Shown here in pieces: positions 1 to 36,754 of a stretch of 36,754 bases of DNA. Under the pieces are notes generated by a model. That model searched no databases and was not told where the DNA came from. It saw only the letters and a list, made by a program, of their open reading frames with translations. The DNA is taken from assembly GCA_042216675.1 (NCBI GenBank), contig JBDGTS010000042.1:1-36754 (forward strand), read 5' to 3'. The position numbers were made by a program, and so were the translations under genes. This stretch comes from Halobacteriaceae archaeon. GTDB taxonomy: Archaea; Halobacteriota; Halobacteria; Halobacteriales; Halobacteriaceae. Position 1 is the stretch's first letter. Each line of letters starts with the position of its first letter.

Positions 1-453
1 GCCGAGGTCCTCGACGGGGAACACGTCGGGTCGGCCGAGGCTGAACAGCAACTGCATCTTCGCGGTCCACGTTCCCACACCGGTGATGGACGTGAGTTCG
101 TCGACGACGGCCGCGTCGTCCATCCCGGCGAAGTGCTCGCGGGAGTAGCCCCGCTCCTCGAACGCCCGCGCGACGTTCTGCACGTCGTCGGTTTTCCGCC
201 GTGAGAGACCGGCGTTCCGGAGCGTCTCGTGGTCGGCGTCGAGGACGCCCCGGGGCGTCACCGCGACGGCGTCGAACAGTCGCTCCTCGACGGCCTCTGC
301 GGCGGCCATCGACACCTGCTGGCGGCAGATAGAGACGACGAAGCGCTCGAAGAAGTCGTCGGCGGGCGTGAGTTCGACCGGGCCGTGGGCCGCGACGAGA
401 GGACCGAGCGACGGGTCGGTGCGAAGCGATTCGTGTGGCGACTCGTCGGTCAT
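1..453 (-). CDS. alkA: DNA-3-methyladenine glycosylase (AlkA, HhH-GPD family), 3' end outside window
   Basis: Manual translation from ATG at 453: MTDESPHESLRTDPSLGPLV...SICRQQVSMAAA...GLSRRK...LTSITGVGTWTAKMQLLFSLGRPDVFPVEDLG. Contains the HhH motif and the PVED(LG) catalytic Asp. Not in the ORF track because it is truncated. Confidence 0.9.
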   Translation of the reverse strand, partial: MTDESPHESLRTDPSLGPLVAAHGPVELTPADDFFERFVVSICRQQVSMAAAEAVEERLFDAVAVTPRGVLDADHETLRNAGLSRRKTDDVQNVARAFEERGYSREHFAGMDDAAVVDELTSITGVGTWTAKMQLLFSLGRPDVFPVEDLG

Positions 454-510
454 CGGGAGGGGGAACGCCGTCGACGCCCAAAACCGCTCCGTCTACGATG
501 TGCCCTAGAG

Positions 511-527
511 ATATAATCTCATTATAT
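511..527. promoter_or_regulatory. Perfect AT-rich palindrome ATATAAT-ctc-ATTATAT, putative transcription-factor operator
   Basis: 7-bp arms with a 3-nt spacer in the divergent intergenic region between alkA and the zinc-finger gene, just upstream of the TATA-like CTTAAG at 543-548. Confidence 0.5.
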
Positions 528-576
528 TGTATGCAGAGAGCGCTTAAGTTCTCCCGTCGATGACCAAAGAACTGCT

Positions 577-753
577 ATGGCCGCAACTCAATCGTGGAGC
601 GATCCGAACGAGTGTCCATTCTGCGGTGAGCGCCTCGAATCGCCCGGCGAGGGGTTCATGATTCACATCGAGGAGAGCCCGGACTGCGACGCCGACTTCG
701 ACACGTGGCGCGACCGCGTGTCGGGCGACATGGCCGCTGGCTGGTCGGGATAG
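577..753 (+). CDS. Small CPxCG-related zinc-finger protein (58 aa)
   Basis: MAATQSWSDPNECPFCGERLESPGEGFMIHIEESPDCDADFDTWRDRVSGDMAAGWSG. CPFCG...H...C ligand set, acidic composition, TATA-like box about 30 nt upstream. Below the ORF-track size cutoff. Confidence 0.85.
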   Translation: MAATQSWSDPNECPFCGERLESPGEGFMIHIEESPDCDADFDTWRDRVSGDMAAGWSG

Positions 754-814
754 TTCGGCCGCTCTCGTCTCTACCGCTCGCCCCCGCAGCGCCGCTCCGG
801 CGGTGAAAGTCGGT

Positions 815-886
815 TACGCGGCTTCGCACGCTCGAGTAGACGGTAGCAACGACTGATGATTCCGATCTCTAGTGCGAAGCCGAGTA
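815..886. repeat. 15-bp imperfect inverted repeat (MITE-like element or IS end scar)
   Basis: tacgcggcttcgcac (815-829) versus gtgcgaagccgagta (872-886): 14/15 complementary, 42-nt spacer. Confidence 0.5.
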
Positions 887-959
887 CACCAGTTGGTTCG
901 TGTGAAGCGGGAGATCAAGGTCTGCACACCCACTCTACTAGCGGCGCGCGGGCGCACCT

Positions 960-1628
960 TCAGGGGGTGCGCGAATCGCGCATCGCGGCGCGAACGAGTT
1001 TCGCTTCGGCCTTCTGCAGGTGTTCCGTCACCGTATTTGGGGCACAGCCAAGACGCTCGGCGATGTCCGCATGGGTGGCGTTCCGTGGACTCTCGTAGTA
1101 CCCCAACTCCAGTGCCGCCGTGACTGCCGCTCGCTGACGCTCGCTGAGTGTCGTCGTTGGAGCGGTCGACTCGTCGGGAAACGTCCCGATGGCGTGGACG
1201 TCGACCTCGAATCCGGCCGGAACAGCGTCGATCATCGATTGCAGTACCTCGGATTCGCCGACAATCCGGAACTGTGCCGTTCCCTCCCGGTAGACGACCG
1301 GCGCGGCGACGATCAATCCCATTCGGGAAATCGCGTCAATAACTTGCTGGAATAGTGGAGCCTCGGACGGCCGGCCGACCACGAGCATATAGAAGCGATC
1401 GTCGTCAACCCGAGTGAGATCGAACCTGACGACGACGGACGAATCGCCGGCCTCTCCTGCGAACGCGTCGGCATCCCCGTCCACGGCCTACAACGCCGTC
1501 AGCGCATCCTCGGAGGAGGCGTTCCACTCCAAGAGGCGCGCCTCGTCAACGCGGGGTGAATCCGCGACGAGCCGGAAAAATCGCGGCGCGCCCGGCGGTG
1601 GCCTACCCACGAGTTCGAGATACCGCAT
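960..1628 (-). pseudogene. HTH-10 (bacterio-opsin-activator-type) transcription regulator with an in-frame TAG
   Basis: ATG at 1628 (MRYLELVGRP...) with TTTAAA box at 1653-1658. In-frame TAG at 1488-1490 after codon 46; the same frame continues to a C-terminal LSERQRAAVTAALELGYYESPRNATHADIAERLGCAPNTVTEHLQKAE HTH-10 motif. Confidence 0.8.
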
Positions 1629-1713
1629 GGACGCACGTTGCCCACGTTCTAGTTTAAATCCTACGAGCATACTCTGCATTACTGCTACCGAGCGTCCGGT
1701 CGTTGTTTCATCC

Positions 1714-2508
1714 ATGCCGAACACCGAACCCTCGATCGCCGTGGATGCGCTACGCAAGAAATTCGGAGCGACGACCGCGCTCGACGGCATCGATCTGTCC
1801 GTTGATGGAGCAGGCATTCTCGGCGTCGCGGGACCGAACGGATCCGGGAAGACGACACTCATCCACTGCCTGTTGGGCCTAGTTTCGCCCACTGCCGGCG
1901 AAGCCTGCATCGCAGGGACGCCACCGCAGTCGTTCGACGCTGACGATCGGCGGCGGATCGGCTACATGCCGCAACACACCGCCGTTTACGACGATCTGAC
2001 CGTGCGAGAGAACGTCGCTTTCTTCGCGCGGTTGTACGGCGTCGACGACCGAGCGACCGCCATCGACCGTGCGCTCTCGTTCGTCGATCTCGCTGACCGG
2101 GCCGACAGCCGCATCGGCGAACTTTCGGGCGGGATGATCCGTCGAACGAGCCTCGCCTGTGCCCTCGTCCACGACCCGGACGTGCTGTTCCTCGATGAAC
2201 CCACGGTCGGTCTCGACCCGAAACTGCGCGCCTCGATGTGGGAGGGATTTCGCCAACGCCGCGACAACGGCGCGCTCGTCGTCGTCTCGACGCATTACCT
2301 CGATGAGGTGAAACACTGCGATCGCGTGCTCTTTCTCCGCGAGGGGCGCGTTCTCACGGTCGATTCGCCCGATGGCGTTCTCGACGCCACGGGAACGGAT
2401 GAGTTGGAGGCTGCGTTCCTCACCCTCTTGGACGATGAGGGGGCGACTCCCTCCGACAAGAGCACACCATCCGCTACTGACTCGACGAACGGAGGTGCGG
2501 GGTCGTGA
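1714..2508 (+). CDS. ABC transporter ATP-binding protein (ABC-2/multidrug type)
   Basis: Walker A GPNGSGKTT, signature LSGGM, Walker B LFLDEP, H-loop STH; start MPNTEP at 1714. Confidence 0.93.
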   Translation: MPNTEPSIAVDALRKKFGATTALDGIDLSVDGAGILGVAGPNGSGKTTLIHCLLGLVSPTAGEACIAGTPPQSFDADDRRRIGYMPQHTAVYDDLTVRENVAFFARLYGVDDRATAIDRALSFVDLADRADSRIGELSGGMIRRTSLACALVHDPDVLFLDEPTVGLDPKLRASMWEGFRQRRDNGALVVVSTHYLDEVKHCDRVLFLREGRVLTVDSPDGVLDATGTDELEAAFLTLLDDEGATPSDKSTPSATDSTNGGAGS

Positions 2509-3221
2509 ACGGGACGCTGCCGGTCGCGGGGCGCATCCTGCGGACGCTCCGGGGCGACCGCCGGACGCTCGGTATGGTGATCGTCGTGCCGGCGTTCGTC
2601 CTGTATCTACTGAGCGAGGTGTTCCCGCGCCCGGAGGCGGTTGCACCGATCGTTCTCGCTGTCGTTGTGTTCTTCCTGACGTACCTGCTGACTGCTATCG
2701 GGTTCCTGCGGGAACGGACTGCCGGGACGCTGAAGCGCGTTCTCGTCGCGCCCGTCTCCCGGTCGGGACTGGTCTTCGGATACGTGCTCGGGTACGGCGT
2801 GCTGGCGACCGTCCAGTCGCTCGTGCTTTTGGGGGCGGCTATCGTGTTTCTTGACGTCGGGTTCGACCACGGCATCGAACTGTTCTTGCTCGTGGAGTTG
2901 TTGGGCGCGCTGACCGCACTTGGGATCGGCATCGTCCTGTCGCTGTTCGCCGAAAACGAGTTCCAGGCCATCCAATTCATCCCGGTCGTCATTACGCCAC
3001 AGGTCATCCTCGGCGGGACGTTCCTCCCGGTTGAACAGCTCCCGACCTACCTCGAATGGCCAGCGCGTGCGATGCCGGTGACCTACCTCATCGAGGCGAT
3101 GCGATACGTCGTCCACGGCGAGGGCATGGTTGCGGAGTTCCGGATCGCGATGCTCGCACTCGTCGCGTTCGCGCTCGCGGCAGTGATCGTGGCCGGCGCG
3201 ATGGTTCGCCGGACCGGGTAG
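2505..3221 (+). CDS. ABC-2 type transporter permease
   Basis: About 6 hydrophobic segments, RERTAGTL..VLVAPVS motif, GTGA overlap with the ATPase gene. Confidence 0.92.
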   Translation: MNGTLPVAGRILRTLRGDRRTLGMVIVVPAFVLYLLSEVFPRPEAVAPIVLAVVVFFLTYLLTAIGFLRERTAGTLKRVLVAPVSRSGLVFGYVLGYGVLATVQSLVLLGAAIVFLDVGFDHGIELFLLVELLGALTALGIGIVLSLFAENEFQAIQFIPVVITPQVILGGTFLPVEQLPTYLEWPARAMPVTYLIEAMRYVVHGEGMVAEFRIAMLALVAFALAAVIVAGAMVRRTG

Positions 3222-3275
3222 CACTCAGGTCAGTATCGGCCGGTTCAGGCGTGGCTCTTGTGGCGGAGGTTGTTG

Positions 3276-3740
3276 ATGGCCACTCGGGAAGTCCTTCCAG
3301 CACGCAGCGAGCGTGCGCTCAACGAGTTCTTCACCGAATACGACTGGAGTCCTGAACAGATTAGCCACGAGCGACTCGACGTACTCCAAAACCGCGGTGA
3401 AACACGGTGGTCACGGGACGGCTACATCATCATCGACGATTCGGTCAACCAGAAACTCGGGAGAAACTCCCCGGTGCTGACCGCTTCGACGATCATTCTG
3501 ACGGAGAGACCGTCTGGGGGCAGAACCTTGTGTACGCCCTCTATGCCGACGACAAAACAGCCTATCCACTCACGGTCCCCTATCTCGACATTAGCTAATC
3601 GCAGAGAAAGTCACTGATGAGGAGGACGAAGAAAACCCGGTGAAGCACCTTGCAACGAACGAGACTGATGCACCATCCGCGCACGCGATCAGGACGTACT
3701 CCGACAGGTGACGTATCGAGGCGTTTTTCGAGGACTCGAA
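3276..3740 (+). mobile_element. Degenerate IS701-family (DDE) transposase remnant
   Basis: Fragments REVLPARSERALNEFFTEYDW...GYIIIDDS (first catalytic Asp region), a frameshift near 3450 into ...GETVWGQNLVYALYADDKTAYPL, then after an apparent deletion VKHLATNETDAPSAHAIRTYSDR*RIEAFFEDS (Y-x2-R-W-x-IE-like motif with W mutated to stop). Confidence 0.75.
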
Positions 3741-3859
3741 TGTTCTCGTGGGCACGGGAGCAATCAGACCGTTGAGATCACGGTCTGATCGAAGCGCTCC
3801 GAGGGGGCGCTTATAAACGTGCGACGCCGAGGTCGTGAGAGAAGGCCGCCGAGGGACCG

Positions 3860-4417
3860 CTACTGGTTGATGTACTGGTTGTTCCGCCAGTCGACGCCCG
3901 AAGACGCGTCGGCGCTCGGGTCCTCGACGACTTCCACCGTCGCGGGGCGAGGTTCGCCCTCGACGATACGCGTCGCCTGCAGTTCGTCGTCGGCCTCGGT
4001 GATGGCCGTCAGTTCACCGCGTTCGGCGTGGGTGGCGAGGTCCCGCAGGACGAGGAACATCTCGTACTGGAGCGCGGAGTTCTGGAGGACGGACTCGCGG
4101 TCGCCCTTGAAGCCCGCCATCTCGACGAGTTCGAAGTCGGGTTCGTCGTCCTCCTCGTCCTCGCCTTGTCCCCAGCGGGGCTTCTCGGGTTCGTCGTAGA
4201 TGCGAACCTCGGACACCGTCGCCTTGAGTTGGGCGGTGGGGGTGTACTTGCTGAGTTCCGGGTCGGAGGCGACGGCCTGAATGACGAGGGTGTTGTTGCG
4301 CCGCGTCAGTTCGATGTCGTCGACACCGTCCGGGAGTTCCGGGTCCGAATCGAAGTAATCGTGGAGCGTTTCCAGCGGCACTTCCAGGGTCGAGTGAAGG
4401 CGAAATACACGTGTCAT
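3860..4417 (-). CDS. Conserved haloarchaeal hypothetical protein (DUF7110-like)
   Basis: 185-aa acidic ORF with typical codon usage; the RLHSTLEVPL N-terminus resembles a conserved haloarchaeal family. Confidence 0.75.
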   Translation of the reverse strand: MTRVFRLHSTLEVPLETLHDYFDSDPELPDGVDDIELTRRNNTLVIQAVASDPELSKYTPTAQLKATVSEVRIYDEPEKPRWGQGEDEEDDEPDFELVEMAGFKGDRESVLQNSALQYEMFLVLRDLATHAERGELTAITEADDELQATRIVEGEPRPATVEVVEDPSADASSGVDWRNNQYINQ

Positions 4418-4480
4418 GGCCGGAATATTCGACGGCAGGGTACCTGATGGTAGGGCGGGGAGACGTAAATTATCTCCGGG

Positions 4481-5110
4481 TCACTCCTCGTTGCCGACGC
4501 GGATGACCTGCATCAGCGAGTAGACGGGGACGCCCTCGATCTCCTCGACGCCGCGCTTGTCCGCGAGGACACAGCAGGCGACCGGGTCGCCGCCCTCGGC
4601 GCGGATGGCCTCCACCGTCTCCGTCATCGTGGTGCCGCTCGTGATGGTGTCGTCGACGACGTAGCACTCGCGCTCGCGGATCTGAGAGAAGTTCCGGGAG
4701 AACGAGCCACCGAGTTCCTCCATGTCCCCCTCCTCCCACTGGTGTTTGCGGGGAGCGTACGTGCCGAGGTCCGTGTCGAGTTCGCGGGCGACGGTCGTCG
4801 CCAGCGGCGCCCCGGCCTTCTCGATGCCGATGGTGAGGTCCACGTCCTCGCCCTGCTTCCCGAGGAGGTCGGCCATCGCCCGCCCCATGTGGGTGAGGCG
4901 GGTGCTGTCGCGGCCGATAGCGCTCCAATCCACGTGGATGTCGTGAGGGCCGCCGGTCGTGCGCGTGGACTGCGTGGAGCGACCGCTCCGCTCGACGAGC
5001 CAACTGGCCGTCTCCCGGGAGACGTTGAGTTCGTCAGCGATTTCGCCCTTCGAGAGCCCGCGGTCAGCGAGTTCCCGGGCACTCTCGATGAGGTCGTCGA
5101 CGTTCTTCAT
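4481..5110 (-). CDS. gfcR: Transcriptional regulator GfcR (HTH plus PyrE-like phosphoribosyltransferase domain)
   Basis: MKNVDDLIESA start, HTH GLSKGEIADELNVSRETASWL, PRPP loop YVVDDTITSGTT; TTTTATA box at 5132-5138. Confidence 0.88.
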   Translation of the reverse strand: MKNVDDLIESARELADRGLSKGEIADELNVSRETASWLVERSGRSTQSTRTTGGPHDIHVDWSAIGRDSTRLTHMGRAMADLLGKQGEDVDLTIGIEKAGAPLATTVARELDTDLGTYAPRKHQWEEGDMEELGGSFSRNFSQIRERECYVVDDTITSGTTMTETVEAIRAEGGDPVACCVLADKRGVEEIEGVPVYSLMQVIRVGNEE

Positions 5111-5192
5111 GCGAGCGGCTTTGTGCCGCGCTTTTATAGGCGTGTCCCCCTCGGCCCGGACGCCTTTTGTCGCGGGCGGCCCACCGTAATCC

Positions 5193-6398
5193 ATGGACCG
5201 CTACGACCGACTGTACACGCTCTACGAGGAGGTAGAGGTCGGCAAACTCCGCGACCATCAGGAGTTCGTCGACCTGTTTCCGCCCGTGGACTCACAGGTC
5301 GCGCTCTCCCACTGGGAGGAGGCCAGCGAGGAACTCGCGCGGCGCAAGCGCGAGATTCAGACGCGCTACCGCGACGGCGAGACGCTAGCGGACGTGGCGG
5401 CCCACGCCACCCGCGAGCAGGCGTTCGCGGCGCTCGACCTGTACACCACCTACGACCGGGCGGTGAACGTCCTCGTCCTCGACATCGACGAGACGCTCCG
5501 GTCGGCGGGGACCACCGACAACGAGATTCCACGCGAGACGCTCCACCTGCTGACCGAGTTCCACGAGCGCGGGGTGCCCATCGTCGTCTGCACCGGACAG
5601 ACCCTAGAGAACGTGAAGGGGTTCACGATTCAGGGGCTGGGCAACGCCATCGTCCACTCGGGCACAGTGAGCATCGTGTACGAGGCGGGGTCGGGCGTGT
5701 TCACGCCGGGCCACGGCGGGGACACGAAGCAACTGCTGTACGAGGACCTCGACGAAACCGTACAAGAGGCCTTCGCCACCGTCCGCTCGCGCGTCCTCTC
5801 GGACGCCCCCGAGCGTATCCGACGTGGGTGTCACCTGCAAGGCAACGAGTTCAACGTCACCCTCAAGCCCAACTACGAGACAGGGAGCGACGACGCCGTG
5901 GCCGTCATCGACGAGGCACTCGGCTACCTGCTGGACCTCCTCGGCGAGACGGCGCCCGACGCGACACCGGCGATGGCCCGGGCGCACTACGCCGCCGAAG
6001 ACCCCGAAATCGAGGCCGCACTCGACGAGGTGCCCGAGGCCGAGGTGTCCGACGCGGCAGAGACGTTCTTCGAGCGAGTCGAGGTGGCATACTACGAGGG
6101 CGACGCCGCCGAGATGGCCAGCCGCGAACTGCACAAGGCCAACGGCGTCGAGGCCGCACTCGACGTGTTGGGCGTCGAGGACCCGTTCGCGCTGGTGATG
6201 GGCGACTCCAAGAGCGACCTGCGGGTGATGGAGTGGGCCGAGGAACACGACGCCGGCATCGCGGCCGCGCCCGATCACTCCTCCCCGGGCGTCCTCGACC
6301 ACGTGCGCTCGACGGACGACCTCGTGTTCGACCAAGGCGACGCCGTGGACGTACTGCGCACCGTCTACGCGCTGAACGCCCTCGCGGACGCGGAGTGA
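5193..6398 (+). CDS. HAD-superfamily hydrolase (class II-like) with N-terminal helical extension
   Basis: Motif I LDIDET, motif II CTG, motif III K (HKANG), motif IV GDSKSD. Confidence 0.88.
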   Translation: MDRYDRLYTLYEEVEVGKLRDHQEFVDLFPPVDSQVALSHWEEASEELARRKREIQTRYRDGETLADVAAHATREQAFAALDLYTTYDRAVNVLVLDIDETLRSAGTTDNEIPRETLHLLTEFHERGVPIVVCTGQTLENVKGFTIQGLGNAIVHSGTVSIVYEAGSGVFTPGHGGDTKQLLYEDLDETVQEAFATVRSRVLSDAPERIRRGCHLQGNEFNVTLKPNYETGSDDAVAVIDEALGYLLDLLGETAPDATPAMARAHYAAEDPEIEAALDEVPEAEVSDAAETFFERVEVAYYEGDAAEMASRELHKANGVEAALDVLGVEDPFALVMGDSKSDLRVMEWAEEHDAGIAAAPDHSSPGVLDHVRSTDDLVFDQGDAVDVLRTVYALNALADAE

Positions 6399-6433
6399 CA
6401 ACCCTCAAGACCGGGCCGCGTGGACGGGCATCC

Positions 6434-7339
6434 ATGTCGAACGCACCAGCACCGGGCGCGGCCGACCCGCTCTCCCTCCGCGGCGTCGTGCCGCCGACGG
6501 TGACCGTCTTCGACGAGGACGAGACCCTCGACGCGGACCGGACGGCCGACCACGCCCGATTCGTCGTGGACCGCGGCGTCCACGGCGTCTTCCCCCTCGG
6601 GACGAACGGCGAGTTCGCACTGCTCGACGGCGACGAGCGAAAGCGCGTCGTCGAGGCCGTCGCCGACGAAATCGACGAGGTGCCGGTCATCGCCGGCGTC
6701 GGCGCGCCCGGGACGAAGAACACCGTCGACCACGCGCGACACGCCGAACGCGTCGGCGCGGACGGCGTCGTCGTCGTCACCCCCTTCTACTACCCCATCG
6801 ACCACGAGGCCGCGGTCCAGCACTACCGACGCGTCGTCGAGGCCGTCGACGTGCCCGTCTACGTCTACCACATCCCGAGCAAGACGGGCAACACGCTGTC
6901 GCTGGAGACTGTGTCGGCGCTCGCGGACCTCGGCGTCGCCGGCGTGAAGGATTCGAGCAAAGACGTGCCGTTCCTCGGGCAGGCCATCGACGACAACCCC
7001 GAGTTGACGTTCCTCGCGGGGTCGGACTCCCTCGTCTTCCCCGGCTTCGAAATCGGCTGCACCGGCATCGTGAGCGCCGTCGCGAACGCCTTCCCGGAAC
7101 TCATCGTCGACCTGTACGAGGCCTACGACGCCGGCGACGAGGACCGGGCGGAGGACCTCCAGAGCGTCGTCTACGACGTGCGCTCGGCGCTCAAGCGGGG
7201 CCCGTACATGGCCGGGCCGAAGACGGCGCTCGGTCTGCGGGGCTTCGACGCCGGGCCGATGCGGTCGCCGCTCCGCGGGATGACGGCCGAGGAGACGGAC
7301 GCGCTCGAAGCGACTCTGCACGAGTACGACCTGCTCTAG
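6434..7339 (+). CDS. DHDPS/NAL-family class I aldolase, probable haloarchaeal KDPG/KDG aldolase
   Basis: GTNGE, YHIP and Schiff-base GVKDSS motifs; adjacent to gfcR; the true dapA lies elsewhere in the window. Confidence 0.75.
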   Translation: MSNAPAPGAADPLSLRGVVPPTVTVFDEDETLDADRTADHARFVVDRGVHGVFPLGTNGEFALLDGDERKRVVEAVADEIDEVPVIAGVGAPGTKNTVDHARHAERVGADGVVVVTPFYYPIDHEAAVQHYRRVVEAVDVPVYVYHIPSKTGNTLSLETVSALADLGVAGVKDSSKDVPFLGQAIDDNPELTFLAGSDSLVFPGFEIGCTGIVSAVANAFPELIVDLYEAYDAGDEDRAEDLQSVVYDVRSALKRGPYMAGPKTALGLRGFDAGPMRSPLRGMTAEETDALEATLHEYDLL

Positions 7340-7388
7340 GCTTCGCCGGGACACGAGGAGTTACAACCCCGGTGGCTCTGGGTGGACC

Positions 7389-8354
7389 ATGGAGTACACG
7401 ACGCTCGGGTCGGCCGGGACGACGGTGAGCGAAATCTGTCTCGGCTGCATGAGTTTTACCGAGGAGGGCGAGGGCTGGACCGTCGACCGGGAGGAGAGCA
7501 CCGAAATCATCGACCGGGCCGTCGAGTTGGGCATCAACTTCTTCGACACGGCAAACGTCTACACGCAGGGCGAGAGCGAGTCGATCCTCGGCGACGCTCT
7601 CGCGGAGTACGACCGGGACTGGCCCGTCGTCGCCACCAAGGTCCGCGGGAGCATGGACGAGGACAACCCGAACGCGGAGGGCCTCTCGCGGAAGGCCATC
7701 GAGCAGGAACTGCAGAACAGCCTCGACCGACTGGGGATGGACACCATCGACCTGTACCAGATTCACCGCTGGGACTACGACGTGCCGATCGCGGAGACGA
7801 TGCGGACCCTCGACGACGCCGTGCGCCGGAATCAGGTGCGGTACGTCGGCGCCTCGTCGATGTGGGCACACCAGTTCGCCGACGCGCTCCACACGTCGGA
7901 GATGCAGAACCTCGAACGGTTCCAGACGATGCAGAACCACTACAACCTCGCCTACCGGGAGGAAGAGCGCGAGATGCTCCCGCTCTGTGACCGCGAGGGC
8001 GTCGGCGTCATCCCGTGGTCCCCGCTCGCCGGCGGCTTCCTCACGCGCCCCCACGAGGAGATGGAGGCGACGATTCGGGGCGAGGACGCCGACTGGGACC
8101 ACTACGTGAGCGGCGGCGGCCTCGAAATCAACGAGCGCGTCGAGGAGCTGGCCGAGGAGAAGCAGGTGTCGATGGCGCAAATCGCGCTCTCGTGGCACCT
8201 CCACAAGGAGTGGGTCACGGCGCCCATCGTCGGCGTCTCCAGCGTCGAACACCTCGAAGACGCCGCCGAGGCGGTGGACGTCGACCTCAGCGACTCCGAC
8301 GTGGAGTACCTCGAAGAGCCGTACGAGCCGACGGCCGTCGCCGGCCACGACTGA
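7389..8354 (+). CDS. Aldo/keto reductase
   Basis: GINFFDTANVY, VATK, DLYQIHRWD and PWSPLAGG motifs. Confidence 0.93.
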   Translation: MEYTTLGSAGTTVSEICLGCMSFTEEGEGWTVDREESTEIIDRAVELGINFFDTANVYTQGESESILGDALAEYDRDWPVVATKVRGSMDEDNPNAEGLSRKAIEQELQNSLDRLGMDTIDLYQIHRWDYDVPIAETMRTLDDAVRRNQVRYVGASSMWAHQFADALHTSEMQNLERFQTMQNHYNLAYREEEREMLPLCDREGVGVIPWSPLAGGFLTRPHEEMEATIRGEDADWDHYVSGGGLEINERVEELAEEKQVSMAQIALSWHLHKEWVTAPIVGVSSVEHLEDAAEAVDVDLSDSDVEYLEEPYEPTAVAGHD

Positions 8355-8355
8355 C

Positions 8356-9723
8356 TCAGTACTTCGCCTCGGCACCCGTCACGTCGTACACGTCCTCCAT
8401 GATGGCGTCGCGGGTGTCCTGCCACGCCGCGAACTCGTCCGGTGAGGAGGGGTAGTCGGCGTAGTGCTCTTTCAGTCGGTCGGCCTGCTCTTTCGTCTTG
8501 TAGAACGTGTAGATGACGTCCCAGTAGCCGAAACTGGAGACGGCGGTGCGGAGCATCAGGAGCGGCCCCATCCGGGTCGTCCCCGAGTAGAGCGCCTCCG
8601 CGAGTTTCTCGCCGGGGAGCGACGCCAGCAAGCCCATCAGGTCGTCCACGTCGACGGCCGTCGAGAGAATGTTGTACACGTCGAGGGCGGCGTAGCGCGC
8701 GCCGAAGTGGTCCATGACCCGTTCGTTGTACTCCCAGAGGGCGTCCTCGGTCGGCCCGCCGTTCGCGAGAGCGTCGACGGCCGCCTCGGCGGCGTAACTG
8801 CCCGCGTAAGCCGCGCCCGCGATGCCGCCGCCGGTAGTGGGGTTGACGTGCCCCGCCGCGTCACCAACAGCGACGTAGCCGGGTGCGACGGCGGAGTCGT
8901 AGGGCCGCCGGGTGGGGAGCGCCGCGCCCAGTTTGTCCTTGACTTCCGCGCCCTCGAACTCGGGGCGGTCACGCAGGTCGTCCTTCAGGTCGTCGACCAG
9001 TTCCATCGGCTCCTCGGTCATCTGGAAGCCGAGGCCGGCGTTGATTTCGGTCTCGGTGCGCGGGAAGTACCAGAGGTAGCCCGCGGCGCGTTCGGTGGGC
9101 TTGAACACGAGCGCGTCGGACCACTCGACTGGCTCCCCGACCTCGACGATTTCGCGGTACGCCGAGCAGAACTGCGAGTAGTCGACGTTCGTGTCGAACG
9201 TGGAGCCCGAGAAGTCGGCCTTGTCCTGCAACAGCGACAGGGAGCCAGCGGCGTCCACGACGACGCCCGCCTCGTAGGTGACGGGGTCGCCCTTCCGAAC
9301 GGCCTCGACGCCCGTCACGCGGTCCCCGTCCTGATTCACGTCCGTCACGACGGTGTCGTAGTGGAACTCGACGCCGACGTCCTCCGCGCCGTCGATGATG
9401 CGGCGGCCGTACTCCCAGCGGTCGATGACGGCGAGTTCGCCCGGCACGGGGATGTCGAGGACGGTGTCCTCCTGTGGAATCTCGAAGCGCCCGTGGTCCA
9501 CGTCGACGTTCGTCATCGCGGGTTCGAGTTTCGACTTCGGGATGACGTCCGGGAACGCGTCGGCCCCCTTCAGGGCGTCGCCGCAGGCGATGTGGCCGGC
9601 CTCCTCGCTGTCCTTGCGTTCGAGGACGACCACGTCGAGGCCCTCGTCGGCGACGGTGGCGGCCGCGTAACACCCCGCCGTGCCCGCACCGACGACGACG
9701 ACGTCCGTTTCGTGGGTGGTCAT
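8356..9723 (-). CDS. Geranylgeranyl reductase family FAD-dependent oxidoreductase
   Basis: VVVVGAGTAG Rossmann motif, ACGD, GYLWYFP, VGDAAGHVNPTTGGGI; start MTTHETD at 9723. Confidence 0.9.
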   Translation of the reverse strand: MTTHETDVVVVGAGTAGCYAAATVADEGLDVVVLERKDSEEAGHIACGDALKGADAFPDVIPKSKLEPAMTNVDVDHGRFEIPQEDTVLDIPVPGELAVIDRWEYGRRIIDGAEDVGVEFHYDTVVTDVNQDGDRVTGVEAVRKGDPVTYEAGVVVDAAGSLSLLQDKADFSGSTFDTNVDYSQFCSAYREIVEVGEPVEWSDALVFKPTERAAGYLWYFPRTETEINAGLGFQMTEEPMELVDDLKDDLRDRPEFEGAEVKDKLGAALPTRRPYDSAVAPGYVAVGDAAGHVNPTTGGGIAGAAYAGSYAAEAAVDALANGGPTEDALWEYNERVMDHFGARYAALDVYNILSTAVDVDDLMGLLASLPGEKLAEALYSGTTRMGPLLMLRTAVSSFGYWDVIYTFYKTKEQADRLKEHYADYPSSPDEFAAWQDTRDAIMEDVYDVTGAEAKY

Positions 9724-9823
9724 ATCACTTCGTGCCCACCCGAGGGGCAAAACTCTTTATTCCACAGGTCAGCCGAACGGTGGAGGTAAAGAGTTTTCAC
9801 GCGGCGCGGAATACGCTCGGGAC

Positions 9824-10147
9824 ATGACCGAGTACACCGTGGAGTTCGTCGGCACCGGGGAGTCCATCCAGGTGTCCGAGAAGGAGACGATTCTCAGCGC
9901 CTGCATCGAGGCGGGTATCGCGCAGGAGTACTCCTGTCGCGTCGGGATGTGTCTCGCGTGTTCGGCCGAAATCATCGAGGGCGACGTGACCCAGCCGGCG
10001 GCGCGGGGGCTGACCGAACGGGAGAAGGAGAACTACGCGCTGACGTGCATGGCGCGACCGAAGTCGGACCTGAAACTGGACCGCGGCGAGTACCCGCCAA
10101 GCATCGAAGGTGACGCCGCGGGCAACGCGGCGAGCGCCGACGACTAG
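9824..10147 (+). CDS. 2Fe-2S ferredoxin
   Basis: CRVGMCLAC (CX4CX2C) plus distal LTC; 107 aa from ATG 9824. Confidence 0.92.
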   Translation: MTEYTVEFVGTGESIQVSEKETILSACIEAGIAQEYSCRVGMCLACSAEIIEGDVTQPAARGLTEREKENYALTCMARPKSDLKLDRGEYPPSIEGDAAGNAASADD

Positions 10148-10473
10148 CGGCCGGCGCCGCGAATCTGTTCGAGTTCGACTTCCGCGCGGACGCTGTGCGG
10201 GAAGCCGTCGTCGACGATTTCTTGCGCGAGTGCGTCGTGGCCGACGATCTCCATGCGACGCGTGTAGACGGTGTACGACCAGTCGTCGAAGCGTTCGTCG
10301 TCGTCGCCGTCGAGGCGGGCGTACTGGGGGACCGACAGTTCGGTCGGGGCCTCCGAGTGTGGTCCCTTCAGTTGTGCCCCCTTTCGGTGTGCGGACTCCT
10401 TGATGTCCGTCACGACCCCGTCGAGGGCCGCGCGGTCACCACTGCTGAGCGTGAGGCGGGTGACGATTGTCAT
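10144..10473 (-). CDS. uS10-family ribosomal protein paralogue (rps10b-like)
   Basis: RLTLSSGD...KGAQLKGP...W..TVYTRRMEI matches the S10 fold; not in a ribosomal operon. Confidence 0.8.
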   Translation of the reverse strand: MTIVTRLTLSSGDRAALDGVVTDIKESAHRKGAQLKGPHSEAPTELSVPQYARLDGDDDERFDDWSYTVYTRRMEIVGHDALAQEIVDDGFPHSVRAEVELEQIRGAGR

Positions 10474-10555
10474 GGCCAGTACAACGGCGGGGGCGAGTAA
10501 AAGCGATGCGCTTTCTCCGACATTCCTTTAATGCGTGGTCGCTTAGGAGTCGATA

Positions 10556-10984
10556 ATGACAGTGGAGGCAACAAGCGCCGGATGTATCCTCTTCCGGGAT
10601 ACGCGCGACCGGCGCGAGTACCTCCTCCTCAAGAGCCGCCCCGGGGACTGGGAGTTCCCGAAGGGCGGGGTCGAAGGCGACGAAGAGTTGCAACAGACCG
10701 CTATCCGAGAGGTCGAGGAGGAGGCCGGCATCAGCGATTTCAGAATCATCGACGGGTTCAGGGACGACTACGACTACGTGTTCGAGGCGAACGGGACGCG
10801 GATCCACAAGACGGTCCACCTGTTCATCGCGAAGTCGTTCGAGGCGTCCGCGGAACTCAGCAGTGAACACACCGACATGCAGTGGCGCGACTACGAGCAA
10901 GCGGTGAACACCATCACCCAAGATGGTCCCCGCGACGTGCTCAAAGACGCCCACGACTTCATCGACGAGAAAGACGAGCTCTGA
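10556..10984 (+). CDS. Bis(5'-nucleosyl)-tetraphosphatase (Ap4A hydrolase, Nudix)
   Basis: WEFPKGGVEGDEELQQTAIREVEEEAG Nudix box; LSSEH motif. Confidence 0.88.
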   Translation: MTVEATSAGCILFRDTRDRREYLLLKSRPGDWEFPKGGVEGDEELQQTAIREVEEEAGISDFRIIDGFRDDYDYVFEANGTRIHKTVHLFIAKSFEASAELSSEHTDMQWRDYEQAVNTITQDGPRDVLKDAHDFIDEKDEL

Positions 10985-11022
10985 CCGCAACGGCTTAGCC
11001 GACGCTCCCCCGACGTGAGCGC

Positions 11023-12039
11023 GTGCCCGACCACGAGTTCGGCTTCGAGATGCGGGTCTGTGGCTGGGCCGAGCGGTCGTGGCCCCCCGATAGCCCCCGC
11101 GCCGACGACACCGCCGTCGTCGTCGGCCGGCAACTCGGCACCCAGCGGCGCCGCTGGGACACGGTGGTCATCGAGGCTGACGCCGTGGCGCTGGCCCGCC
11201 GCGCGGTTTTCGGGGCCGACAAACTCGACTCGGACCTCCGTCACGTCGTCCGGCACGCACCGGCGGACTGGGCGTGGTACCGCGACGCCCTCCCGGACCC
11301 CGGCTACCCGTGGCGCTACGTCCGCGCGGCCGTCCACCGCGCCGCCGGCCGTGGCGTCGTCGAGAAGCGGCGGTCCGGCAACCGCATCCAGATCAAGCGC
11401 ATCGCATCCTACCCCGACTGGGCCGAGCGCGTCGTCGCCATCGAGAACAAGCCGGACCTCACCGCGAGCGCCGCCCGTGACCTCGCCACACAGATTCAGC
11501 GCGACGTGGCGCGGGGCCTCGCCGACGAGGTGTGGGTCGCGACGGCGGCGACGGGCGAGCGCATCGAACCGGTCCTCCTCGAAGACATGCCCGTCGAGGC
11601 GGGCGTCCTCGTCTTCGACTTCGACGCCGACGACCCCGCGAGCGTCGCGTGGCACCCCCGCTCGCTCGGCGATGCAGGGGGGACGCGCATCGTGGACCGC
11701 GAGGGCGGCGAGTTCGAGTACACCGACCCCGAGGCCGAGCGCGAGCGCCGCCGCGGCATCGCCGAACGCGCCTACGGCCGCGGCTGGCGGTCCTTCGCGG
11801 ACACGATGCGTCCCGACTGCCGGCACTTCCACCTCCGGCGCGACGAGACGGGACGGACGCTCGTGCCGTGGTGTGGCGCCCTCGGCCGCGAGCAGTCCGG
11901 CGCGGAGTGTGCCGGCGACTGCCCGCACTTCGAGCCGGAGCCGCCGACGTGGCGCCAGCGCGGGTGGCCAATCGAGGGCGGCCCCGGAACCCGGCTCAAG
12001 ACGCTGCTCGACGAGCGACGGAACCGCGTCAGGAAGTGA
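11023..12039 (+). CDS. DUF5787-family protein (probable PD-(D/E)xK fold with Cys cluster)
   Basis: EFGFE N-terminus, RRWD, IENKPDL, DEVWVAT and four C-terminal Cys; resembles the haloarchaeal DUF5787 family. Confidence 0.8.
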   Translation: MPDHEFGFEMRVCGWAERSWPPDSPRADDTAVVVGRQLGTQRRRWDTVVIEADAVALARRAVFGADKLDSDLRHVVRHAPADWAWYRDALPDPGYPWRYVRAAVHRAAGRGVVEKRRSGNRIQIKRIASYPDWAERVVAIENKPDLTASAARDLATQIQRDVARGLADEVWVATAATGERIEPVLLEDMPVEAGVLVFDFDADDPASVAWHPRSLGDAGGTRIVDREGGEFEYTDPEAERERRRGIAERAYGRGWRSFADTMRPDCRHFHLRRDETGRTLVPWCGALGREQSGAECAGDCPHFEPEPPTWRQRGWPIEGGPGTRLKTLLDERRNRVRK

Positions 12040-12514
12040 CTTCGACCGAGAGTTCGTCGCGGGACGTGGCGAGGCGGAACGTCGGCACCGTCCGGTACTC
12101 GGTGGTGACGACGCCCTTGCGCTTCAGGCGCTGGAGGGCGCGCCGCACCTCGTCGGCCGACGGGTCGGCGTCGTACTTGTCTCGGATCTTGTGCAGGACC
12201 GAGACGACGCTCTCCGAGCGCTCCTCGGGACCCGCCAGCACGCCGATGACCTTCGATTCGAGGTCGGTGACGCTCACCGTCTGCTCGACGTCCTCGGTGT
12301 CCACGAGGTCGCTGACGAGGTCCGCCGCCTCCGCCGTCGCGCGGACGAGGCTGTCCTCGTCGCGGTAGTAGTAGTCCCGGAGTTCCGCTTCGAGATACTG
12401 GTGGACCTCGCTCCCGCTCTCCATGTCCCAGCGCTCCTGCAGGTCGGCGTTCTTCGTCGGCTGCAGTTCGACGATGTCCGCGAGGCGCTCCCGCGCCTCC
12501 TCCGAGAGGTCCAT
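12029..12514 (-). CDS. DUF5797-family protein (winged-helix-like)
   Basis: LQPTKNADLQERW..ESGSEVHQYLE motif; C-terminal VRRALQRLKRKGVV...TFRL wHTH pattern. Confidence 0.8.
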   Translation of the reverse strand: MDLSEEARERLADIVELQPTKNADLQERWDMESGSEVHQYLEAELRDYYYRDEDSLVRATAEAADLVSDLVDTEDVEQTVSVTDLESKVIGVLAGPEERSESVVSVLHKIRDKYDADPSADEVRRALQRLKRKGVVTTEYRTVPTFRLATSRDELSVEVTS

Positions 12515-12599
12515 GCGTCGCGTTTCGCTGGGGGGTCACTTGCGCCTTTGGAAGCGAATGGGGCAGACAGTTACGGTCGTCGGGGTCGTTTGTGACCCC

Positions 12600-12857
12600 A
12601 TGGCACGCGAAGTCCGCCTCAACAACCTCGACGGGGTGCTCGCGGAACTCGACTACCCGGTTTCCCACGGCGCCGCGGCCGCGGAACTGAGCGACGTGAC
12701 CCTCGTGTACGCCGACGGGACGGAGAACCTCTCGAAGGTTTTCGACCGCATCGAGGACGACAGTTTCGCCGACGCCGACGACCTGCGCGGGTCGGTGTTC
12801 GGCGCCCTCCCCACCGAGGCCGTCGGCGAACCCGGGCAGTCCGAAGGCGAGGGGTAG
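12600..12857 (+). CDS. DUF5789-family small acidic protein
   Basis: 85 aa, LDYPVS...DDLR...EAVGEPGQSEGEG. Confidence 0.75.
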   Translation: MAREVRLNNLDGVLAELDYPVSHGAAAAELSDVTLVYADGTENLSKVFDRIEDDSFADADDLRGSVFGALPTEAVGEPGQSEGEG

Positions 12858-12899
12858 AGCGTCGCACTTATCCACCCCCGTCGGCTAATTCTGCCAACG

Positions 12900-13211
12900 A
12901 TGGAGTTCTGCGACGAGTGCGGTTCGATGATGAAGGCCGACGACGGCCTGTGGACGTGTACCAGTTGCGGCAACGAGCAAATCAAGGACCCCGAGGCATC
13001 CTACGTCCTCACCGAGGGCCAAGAGGCGACGGAGGTCATCGAGAGCAGTGGCGAGGGACAGGGCCTCCCGAAGACGGACGCCAAGTGCGAGGAGTGTGGC
13101 AACGACGAGGCCTTCTGGTACATGCAACAGATCCGCGCGGCTGACGAGAGCGAGACGCGCTTCTTCGTCTGCACCGAGTGCGAGCACAAGTGGCGCGAGG
13201 ACGACAACTGA
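12900..13211 (+). CDS. tfs: Transcription factor S (RpoM/TFS)
   Basis: FCDECGSMM zinc ribbon and QIRAADESETRFFVCTEC catalytic loop. Confidence 0.95.
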   Translation: MEFCDECGSMMKADDGLWTCTSCGNEQIKDPEASYVLTEGQEATEVIESSGEGQGLPKTDAKCEECGNDEAFWYMQQIRAADESETRFFVCTECEHKWREDDN

Positions 13212-13215
13212 GTCC

Positions 13216-13242
13216 CTTTTTGCCGCGATTCGCGGCAAAAAG
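13216..13242. terminator. Perfect 13-bp inverted repeat with T5/A5 tails between convergent genes
   Basis: ctttttgccgcga-t-tcgcggcaaaaag between the tfs and trmI stop codons; gives an oligo-T tract on both strands. Confidence 0.55.
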
Positions 13243-13301
13243 CGACGACAAAAAGGCGCTCGCTCGGCCGCGGGCCTCGCTCGCGTCTCGCGAGTGACCG
13301 C

Positions 13302-14024
13302 CTACAGTTTTCTCGCGAACGTGAGATAGCCGGTGTGACCGACGCCCGCCGTCGAGGGGCGGGTGCCTCGCTCGTCGAAGGTCATCTCGCGCTCGATCGT
13401 CTCTCGGGTTTCGACGTCGGAGAGGCCGGCGTCGCGGGCCGCGTCGGCGCTGGCGCGGGCGTTCTCCACGAACGGCGAGTACGTGACGACGTAGCCGCCG
13501 TGGACGAGGACCTCGGGCGCTCGCTCCACGACGGCGGGCGCGTCGCCCGTGTCGAGGGTGAGCAGGTCGAACGTCCCGAGGTCGTCGAGTTCGTCGCGGA
13601 GGTCGCCCGTTCGGACCTCGACGGCGTCGGCGACGTCGGCGAGTTCCATGTTCGCGCGCGCCGTCTCCGCGAACTCGGGGTCGCGCTCGAAGGTGAGCAC
13701 GTCCGCGCCGGCGCGGCCGAGGTAGGCCGCGAGGACCCCCGTTCCCGTGCCGGCGTCGAGGACGCGGTCCTCGCGGCAGGCGCCGGTGTAGCCCATCACG
13801 AGACCGACGTCCTTGGGCATCATCGGCGCGCCCGTGCGGTCGAGGTGGTCGAACAGGTCCGGGCCGCGGAGTTCCCGAACGGTGAACGGTTCGCCGAGAT
13901 GCGTCTCGACGGTGTCGCCGGATTCGGGGTCCTCGGGAACCGTCAGCACGCCGAGATCGGTGTGGAGTTCCTCGCCCGGTTCACAGCGAAAGGCCCGGTC
14001 GCCCCGGGTGAGCAGGACCGTCAC
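13302..14024 (-). CDS. trmI: tRNA (adenine-N1)-methyltransferase TrmI-like
   Basis: [31 protein letters not shown] and C-terminal TRP..VGHTGYL motifs. Confidence 0.85.
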
Positions 14025-14404
14025 TCCAGCAGTTCGACCGCGGCGGCGAGGTCGCCGTCAGTCGCTTCCAGCGCTTCGCGAGCGTCGGCCTCGGACGCGC
14101 CCGTTCGCTCCGCGACGATGTCCACGTCGGCTTGGGGAACCTCGGAGACACCCTCGTCCTCGTCCGCGCCCTCGATTTCCGGTTCGCTCTCGCGCTCCTC
14201 GTCGGGTTCGCCGACGACGCTGTAGGTCTGCTGACCGCGGGCGTCCATCCGGGTGACCTCGGGGTCCTGAAAGACGAGTTCCGTGCCGTCTTCCAGCCGG
14301 ATGACGACCTCTTCGGCGTCGAGTTCGTCCATGTCGACGCCCATCTGTTCCATCATCTGTTGCATCTTCTGGGGGTTCATGCCGCCGCCGCCTCCTCCAA
14401 ACAT
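14021..14404 (-). CDS. nac: Nascent polypeptide-associated complex protein
   Basis: [17 protein letters not shown] domain and C-terminal UBA ([30 protein letters not shown]). Confidence 0.95.
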
Positions 14405-14452
14405 ACCTCGAAAGTCGCGCCCCGCGACAAAAAGCGTGTGGGATTCGGCCGC

Positions 14453-14809
14453 TCACACGACGACGACGGGCACCGTCGCGGCGTCGAGCATCGCCGTCGC
14501 CGTCTCCCCGAGGTCAGACGCGCCGGGGTCGCTCCGCGCGGCGAGGACGACCTCGTCGGCGCCGAACGCATCGACGGCGGCGCGCAGTTCCGCGACGGGG
14601 TCGCCCTCGCGCGTCTCCGTTTCGGCGTCGGCCGTCGGCAGGCGAACTGTGACGACGTTCAGTGCCTCCGCCGCGTCCCGTTCGTCGGTGTCGCCGCCGG
14701 CGACGGCCACCGCGCGCACCGCGTCGTCCGGGCCGATGCGGTCCTGCAGGTAGTCACACGCCGCGGCCGTCGCGTGGACCGAATCGGTGGCAATCAGAAA
14801 GCGCGTCAT
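14453..14809 (-). CDS. Universal stress protein
   Basis: FLIATDS...REGDP...DEVVL...LGETA..ML..ATVPVVVV USP pattern. Confidence 0.85.
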   Translation of the reverse strand: MTRFLIATDSVHATAAACDYLQDRIGPDDAVRAVAVAGGDTDERDAAEALNVVTVRLPTADAETETREGDPVAELRAAVDAFGADEVVLAARSDPGASDLGETATAMLDAATVPVVVV

Positions 14810-15267
14810 TCGGCTCCCTCGCGGACGCGCACGGCCATTCCGGTGTCGAAGTCGGCCATCGCCCCCGCGTCGAGTTCCGCGCGGCCCACCCCGAGCAGGT
14901 CGCCGTCCTCGTGGACGACGGCCACCTCGTCGCGGGCGCGGAGGTCCGGGGCCGCCTCGACGACGAACTTCGCGAACACGTTTTTCGCCTCGCGGACGAA
15001 CGGTTCGGACTCGTCGCCGACGACGACGCGGCCCTGTGGAGCGCCGAGCGCCGAGAGCAGGCGGCGGCCCCCCGCGAGGCCGAGGGTGAAACGGCCGTCC
15101 ATTCCGACGGAGACGAGTCGCTCGCCGTCGGCGGCCACCTGTCGCGGCCGGCCGGACTTCGAGCGAGTCACCGAGAGGTCGTCGTCGGGGGGAAACAGCG
15201 CCGCGCCGGCGCCCGCGCCGAACTGGTAGTCAGCGACGGTTCGGAGCGAGGCGAGGTCCCGGGGCAT
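14806..15267 (-). CDS. PUA-domain protein (archaeosine TGT C-terminal-like)
   Basis: ADYQFGAG, KNVFAKFV, DEVAVV..DGDLLGVG, GMAVRVREG. Confidence 0.88.
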   Translation of the reverse strand: MPRDLASLRTVADYQFGAGAGAALFPPDDDLSVTRSKSGRPRQVAADGERLVSVGMDGRFTLGLAGGRRLLSALGAPQGRVVVGDESEPFVREAKNVFAKFVVEAAPDLRARDEVAVVHEDGDLLGVGRAELDAGAMADFDTGMAVRVREGAE

Positions 15268-15350
15268 GCCCGGTGCTCTGTCCGGGTACGCCGAAAGCCT
15301 TTCGCGGGCGCAACGGCGGTTTTATTACGCACGAGTCAGTTCGACCGAAC

Positions 15351-15524
15351 ATGAACAACACGCAGGTCGTGGCCGGACTCGCGCTGGTCGTGGTGGGCGC
15401 GGCGCTGATGTTCGCCACGGGCGTCGCGGGGAGCACGCTTCCGGTCCTCGTCGCCTCCGTCGGTGCGCTGGCGCTGGCGGCGGGCACATTGCTCGTCGGC
15501 ACGTCGAAGTCCCGGCAGGTGTAG
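15351..15524 (+). CDS. Small two-helix membrane protein (57 aa)
   Basis: TTTTATTA box at 15320-15327 ahead of ATG 15351; two hydrophobic segments. Confidence 0.75.
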   Translation: MNNTQVVAGLALVVVGAALMFATGVAGSTLPVLVASVGALALAAGTLLVGTSKSRQV

Positions 15525-15525
15525 G

Positions 15526-16023
15526 TCAAAGCAGGAACGTCTCGATACGTTCGCTCAGGTCCACGAAGGCGTCAGTCGCATCGACGAGCGACTCCGCCGT
15601 CGATTCCGAGAACGCCATCACCTCGACGCGGACGCCCTCGTGGCGCAGATGCGAGCAGAGTCGCGCGAAGTCCCCGTCGCCGGTGCAGAGCACCACCGTG
15701 TCGACGTGGTCCGCGAGGGTGACGGCGTCGAGGCTCATCCCCACGTCCCAGTCCGCCTTCTTCGTCCCGTCGCCGAACGTCTTGATTTCCTTTATCTTCG
15801 TCTCGAAGCCGATGTCCTCCAGCGCCTCGAAGAAGCTCTCCTCCTCGGGGGAGTCCGCGCGGATGACGTAGGCGAGCGCCCGCGTGAGTCGCCTGTCGGC
15901 GACGGCCGCCGAGAGCAGGGCGTCGTAGTCGACGTTCCGCGAGTGGAGACTCTGAGCCGTGTGATACAGATTCTGCGCGTCGGCGAGGACCGCCACCCGC
16001 TGGTCGGGCTGCGTGACTGGCAT
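15526..16023 (-). CDS. NYN-domain (LabA-like PIN) protein
   Basis: DAQN, KADWDVGMSLD and TGDGDF motifs. Confidence 0.92.
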   Translation of the reverse strand: MPVTQPDQRVAVLADAQNLYHTAQSLHSRNVDYDALLSAAVADRRLTRALAYVIRADSPEEESFFEALEDIGFETKIKEIKTFGDGTKKADWDVGMSLDAVTLADHVDTVVLCTGDGDFARLCSHLRHEGVRVEVMAFSESTAESLVDATDAFVDLSERIETFLL

Positions 16024-16047
16024 ACCGGGCGTTCACGCGGGTGGCCC

Positions 16048-16695
16048 TTACCTCTGACCGTCGCCGGGCGTCTCGTGACGCGTCAGGTCGAGCGTCTCGG
16101 GGTCGAGCGCGTAGTAGGCCTCCCACGCCGGCGCGAGCGAGACGACGCGGGTGTCGCCGAACGTCGTCTCGGCGTGTTCGTGGTGGTGACCGACGAGACA
16201 GAGGTCAGGGCGCACGGACTGGAGGACGTCGTCGACGTGCTTGCACCCGACGCCGTACTCCTCGGCGACGGGGAGGCCGTGGGGCGCCTCGTGCGCCAGA
16301 AACACGTCCACGTCGAGGTCCTTCGCCCGTTCCACGTCGTCGCGGACGAAGTGGCGGCGACGGCCGCCAGCGAGTTCCGATCGGTCGCAGTCGAAGCGAG
16401 TCGGCGCGTAGTTGCCCGAGAGGCCGCCGACCCGGAGGCCGTCCACCTCGGCGCTGGTGCTGTGAAGCAGGTGGACGTTCGACGCCTCGGGTGGGGTGTG
16501 GCCCTCCCTGAGCGCCTCGACGACGTCGAAGTCCTCGTTGTTGCCGGCGATGAAGTAGGTTGGAATCGGCACGTCGTAGTGAAGCAGGTCCCCGGCCTGA
16601 AGCGCCACGTCGGCGTCGGCGTCCCGGTAGGCCGAGAGCAGGGCCTCCCGGCGTGGCGCGTCGTCGGCGTGTGCGTCCCCGAGGACCAAGACCAT
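16048..16695 (-). CDS. Metallophosphoesterase
   Basis: GDAH, AGD, GNNE, HEAP and VGHHH motifs; start MVLVLGDAH (alternative start 16701). Confidence 0.88.
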   Translation of the reverse strand: MVLVLGDAHADDAPRREALLSAYRDADADVALQAGDLLHYDVPIPTYFIAGNNEDFDVVEALREGHTPPEASNVHLLHSTSAEVDGLRVGGLSGNYAPTRFDCDRSELAGGRRRHFVRDDVERAKDLDVDVFLAHEAPHGLPVAEEYGVGCKHVDDVLQSVRPDLCLVGHHHEHAETTFGDTRVVSLAPAWEAYYALDPETLDLTRHETPGDGQR

Positions 16696-16741
16696 ACCCA
16701 TCCGCCAGCCGCCGACGACATAAGCCCGGCGGGGGGCCTCC

Positions 16742-16754
16742 GATAAACCTAAAT
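16742..16754 (+). promoter_or_regulatory. BRE/TATA promoter for the dap operon leader
   Basis: gataaa-CCTAAAT with the box starting 30 nt before ATG 16778, the same spacing as CCTAAAC (28325) to the folP ATG (28355). Confidence 0.6.
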
Positions 16755-16777
16755 CCCTCGGGGACGGGCGTTCTCCC

Positions 16778-16867
16778 ATGGTTCGCGTCGCGGCGAACGT
16801 CGGCCGGGCGGTCGATGCACCCAGCGACGCGTCCGCTTTCTCCGGCGGTAAGCGCGGGCCGGCGTGA
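16778..16867 (+). CDS. Putative leader peptide (uORF) of the dap/lys operon, 29 aa
   Basis: MVRVAANVGRAVDAPSDASAFSGGKRGPA*; ATG at the leaderless position behind the TATA box; single Lys codon near the end. Confidence 0.5.
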   Translation: MVRVAANVGRAVDAPSDASAFSGGKRGPA

Positions 16868-16950
16868 GGGCTCGGTGCGGGGGTGGCGCCCCGTTCCGGG
16901 TCCGGGCCGGTCCGCGAGCACCGCCGACGACTACCCACCCCAGTACACAC

Positions 16951-17853
16951 ATGACACGCAACGCCACCGACCTGTTCCACGGCGTCCACCCGGCCATCGC
17001 GACGCCGTTCGCCGACGACGGGAGTATCGACCACGACCAACTCGCCGCCGACGCCCGCCGCCTCGAAGCGGCCGGCGTGGACGGCATCGTCCCCGCCGGG
17101 TCGACCGGCGAGAGTGCGACGATGAGCCACGACGAACACGTCGAGGTCGTCGAGACAGTCGTCGAGGCCGTCGAGGACGTCCCGGTCATCGCGGGCACCG
17201 GGTCGAACAACACCCGGGAGGCGCTCTCGCTCTCTCAGCGGGCGGCCGACGCGGGCGCCGACGCACTCCTCCTCATCTCGCCGTACTACAACAAGCCCGA
17301 ACCCGAGGGGATGGAGCGTCACTTCCGGCGGGTCGCAGACGCCGTGGACCTACCCCAAATCGTCTACAACGTCCCCTCGCGGACCGGGCGCTCCATCGAC
17401 GCCGACACCACCGTCTCGCTGGCGGCCCACGAGAACGTCGTCGGCTACAAGGCCGCCTCGGGGGACCTCGGCCTCGTCAGCGAAATCTGTGAGCGCACCC
17501 GCGACGAGGAGTTCGCCGTCCTCTCCGGCGACGACGGCCTCACGCTCCCCATCCTGAGCGTCGGGGGCGTCGGCGCCATCAGCGTCGCCGCGAACGTCGA
17601 ACCCGAGCGCACCTGCGCGATGGTCGGCGCCGCTCTCGGCGACGACTACGGGCGGGCGCGGGAGATTCACCACGAACTCGGGCCGCTGGTGCGAGCGCTG
17701 TTCACCGAGACGAACCCCATCCCGGTCAAGGAGGCGCTGGCGCTCCGGGGCCACCACGACACCGTGCATCTCCGAGACCCCCTCTCGCGTCTCTCCGAGG
17801 CGAATCGGGAACGACTACGTGCCGCGCTGACCGAACTGGAGGCGGACCGATGA
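16951..17853 (+). CDS. dapA: 4-hydroxy-tetrahydrodipicolinate synthase
   Basis: GSTGES, PYYNKP, YNVPSRTG, GYKAASG and TNPIPVK motifs. Confidence 0.95.
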   Translation: MTRNATDLFHGVHPAIATPFADDGSIDHDQLAADARRLEAAGVDGIVPAGSTGESATMSHDEHVEVVETVVEAVEDVPVIAGTGSNNTREALSLSQRAADAGADALLLISPYYNKPEPEGMERHFRRVADAVDLPQIVYNVPSRTGRSIDADTTVSLAAHENVVGYKAASGDLGLVSEICERTRDEEFAVLSGDDGLTLPILSVGGVGAISVAANVEPERTCAMVGAALGDDYGRAREIHHELGPLVRALFTETNPIPVKEALALRGHHDTVHLRDPLSRLSEANRERLRAALTELEADR

Positions 17854-18611
17854 AACTGGCAGTCACCGGTGCGACGGGACGCATGGGGCGGGAAGTCATC
17901 GCGGCGGCCCACGAACGCGGGGACGAGGTCGCCGTGGCCATCAACCGCGACCCGACGGACGAGACAGTCGAGGGCGTCGACGTCAAGCCGGCGGCGGACC
18001 TCGAAGCTCTGCTCTCGAAGCGGGACGTGAACGCGCTCGTGGACTTCACCGGGCCGGCGAGTTCGCTGGAGTACGTCGACGCGTGCGCCGCGACGGACAC
18101 CACCGCCGTCGTCGGGACGACGGGTTTCGACGAGAGCGACGAGGCGGCGCTCCGCGAGTACGCGACCGAAATCCCCCTGCTGCGGGCCGCGAACTTCGCA
18201 CGCGGCGTGCAGGCGCTCCAGCAAGCCGTCGCCGAAGCCGTCGAGGCGCTCCCCGGCTACGACGTGGAACTCACCGAGACCCACCACAACGCCAAGCGCG
18301 ACGCCCCCAGCGGCACCGCGAAGGAACTGCTCGCCACCGTCGAGAGCCACCGCGACAGCGGCGAACAGGTCCACGGCCGCGAGGGCGAGGCGCCCCGCAC
18401 CGAGACGGAAATCGGCGTCCACGCCCGCCGCGCGGGCGACGTGACCGGCGAGCACGAGATTCTGCTCGCCGACAACCACGAGGTGCTGACGCTGACCCAC
18501 CGCGCGGAGTCCCGCGGGGTGTTCGCGGCCGGCGCTCTCGACGCGGCGGCGTGGCTTGCGGGCAGAGACCACGGCTACTATACCTTCGCTGACGTAGTGG
18601 GCGACACATGA
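17850..18611 (+). CDS. dapB: 4-hydroxy-tetrahydrodipicolinate reductase
   Basis: GATGRMG, GTTG and ETHHNAKRDAPSGTA motifs. Confidence 0.95.
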   Translation: MKLAVTGATGRMGREVIAAAHERGDEVAVAINRDPTDETVEGVDVKPAADLEALLSKRDVNALVDFTGPASSLEYVDACAATDTTAVVGTTGFDESDEAALREYATEIPLLRAANFARGVQALQQAVAEAVEALPGYDVELTETHHNAKRDAPSGTAKELLATVESHRDSGEQVHGREGEAPRTETEIGVHARRAGDVTGEHEILLADNHEVLTLTHRAESRGVFAAGALDAAAWLAGRDHGYYTFADVVGDT

Positions 18612-19441
18612 GCCTGAAGAGCGACGTGAAGTCGCTGTGGGAGCGCTACGAGGAGGACCGGGTCGACGCCGAGTCCGCTCGACCGGGTGACCTCGACGTA
18701 CTCGACGCGTTCCTCGACGACCTCGAGGCCGGCGAGGTGCGCGCCGCGACGAAAGAGGACGGCGAGTGGATCGCCAAGAAATGGGTGAAGCGAGGCATTT
18801 TGCTGAACTTCTCGCTTCGGGAGACGGCGGCCCGCGAGTACGGCGACGTGCGCTACCACGATGTGCTTCCGCTCCGCGACACGGACGACCTCGCGGACCG
18901 CGGCACGCGCAACACGCCGGATGGCACCGCCATCCGCCGGGGGGCCTATCTCGGGAGCGACTGCATCATGATGTCCCCCTCGTTCGTCAACATCGGCGCC
19001 CACGTCGGCGACGGGACGCTGGTGGACTCCTGTGACGTGGTGGGGTCCTGCGCGCAGATCGGCGAGAACGTGAAACTCGGCGCGAACACGGTCATCGGCG
19101 GCGTCCTCGAACCCGTCGAGAGCGCGCCGGTCGTCGTCGAGGACGACGTGGACCTCGGTGCCGGCTGTCGGGTCACCTCCGGCTTCGTCGTCGGCGAGGG
19201 CTCCGTCGTCGCGGAGAACACCCTGCTCACGCCGCGCATCCCCATCTACGACCTCGTGGACGAGGAGATTCGCTACGGCGAACTGCCGCCCGAGCGCCGC
19301 GCCTTCGCCCGCTACGTCGAGTCGAGCGTCAGCGACCACGACCTGTTGCCCGGCGCGGCGTACAAGCCCGCCGTCGTCGCGATGGACGTGGAGGCAGACA
19401 CGCTTGACGCGACCGAACGCGAGCAGGCGCTCCGGGAATGA
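18608..19441 (+). CDS. dapD: Tetrahydrodipicolinate N-succinyltransferase
   Basis: WVKRGILLNF, hexapeptide repeats, VGSCAQIG, IGGVLEP. Confidence 0.93.
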   Translation: MSLKSDVKSLWERYEEDRVDAESARPGDLDVLDAFLDDLEAGEVRAATKEDGEWIAKKWVKRGILLNFSLRETAAREYGDVRYHDVLPLRDTDDLADRGTRNTPDGTAIRRGAYLGSDCIMMSPSFVNIGAHVGDGTLVDSCDVVGSCAQIGENVKLGANTVIGGVLEPVESAPVVVEDDVDLGAGCRVTSGFVVGEGSVVAENTLLTPRIPIYDLVDEEIRYGELPPERRAFARYVESSVSDHDLLPGAAYKPAVVAMDVEADTLDATEREQALRE

Positions 19442-20673
19442 GCGCCGACTCGCCCCTCGTCCGGCGCGTGACGGACTGGGACTTCGACGAACTCGCGGAC
19501 CTCGCCTTCGAGTTCGGGACGCCCCTCTACGTCCTCGACCCCGAGCGGGTGCGGGCGAACTACCGTCGCTTCGCCGACGCGTTTCCCGAGGCCGAGGTGA
19601 TGTACGCGGCGAAGGCCCACACCGGGCAGGCGGTCCTCGAAGCCCTGCTGGACGCCGGTGCGACCATCGAGTGCGCCGCGCGGGGCGAACTCCAGCGGGC
19701 AGTCGAGGCGGGCGCGGACCCCGACACGCTCCAGTACACGGCCGTCAACCCGCCGGACGCCGACCTCGACTACGCGGTCGAACTGGCCGCTGAGCATCCG
19801 GGTCTGACCGTCACCGGCGGTGCGCGAGACACCTTCGACCGCCTCGAAGAACGCGGCTACGACGGCCGCGTCGCCATCCGCATCAATCCCGGCATCGGCA
19901 CCGGCCACCACGAGAAGGTGGCGACGGGGAAGGACGCGAAGTTCGGCATCCCCTACGACGAGGTGCCCGCTCTCGCCGACGACCTCCGGGAGCGCTTCGA
20001 CCTCGTGGGCATCCACGCCCACGCCGGGTCCGGCGTCCTCCACGACGACTTGGCCGACCACTGCCGCGCCATCGCGAAAGTTGCCGACGTGGCCCGCGAA
20101 GTCGGGGACGAGAGCCTCGAATTCGTGGACTTCGGCGGCGGCTTCGGCGTCCCCTACCGGCCCGAGGAGGAGCCACTGGACATGGAGCAAGTCGCCGAGC
20201 AAGTCCGGGGGGCAATCGGTGACCTCGCGGCGACCCCGAAGTTCGAACCGGGGCGCTACGTGGTCGCCGACGCCGAGGTCATCCTCACGGAGGTGAACAC
20301 GGTGAAGGAGACGCCCGCCACCACCGTCGTCGGCGTGGACGCGTCGCTGGCGACGCTCATCCGCCCGGCGATGTTCGACGCCTACCACCCGATGGCGAAC
20401 GTGACGGCGCCCGACCGCGCGGAGGAACCCGTCTCGGTGGGCGGCCCCTGCTGTACGAGCGCCGACGTGTTCTGCACGGACCGGCCGCTCCCCGAACCCG
20501 CGCGGGGCGACGTGCTGGCAATCGGCAACGCCGGCGCGTACGGCTACGAACTCGCGAACCAGTTCCACTCCCAGCCGCGACCCGCCGAAGTCGCACTCGA
20601 AGACGGCGAAGCCCGCGTCGTCCGGCGACGGGAGACGATGGCCGACGTGACCCGCGTCGAACGGGAGCGATGA
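19438..20673 (+). CDS. lysA: Diaminopimelate decarboxylase (atypical active-site residues)
   Basis: GTPLYV, YAAKAH (PLP Lys), KFG, HAHAGS, DFGGG, EPGR and GAYG motifs; located in the dap operon. Confidence 0.9.
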   Translation: MSADSPLVRRVTDWDFDELADLAFEFGTPLYVLDPERVRANYRRFADAFPEAEVMYAAKAHTGQAVLEALLDAGATIECAARGELQRAVEAGADPDTLQYTAVNPPDADLDYAVELAAEHPGLTVTGGARDTFDRLEERGYDGRVAIRINPGIGTGHHEKVATGKDAKFGIPYDEVPALADDLRERFDLVGIHAHAGSGVLHDDLADHCRAIAKVADVAREVGDESLEFVDFGGGFGVPYRPEEEPLDMEQVAEQVRGAIGDLAATPKFEPGRYVVADAEVILTEVNTVKETPATTVVGVDASLATLIRPAMFDAYHPMANVTAPDRAEEPVSVGGPCCTSADVFCTDRPLPEPARGDVLAIGNAGAYGYELANQFHSQPRPAEVALEDGEARVVRRRETMADVTRVERER

Positions 20674-21722
20674 GTTTCGACCCACTCGACTTTCACCGGC
20701 GCGCCGTCGAGACTCCCTCTCACGAGGACGTGGAGCCGATGCGGACCCTGCTGGTCGAGACGCTCCGCGACGCGGGCGCCGACCCGCGCGTCGACGAACA
20801 CGGCGTCGTCCACGCCGTGCGGGGGGCCGGCGACCCGCATCTGGTCCTCAACACCCACATCGACACCGTGGCGCCCCACGTCCCCTACGAGCGAGAGGGG
20901 GAGACGGCCTACGGGCGCGGCGCCTGCGACGCGAAGGGGCCACTCGCGGCCCTCGTCGCGGCGTTCCTCCGCGCGGACGTGGACGGGAAACTGACGCTCG
21001 CGGTGACGCCCGACGAGGAGACGGCCCAGACTGGCGCCGTCGCCGTCGCGGGTACCTTCGACGCCGACGGCTACGTCGTCGGCGAACCGACCGGACTCGA
21101 CGTCTGCACCGCCGCGCGCGGTATGTTCAGCGGCACCGTCGCGCTCCGCGGCGAGGCGGGCCACGCCGCCGACCCGGCGAACGGCGTCAACGCCGTCCGC
21201 GCGGCCGGGCCGGTCCTGCAGGCCATGGACACCTACGACGAGGAACGCGGCCCCGACCCGGACCCGACGCTCGGCGCGCCGACGCTCACGCCGACGCGCA
21301 TCACCGGCGGTGAGGCGCTGAACCAGATTCCCGCCGCGTGCGAGATTACCTTCGACCGGCGGAGCGTCCCGCCGGAGACGGCCGCGGAGTTCCCCGCATC
21401 GCTGGAGGCACACCTCCGTGCGGCCTGTCCCGACGACGTGGACCTCAACGTTTCGCTCACGGGCGACCCCGAGCAGTTCGACGACCCGTTCGTGACGGAC
21501 AGTGACGAACCGCTCGTGCAGGCGCTGGCGGACGCGAGCGGCGGCGAGGTGCGGGCCTTCGGCGCCGCAACCGAGGCATCGCACTTCGCGCCCCACGCGC
21601 CCACCGTCGTCTTCGGGCCGGGCGACCTCTCGGTGGCCCACAGCGCCGACGAGCGGGTCGAACTGCCCGACGTCGAGCGTGCCGCCGCGGCGGTGACGGC
21701 CGCCGTCGAGGAGTTACTCTGA
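20670..21722 (+). CDS. dapE: M20 metallopeptidase, probable succinyl-DAP desuccinylase
   Basis: HIDTV, GRGACDAKG, DEE, GEPT and AHSADE motifs; ATGA-coupled to lysA. Confidence 0.8.
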   Translation: MSFDPLDFHRRAVETPSHEDVEPMRTLLVETLRDAGADPRVDEHGVVHAVRGAGDPHLVLNTHIDTVAPHVPYEREGETAYGRGACDAKGPLAALVAAFLRADVDGKLTLAVTPDEETAQTGAVAVAGTFDADGYVVGEPTGLDVCTAARGMFSGTVALRGEAGHAADPANGVNAVRAAGPVLQAMDTYDEERGPDPDPTLGAPTLTPTRITGGEALNQIPAACEITFDRRSVPPETAAEFPASLEAHLRAACPDDVDLNVSLTGDPEQFDDPFVTDSDEPLVQALADASGGEVRAFGAATEASHFAPHAPTVVFGPGDLSVAHSADERVELPDVERAAAAVTAAVEELL

Positions 21723-22376
21723 GTCCGTGGCGACGCCGACGGCGACGCCGGCCAGTAGCCCGCCGAGGTGGCCGAGGTTCATCGCCATCGGCGCTCCGAG
21801 CGCCGTCACCACGTCGACCGTGACGACCAGTACAGCAGCGACGCCCGTCAGCGTGACGAGCCACCACCGCGGCGTGAGCGTCCAGTCAGCGTCGAGTGCG
21901 AGGGCGAGGCCACAGCCCAGCAGGCCGAACCCGAACGCGCTGGCGCCGTAGGCGGCGACGTGCGGGTCGCCGGCGAGGAGCCACAGTTTCGCGCCCTCCA
22001 CGTAGAGCGGGAGGACACCACCCGCGAGAAAGAGGCCAGCGGCGTCCCACCGCCCGATGCGGGCCTCGACGGGCGCGGCGACGTAGAGGACGGCCGCGTT
22101 CGCGGCGAGGTGGCCCAGTCGCTGGTGGAGGACCGGCGCGAGCGGCCACGCGACCCACGGGGCGCGGACGAAGAGGGTGGCGACGACGGCCCGCGTGCCA
22201 GTCCCGAGGTAGAGCGCGGCCGCGGCTTCGAGCGCGAACACCCAGACGGAGAGCGCGAAGACGGTCCACGTCAGCGGCGCGCCGTCGAAGCGGCCACGGA
22301 CCGAGGCCGCGAGCAGACTGACCGGTCGCTGTCCGAGGTCGGCGGCGACGGCGCGCGGCCCGCGGCGCTCCGACAC
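21714..22376 (-). CDS. Rhomboid-family intramembrane serine protease
   Basis: H..LGHLAAN, YGAS (catalytic Ser) and GHLGGLLAG (catalytic His); multiple TM helices. Confidence 0.75.
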   Translation of the reverse strand: MSERRGPRAVAADLGQRPVSLLAASVRGRFDGAPLTWTVFALSVWVFALEAAAALYLGTGTRAVVATLFVRAPWVAWPLAPVLHQRLGHLAANAAVLYVAAPVEARIGRWDAAGLFLAGGVLPLYVEGAKLWLLAGDPHVAAYGASAFGFGLLGCGLALALDADWTLTPRWWLVTLTGVAAVLVVTVDVVTALGAPMAMNLGHLGGLLAGVAVGVATDSE

Positions 22377-22413
22377 GGTGACACCTCGCAGTGCGGCGTG
22401 AAAAGTCAGCGGG

Positions 22414-23790
22414 TCAGACGTCGTCCGCGAGGTCCGCGGCGACGCCGGTGTAGCCCGCCGGCGTGAGCGCGCGGAGTTCCTCGCGCACGCTCTCGTCGAC
22501 GTCGAGGTCGTCGAACAGGTCGCGGAAGTCGTCGAGAGTGACCCGCTCGCCGCGGGTGAGTTCCTTCACTCGCTCGTAGGCGTCCTCGTGGCCCTCGCGG
22601 CGGAGGATGGTCTGGACCGCCTCGCCGATGACCTCGGGGGTGGCGTCGAGGTCCTCGCGCATCACCTGCTCGTTCGGGACCACCTTCGAGAGGCCGGCCG
22701 AACACTTCACGTAGCCCAGCAGGCAGTAGGCGAAGGCGGCGCCGACGTTGCGCTTCACCGTCGAGTCCGAGAGGTCGCGCTGGAGGCGCGAGGTGGTCAC
22801 GTAGTCCGCGAGGAACGTCAGGTCGCTGTTGGCCTTCGAGAGGTTCCCCTCGCTGTTCTCGAAGTCGATGGGGTTCACCTTGTGCGGCATCGTCGAGGAG
22901 CCAGTCTCGCCCGCCGCGGCCTCCTGTCCGAGGTAGCGGTCGGAGACGTAGAGCCACGCGTCGCGGTCCAAGTCCAGCAGGACGTTGTTGACGCCACGGA
23001 GCGCGTCGAAGAGCGCCGCCACGTCGTCACAGGGGTTCACCTGCGTCGTCAGCGGTTGATGCTCAAGTCCGAGGCCGAGGACGAACTCGCGGGCGAACGC
23101 GGGCCAGTCCACGTCGGGGTAGGCGGCGACGTGCGCGGCGTAGGTGCCCGAGGCGCCGGCGAGTTTGCCGGCGAGGCCGTCGACGGCCGAATCGACGCGC
23201 GCCGCGGCCTGCCCGACGCGGGACGCGTAGACGGCCATCTCCTTGCCGAAGGTGGTCGGGGTGGCCGGTTGGCCGTGGGTGCGCGCGAGCATCGGCACGT
23301 CGCGGTGGTCCCGCGCCATCTCCGCGAGGGCGTCCCGGAGGTCCCGAATCGCGGGGAGCAACACCTCCTCGACGGCGCCCTTCGCAAGCAGGCGGTGCGC
23401 GAGGTTGTTCACGTCCTCGCTCGTCAGCGCGAAGTGGACCCACGGGCCGACGCCCATCGCCTCGGCGGCCTCGTCCCGGACGAAGTACTCGACGGCCTTC
23501 ACGTCGTGATTCGTCGCGGGGCGCTCCGCCGTGCCCTCGGTCTCCAGTCGCTTGACGTACGCGGCGTCGTCGGCGTCGAACTCCTCGTAGAGGGCGCGGA
23601 GGGTCATCCGCTCGGCCTCGCCGAGTTCGAGTCCCGTCGCGGGGACGCTGGCGAGGGAAATCAGGTACTCCACTTCGACGCGGACGCGGGCCCGCATCAG
23701 GGCCGCCTCGCTGGCGTAGTCCCGGAGCGGCGCCGTGCGGCCGGCGTAGCGCCCGTCGAGTGGCGAGACGGCGTCGAGAGCGTCTGGCAT
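22414..23790 (-). CDS. purB: Adenylosuccinate lyase
   Basis: SPLDGRY, TNHDVKAVEY, ARTHGQPA and GSSTMPHKVNPIDFENSEGN motifs; start ATG 23790. Confidence 0.96.
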   Translation of the reverse strand: MPDALDAVSPLDGRYAGRTAPLRDYASEAALMRARVRVEVEYLISLASVPATGLELGEAERMTLRALYEEFDADDAAYVKRLETEGTAERPATNHDVKAVEYFVRDEAAEAMGVGPWVHFALTSEDVNNLAHRLLAKGAVEEVLLPAIRDLRDALAEMARDHRDVPMLARTHGQPATPTTFGKEMAVYASRVGQAAARVDSAVDGLAGKLAGASGTYAAHVAAYPDVDWPAFAREFVLGLGLEHQPLTTQVNPCDDVAALFDALRGVNNVLLDLDRDAWLYVSDRYLGQEAAAGETGSSTMPHKVNPIDFENSEGNLSKANSDLTFLADYVTTSRLQRDLSDSTVKRNVGAAFAYCLLGYVKCSAGLSKVVPNEQVMREDLDATPEVIGEAVQTILRREGHEDAYERVKELTRGERVTLDDFRDLFDDLDVDESVREELRALTPAGYTGVAADLADDV

Positions 23791-23875
23791 ACGAGTGTGG
23801 CGCCCCGGAGCGCGCAAAAGGGTATCGCATCCGCGGCCCCACAAGAGACTTACAGCAGCACTGACACGTTCCGGT

Positions 23876-25375
23876 ATGCGCCGCCGCGCCCTCCTCACAG
23901 CCATCGCCGCCGGAAGCGCCGGGCTCGCGGGCTGTTCGGCCCTGCGCGGGTCCGACGGTGGCGACGCGCCGACAGAGACGAACGGGAGCACCGAGACGCC
24001 GACAGCCACGGCCACCGAGACGCCGGCAGCGACGGCGACGTCGACGCCGACGGACGACGAGTGGCGAACGGCAGTCGCGTACGAGACGGGGCCGCGAACC
24101 GTCGCGTTCGGTCGCGTCGGCTGGCGCGACGACGGCGTCACCGGAGCGCTGGAGTTCGACCGGACCGCCACCGCCGACCACCCGGCCCGCCTCACCGGCC
24201 GACTGGAGAACACGAACGACTACGAGACGACGGTGCGGGTCCGCGACCACCCGATTCTGCGGGGGGCCGAAGCCCGCGTCGACGCGTTCGACCTCTCGGC
24301 ATCGCTGTACGCCGTCCCGACCGAGCCCAACGCGCTGACCACGGCCACGCCGACGCTCCGGCGCGGGTCGGACGGCTACTGGCGCGTCACCGAGCGGGGG
24401 TCGTGGACCCGCGACACCGTGCGCTTGGCCCCCGGCGAGCGGACGTCGCTGGCGTACGCCCTCGCCGTCGGCCCCGAGACGGAGGGGTTCCCGACGGGCA
24501 CCTACGACTTCGTCGGCGGCGAGGACGGCCACAGCGTGCAGGTGTGGAACACGGAGCGCCCGGGCCCGACGGGCGAGTCGCGGTTCGCGGGCCGGTCCGT
24601 GCCGTCGCTCGGCGAGGGGCCGACGGGCTGGTACCACGACGCCGACGCGACGACGAAGGCCTTCCTCCGGCCGTCGACGGAGCGCCTCGAACTCGACGGA
24701 CTGGCGGAGTTCGAGTTCGTGAACCACAGCCGGTCCGCCCTCCAGTGTGGCCACTGGAACCTCCACAAGCTCGTCGACGGCGAGTGGTTCCACGTCGCGC
24801 CACGGATCCACTTCAGCGTCTGTCGCGGCGTCGGGCCGGGCGGGCGGAAGCGGTGGCCGCTCCGGGCGTTCAACGGCGCGGCCGTGCCCTGTGGCTGTGA
24901 CCGGTCCGGAACGGGCTGTGACGACGGCCTCACGCGGGGCTATCTCGGCGGGGGCACCTACGCCGCCGTGGTCGGCTACGGCTATCCGGAGGGCGACAGC
25001 GCCGCCCTCGTCGAACTGGTCGGCGACCAGATCGAGGTGGTGCCGACGGCCGACGCGACCGTCGAACGCGACGGCGACGCCGCCGTCGTGACGACGGGGC
25101 GGTACGGCGACGGCGAGGACCCCCCGGACGCGACGCTCGTCCTCGAACCGGCCGAGAGCGCCGAACGGCGACTCATCGCCGAGCAGGTGATGGCGGGCCC
25201 ACGACCGATGGCGAGGGGGCAGGCGCTCCGGGACGCGCTGGCGCCCGTCTCGGCGGGCGCGACGCGGGTCACCGTGCGAACTGACGCCGACGCCGTTGAG
25301 GTCGCTCTCGGCTACGAGGAGGGCCCGCGTCGGTTCCGCTTCCGAGGGGCGGCATACGAGGTCAGGCGCGGGTGA
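23876..25375 (+). CDS. Tat-exported lipoprotein of unknown function (499 aa)
   Basis: MRRRALL twin-arginine signal, lipobox LAGC, Thr/Pro-rich linker, beta-rich body. Confidence 0.8.
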   Translation: MRRRALLTAIAAGSAGLAGCSALRGSDGGDAPTETNGSTETPTATATETPAATATSTPTDDEWRTAVAYETGPRTVAFGRVGWRDDGVTGALEFDRTATADHPARLTGRLENTNDYETTVRVRDHPILRGAEARVDAFDLSASLYAVPTEPNALTTATPTLRRGSDGYWRVTERGSWTRDTVRLAPGERTSLAYALAVGPETEGFPTGTYDFVGGEDGHSVQVWNTERPGPTGESRFAGRSVPSLGEGPTGWYHDADATTKAFLRPSTERLELDGLAEFEFVNHSRSALQCGHWNLHKLVDGEWFHVAPRIHFSVCRGVGPGGRKRWPLRAFNGAAVPCGCDRSGTGCDDGLTRGYLGGGTYAAVVGYGYPEGDSAALVELVGDQIEVVPTADATVERDGDAAVVTTGRYGDGEDPPDATLVLEPAESAERRLIAEQVMAGPRPMARGQALRDALAPVSAGATRVTVRTDADAVEVALGYEEGPRRFRFRGAAYEVRRG

Positions 25376-25423
25376 GCGCCGGGAATCACAATCACTTTTG
25401 GCGCGCCCCGCGCCTCTCCGCAC

Positions 25424-27001
25424 ATGAAGCTAGCCGGCATGGCGAGCAACAGGGGGCGGAACCTGCGGAACATCGCCGACCGGAGTCCCGGCGGCGCGGA
25501 ACTGGCCGTCGTGGTGACGAACGACGCCGACGCGCCCGTCCTCGACGCGGCGGAAAAGCGGGGGATTCCCACCGAAGTCGTCGAACGCGAGGGCGACAGC
25601 CGCGAGGCCCACGAGGAGCGAATCCTCGACGCACTCGCCGACTACGACTTCGAGATGGTGTGTCTCGACGGCTACATGCGCGTCCTCACCGACACGTTCC
25701 TCGACGCGGCGCCGACGACGCTCAACGTCCACCCGTCGCTCCTGCCCGCGTTCCCCGGGCAGGACGCCCACGAACAGGTCCTCGACGCGGGCGTCAGCGT
25801 CACCGGCTGTACCGTCCACGTCGTCACCGAGGCGGTGGACGACGGCCCCATCGTGACACAGGAGAGCGTGCCCGTCTACGAGGACGATGACGAGAGCGAC
25901 CTGAAGGACCGGGTCCTCCACGAGGCGGAGTTCCGCGCGTACCCCCGCGCCGTGCAGTGGTTCGCGGAGGGCCGCGTGACAGTCGCGGACGACGAGGTCC
26001 ACGTCGAGGGTGACGAGGGTGGCGACTTCCCCGCCCGCCGGAGCGCCTCGGAGGACCGCTTCGCTGACCTGCGCTACGGCGAGAATCCCCATCAGGACGC
26101 CGCCGTCTACGCGGACCCCACCTGCGAGGAGGCGAGCGTCGTCGGCGCCGAGCAGTTGAACCCCGAGGCGAGCGCGCTCTCCTACAACAACTACAACGAC
26201 ACCGACGGCGCGCTGGACCTCATCAAGGAGTTCGAGCGCCCGGCCGCGGCGGTCATCAAGCACGCCAACCCCGCGGGCTGTGCGACGGCCGACACGCTCG
26301 CCGACGCCTACGAGAACGCGCTTGCGACGGACCCAAAGAGCGCCTTCGGCGGCATCGTCGCCCTCAACCGCGAGTGCGACGCCGCCACCGCCGAGCAGAT
26401 CATCGACTCGTTCAAGGTGGTCGTCATCGCGCCCGGCTACACCGACGACGCCCTCGACGTCCTCCGGCAGAAAGAAAGCATGCCCATCCTCGAAGTCGAG
26501 GACCTCGGGCCGGACGCACGCACCGAGACGGTGGCCGAGAAGTCCCTCGTCGGCGGCCGACTGGTGCAGGACCGCGACCTTCAGCGTCTCTCCCGCGACG
26601 ATTTAGAGGTCGTCACCGAGACCGAACCGAGCGAGGAGCAACTGGAGTCGATGCTCTTTGGCTGGCAGGTCGTCAAGCACGTCACCTCGAACGCGGTCAT
26701 CTTCACGAAAGGCACCGAGACGGTGGGCGTCGGCGCGGGCCAACTCTCCCGCGTGGACGCGGTGAAGGTGGCGAAGATGAAAGCCGAGTCCGACGCCGAG
26801 GGGAAGTCCGCCGAGGGCGGCGTGATGGTCTCTGACGCGTTCTTCCCGTTCCCGGACAACATCGAAGTCGCCGCGGAGGCGGGCATCGAGGCCGTGATTC
26901 AGCCCGGCGGCTCCAAGCGCGACGAGGAGGTCATCGAGGCCTGCGACGAACTGGGGCTGTCGATGGTGTTCACGGGGCAGCGGGCCTTCCGGCACGACTA
27001 G
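25424..27001 (+). CDS. purH: PurN-PurH fusion (GAR formyltransferase / AICAR formyltransferase)
   Basis: N-terminal NVHPSLLPAFPG and VTGCTVH..VDDGPI; C-terminal LRYGENPHQ, IKHANP and SDAFFPF. Confidence 0.95.
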   Translation: MKLAGMASNRGRNLRNIADRSPGGAELAVVVTNDADAPVLDAAEKRGIPTEVVEREGDSREAHEERILDALADYDFEMVCLDGYMRVLTDTFLDAAPTTLNVHPSLLPAFPGQDAHEQVLDAGVSVTGCTVHVVTEAVDDGPIVTQESVPVYEDDDESDLKDRVLHEAEFRAYPRAVQWFAEGRVTVADDEVHVEGDEGGDFPARRSASEDRFADLRYGENPHQDAAVYADPTCEEASVVGAEQLNPEASALSYNNYNDTDGALDLIKEFERPAAAVIKHANPAGCATADTLADAYENALATDPKSAFGGIVALNRECDAATAEQIIDSFKVVVIAPGYTDDALDVLRQKESMPILEVEDLGPDARTETVAEKSLVGGRLVQDRDLQRLSRDDLEVVTETEPSEEQLESMLFGWQVVKHVTSNAVIFTKGTETVGVGAGQLSRVDAVKVAKMKAESDAEGKSAEGGVMVSDAFFPFPDNIEVAAEAGIEAVIQPGGSKRDEEVIEACDELGLSMVFTGQRAFRHD

Positions 27002-27210
27002 CGAGGTTCGGAGCGAGCGCCAGCGAGCGACGAACCTCGGAGATGCGAGCGGGGAGGCACGACCCGCGAGCAGTGCGGCGCCAGCGAGCGACGAACCTCG
27101 GAGATGCGAGCGGGGAGGCACGACCCGCGAGCAGTGCGGCGCCAGCGAGCGACGAACCTCGGAGATGCGAGCGGGGAGGGTCGCGAGGCGCGAACAGCGT
27201 GAGCGCCTCG
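27002..27210. repeat. 61-bp tandem repeat (about 2.7 identical copies) built of stem-loops, REP-like
   Basis: Unit gcgccagcgagcgacgaacctcggagatgcgagcggggaggcacgacccgcgagcagtgcg at 27017, 27078 and 27139 (partial, to 27179), with flanking hairpins. Confidence 0.9.
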
Positions 27211-27241
27211 ATGGTACGAGCGGCGAGCCGTCGCGACGGTC

Positions 27242-28273
27242 TCACAGCGGGTCGGGCGTCGCGGGCGCGGTCCGCACCTCGAAGCGGGCGCCGCCGCCCG
27301 CGGCGTCCGTGATCGAAATTTCCCAGCCGTGGGCGTCGACGACGGCGTCCACGATGGGGAGGCCGAAACTCGGCCGGTCCCCGGACTCGTGGGAGTCGAG
27401 TTCGAACACCGACTCCCGGGCGGGCTCGGGGACGCCGGAGCCGTCGTCCTCGACGACGAAGCCCGTGCCGTCGTCGAGGGTGCCGACGCGGACGGCCGGT
27501 GCGGGGCCGGCGTGCTCCACCGAGTTGCGGAACAGGTTCTCGAAGAGGTGCGCGAGCAGACCCGGGTGTGCCGAGAGCGTCAGGTCGGTTGCGACCGTCA
27601 GCGTCGCGTCGCCGGTGGCGACGTGGCTCCACGCCTCGCGGGCGACGGCTTCGAGCGACACCGACTCGCGGTCCAGCGCTGTCGCGCCGATGCGGACGAA
27701 CGTCACCGCGTCCGCGATCATCGTCTCGACGCGGTGGAGCGCCGACAGCGCAGTGTCGAGGTCCTCGGAGGGCCGTTCTTCGGCGGCGAGTTCGATCCGG
27801 CCCAGCGCCACGGTCAGGGGGTTGCGGAGGTCGTGTGACAGCATCCTCGCCACCGACTCGGCGGTGTCGATGCGGCGTTCGAGTTCGAGTTCCGCGATTT
27901 TGCGGTCCGTCACGTCGGTGTGTGCGGTGACGAGGTATCGGTCGCCGCCGACGTCGAAGCGCGAGCCGTAGAGGACGAACCAGCGGCGTTCCGCGGGCGA
28001 GTGGCAGGGGTACTCCAGTTGGAACGACTCTCGGTCCCCGCCCGCCAGTTCCCGAAGGCCAGCGCAGGCCGCCTCGGCGTGGGGGTCGTCGTCCACACAC
28101 TGCTCGAAGTAGTTCTCGCCGACGTTCCCCTCGGGCGAGACGGCGGCGTTCTCGGCGCCGAAGGCGCGCCAACTTCGGTTCGTCCACAGGATGTCGCCCG
28201 ACGCGTCGAGGACGGCGATGTGCGGCAGGAGAGCGTCGAGCGCCGCCGTCGCCACGCCCTCGGGGAGTGCCAT
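27242..28273 (-). CDS. PAS-domain sensor histidine kinase
   Basis: PAS (IAVLD..G.I..TN, EYPCHSP, HTDVT), H-box SHDLRNPL, N-box ENLFRNSVEH, DDGSG, FGLPIV, GGARF. Confidence 0.92.
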   Translation of the reverse strand: MALPEGVATAALDALLPHIAVLDASGDILWTNRSWRAFGAENAAVSPEGNVGENYFEQCVDDDPHAEAACAGLRELAGGDRESFQLEYPCHSPAERRWFVLYGSRFDVGGDRYLVTAHTDVTDRKIAELELERRIDTAESVARMLSHDLRNPLTVALGRIELAAEERPSEDLDTALSALHRVETMIADAVTFVRIGATALDRESVSLEAVAREAWSHVATGDATLTVATDLTLSAHPGLLAHLFENLFRNSVEHAGPAPAVRVGTLDDGTGFVVEDDGSGVPEPARESVFELDSHESGDRPSFGLPIVDAVVDAHGWEISITDAAGGGARFEVRTAPATPDPL

Positions 28274-28354
28274 ACCGGGACACAGACCGGCGGACCCTTG
28301 AGTGTAGGGGGGCGGTCCGACAGGCCTAAACGACGCGTCTCCGTGCCGCCACGT

Positions 28355-30787
28355 ATGCGCTTTCACGACGCCGCCAACTTCCTCTTCGACCTCCGGCGCT
28401 TCCGGATGAAGCCCGGGACCGAAGCGACGGCGGCGCTGCTGGCCGAACTCGGCGACCCCCACGAGTCGGTGCCCGTGGTTCAGGTCGCCGGGTCCAACGG
28501 CAAGGGCAGTACGGCCCGGATGGTAGAGCGAGCGCTTCGGGAGGCCGGCCTCGACGTGGGCCTGTACACCTCGCCGCACCTCGACGACGTGCGCGAGCGA
28601 ATCCGCGTCGACGGCCGGAAGATTCCCGAGCGGGCGGTCTGTGCGTTCGTCGAGGCGGCCGAGGACTACGTGAACGACCGGGCCGCCGTCGGCGAGGCGC
28701 CCACCTTCTTCGAGACGCTGACCGCGATGGCCTACTGGCAGTTCGCGCGGGCCGACGTGGACGTGGCCGTCGTCGAGGTGGGCATCGGCGGGAAACACGA
28801 CGCCACGAGCGTCGTCGACCCCATCGCGAGCGCCGTCACGACCGTGACGCTCGAACACACGGCCGTGCTGGGGGACACGATTGCCGAAATCGCCCGCGAC
28901 AAGGCCCACGTCGCGCCGACCGAGCGCCCCATCGTGACGGGCACGACGGGCGACGCTCTCGACGCCGTGCGCGAACAGGCCGGTGACGCGATTACGGTCG
29001 GCTTCGAGGCCGACGCGGACGTGCAGGTGACCTACGACGGCCTCGCCAACCACGCCGAGGCGGCCGTCACCGTCGCCGACGAGGCCGGGGAAATCGCGAC
29101 CCGACTCCCGCTCCCCGGCGCGCATCAGGCCCGGAACGCGGGCGTCGCGGTGACGCTGGCCCGGCAGGTGGGAGACGCGCTCGGCGTCGGACTCACGGAC
29201 GAGGCGCTCGCCCGGGGTCTCCGCGCCGCGGACTGGCCCGGCCGCTTCGAGGTGATGGGGGCCGACCCGCTGGTGGTCCTCGACGGCGCGCACAACCCCG
29301 GCGCCTGCGAGGCGGTGCGCGAGACGCTGGCGGCCTACGACTACGAGGACCTGCACCTCGTCGTCGGCGCGATGCACGACAAGGACCACGATGGGATGGC
29401 CGCGGCCCTCCCGTCGGCCGACCGGGTGTACACCTGCCGGCCGGACACCGACCGCGCGGAGGGCCAAGAGGTCCTCGCCCGCGTCTATCGGGAGCGCGCG
29501 CCCGAAATCGCGGTGCGGAGCGCCGTCGAGACGGCCGTGGACGACGCCATCGCCGCCGCGGGACCCGACGACGCGGTGCTGGTGACCGGGTCGCTGTACA
29601 CCGTCAGCGAGGCGCGCACCCGGTGGACCAGACACCTGACGCCGAAAGACGTCGACGACGTGGCCGACGCGCGGGGGGTTCTCGAAGGCGCCCACGTCAC
29701 CGACGCGGGCGTGTGGCGGATGCGCGGCAAGGGCGTCCACCGCGTCGTCGAGACTCGGGTCCAGCCGCGGCAGGCCCAGTATCTCAAGGAGGAACTGCTG
29801 TCGCTGGGCGGCGAGTGCGCGATTTCGGGCCTCAACGATCAGGACGAGGAGTTCCTCGACGTGGTGCTGATGGGCACCCTCGCGCAGTTCCGCCGTCTCG
29901 TCGAGAAACTCGACGGACAGCCGTACGGCCTCGGCGTCGTCGCCGACCGGATTCGGAGCGGCCTCTCCATCGGCGAGACGGAGCGAGACGGCGACTACCC
30001 GTGGGACGACCGGACGGCCGTGATGGGCATCCTCAACGTCACGCCGGACAGTTTCCACGACGGCGGGCAGTTCGACGCCACCGACGCGGCGGTGGAGCGA
30101 GCGCGCGAGATGGTCGCGAACGGCGCCGACATCGTGGACGTGGGCGGCGAGAGCACGAATCCGAACGTCGAGGCGACGCCGCCTGACGTGGAGCGTGAAC
30201 GCGTGGTGCCCGTCATCGAGGCAATCGCCGGCGTGGACGCGCTGATTTCGGTGGACACGCGCCGCGCGGAGGTGGCCGCCGCGGCCCTCGACGCTGGCGC
30301 GGACGTCATCAACGACGTGTCGGGGCTGGCCGACCCCGAGATGCGGTTCGTCGCGGCCGAACGCGACGCGCCGGTGGTCGTGATGCACAGCATCGAGGCC
30401 CCCGTCGACCCCTCGACGGAGGTGGAGTACGACGACGTGGTGGGAGACGCCATCGACGACCTGACCGAACGCGTCCTTCGCGCCGAGAAGGCGGGGCTGG
30501 ACCGCTCGCAGATCATCGTGGACCCGGGGCTGGGATTCGGCAAATCCCCCGCGGAGGACTTCGAGTTGCTCTCGCGGCTCTCGGAGTTCGAGGCCTTCGA
30601 CTGCCCGATTCTGGTCGGGCACTCCCACAAGTCGATGTTCACGCGTATCGGCGAGACGGCCGGCGACTGTCTGGAGGCGACGGTGGCGGGGTCGGCGCTC
30701 GCCGCGGCGCGCGGGGCGGACATCGTGCGAGTTCACGACGTGGCCGAGAACGTCCCCGCGGTGCGGACCGCCGACGAACTACAGTAA
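28355..30787 (+). CDS. folP: FolC-(pteroate reductase linker)-FolP fusion: folylpolyglutamate synthase / dihydropteroate synthase
   Basis: GSNGKGS, YTSPHL and DGAHN (FolC); MGILNVTPDSF, SVDT, INDVSG, DPGLGF and RVHDV (FolP); 810 aa. Confidence 0.95.
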   Translation: MRFHDAANFLFDLRRFRMKPGTEATAALLAELGDPHESVPVVQVAGSNGKGSTARMVERALREAGLDVGLYTSPHLDDVRERIRVDGRKIPERAVCAFVEAAEDYVNDRAAVGEAPTFFETLTAMAYWQFARADVDVAVVEVGIGGKHDATSVVDPIASAVTTVTLEHTAVLGDTIAEIARDKAHVAPTERPIVTGTTGDALDAVREQAGDAITVGFEADADVQVTYDGLANHAEAAVTVADEAGEIATRLPLPGAHQARNAGVAVTLARQVGDALGVGLTDEALARGLRAADWPGRFEVMGADPLVVLDGAHNPGACEAVRETLAAYDYEDLHLVVGAMHDKDHDGMAAALPSADRVYTCRPDTDRAEGQEVLARVYRERAPEIAVRSAVETAVDDAIAAAGPDDAVLVTGSLYTVSEARTRWTRHLTPKDVDDVADARGVLEGAHVTDAGVWRMRGKGVHRVVETRVQPRQAQYLKEELLSLGGECAISGLNDQDEEFLDVVLMGTLAQFRRLVEKLDGQPYGLGVVADRIRSGLSIGETERDGDYPWDDRTAVMGILNVTPDSFHDGGQFDATDAAVERAREMVANGADIVDVGGESTNPNVEATPPDVERERVVPVIEAIAGVDALISVDTRRAEVAAAALDAGADVINDVSGLADPEMRFVAAERDAPVVVMHSIEAPVDPSTEVEYDDVVGDAIDDLTERVLRAEKAGLDRSQIIVDPGLGFGKSPAEDFELLSRLSEFEAFDCPILVGHSHKSMFTRIGETAGDCLEATVAGSALAAARGADIVRVHDVAENVPAVRTADELQ

Positions 30788-31855
30788 GCCAACTCGGTCC
30801 CGGGCGTTCCGGTAGCAGTCGAGCAGGCGGTCCACGACGGTCGGGCCGTCGTAGGCGGCGTAGGACTCGTCTACCGTCCGGTGTTCCATGCCGGCCGCGG
30901 TGACGAGGCGGTCCACCAGTTCTTCGTCGTCCGTCGCGAGGAGGCCCCGGTCCGCGCCCTCCACGAGTTCGTGGGCGCTGGAGTCGGCGTGGTACTCGAC
31001 GATGCCGACACAGCCACAGGCCAGCGCTCGGCAGAGGTCCGTCGGGAACGGCGTGCGCCGGGCCGTGTAGAAGTAGGCGTGAGCGCCCTTGAAAAGCGAG
31101 AGGCGCGCCGGCACGTCGAGGTCACCGAGGAACTCGACGCTGTCGTCGATGCGCAGGTCCCGGGCCTGCTGTTCGTAGTCGGCCCGGGCAGGGCCGTCGC
31201 CGACGACGGCCGCGGTCCAGTCGCGCTCCCGGAACTCCGCGAGGGCGAGCAGGAGGCTTTCGAGGTTGGCGTCCTCGTCGAGGCGCCGGGAGTACACCAC
31301 GTCGCCGCCCTCTCGCACCGGCGCCTCGCGCACGGCGTCGAACTCGATGGGGTTCGGAACGACGCGGGTGTGGTCGTCGTCGACGCCGAGCGCCCGGACC
31401 CGCGTCTCGACGGTCCGCGAGGGGGTCACCACGGTCGTCGGGGTTCGGGCGGCCCGGGTCGGCACGTCGAGGGCCGTATCGAGGAGGCCCGCTGCGGCGC
31501 CGGCGTCGTCGTACCAGTCACAGACGAGGGGGGCCCGGGCGGCGGTGGCGCCGACGGCCGCGCCGAGGACGTGCCGGGGCACGTCGTTGACGACGTGGAC
31601 CACGTCCGGGCGGAGGCGCGGGAGGACAGTCGCGACACGAGCGCCGAAGCCGCGGTCACCGGGGTGGCCCGTGACGGCGCGGTACGTGATGCCCCGGTGG
31701 GTCACCGTCGTTCGCGACCCGGACCACCACTGGCCACAGCAGACGGTCACGTCGTGCCCCCGGTCCCGGAGGAGTTCCGCGAAGCGGCGGGTCCGCCACG
31801 TCCGTTCCGTGTCGCGGTGGAACTGCGTGACGGCCGCGACGAGGGCCACGCGCAT
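30779..31855 (-). CDS. Glycosyltransferase family 4 (GT-B), degenerate motif
   Basis: RGHDVTV, PDVVHV, VVPNPI, YSRRL and VVGDGP motifs. Confidence 0.85.
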   Translation of the reverse strand: MRVALVAAVTQFHRDTERTWRTRRFAELLRDRGHDVTVCCGQWWSGSRTTVTHRGITYRAVTGHPGDRGFGARVATVLPRLRPDVVHVVNDVPRHVLGAAVGATAARAPLVCDWYDDAGAAAGLLDTALDVPTRAARTPTTVVTPSRTVETRVRALGVDDDHTRVVPNPIEFDAVREAPVREGGDVVYSRRLDEDANLESLLLALAEFRERDWTAAVVGDGPARADYEQQARDLRIDDSVEFLGDLDVPARLSLFKGAHAYFYTARRTPFPTDLCRALACGCVGIVEYHADSSAHELVEGADRGLLATDDEELVDRLVTAAGMEHRTVDESYAAYDGPTVVDRLLDCYRNARDRVGLL

Positions 31856-31935
31856 ACGCCGACTGAGACGACCCCCGGCCAAAAAGCCCCCCGTTCCCGC
31901 GCAACACCTTTGCCGGGGGCGCCCGACTCGCGGGT

Positions 31936-33723
31936 ATGCCCTACGACGTGGCGCGGTACCTCAACATCCGGAGCGCGGGCGCGGCTTCCGTCGGACCCGA
32001 CGGTCAACTGGCCTTTCTGCTCGACACGACGGGTACCTCGCAGGTGTGGCGCCTCGACGGCCCGAAATCGTGGCCGAAACAGCTCACGTTCGAGGAGGAA
32101 AGCGTCTCCTTCGCTTCGTTCTCCCCGACGCGAGACGAACTCGTGTTCGGCATGGACGAGGGCGGTAACGAGCGGACCCAGTTCTTCCGCCTCGCCGGTG
32201 ACGGTTCCGAACAGGTGCCCCTCACCGCGTTCCCCGAGGCAAAGCACCGCTGGGGCGGGTGGAGCCACGACGGCGAGCGCTTCGCCTTCGCCTCGAACCG
32301 CCGCGACGAGGCCGTCTTCGACCTGTACGTGCAGGCCCGCGACGAGTCGGGCGACGACGCCGAACGCGTCTACGAGAGCGACGGCTGGTACTCGCTGGCC
32401 GGGTGGAGCCCGGACGACGAGCGACTGGCCGTCGTCGAGGCGGCGTCGAACGACGACCAAGACGTGTACGTCCTCGACGTCGCGTCGGGCGAGATGGACC
32501 ACCTCACGCCCCATCAGGGCGACGTGCGCCACCTGAGCGTCGAGTGGGGTCCCGGGGGCGAGGCGCTGTACCTCGTCACGGACCGCGACGCCGACACGCT
32601 GTGGCTGGGCCGCCTCGACGTGGACACCGGCGAGGTGACGACGGTGGCCGAGGGCGGCGACTGGAACGTCGGCGGCGTCGCCATCGACGAGGAGTCCGGG
32701 CGCGTCGTCTACTCGCGCAACGTCGACGGCTACACCGAACTCACGGTGGGTGACCTCGACGGCGCCGAGATTCACGAACACCCCGAGCCAGCACTTCCGC
32801 AGGGGGTCGCCGGCGGCGTGAGTTTCGGCCCCGACGCGGAGCGCTTCGCCATCACGGCCACGGCGAGCGACGACAACACGAACGTGTATTTCGTCGACGT
32901 GGCGACGGGGGAGACAACGCAGTGGACCGAGGCCGGCACGGCGGGCATCCCACGCGAGTCGTTCGTCAGCCCCGAGTTGGTCCGCTACGAGTCCGTCGAC
33001 GGCCTCGAAATCCCGGCCTTTTTCTCCCGGCCGGCCGGCGAGGGACCGTTCCCCGTCGTCGTCGATGTCCACGGCGGCCCCGAGAGTCAGCGCCGTCCCT
33101 CGTTCGCGCCGGTGAGCCAGTACCTCTTGAGTCACGGCTACGCCGTCTTCGAACCGAACGTGCGCGGGTCGACGGGGTACGGCAAGGAGTACACTCGCCT
33201 CGACGACGTGGAGAAGCGGATGGACGCCATCGCGGACCTCAAGGCCGGTGCGGACTGGCTTGCCGCCCGCGACGACGTGGACGCCGACCGCATCGCCGCG
33301 ATGGGTGGCTCCTACGGCGGGTTCGCGGTGCTGGCGGCCCTCACGGAGTACCCCGACGTGTGGGCGGCAGGGGTGGACATCGTGGGCATCGCGAACTTCG
33401 TGACGTTCCTCGAAAACACGGGCGAGTGGCGCCGCTCGCTCCGCGAGGCCGAGTACGGGTCGCTGGCGGAGGACCGGGAGTTCCTCGAATCCATCAGCCC
33501 CCTCACGAACGCCGACGCGATTCGGGCGCCCCTGCTGGTGCTCCACGGCGCGAACGACCCCCGGGTCCCCGTCGAGGAGGCCGAACAGATAGCCGAGAAG
33601 GCGAGCGAACACGTCCCCGTCGAGAAACTCGTCTTCGAGGACGAGGGCCACGGCTTCTCGAAGTTAGAGAACAAGGTGACGGCGTACCGCGCCGTCGTGG
33701 ACTTCCTCGACGACCACGTCTGA
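31936..33723 (+). CDS. S9 family (prolyl oligopeptidase / acylaminoacyl) peptidase
   Basis: Beta-propeller N-terminus; HGGP, GGSYGG (Ser), NDPRV (Asp), EGHG (His). Confidence 0.95.
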   Translation: MPYDVARYLNIRSAGAASVGPDGQLAFLLDTTGTSQVWRLDGPKSWPKQLTFEEESVSFASFSPTRDELVFGMDEGGNERTQFFRLAGDGSEQVPLTAFPEAKHRWGGWSHDGERFAFASNRRDEAVFDLYVQARDESGDDAERVYESDGWYSLAGWSPDDERLAVVEAASNDDQDVYVLDVASGEMDHLTPHQGDVRHLSVEWGPGGEALYLVTDRDADTLWLGRLDVDTGEVTTVAEGGDWNVGGVAIDEESGRVVYSRNVDGYTELTVGDLDGAEIHEHPEPALPQGVAGGVSFGPDAERFAITATASDDNTNVYFVDVATGETTQWTEAGTAGIPRESFVSPELVRYESVDGLEIPAFFSRPAGEGPFPVVVDVHGGPESQRRPSFAPVSQYLLSHGYAVFEPNVRGSTGYGKEYTRLDDVEKRMDAIADLKAGADWLAARDDVDADRIAAMGGSYGGFAVLAALTEYPDVWAAGVDIVGIANFVTFLENTGEWRRSLREAEYGSLAEDREFLESISPLTNADAIRAPLLVLHGANDPRVPVEEAEQIAEKASEHVPVEKLVFEDEGHGFSKLENKVTAYRAVVDFLDDHV

Positions 33724-33760
33724 GCCCAAGCGTTACCTACCGAGGGGTGCAATCCGGGCC

Positions 33761-34786
33761 ATGGGCTTGCGCCGCGTCGTCGCCGGGTTCGCGCTCGCGG
33801 CGGTCGTCCTCGCCGTCTTTCTCTGGAGTTTCGGACTCGAGTCGGTCCTCGCTGTCCTCGACGACGCGGACCGCGAGGCGTACGCGCTGGCGCCGCTCGC
33901 GTCGCTCGCGACTATCGCGCTGACCGCGGGTACGCTCGCGCACCTGTACCGCCGCGTCGAGGGTGCGCCCCACGGACTGGCCTTCGTCGGCGGCTACGCG
34001 ACGGGGATGCTCCTCCGGGGCCTCGCGCCGTGGGGTCGGAGCGGCGGGAGCCTCCTCACCGCCGCGGCGATGGACCGGCGCGGCACGGGCCGCTTCGAGG
34101 AACTGCTCGGGGCCACTGTCGCCGGGGAGTTCCTCGGTACCATCGGAAGCACAGGCGTCGCCGTCGTCGGCGTCGTCGTTCTCCTCGTCGCGGGTGGCGG
34201 CCCGACCGTCGCGACGGCCGGGGCCCTCGTCGCCGGCTTCCTCACGGTTCTCGGACTCCTCGTGGGCGTCGTGTTGGCGTATCCGGACCTCATCGTCGGC
34301 GCCGTCGCCGCGGTTCTCGCGGTTCTCCGGGGGACCGTCGGCCGAGCGTGGGCACCCGCGGACCGACTACTCGAACGGGCGACCGTCACCGAGCGAACGG
34401 AGCGCTTCCTCGCCACGGTGGGAGTCGTGGCCCGCGACCCCGGCACCATCGGTCCGGCGCTGGCGCTGTCGGTCCTCGCGGCGGCGACGGCCGTCGTCCC
34501 CCTCTGGGCGAGTCTCCGCGCCGTCGGGGAACCCGTCGCGTTCCCGGTGGTGATGGTCGTGGTGCCCCTGACCGGCTTCGCCGCGGTCGTGCCGCTGCCG
34601 GGCGGGACCGGCGGCGTCGAGTTCGCGCTCGTGGGGCTGCTCGTCGCGACGACGGGCGTGACCGCTGCGGGTGCGGCGGCGGCGGTGTTGCTGTATCGGC
34701 TGGCGACGTACTGGCTAGGCCTCGCCGTCGGCACCGTCGGGACGGCGGCGTTCGGCGGGCGGCCGCTCCGGACGCTCCCTACGTGA
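33761..34786 (+). CDS. UPF0104 / lysylphosphatidylglycerol synthase TM-domain (flippase-like) membrane protein
   Basis: PLPGGTGGVE and LLYRLATYW motifs; multiple TM helices. Confidence 0.88.
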   Translation: MGLRRVVAGFALAAVVLAVFLWSFGLESVLAVLDDADREAYALAPLASLATIALTAGTLAHLYRRVEGAPHGLAFVGGYATGMLLRGLAPWGRSGGSLLTAAAMDRRGTGRFEELLGATVAGEFLGTIGSTGVAVVGVVVLLVAGGGPTVATAGALVAGFLTVLGLLVGVVLAYPDLIVGAVAAVLAVLRGTVGRAWAPADRLLERATVTERTERFLATVGVVARDPGTIGPALALSVLAAATAVVPLWASLRAVGEPVAFPVVMVVVPLTGFAAVVPLPGGTGGVEFALVGLLVATTGVTAAGAAAAVLLYRLATYWLGLAVGTVGTAAFGGRPLRTLPT

Positions 34787-35840
34787 TGACGCCCGTTTCG
34801 CGGGCCACCTCGCGGGCGGCCCGCCGGCTCATCCCGTCGCCGAGAATCGTGTAGCGGTCCCGAATCTCGTGGGCCGTCGAGAGCGCCTCGACGACTTCCT
34901 CGTCCGTGATGCCGAGTTCGTCCGCCGTCGTCGGCGCGTCGAGGCTGGCGAGTGCGTCCCGAACGGCCCGCCAGCCCCCCTTCTCGCCGGTGTGGAGGTA
35001 CTCGACCATGATGGCGCCGACGCCGACCTGATGCCCGTGGAGCGCCTTGCCGGGCGCGACGCGGTCGAGTTGGTGACTGAACAGGTGTTCCGCGCCGGAG
35101 GCCGGCCGCGAGGACCCCGCGATGGACATCGCGACGCCCGAGGAGACGAGGGCCTTCACCACGAGCCACGCCGACTCTTCGAGGCCCGGGTGGATGTCGC
35201 CCGCACGGTCCACGAGCATCTCGGCGGTCATCTCCGAGAGCGCGCCGGCGTACTCCGAGTAGGTGGCGCCTTTCAGCCGGTGTGCGAGTCGCCAGTCCTT
35301 CACGGCGGTGGCGTTCGAGATGATGTCGGCACAGCCGGCCGTCGTGAGTTCCCACGGCGCGTTTGCGATGACGCCGGTGTCGCCGACGACGGCGAGTGGC
35401 GGGTCGGCGGCGACGCTGTGGCGCGTGTCGCCCTCCGGAACGGAGGCCCGGCCGCTGACGATGCCGTCGTGGCTCGCGGCCGTCGGGACCGAGACGAAGC
35501 CGAGGCCGAGTTCGTCGCCGGCCATCTTCGCCACGTCGATGACTTTCCCGCCGCCGACGCCGACGATGAGGCCCGGGTCGGCGGCCTCGGCCTGTTCGAT
35601 GACTCGCTGGACGGCACTGAACGTGGCCTCCTCGATGATGACCTTCGTCGCCTCCTCCCCCCGGTCCGCGAACGCCGCGACGATGCGCTGTGCGGCCACC
35701 TCGTCGGGCGTGGGACTCGTCACCACCAGCGGCTCACCCCGGAGGTGGACGTCCGCCACCACCGCGGGCACGTCGTCGAGGACGTCGTGGCCGAGGACGA
35801 CGTTCCGCGGCAGTTTGATCCACGTCGACTTCTCGAACAT
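34779..35840 (-). CDS. egsA: sn-glycerol-1-phosphate dehydrogenase
   Basis: GGGKVIDVAK, PTAASHDG, SRPASGAEHLFSH and LHGHQVG motifs. Confidence 0.96.
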   Translation of the reverse strand: MFEKSTWIKLPRNVVLGHDVLDDVPAVVADVHLRGEPLVVTSPTPDEVAAQRIVAAFADRGEEATKVIIEEATFSAVQRVIEQAEAADPGLIVGVGGGKVIDVAKMAGDELGLGFVSVPTAASHDGIVSGRASVPEGDTRHSVAADPPLAVVGDTGVIANAPWELTTAGCADIISNATAVKDWRLAHRLKGATYSEYAGALSEMTAEMLVDRAGDIHPGLEESAWLVVKALVSSGVAMSIAGSSRPASGAEHLFSHQLDRVAPGKALHGHQVGVGAIMVEYLHTGEKGGWRAVRDALASLDAPTTADELGITDEEVVEALSTAHEIRDRYTILGDGMSRRAAREVARETGVIT

Positions 35841-35936
35841 ACGGGGGCGTCACGGCGCCGATTCTTAAAGCCCCCGAGCGGGCGTGAGGGGAGACGAATA
35901 GCATGGTTTTTGTACGGTGAGTGCAGTCCACGTGCT

Positions 35937-36266
35937 ATGGGGTCACACGAAACGAGGCGACTCGCTGGCGACCGGTCCGGGGCGGCGCCCTCCTGTCCGC
36001 TCCCCGGCGTGGCGGCGCGGCCGCTGAGTTGGGAACTCGGCGAGCGAATCGTCGCCGACGACGCCACCCGCCGACGGGTGACGCTCTCGGACGGGGGCGG
36101 ACGAACCACAGTGACCGTTTTCGAGGCGACGGACCACACCGTCGTCGTCGCCGTGCGCACGCCCGTGGGCCGACAGAAGTACTACGAGGTGCCCGCCGCC
36201 GCCGTGGACCGCGCCATCGACGAGGTGGCCGCCGACGAACGGTGGCAGGTCACCGACCGGGCCTGA
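35937..36266 (+). CDS. Hypothetical protein (109 aa)
   Basis: TTTTTGTA box at 35907-35914 ahead of ATG 35937; VRTPVGRQKYY motif; typical codon usage. Confidence 0.65.
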   Translation: MGSHETRRLAGDRSGAAPSCPLPGVAARPLSWELGERIVADDATRRRVTLSDGGGRTTVTVFEATDHTVVVAVRTPVGRQKYYEVPAAAVDRAIDEVAADERWQVTDRA

Positions 36267-36308
36267 ATCGGTCGGGCTTTTTTGGGCCGGGACGTCCTCT
36301 GTATCGAC

Positions 36309-36754
36309 GTGCCGCTGGAACTGACCAGCCCCGCGTTCGACGACGGCGAACCGATTCCCGAGCGCCACGGCTACACGGAAGCGGACGTGAACCCGCCGCT
36401 CTCTATCGACGGCGTCCCCGACGACGCGGAGTCGCTGGCGCTGGTCGTCGACGACCCGGACGCCCGCGAACCGGCGGGGAAGGTGTGGGACCACTGGGTC
36501 GTCTGGAACATGGACCCGGACACGACCGAGATGCCGGAGGACTGGGCCGCCGCGAGCGCCGTCGAAGGGGAGAACGACTACGGCGAACGTGGCTACGGCG
36601 GCCCGAACCCCCCGGACCGCGAGCACACCTACCGCTTTCGCCTCTACGCCCTCGACACCGAACTGGACCTCCCGCCCGGCGCGAGCAAGGCCGACCTCGA
36701 AGACGCGATGGCGGGCCACGTCGTCGCCGAGGCGTCGCTGACGGGGACGTACGC
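36309..36754 (+). CDS. YbhB/YbcL (PEBP / Raf-kinase-inhibitor-like) protein, 3' end outside window
   Basis: Manual translation from GTG 36309: LTSPAF...NPPL...DDPDA...WDHWVVWN...GYGGPNPP..EHTYRFRLYALD. Confidence 0.92.
   Translation, partial: MPLELTSPAFDDGEPIPERHGYTEADVNPPLSIDGVPDDAESLALVVDDPDAREPAGKVWDHWVVWNMDPDTTEMPEDWAAASAVEGENDYGERGYGGPNPPDREHTYRFRLYALDTELDLPPGASKADLEDAMAGHVVAEASLTGTY

What the first reader, a model, noticed from the sequence alone, without database searches (positions are those of the whole stretch)
16742..16950. Leader ORF with one Lys codon and a structured RNA upstream of dapA: possible archaeal translation-coupled attenuator
Seen: no TATA-like box lies at the leaderless distance from the dapA ATG. 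The nearest (CCTAAAT, 16748) sits 30 nt before an ATG at 16778, the same spacing as at folP, and that ATG opens a 29-codon ORF ending ...FSGGKRGPA*. The next 83 nt can fold: cggtgc (16873-78) pairs with gcaccg (16918-23) and encloses a cgggg/ccccg hairpin, followed by a C/A-rich unstructured run before dapA. Known: leader-peptide attenuation controls bacterial amino-acid operons but is poorly documented in haloarchaea, where most transcripts are leaderless. Inference: ribosome stalling at the AAG codon could sense lysine and control dap expression.
Basis: partly seen in the sequence, partly recalled or inferred. Interest (0 to 1): 0.72.

Follow-up and report, generated by a model that had tools for sequence, protein, structure and literature searches.

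The report
Lysine leader peptide upstream of dapA
A tiny gene ending in lysine codons, followed by an RNA hairpin, sits in front of the lysine-biosynthesis operon in almost all salt-loving archaea examined and probably lets the ribosome itself sense lysine supply, a control mode familiar from bacteria but not established in archaea.

Summary
The 29-codon ORF (16778-16867), its TATA-like box and the hairpin after its stop belong to one element. A covariance model found that element once per genome in 143 of 151 Halobacteria genomes, and 3 more in a laxer search. It lies upstream of dapA in 171 of 172 fetched loci. It matched 0 of 68 non-haloarchaeal dapA loci.

Across 160 distinct leaders:
- the ORF has a median of 27 codons;
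- it starts with ATG or GTG at leaderless distance from an AT-rich box;
- it ends F/L-x-K-(R)-K-R-x-stop;
- the stop lies mostly 1-4 nt before a covarying two-stem hairpin.

Lys makes up 19.6% of the last ten residues, against 0.9% in DapA. Leader Lys codons are 87% AAA, against 5% in dapA.

Published Haloferax volcanii data place a strong primary TSS on the first base of the homologous ORF, only a weak internal TSS in dapA, and ribosome footprints on the ORF. Raw RNA-seq reads show an abundant leader RNA of about 195 nt, with a dapA/leader ratio of 0.10-1.9.

Best reading (0.6): a ribosome-mediated, lysine-sensing leader-peptide attenuator of the dap operon. The output step is unresolved, and no lysine response has been tested. 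I found no prior description.

The parts
16748..16754 (+). TATA-like box (CCTAAAT) of the leader promoter, 30 nt before the leader ATG
   Evidence: Read. In one search all 160 distinct leaders have a hexamer with at least 4 of 6 A/T starting 24-33 nt before the chosen start, and 132 of 160 have at least 5 of 6. In H. volcanii the TATA box is centred at -28 from the mapped TSS.
16778..16867 (+). Leader ORF, 29 codons plus TGA: MVRVAANVGRAVDAPSDASAFSGGKRGPA*; predicted to be leaderless
   Evidence: Homologous ORFs are listed (160 distinct peptides). TSS and footprints on the H. volcanii homologue are.
16850..16855 (+). Lys-Arg codons (AAG CGC), the presumed sensing site, five codons before the stop
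   Evidence: Family-wide Lys enrichment and position are: the last K is 3-4 codons before the stop in 140 of 160 leaders.
16780..16834 (+). Predicted 5' hairpin inside the leader ORF
   Evidence: MFE fold. Species-specific complementarity between the first 30 nt and the middle of the ORF across 146 loci (z -1.22).
16824..16911 (+). Match to covariance model R1 (end of leader ORF plus hairpin)
   Evidence: E 1.1e-5, 41.5 bits. It is the only credible hit in the window's genome. The second hit (E 0.09) lies inside a coding region.
16869..16902 (+). Conserved two-stem hairpin P1: lower stem 16869-74 with 16897-902, upper stem 16877-81 with 16890-94, loop with GUGGCG
   Evidence: In one search, 92.6% of cells pair, against 38-55% in slid controls, and 8 of 11 pairs show compensatory changes.
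16844..16867 (+). 5' strand of flanking helix P0 (Lys/Arg codons to stop), predicted to pair with 16903-16926
   Evidence: duplex -44.3 kcal/mol in the window. Family-wide matched versus swapped tests give z -0.59 and -0.65.
16903..16926 (+). 3' strand of flanking helix P0
16927..16950 (+). C/A-rich, G-poor, unpaired linker ending at the dapA ATG
   Evidence: Across 165 loci the last 30 nt before the ATG are A 32.5%, C 46%, G 14%, T 7%. In L131 the leader RNA 3' ends map here.
16951..17853 (+). dapA (4-hydroxy-tetrahydrodipicolinate synthase), first gene of the operon
   Evidence: Pfam DHDPS, E 9e-88. Orthologues are listed.
17850..20673 (+). dapB (17850-18611), dapD (18608-19441) and a lysA-like decarboxylase (19438-20673), with overlapping stop and start codons
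   Evidence: Pfam DapB_N/DapB_C, THDPS_N_2/Hexapep and Orn_Arg_deC_N/Orn_DAP_Arg_deC.

Best explanation
The region is the 5' leader of the dapA-dapB-dapD-lysA operon and works as a ribosome-mediated, lysine-sensing attenuator.

Proposed sequence of events:
1. Transcription starts about 28 nt after the TATA box, on the first base of a short leaderless ORF.
2. The ribosome translates about 27 codons. The last five or so include one to three Lys codons, usually the rare AAA and often alternating with Arg.
3. The stop codon lies 1-4 nt before a conserved hairpin (P1).
4. The Lys/Arg-stop segment can also pair with the sequence just after the hairpin (P0), giving one long stem.

When lysyl-tRNA is plentiful, the ribosome reaches the stop, melts the lower stem, leaves, and P0-P1 folds. 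When it is scarce, the ribosome stalls on the Lys codons. Its front edge then abuts the hairpin and it holds the 5' strand of P0.

The two states are proposed to set how many transcripts continue as usable dap mRNA and how many end as a short leader RNA just before the dapA AUG.

Shown: the conserved anatomy, the TSS, co-transcription with dap genes, footprints on the ORF, and the excess and variable ratio of leader RNA.

Inferred: stalling at Lys codons, the role of P0/P1, and the direction and nature of the output step.
For: Distribution:
- One R1 match per genome in 143 of 151 Halobacteria genomes, covering 57 of 58 genera. Three more were recovered.
- dapA lies downstream in 171 of 172 fetched loci.
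- 0 of 68 non-haloarchaeal dapA loci match.
- Two genomes without the element also lack a dapA orthologue at E <= 1e-60.

Coding signs:
- 165 of 168 loci have a stop within 30 nt before the lower stem. That stop's frame is uniquely the frame reading most AAA/AAG in 142 of the 165, with 17 ties.
- Of 186 ATG/GTG candidates lying 27-33 nt after an AT-rich hexamer, 134 are in frame with that stop (39 and 13 in the other frames). 124 of 126 loci with candidates have an open in-frame start.

Lys signal:
- K is 19.6% of the last 10 residues, 0.5% of the rest of the leader, and 0.9% of dapA codons.
- 157 of 160 leaders have at least 1 K in the last 10 residues, and 139 of 160 have at least 2.
- Leader Lys codons are AAA 285 : AAG 44. 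In dapA they are AAA 19 : AAG 357.

Geometry:
- The stop ends 1-4 nt before the stem in 125 of 160 leaders.
- So a ribosome with the last Lys codon in its A site ends at the stop codon. A terminating ribosome covers the lower stem.

Structure:
- Hairpin covariation.
- P0 and the 5' hairpin are supported by matched-versus-swapped duplex tests.

H. volcanii data:
- TSS 1006790, coverage 854.6, on the first G of the GTG of a 28-aa ORF. Only a weak internal TSS (17.8) lies in HVO_1101.
- A transcript 1004090-1006782 joins the leader to dapA-dapD (PMC6490895 supplement).
- Ribo-seq RPKM on the ORF is 310/139/532, against 64/35/124 on a stretch that overlaps the ORF's last 35 nt and runs 49 nt past its stop. 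RNA RPKM is 712/668/888, against 18/106/68 for dapB.

Raw RNA-seq reads on L131, whose leader peptide equals the published ORF:
- Leader depth far exceeds the depth at the junction with dapA.
- Fragment 3' ends cluster 2-8 nt before the AUG.
- The dapA/leader depth ratio is 0.10, 0.78, 0.43 and 1.9 in four runs.
Against: - No experiment links the element to lysine. The growth conditions of the four runs are unknown, and one run (X21) is dominated by short inserts.
- No mutually exclusive antiterminator structure was found.
- The hairpin is not a classical terminator. T-runs of 4 or more within 25 nt occur in only 22 of 165 loci. In L131, depth does not fall after the hairpin but about 70 nt later.
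- The coverage valley at the AUG fits processing as well as termination.
- Translation efficiency of the H. volcanii ORF is low (0.21-0.60). DeepRibo ranked it poorly (rank 7996, score -1.69).
- The AAA and CGT bias could be an RNA-level constraint (AAACGY pairing with the 3' strand of P0) rather than a rare-codon sensor.
- The conserved loop sequence is not explained by this model.
- The window's own leader has a single common AAG codon.
- Related genomes are not independent, so the counts overstate statistical weight.
Confidence: 0.6

Rival explanations
1. The hairpin, with its sequence-conserved loop, is the real sensor. It would bind a protein or a small ligand (a riboswitch-like or protein-operated leader). 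The short ORF would be translated only incidentally, or serve only to deliver or clear ribosomes.
For: The 9-nt loop keeps its sequence: UGGC in 104, UAGC in 50 and UGAC in 7 of 165 loci. The upper stem is almost invariant. The stalling model does not require either.
Against: This does not explain the conserved reading frame, the stop position, the leaderless start or the 20-fold Lys enrichment. The hairpin has only 34 nt. No Rfam family matches at E <= 10 apart from two chance hits.
Confidence: 0.17
2. The leader is a constitutive stability and processing module. The structured 5' RNA would be cut off just before the AUG, leaving a leaderless dapA mRNA and a stable by-product RNA, with no amino-acid sensing.
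For: In L131 there is a coverage valley at the AUG, fragment 3' ends at -2 to -8, and a ramp inside dapA. The paper on processing sites says these sites concentrate near start codons in haloarchaea (PMC8303175, passages).
Against: The Lys-codon enrichment, the AAA bias and the fixed spacing between stop and hairpin would be unexplained. The dapA/leader ratio varies 19-fold between runs. The element occurs only at the lysine operon, once per genome.
Confidence: 0.12
3. It is an independent gene. Either it is a trans-acting small RNA (listed as known RNA HVO_1101s in H. volcanii) or it encodes a small basic protein, and it merely lies next to dapA.
For: The dRNA-seq table assigns the TSS to a previously known RNA. 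The leader RNA is much more abundant than dap mRNA.
Against: The link to dapA is strict: 171 of 172 loci, and the element is absent from two genomes that lack a dapA orthologue. A continuous transcript runs into dapA-dapD. dapA has no promoter-like box of its own. Only the C-terminal K/R motif of the peptide is conserved, which is typical of cis-acting leaders.
Confidence: 0.07
4. The ORF is a chance open frame in GC-rich DNA, or it is an N-terminal extension of DapA.
For: Long open frames are common at this GC content. The dapA frame is open back to GTG 16864.
Against: The frame tests speak against a chance ORF. The distance from hairpin to ATG falls in all three frames (60/57/48 of 165), and the dapA frame stays open back to the hairpin in only 92 of 165 loci.
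Confidence: 0.02

Closest known systems
Bacterial leader-peptide transcription attenuators (trpL, hisL, thrL, leuL, pheL); recalled knowledge, with PMC3082878 seen only as a listing and abstract
   Same: A short ORF in the leader of an amino-acid biosynthetic operon. Codons for the end product cluster near the ORF's end. RNA helices overlap or adjoin the ORF. A short leader RNA is in excess over the operon mRNA.
   Different: The domain is Archaea and the amino acid is lysine, for which I recall no classical leader peptide. The ORF is leaderless. There are only 1-3 cognate codons. No terminator/antiterminator alternative was found. Most loci lack a U-tract. In L131 the RNA ends about 70 nt after the hairpin.
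Polycysteine leaderless short ORFs of mycobacteria, which act as cysteine-responsive attenuators (bioRxiv 10.1101/834739, abstract read)
   Same: A leaderless short ORF is the first cistron of a biosynthetic operon. It carries codons for the pathway's amino acid. The stalled ribosome is proposed to block an mRNA structure.
   Different: [quoted passage not shown] Here no specific pairing involves the last 40 nt before dapA or its first 37 nt, and the RNA level itself drops at the junction.
L-box lysine riboswitch of bacteria (Rfam RF00168; accession recalled)
   Same: A cis-acting leader RNA in front of lysine biosynthesis genes.
   Different: No Rfam match. The haloarchaeal structure is a 34-nt hairpin plus a translated ORF, not a five-helix aptamer.
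tnaC/Rho and other factor-dependent attenuators (recalled knowledge)
   Same: A leader ORF is followed by a C-rich, G-poor, unstructured spacer before the first gene, and RNA ends form far downstream of the ORF.
   Different: Archaea have no Rho. A role for the archaeal termination/cleavage factor aCPSF1/FttA is only conjecture here.
Earlier scan note e1-4312375: lysine-rich leader peptide before asd (sometimes dapA) in Chitinophagaceae
   Same: A lysine-codon leader ORF in front of a gene of the aspartate-to-lysine pathway.
   Different: It is bacterial, has a four-segment switch with a terminator, and shows no sequence relation (one search found no look-alikes). It is an unchecked AI note that I did not test.

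Membership tests
Ribosome-mediated leader-peptide attenuator | A short ORF lies in the 5' leader and is transcribed together with the biosynthetic operon | tested here: met
   In H. volcanii the TSS is on the ORF's first base. Transcript 1004090-1006782 spans the leader through dapD. In the window the anatomy is the same, but no RNA data exist.
Ribosome-mediated leader-peptide attenuator | The ORF is enriched in codons of the regulated amino acid | tested here: met
   Lys is 19.6% of the last 10 residues, against 0.5% elsewhere in the leader and 0.9% in dapA. 157 of 160 leaders have at least one Lys codon there.
Ribosome-mediated leader-peptide attenuator | The ORF is translated | tested here: inconclusive
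   Frame, stop and start conservation support translation. Footprint RPKM is 310/139/532 on the H. volcanii ORF and falls 4-5-fold on a stretch that overlaps the ORF's last 35 nt and runs past its stop. However, the DeepRibo score is low, and I could not examine periodicity.
Ribosome-mediated leader-peptide attenuator | Mutually exclusive terminator and antiterminator helices whose choice depends on ribosome position | tested here: inconclusive
   Three helices are supported (5' hairpin, P0, P1). No competing alternative pairing stood out in the 28 segment pairs tested.
Ribosome-mediated leader-peptide attenuator | A terminator hairpin followed by a U-tract, at which the short transcript ends | tested here: not met
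   T-runs of 4 or more within 25 nt occur in 22 of 165 loci, and the window has none. The L131 leader RNA ends 2-8 nt before the AUG, not after the hairpin.
Ribosome-mediated leader-peptide attenuator | Downstream expression responds to supply of the amino acid through the leader codons | not testable with these tools
   I observed only a variable dapA/leader depth ratio (0.10-1.9) in four runs of unknown condition.
Leaderless sensory sORF attenuator acting on translation (mycobacterial Cys type) | An mRNA structure sequesters the start region of the downstream gene unless a ribosome stalls | tested here: not met
   The last 40 nt before the ATG and the first 37 nt of dapA show no species-specific complementarity to any leader segment; the strongest mean z is -0.27. 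The region is C/A-rich and unpaired in folds.
Lysine (L-box) riboswitch or any Rfam family | A match to the curated covariance model | tested here: not met
   cmscan of 16300-17400 at E <= 10 returned only two chance hits (Xoo5, mir-9460), on the other strand and outside the leader.
T-box-like tRNA-sensing leader | A conserved UGGN that pairs with the NCCA end of uncharged tRNA | tested here: not met
   The loop reads UGGC in 104 of 165 loci but UAGC in 50 and UGAC in 7. There is no specifier-like element and no Rfam match.

The most novel reading that the evidence does not exclude
This would be the first amino-acid attenuator run by the ribosome in Archaea, and class-wide in Halobacteria. Its output would not be a hairpin terminator. 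Instead it would be factor-dependent 3'-end formation or cleavage in the C/A-rich tract just before the dapA AUG. That would resemble Rho-type polarity or CPSF73-type cleavage after a stem-loop, here by aCPSF1/FttA. It would decide between a dead-end leader RNA of about 195 nt and a dap mRNA, possibly a leaderless one.
Probability: 0.2. Interest if true: 0.9.

Novelty: new variant of a known kind. Interest (0 to 1): 0.8.

Why it matters
Leader-peptide attenuation is a textbook bacterial mechanism that depends on coupled transcription and translation. Whether archaea use it is, as far as I recall, not established. Six searches of the held library returned no description of such a leader at haloarchaeal dapA.

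This element is conserved across 57 of 58 sampled genera of Halobacteria. It has a clear sensory signature: rare Lys codons at a fixed distance from a covarying hairpin. It is present in Haloferax volcanii, where genetics, Ribo-seq and dRNA-seq already exist, so the question becomes directly testable.

It would also:
- explain an abundant RNA that is annotated as an sRNA next to dapA;
- give a natural lysine-responsive switch for haloarchaeal engineering;
- suggest that other leaderless short ORFs before biosynthetic or tRNA-ligase genes are sensors too.

Tried and rejected
- Rfam search at E <= 10: nothing relevant.
- T-box-like pairing of the loop with the tRNA 3' end: rejected, because 50 of 165 loops read UAGC.
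- N-terminal extension of DapA through the GTG at 16864: rejected, because the hairpin-to-ATG distance falls in all three frames.
- Hairpin plus U-tract as an intrinsic terminator: only a minority of loci have a U-tract, and L131 shows no depth drop after the hairpin.
- Sequestration of the dapA start: no specific complementarity.
- Second model hit in the window's genome (E 0.09): it lies inside a coding region and is noise. The weak second hit in G023 (L244) has no dapA.
- Term-seq supplement of PMC7237163: no entry at 10066xx-10067xx or for HVO_1101 in the held file. This is uninformative, because the abstract says that study looked only downstream of annotated genes.
- Processing-site supplement of PMC8303175: no hit for my terms. 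The main text cites a locus in the HVO_RS format, so my HVO_ term may simply not occur there.
- Full-text search for 'HVO_1101s': 0 papers.
It may list this ORF among its start sites.
- The supplement of PMC10117724 was cut when stored, so I cannot say whether the ORF is in that paper's curated list of new small ORFs.
- The uORF table of PMC4983044 (16 entries) does not include HVO_1101.

Full report
**1. What is in the window**

- CCTAAAT at 16748-54;
- ATG at 16778;
- a 29-codon ORF ending FSGGKRGPA*;
- a GC-rich foldable stretch;
- a C/A-rich run up to the dapA ATG.

The dapA ATG is at 16951. Pfam confirms dapA, dapB, dapD and a lysA-like decarboxylase in an overlapping-stop operon.

The leader RNA folds better than 197 of 200 shuffles. 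In that fold the cgggg/ccccg helix tops a hairpin at 16869-16902. The codons SGGKRGPA-stop (16844-67) pair with 16903-26.

**2. Conservation**

A dapA search in 31 related genomes gave 27 orthologous loci. In 25 of them the 200 nt before dapA show the same series:
- an AT-rich box;
- a start codon about 30 nt later;
- a short ORF ending in Lys/Arg codons;
- a stop;
- GCUCG-nn-GCGGG-loop-CCCCGU-nn-CGGGCC;
- a C/A-rich run.

The two exceptions (L026, L027) have the most divergent DapA (about 57% identity) and no model match.

Twelve of twelve named haloarchaeal loci also have the series. They include Halopenitus, Halobellus, Halorubrum, Salinadaptatus, Halococcus, Haladaptatus, Halovenus and MAGs.

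I built a covariance model from 37 sequences. Its results:
- In the window's genome it hits only 16824-16911. A second hit at E 0.09 lies inside a gene.
- It hits 143 of 151 genomes sampled from the class, essentially once each, in 57 of 58 genera.
- A laxer search recovers three of the eight misses, and one more (L248) has a diverged low-GC copy by eye.
- Two other misses have no dapA orthologue at E <= 1e-60.
- The last two, both of family f12, have a divergent dapA without the element.
- dapA lies downstream in 171 of 172 fetched loci.
- None of 68 non-haloarchaeal dapA loci matches at E <= 1.

Related genomes are not independent, so these are counts and not probabilities.

**3. Is the ORF coding?**

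Three tests do not presuppose the answer.

(a) In 165 of 168 loci a stop codon lies within 30 nt before the lower stem.
- Its frame is uniquely the frame that reads most AAA/AAG triplets as codons in 142 loci.
- It is tied in 17, because of A-runs.
- It differs in 6.
- In seven loci (four of the six that differ, plus the three without a proximal stop) the Lys frame instead ends at a UAG in the hairpin loop.

(b) I took start codons only by their distance (27-33 nt) from an AT-rich hexamer. Of 186 candidates, 134 are in frame with that stop, against 39 and 13 in the other frames. 124 of 126 loci with candidates have an open in-frame start.

(c) The hairpin-to-dapA distance is in no fixed frame (60/57/48), so the downstream part is not coding.

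The 160 distinct peptides:
- have a median of 27 residues;
- start with ATG (93), GTG (65) or TTG (2);
- vary freely except for the C-terminal F/L-x-K-(R)-K-R-x.

That pattern is expected of a cis-acting leader rather than a functional small protein.

**4. The lysine signature**

| Measure | Leader | dapA |
|---|---|---|
| Lys share | 19.6% of the last ten residues; 0.5% of the rest | 0.9% of 39,716 codons |
| Lys codons AAA : AAG | 285 : 44 | 19 : 357 |
| Share of Arg codons that are CGT | 30% | 4% |

Further points:
- 139 of 160 leaders have two or three Lys codons in the last ten residues, and three have none.
- The last Lys is 3-4 codons before the stop in 140 of 160.
- The stop ends 1-4 nt before the stem in 125 of 160.

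[quoted passage not shown] On that geometry, a ribosome waiting with the last Lys codon in its A site reaches only to the stop codon and leaves the hairpin intact. A ribosome on the stop codon covers the lower stem.

I recall that classical attenuators favour codons read by starvation-sensitive isoacceptors, and the AAA bias fits that. It could equally reflect the AAACGY/CGUUU pairing of P0.

The window's leader is a weak member, with one AAG and the lowest score.

**5. RNA structure**

On the model-fitted alignment of 94 distinct sequences:
- 92.6% of cells pair, against 38-55% when partners are slid.
- 8 of 11 pairs show changes on both sides.
- 78 cells carry such changes, against 25 in shuffles (0 of 500 shuffles reach the observed value).

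The alignment leans towards the model. However, a plain MAFFT/RNAalifold run already found the same two stems, with 4 of 10 compensated pairs. Lineages the model missed carry further flips, GCCGG/CCGGU and CAGA/UCUG.

The loop is conserved in sequence. That is unexplained.

I ran a matched-versus-swapped duplex test over eight leader segments in 146 loci. Three species-specific pairings stood out:
- the two hairpin arms (z -1.30, the positive control);
- the first 30 nt of the ORF with its middle (z -1.22), a 5' hairpin reminiscent of a pause hairpin;
- the Lys/Arg-stop segment with the first 30 nt after the hairpin (z -0.65).

Nothing pairs specifically with the dapA start region.

**6. Expression data from a model species**

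dapA of H. volcanii is HVO_1101 (PMC8305020, passages).

In the dRNA-seq supplement (PMC4983044):
- The TSS at 1006790 (reverse strand) has coverage 854.6, a stringent promoter score and a TATA box at -28.
- It was assigned to a 'previously known RNA', HVO_1101s.
- The printed upstream sequence ends on the first G of the GTG that opens a 28-residue ORF, VNDATRPSQVTTPSTASRAAFFSKKRAY. That ORF is listed in the Ribo-seq supplement of PMC10117724.
- The only other sense-strand TSS there is an internal one of coverage 17.8.

That paper's own uORF table omits HVO_1101.

A mixed RNA-seq transcript, 1004090-1006782, joins the leader to dapA-dapD (PMC6490895 supplement).

In the Ribo-seq table the second trio of values divided by the third gives the first, so I read the three trios as TE, RIBO RPKM and RNA RPKM. 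Values come:

| Region | Footprint RPKM | RNA RPKM |
|---|---|---|
| Leader ORF | 310 / 139 / 532 | 712 / 668 / 888 |
| 1006655-1006738 (overlaps the ORF's last 35 nt and runs 49 nt past its stop) | 64 / 35 / 124 | 336 / 475 / 610 |
| dapB | 101 / 112 / 101 | 18 / 106 / 68 |

**7. Raw reads**

The leader peptide of locus L131 equals that published ORF. Four coded RNA runs laid on L131:1200-1700 show, on the dapA strand:
- Coverage starts at about 1625-1633.
- It plateaus through the ORF, the hairpin and most of the linker.
- It falls 2.4- to 3-fold between bins 1438-54 and 1421-37 in three runs and 1.8-fold in X24. The AUG is at 1430-1432.
- Fragment 3' ends cluster at 1432-1440.
- A valley follows, and then a ramp inside dapA.

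The ratio of dapA depth (1200-1250) to leader depth (1472-1573) is about 0.10, 0.78, 0.43 and 1.9.

So a leader RNA of about 195 nt accumulates and ends just before the AUG, not after the hairpin. The share of RNA beyond it varies.

Limits on this evidence:
- The growth conditions are unknown.
- X21 is dominated by short inserts.
- X24 is a poly(A)-labelled library.

The variation is therefore suggestive only. The valley fits factor-dependent termination in the C/A-rich tract, or endonucleolytic processing that would leave a leaderless dapA mRNA.

**8. Reading**

The anatomy fits a ribosome-mediated lysine sensor, and I hold that at 0.6. The evidence stands as follows.

| Step | Status |
|---|---|
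| Conservation and operon linkage | Shown |
| Coding signature and Lys/AAA enrichment | Shown |
| Hairpin covariation | Shown |
| Leaderless TSS, co-transcription and footprints (in a homologue) | Shown |
| Excess and variable leader RNA (in a homologue) | Shown |
| Stalling at Lys codons | Inferred |
| P0/P1 as the switch | Inferred |
| Direction of control | Inferred |
| Output step | Inferred |

It fails the classical requirements of a terminator hairpin with a U-tract and of an evident antiterminator. I therefore file it as working like a leader-peptide attenuator, not as a member of the bacterial type.

Rivals are a protein- or ligand-operated hairpin (0.17), a constitutive processing module (0.12), an independent sRNA or small-protein gene (0.07), and chance or an N-terminal extension (0.02).

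**9. Novelty**

Rfam has no family for this element. Six full-text searches found no description of a lysine leader peptide or dapA leader in haloarchaea. The H. volcanii papers I read list the pieces (a TSS assigned to an sRNA, a low-ranked DeepRibo ORF) without connecting them.

The closest published analogue I saw is the mycobacterial polycysteine leaderless sORF (abstract). I did not test it.

Subscription-only literature and supplements I could not open may hold more.

Noticed in passing
window 16864-16950: The dapA frame is open upstream to a GTG at 16864 that overlaps the leader's TGA (GTGA). This looks like a termination-reinitiation overlap. Across loci, however, the hairpin-to-ATG distance falls in all three frames, so it is not a conserved extension.
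   Followed up: yes
L007, L115, L116, L117, L197, L200, L202 (leader regions): In seven loci the Lys frame has no stop before the hairpin. It runs through the 5' arm and ends at a UAG inside the conserved loop (GUAGCG), so the ribosome must open the hairpin to terminate.
   Followed up: partly
H. volcanii HVO_A0127 and HVO_2948 (Table 2 of PMC4983044): Published uORFs of 23 and 26 codons sit in the long 5' UTRs of the tryptophan-tRNA ligase gene and pheS. They may be sensors of the same kind and deserve a check for Trp and Phe codons.
   Followed up: no
L031, L032, L040 (named Halopenitus and Halobellus loci), 220-255 nt before dapA: In these loci the hairpin lies more than 200 nt from dapA, and the spacer is a long, repetitive C/A/G-rich stretch (CGACC/GAUCGA-like units). 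The median spacer is 65 nt.
   Followed up: no
L248 (G039), about 150-270 nt before dapA: This is a low-GC variant that the model missed. It has Lys codons AAG in KHKRKR, seven further codons before the stop, a CAGA/UCUG upper stem, and a U4 tract after the hairpin.
   Followed up: partly
L026 and L252 (family f12 genomes G029, G047): dapA (57% identity) follows directly after an upstream gene, with its own AT-rich box (ACTTATACC) and no leader element. The class therefore holds at least one lineage with a different dapA control.
   Followed up: partly
window 16205-16696 (minus strand): The divergent neighbour starts MVLVLGDAHADD (my reading) and shares the 81-nt promoter region with the leader. 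It has no Pfam match at E <= 0.001.
   Followed up: partly
L131 1344-1346 (inside dapA, about 87 nt after the AUG): A second cluster of RNA fragment 3' ends appears in runs X22 and X23, together with a local rise of antisense-strand depth at 1336-1386 in X22. The cause is unknown.
   Followed up: no
L045-L051 (methanogen and related dapA loci), upstream of dapA: In these outgroup archaea a short gene beginning MGIKP(S/T)YIK lies directly before dapA. From memory it looks like ribosomal protein S17e; I did not test this. There is no leader element there.
   Followed up: no

What the first reader, a model, noticed from the sequence alone, without database searches (positions are those of the whole stretch)
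19438..20673. dapF-less lysine operon with a remodelled LysA: candidate L,L-diaminopimelate decarboxylase that bypasses the epimerase
Seen: dapA-B-D-lysA-dapE are all ATGA-coupled with no gap, and there is no dapF. LysA differs at three substrate-pocket motifs: RPAMF for the usual RPxxY, GPCCTSAD for the usual GPxCESxD (20449-20460), and YGYELANQFHSQ for the usual YGxxMxSNYNSR. Known: the succinylase route gives L,L-DAP, canonical LysA only decarboxylates the D-centre of meso-DAP, and, from recall, haloarchaeal operons such as that of Haloferax carry dapF next to lysA. L-specific fold-III ornithine decarboxylases have Phe at the position where DAP decarboxylases have the Tyr of SNYN, and this protein has Phe. 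Inference: this LysA clade may convert L,L-DAP directly to L-lysine, giving a shortened pathway.
Basis: partly seen in the sequence, partly recalled or inferred. Interest (0 to 1): 0.8.

Follow-up and report, generated by a model that had tools for sequence, protein, structure and literature searches.

The report
Epimerase-free lysine pathway with remodelled LysA
A large group of salt-loving archaea, including the well-studied Haloarcula, make lysine without the usual epimerase, using an altered final decarboxylase that probably acts on the still-succinylated intermediate, which would be a new order of steps in a textbook pathway.

Summary
The window holds dapA-dapB-dapD-lysA-dapE joined by four ATGA overlaps, with no dapF. 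LysA has RPAMF, GPCCTSAD and ELANQFHSQ where related LysAs have RPAxY, CE[ST] and Y[NT].

The predicted co-occurrence holds. Of 401 genomes sampled from the same order, 118 carry this LysA variant. 113 of those 118 have no DapF; 279 of the other 283 do. No DapF2-like racemase, Ddh or DapL was found in the 5 variant genomes searched.

- The Glu-to-Thr change removes the residue that binds the distal free amino group. The same engineered change (E315T) in Thermotoga LysA abolishes most DAP activity.
- Two papers report that 13C labelling in Haloarcula hispanica fits the 'dehydrogenase' sub-pathway. By my reading that means no symmetric free LL-DAP, yet no ddh gene exists in the genus.
- DapE splits cleanly with LysA type, whereas DapB and DapD do not.
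- DapE was missing from 20 of 80 variant genomes and 0 of 80 DapF-positive ones.

Best reading (about 45%): LysA* decarboxylates N-succinyl-L,L-DAP, and desuccinylation comes last. Nothing has been tested biochemically. Four variant genomes still keep a DapF, which is unexplained.

The parts
16951..17853 (+). dapA, 4-hydroxy-tetrahydrodipicolinate synthase. The longest ORF starts at GTG 16864; ATG 16951 is the more likely start.
   Evidence: TIGR00674, 327 bits. The Pfam DHDPS match starts at residue 38 of the long ORF. Start codons listed.
17850..18611 (+). dapB, 4-hydroxy-tetrahydrodipicolinate reductase
   Evidence: TIGR00036, 208 bits. ATGA overlap with dapA. In the tree it groups with canonical-type genomes of the window's own family code f1.
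18608..19441 (+). dapD, tetrahydrodipicolinate N-succinyltransferase
   Evidence: NF008808, 274 bits. ATGA overlaps on both sides. No column discriminates variant from canonical genomes, 0 of 276.
19438..20673 (+). lysA*, a remodelled diaminopimelate-decarboxylase-family enzyme (P0001, 411 aa)
   Evidence: TIGR01048, 333 bits against a cut-off of 297.9. The PLP-Lys59, HAHAGSG, GGGFGVPY and EPGRY motifs and Cys339 are kept. 6 of 407 columns fully discriminate variant from canonical LysA.
20068..20070 (+). Ala211 codon; canonical LysAs have Val, Leu or Phe
   Evidence: 86 of 86 variant against 0 of 27 canonical.
20374..20376 (+). Phe313 codon, the F of RPAMF. It stands in place of the Tyr of RPxxY, four residues after the Arg that binds the distal carboxylate.
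   Evidence: 86 of 86 F against 27 of 27 Y. Role of the Arg: Arg285 in TmDAPDC and R343 on the 'specificity helix' in MjDAPDC.
20455..20457 (+). Thr340 codon, the T of C-T-S, next to catalytic Cys339. It stands in place of the Glu that binds the distal amino group of meso-DAP.
   Evidence: 85 T and 1 S against 27 of 27 E. Role of the Glu and effect of E315T. Analogous loss of the acidic residue in FigC.
20551..20553 (+). Leu372 codon; canonical LysAs have Met
   Evidence: 85 L and 1 F against 27 of 27 M.
20563..20568 (+). Phe376-His377 codons; canonical LysAs have Tyr-Asn or Tyr-Thr
   Evidence: 86 of 86 against 0 of 27. The DNA pattern for F-H-S-Q-P-R-P hits 20563-20582.
20572..20574 (+). Gln379 codon; canonical LysAs have Arg
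   Evidence: Q in 7 of the 8 DapF-less LysAs of the first sample, against R in 22 of 22 DapF-positive ones. At least 78 of 86 variants carry the HSQPRP form. Exception: G027 keeps R.
20670..21722 (+). dapE*, an M20 desuccinylase of the clade that travels with lysA*
   Evidence: NF006402, 492 bits. Variant and canonical DapE form one split in the best tree, SH-aLRT 96.
21027..21029 (+). Gln120 codon of DapE*, three residues after the D115-E116-E117 motif. It is the only column that fully discriminates variant from canonical DapE.
   Evidence: 54 Q and 6 M against 25 S and 1 T. Position relative to DEE, and Met at this place in E. coli ArgE. That DEE holds the catalytic Glu is my recall.

Best explanation
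lysA* encodes a remodelled member of the diaminopimelate decarboxylase family that makes the epimerase DapF unnecessary.

The proposed route has four steps.
1. DapA, DapB and DapD make N-succinyl-L-2-amino-6-oxopimelate as usual.
2. A still unidentified aminotransferase gives N-succinyl-L,L-DAP.
3. LysA* binds the free-amine L-end of this still-succinylated molecule through PLP and removes that carboxyl, giving N2-succinyl-L-lysine.
4. DapE*, or another M20 deacylase where DapE is missing, removes the succinyl group last.

On this route neither meso-DAP nor free symmetric LL-DAP is formed.

Shown: the gene set, the residue changes, their distribution and the co-inheritance of lysA* with dapE*.
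Taken from the literature: the role of the replaced Glu and the labelling result.
Inferred: the substrate, the order of steps and the L-configuration of the reacting centre.
For: 1. Distribution.
- 8 of 8 DapF-less relatives carry the variant, against 0 of 22 DapF-positive ones.
- In 401 order-level genomes, 118 carry the variant and 113 of those lack DapF. 279 of the other 283 have it.
- DapF was also not found in 10 of 10 named genomes: Halosimplex pelagicum, Salinibaculum litoreum, Halovenus salina, Halobiforma haloterrestris and six Haloarcula species.
- 0 of 80 named loci have dapF within 6 kb.

2. No other source of meso-DAP. The Ala_racemase family (DapF2-like) scored 0 of 5. Ddh scored 0 of 5 and 0 of 5 over the cut-off. 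DapL scored 0 of 5.

3. The changes are few and specific. Fully discriminating columns: LysA 6 of 407, DapE 1 of 348, DapA 0 of 307, DapB 0 of 247, DapD 0 of 276.

4. Thr340 replaces the Glu that binds the distal free amine. The two Arg that bind the distal carboxylate are kept. Engineered E315T in TmDAPDC lost most DAP activity and preferred 2-aminopimelate, which lacks that amine.

5. Precedent. FigC, an N-citryl-L-ornithine decarboxylase of the DAPDC-related clade, also lost the acidic residue next to the catalytic Cys because its substrate's side-chain amine is acylated. FigC, SbnH and AcsE all act on L-amino-acid derivatives.

6. Labelling.
- H. hispanica LysA has the full variant signature.
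- PMC10433800 and PMC1963480 state that its 13C labelling indicates the dehydrogenase sub-pathway.
- No Ddh was found in 6 of 6 other Haloarcula genomes.
- A route that keeps the succinyl group through decarboxylation gives the same unscrambled label without a Ddh. This last step is my inference.

7. DapE follows LysA.
- The variant/canonical split is one branch in the DapE tree (SH-aLRT 96).
- The same split is rejected for DapB (AU p = 2.8e-7) and DapD (p = 0.0055).
- DapE was over the cut-off in 60 of 80 variant genomes against 80 of 80 DapF-positive ones.

8. In this window DapB, DapA and DapD group with the genome's own family, but LysA is sister to Halosimplex (support 0.969, 83-84% identity). 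The lysA*-dapE* end of the operon was therefore swapped in. The host's existing aminotransferase must then suffice, which argues for an L reacting centre.
Against: - There is no biochemical test of any step. N2-succinyl-lysine has not been reported as an intermediate; searches found nothing.
- I could not read the primary labelling paper (Hochuli 1999). The 'no scrambling' logic is my reading of two secondary statements, plus recall.
- PMC10433800 also says the dap cluster genes are 'conserved' in Har. hispanica. That could include dapF. I did not search the H. hispanica genome itself.
- 5 of 118 variant genomes have a DapF-family gene. In G334 and G411 it sits directly upstream of lysA*. In G210 it is 3 kb away. 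These three and G288 lack DapE. This pattern is unexplained.
- No column in the lid region (about residues 148-175) discriminates the groups. describes the lid as forming the reactive carboxylate site, so the reacting-centre stereochemistry may be unchanged.
- No new cationic residue for the succinyl carboxylate is evident, and Arg379 is replaced by Gln.
- Only 2 well-supported independent variant/canonical contrasts could be shown, and 7 on all branches. The large counts are therefore not independent.
- The window's own genome is 80% complete.
Confidence: 0.45

Rival explanations
1. First reader's model. DapE frees L,L-DAP as usual, and LysA* decarboxylates one L-centre of free L,L-DAP directly to L-lysine.
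For: - The same co-occurrence of the variant with dapF absence applies.
- No other meso-DAP source was found.
- There is a precedent for slow L,L-DAP turnover: the diatom DAPDC converted about 50% overnight.
- Positions 372, 376 and 377 lie a few residues after the GAY tyrosine that contacts the PLP phosphate. They could bear on stereochemistry at the reacting centre.
Against: - L,L-DAP keeps a free distal NH3+, yet the Glu that binds it is replaced by Thr. E315T in TmDAPDC loses DAP activity.
- Free LL-DAP is symmetric and should scramble label. This conflicts with the 'dehydrogenase-like' labelling reported for H. hispanica.
- The model does not predict that DapE co-varies with LysA. It also does not predict DapE loss from 20 of 80 variant genomes and 0 of 80 DapF-positive ones.
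- The diatom enzyme's change is in the EPGR Arg, which is kept here.
Confidence: 0.15
2. LysA* still decarboxylates a D-centre. An unrecognised enzyme supplies it. This could be a D-specific aminotransferase or dehydrogenase acting on N-succinyl-2-amino-6-oxopimelate, or a non-homologous epimerase. The substrate would be N-succinyl-meso-DAP or meso-DAP.
For: - The lid region has no discriminating column.
- E315T kept its D-preference.
- The haloarchaeal DapC is unknown and is not ArgD, so the aminotransferase step is open.
- A D-centre always made at the pyruvate-derived carbon would also give unscrambled label (inference).
- Four variant genomes keep DapF, three of them near lysA*.
Against: - No gene is conserved next to lysA* other than the dap genes. 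The commonest variant-only neighbour clusters occur in 28 and 26 of 87 loci, and their example sequences look to me like a membrane transporter and a phosphoribosyltransferase (not searched).
- No DapF2-like racemase or Ddh was found.
- The PhzF-like weak hit also occurs in canonical genomes.
- Swapping only the lysA*(-dapE*) end of the operon seems to be enough. That is hard to reconcile with a need for another new enzyme.
- If the substrate were plain meso-DAP, the loss of the Glu would be unexplained.
Confidence: 0.2
3. LysA* is bifunctional. It first epimerises one centre of L,L-DAP on PLP, as fold-type III racemases do, and then decarboxylates it.
For: - The fold is shared with alanine racemase. 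Many cluster members carry a precomputed weak PF01168 hit.
- No separate epimerase was found.
Against: - PF01168 gave no match at E 0.01 or better anywhere in 5 variant genomes, LysA* included.
- The route would pass through free symmetric LL-DAP, which conflicts with the labelling reports.
- Loss of the distal-amine Glu is not explained.
Confidence: 0.05
4. There is no functional link. The substitutions are clade-specific drift, and dapF is absent because the pathway is decaying or the assemblies are incomplete.
For: - The window's genome is 80% complete.
- lysA* carries in-frame stops in G210, G148 and G074.
- Only 2 well-supported independent contrasts could be shown.
Against: - Closed genomes at 98-99% completeness lack DapF (G025, G028). 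So do 113 genomes of the order-level sample, in which 387 of 401 genomes are at least 90% complete.
- All six discriminating residues are invariant or nearly so across 86 sequences, while the other operon proteins show no such columns.
- H. hispanica makes its own lysine through DAP.
- A similar x-[S/T]-F-H signature recurs in a separate, distant LysA clade.
Confidence: 0.05

Closest known systems
Canonical meso-diaminopimelate decarboxylase (LysA, TIGR01048; e.g. E. coli 1KNW, A. aeolicus 2P3E, T. maritima, M. jannaschii 1TWI)
   Same: Same fold and domains (PF02784 and PF00278). It scores over the TIGR01048 cut-off. The best PDB matches are all DAPDCs. The PLP-Lys, HxHxGSG, GGG and EPGR motifs, the RP Arg and the catalytic Cys are kept. 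It holds the same place in the dap operon.
   Different: It lacks the distal-amine Glu (Thr340), both Tyr (Phe313, Phe376) and the Asn (His377). Leu372 and Ala211 also differ. In 113 of 118 genomes it occurs without any DapF.
Engineered T. maritima DAPDC E315T (PMC8277567)
   Same: The same Glu-to-Thr substitution next to the catalytic Cys. The engineered enzyme stops preferring DAP and prefers a substrate without the distal amino group.
   Different: It is a single laboratory mutation. It stayed D-specific and was tested on 2-aminopimelate, not on N-succinyl-DAP. The natural variant carries five further fixed changes.
FigC/FslC N-citryl-L-ornithine decarboxylase and its relatives SbnH, AcsE and BtrK (PMC7857480)
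   Same: These are DAPDC-related fold-III decarboxylases that act on amino acids whose side-chain group is acylated or carrier-bound. The acidic residue next to the catalytic Cys is lost (Met355 in FigC). The pathway logic is also the same: decarboxylate the acylated intermediate and so bypass a missing step.
   Different: They form a separate clade. The FslC model NF041039 scores 31.6 bits against a cut-off of 500. LysA* sits inside the haloarchaeal LysA clade as sister to the canonical enzymes. They make siderophores or antibiotics, not lysine.
Stereopromiscuous diatom DAPDC PtLYSA (bioRxiv 10.1101/2020.10.01.322594)
   Same: A LysA reported to give L-lysine from L,L-DAP, slowly.
   Different: Its key change is Arg to Thr in EPGR, and CES is kept. 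Here EPGR is kept and CES is changed.
Carrier- or acyl-protected routes in which deprotection is the last step (the LysW/ArgW-mediated lysine and ornithine pathways with LysK/ArgE)
   Same: The alpha-amino protecting group is kept until the end and removed by an M20 hydrolase related to DapE.
   Different: Those routes start from alpha-aminoadipate or glutamate and include no decarboxylation. Here the protecting group would be succinate on a DAP skeleton.
DapF2 (Alr-like PLP epimerase) as a replacement for DapF in Staphylococcus (GapMind 2026, PMC13759103)
   Same: Another known way to do without a canonical DapF.
   Different: No member of that family was found in 5 of 5 variant genomes.

Membership tests
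Diaminopimelate decarboxylase LysA (TIGR01048 equivalog) | Fold-type III PLP decarboxylase domains and a whole-protein score over the curated cut-off | tested here: met
   PF02784 at 4e-42 and PF00278 at 2.5e-21. TIGR01048 scores 333 bits against a cut-off of 297.9.
Diaminopimelate decarboxylase LysA (TIGR01048 equivalog) | Cofactor and catalytic residues: PLP-Lys, HxHxGSG, GGG, EPGR and the catalytic Cys | tested here: met
   All are conserved in variant and canonical sequences.
Diaminopimelate decarboxylase LysA (TIGR01048 equivalog) | Distal L-centre recognition: the Glu of CES binds the free amino group, and the Tyr of RPxxY is present | tested here: not met
   Thr340 and Phe313. Role of the Glu from PMC8277567.
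Diaminopimelate decarboxylase LysA (TIGR01048 equivalog) | Y-N after the GAY motif | tested here: not met
   F376-H377. 119 of 143 diverse representatives carry the Y-E-Y-N signature.
Diaminopimelate decarboxylase LysA (TIGR01048 equivalog) | The genome provides meso-DAP through DapF, DapF2 or Ddh | tested here: not met
   113 of 118 variant genomes have no DapF.
Diaminopimelate decarboxylase LysA (TIGR01048 equivalog) | Decarboxylates the D-centre of meso-DAP | not testable with these tools
   Needs an enzyme assay.
N-acyl amino-acid decarboxylases of the DAPDC-related clade (FigC/SbnH/AcsE/BtrK) | Loss of the acidic residue next to the catalytic Cys | tested here: met
   C339-T340. FigC has C354-M355.
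N-acyl amino-acid decarboxylases of the DAPDC-related clade (FigC/SbnH/AcsE/BtrK) | Sequence membership of that clade | tested here: not met
   NF041039 FslC scores 31.6 bits against a cut-off of 500. BtrK structures rank 16th and 17th of 17 PDB matches. LysA* is sister to the canonical haloarchaeal LysA.
N-acyl amino-acid decarboxylases of the DAPDC-related clade (FigC/SbnH/AcsE/BtrK) | The substrate carries an acyl group on the non-reacting amine, and the reacting centre is L | not testable with these tools
   Inferred only.
Succinyl-diaminopimelate desuccinylase DapE (NF006402), for the downstream gene | Score over the curated cut-off, with the M20 catalytic and dimerisation domains | tested here: met
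   492 bits against a cut-off of 369. PF01546 and PF07687.
Succinyl-diaminopimelate desuccinylase DapE (NF006402), for the downstream gene | Substrate is N-succinyl-L,L-DAP | not testable with these tools
   DapE* forms its own clade and differs at residue 120, next to the DEE motif. The substrate is untested.

The most novel reading that the evidence does not exclude
Many haloarchaea (genome family codes f2 and f13 and scattered others; named members include Haloarcula, Halosimplex, Halovenus, Salinibaculum, Halorhabdus, Halomicrobium, Natrarchaeobius and Halobiforma) may use a so far undescribed 'late-deprotection' variant of the succinylase DAP pathway.

In it, N-succinyl-L,L-DAP is decarboxylated at its L-centre by a LysA-derived enzyme, and N2-succinyl-L-lysine is then desuccinylated. 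meso-DAP and free LL-DAP are never made.

This would explain the 1999 'dehydrogenase-type' labelling in Haloarcula hispanica despite the lack of a ddh gene. It would also be the first L-specific, N-acyl-substrate enzyme inside the LysA clade proper.

The two-gene lysA*-dapE* module would replace lysA-dapF-dapE by horizontal transfer.
Probability: 0.45. Interest if true: 0.85.

Novelty: new variant of a known kind. Interest (0 to 1): 0.8.

Why it matters
- **A textbook pathway.** The DAP pathway has four accepted variants, and all of them pass through meso-DAP before LysA. A fifth variant that skips meso-DAP and reverses the order of the last two steps would change pathway reconstruction. Automated tools currently score these genomes as having a dapF gap.
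- **An old discrepancy.** It would resolve the conflict in Haloarcula between labelling data (the 'dehydrogenase variant') and gene content (succinylase genes, no ddh, no dapF).
- **Enzyme engineering.** It would show how few residues, six fixed positions, retune substrate choice and perhaps stereochemistry in a fold-III decarboxylase.
- **Immediately testable.** Haloarcula hispanica and Haloferax volcanii are both genetically tractable.

Tried and rejected
- **Replacement gene next to lysA*.** I clustered all ORFs in 87 variant and 27 canonical loci and inspected the genes downstream of lysA*. I found only unrelated genes: an endo/exonuclease-phosphatase family protein, MFS and ABC transporters, and proteins with no family. 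The inserts of 0.5-3.8 kb between dapD and lysA* in the loci I inspected (Halosimplex, Haloarcula, Natrialbaceae) hold different genes. Rejected.
- **The weak DapF-like hit in the own genome** (L001) is a PhzF-family protein that canonical genomes also have. Rejected as a specific substitute.
- **Other routes.** DapF2-like Alr, Ddh and DapL were not found.
- **The second LysA clade with the x-[S/T]-F-H signature** (P0128, P0132, P0142, P0151, P0236).
  - The cluster look-up gave no names.
  - The metagenome scan returned mostly canonical LysAs. Only L165, a 5.7 kb contig with no dap neighbours, carried the signature.
  - The protein atlas gave generic DAPDC clusters.
  - A phylum-level sample of 391 genomes held no close homologue.
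  - The organisms and their DapF status remain unknown.
- **Independence.** A test for independent contrasts found 2 well-supported pairs and 7 on all branches. The sign test cannot reach significance.
- **Structure tools.** I did not use structure prediction or complex prediction. They return no coordinates or ligand poses that could decide between the substrates.
- **Papers and supplements I could not see.**
  - Hochuli et al. 1999 (PMC93780) and an id I recalled for Falb et al. 2008 were not held.
  - Crowther et al. 2019 was not found.
  - Figure 4A of PMC10433800 may bear on dapF in H. hispanica.
  - The supplements of GapMind 2026 may list haloarchaeal gaps.
- **Not done.**
  - The H. 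hispanica genome itself was not searched; only its LysA sequence was seen.
  - LysA type was not checked one by one in the 279 DapF-positive genomes. None holds the FHSQP[R/K]P pattern apart from three off-target hits.
  - Rows dropped: for the DapE count, 30 of the 91 FHSQPRP-type variant genomes (every third) were left out because of the 80-handle limit.

Full report
**What is in the window.** The plus strand carries five genes.
- dapA: 16951-17853, with a longer ORF from GTG 16864
- dapB: 17850-18611
- dapD: 18608-19441
- lysA: 19438-20673
- dapE: 20670-21722

Each is named by Pfam and by an NCBIfam equivalog over its cut-off. All four junctions are ATGA overlaps. The surroundings are ordinary haloarchaeal chromosome. 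They include a rhomboid protease, purB, a purN-like/purH fusion, folC-folP, a glycosyltransferase, an S9 peptidase, a glycerol-1-phosphate-dehydrogenase-like gene, a NYN-domain gene and haloarchaeal DUFs. G+C is about 70%. The window is contig C19 of a genome that is 80% complete, with 58 contigs.

LysA (P0001) keeps the cofactor and catalytic motifs of diaminopimelate decarboxylases: PLP-Lys59, HAHAGSG, GGGFGVPY, EPGRY and Cys339. It reads RPAMF, GPCCTSAD and YGYELANQFHSQ where relatives read RPAxY, GPxCE[ST]xD and YGxEMxxxY[NT][ST]R. No DapF is found in the genome. The only weak hit is a PhzF-family protein, which canonical genomes also have.

**The predicted co-occurrence is real.**
- *Relatives.* Among 40 relatives plus the window's genome, all 8 genomes that have a LysA but no DapF carry the variant signature. 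Two of them are single-contig genomes at 98-99% completeness. All 22 DapF-positive genomes whose LysA I extracted carry the canonical one.
- *Operon order.* Canonical genomes have dapA-B-D-lysA-dapF-dapE (26 of 27). Variant genomes have dapA-B-D-lysA with or without dapE.
- *Named genomes.*
  - A scan found 80 loci with LysA 70-84% identical to this one. They include Halosimplex, Haloarcula, Salinibaculum, Halovenus, Halapricum, Natronomonas MAGs and several Natrialbaceae. None has dapF within 6 kb.
  - Ten named genomes searched whole lack DapF.
  - The protein database adds Haloarcula marismortui and H. hispanica, Halorhabdus, Halomicrobium and Halomicroarcula.
- *Order-level sample.* In 401 genomes, 387 of them at least 90% complete, DapF is over the cut-off in 284.
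  - The DNA pattern for F-H-S-Q-P-R-P hits 102 genomes. Three of these hits are off-target, in genomes with a canonical LysA.
  - Of the 23 genomes with neither the pattern nor DapF, 19 have the variant with FHSQP[K/L/C]P. One has a fragmented canonical LysA, and three have no LysA.
  - The Lys-form pattern occurs only in DapF-less genomes, 16 of 16.
  - Result: 118 variant genomes, 113 of them without DapF. Of the other 283 genomes, 279 have DapF.
- *Caveat.* These counts are phylogenetically dependent. Only 2 well-supported independent contrasts could be shown, and 7 on all branches.

**Exceptions.** Five variant genomes have a DapF-family gene.

| Genome | Arrangement | DapE |
|---|---|---|
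| G334 | dapD-dapF-lysA* | absent |
| G210 | dapD-dapF, then lysA* 3 kb away with an internal TAG | absent |
| G411 | dapD-dapF-lysA*, with 2 kb between dapD and dapF | absent |
| G288 | dapF on another contig | absent |
| G348 | weak DapF-like gene about 5 kb from another decarboxylase homologue, on another contig | present |

I cannot explain this pattern. The genus coded g51 holds canonical species, variant species and G288. This suggests recent switching.

**No known alternative source of meso-DAP.** The alanine-racemase family includes the DapF2 epimerase validated in Staphylococcus. It gave 0 of 5 hits. Ddh and DapL were not over the cut-off in 5 of 5 genomes, and Ddh was also absent from 5 further Haloarcula genomes.

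**What the changed residues do.** I compared 86 variant and 27 canonical LysAs. Only six columns separate the groups completely.

| LysA position | Variant | Canonical |
|---|---|---|
| 211 | Ala | Val/Leu/Phe |
| 313 | Phe | Tyr |
| 340 | Thr (Ser once) | Glu |
| 372 | Leu | Met |
| 376 | Phe | Tyr |
| 377 | His | Asn/Thr |

- DapA, DapB and DapD have no such column. DapE has one.
- In T. maritima DAPDC, the Glu next to the catalytic Cys binds the distal, non-reacting amino group. The Arg residues of EPGR and RPxxY bind the distal carboxylate.
- In FigC, a DAPDC-related N-citryl-L-ornithine decarboxylase, the same acidic residue is replaced because the side-chain amine is acylated. The RPxxY Arg lies on the 'specificity helix' that lines the pocket.
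- So the natural variant has lost the partner of a free distal amine and kept both partners of the distal carboxylate. That fits a substrate whose distal amine is acylated. In this pathway that substrate is N-succinyl-DAP.
- The other changes mostly shrink side chains or remove hydroxyls. This is consistent with a larger pocket, but that is an inference.

**Independent experimental hint.** Haloarcula hispanica carries the variant LysA. Two papers state that the 13C-labelling study of Hochuli et al. (1999) showed lysine synthesis by the 'dehydrogenase' sub-pathway, and that no ddh gene has been identified. I could not read the primary paper. From established knowledge of DAP-pathway labelling:
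- The succinylase route passes through free, symmetric L,L-DAP and scrambles the two halves of lysine.
- The dehydrogenase route does not.
- A route that keeps the succinyl group until after decarboxylation is never symmetric, so it would look like the dehydrogenase route.
- A free L,L-DAP decarboxylase would scramble.

PMC10433800 also writes that the dap cluster genes are 'conserved' in Har. hispanica. I found no DapF in six other Haloarcula genomes but did not search H. hispanica itself.

**DapE follows LysA.**
- On FastTree trees the variant/canonical label needs 1 change for LysA and 1 for DapE. It needs 7-8 for DapA, DapB and DapD.
- With IQ-TREE, the split is a branch of the best DapE tree (SH-aLRT 96).
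- Holding the variant rows together is rejected for DapB (AU p = 2.8e-7) and DapD (p = 0.0055).
- The single discriminating DapE column, Gln/Met120 against Ser/Thr, lies three residues after the DEE motif.
- DapE is over the cut-off in 80 of 80 DapF-positive genomes but in only 60 of 80 variant genomes. It is missing from whole genera, such as g41 (0 of 10). It is also missing from the complete Halovenus salina genome.
- A desuccinylase that changes with LysA*, and can be lost only where LysA* is present, fits a changed DapE substrate: N2-succinyl-lysine, which other M20 deacylases might also hydrolyse. It does not fit an unchanged N-succinyl-LL-DAP step.

**History of this locus.** The window's DapB, DapA and DapD group with genomes of its own family code f1, which are mostly canonical. 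Its LysA is sister to Halosimplex (support 0.969, 83-84% identity), and its DapE lies with the variant clade. The lysA*-dapE* end of the operon therefore replaced lysA-dapF-dapE in place. Because nothing else needs to come with it, the resident aminotransferase must serve. That enzyme formerly fed a DapF-dependent route and so makes the L,L product. This argues that LysA* takes an L reacting centre. The argument is an inference, and the unchanged lid region is a point against it.

**Wider family.** Among 143 full-length representatives of LysA diversity, 119 have the canonical four-residue signature. The haloarchaeal variant and canonical clades are sisters (supports 0.95 each, 0.986 together). 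Their nearest outgroup is a small metagenomic clade with F/H/W-S/T-F-H or Y-E-F-H signatures. So a similar combination of residues arose twice or is older than the haloarchaea. I could not identify those organisms.

**Literature.** Searches found no report of an L,L-DAP decarboxylase, a succinyl-DAP decarboxylase or an N2-succinyl-lysine intermediate. They found no note that dapF is missing from Haloarcula. GapMind 2026 does not mention it in the main text passages I searched. I could not see its supplements.

**Verdict.** My best reading, at about 45%, is a late-deprotection succinylase pathway in which LysA* decarboxylates N-succinyl-L,L-DAP and DapE* acts last. It is a new variant of a known pathway. 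It occurs in model organisms and can be tested directly.

Noticed in passing
proteins P0128, P0132, P0142, P0151, P0236 (and P0123, P0139); locus L165:377-1576: A second, distant LysA clade (31-36% identical to P0001) carries a similar F/H/W - S/T - F - H signature. Its basal members read Y-E-F-H. It is the nearest outgroup of all haloarchaeal LysAs. The organisms are unknown. L165 is a 50% G+C contig with no dap neighbours.
   Followed up: partly
G334:C19 (L243), G411:C40 (L244), G210:C1 (L245), G288 (L246, L247): Four variant-LysA genomes keep a true DapF. In three of them dapF lies just upstream of, or near, lysA* in the order dapD-dapF-lysA*. All four lack a DapE orthologue.
   Followed up: partly
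G348:C3 (L249:6025-6798 and 11833-12957): A weak DapF-like gene (149 bits, 41% identity) lies about 5 kb from a 30%-identical fold-III decarboxylase homologue with GPLCYSGD. It sits on a different contig from the dap operon. It may be an unrelated epimerase/decarboxylase pair.
   Followed up: no
G210:C1:270555-271772; G148:C2:890205-891434; G074:C1:1005881-1007107: lysA* carries one in-frame stop codon (TAG, TAG and TAA) in these three genomes. This could mean decay of the pathway, or sequencing errors.
   Followed up: no
window 16864-16951: The longest dapA ORF starts at GTG 16864, but the family match begins at residue 38 and an ATG lies at 16951. The shorter gene is more likely.
   Followed up: partly
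window 25424-27001: A purH-like gene with an N-terminal formyltransferase (PurN-like) domain fused to the AICARFT part.
   Followed up: no
window 27920-30787: A 955-residue fusion of folylpolyglutamate-synthase-like Mur-ligase domains with a pterin-binding (dihydropteroate synthase) domain. An upstream ORF at 27165-27971 has no family match and overlaps its start.
   Followed up: no
G000:C10:24078-24491 (L001): A PhzF-family protein with the DapF-like fold gives the only weak DapF hit. Canonical genomes also have it. Its function is unknown.
   Followed up: partly
loci L046, L047, L052, L058, L061, L070, L094, L099 and others, between dapD and lysA: In many variant operons, 0.5-3.8 kb of unrelated, non-conserved genes sit between dapD and lysA*. 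In the window the two genes overlap. The dapD/lysA* junction looks like a recombination hot spot.
   Followed up: partly
window 14132-15229 and 15463-16746: Long ORFs upstream of dapA with no Pfam match. In 70% G+C DNA these may not be genes.
   Followed up: no
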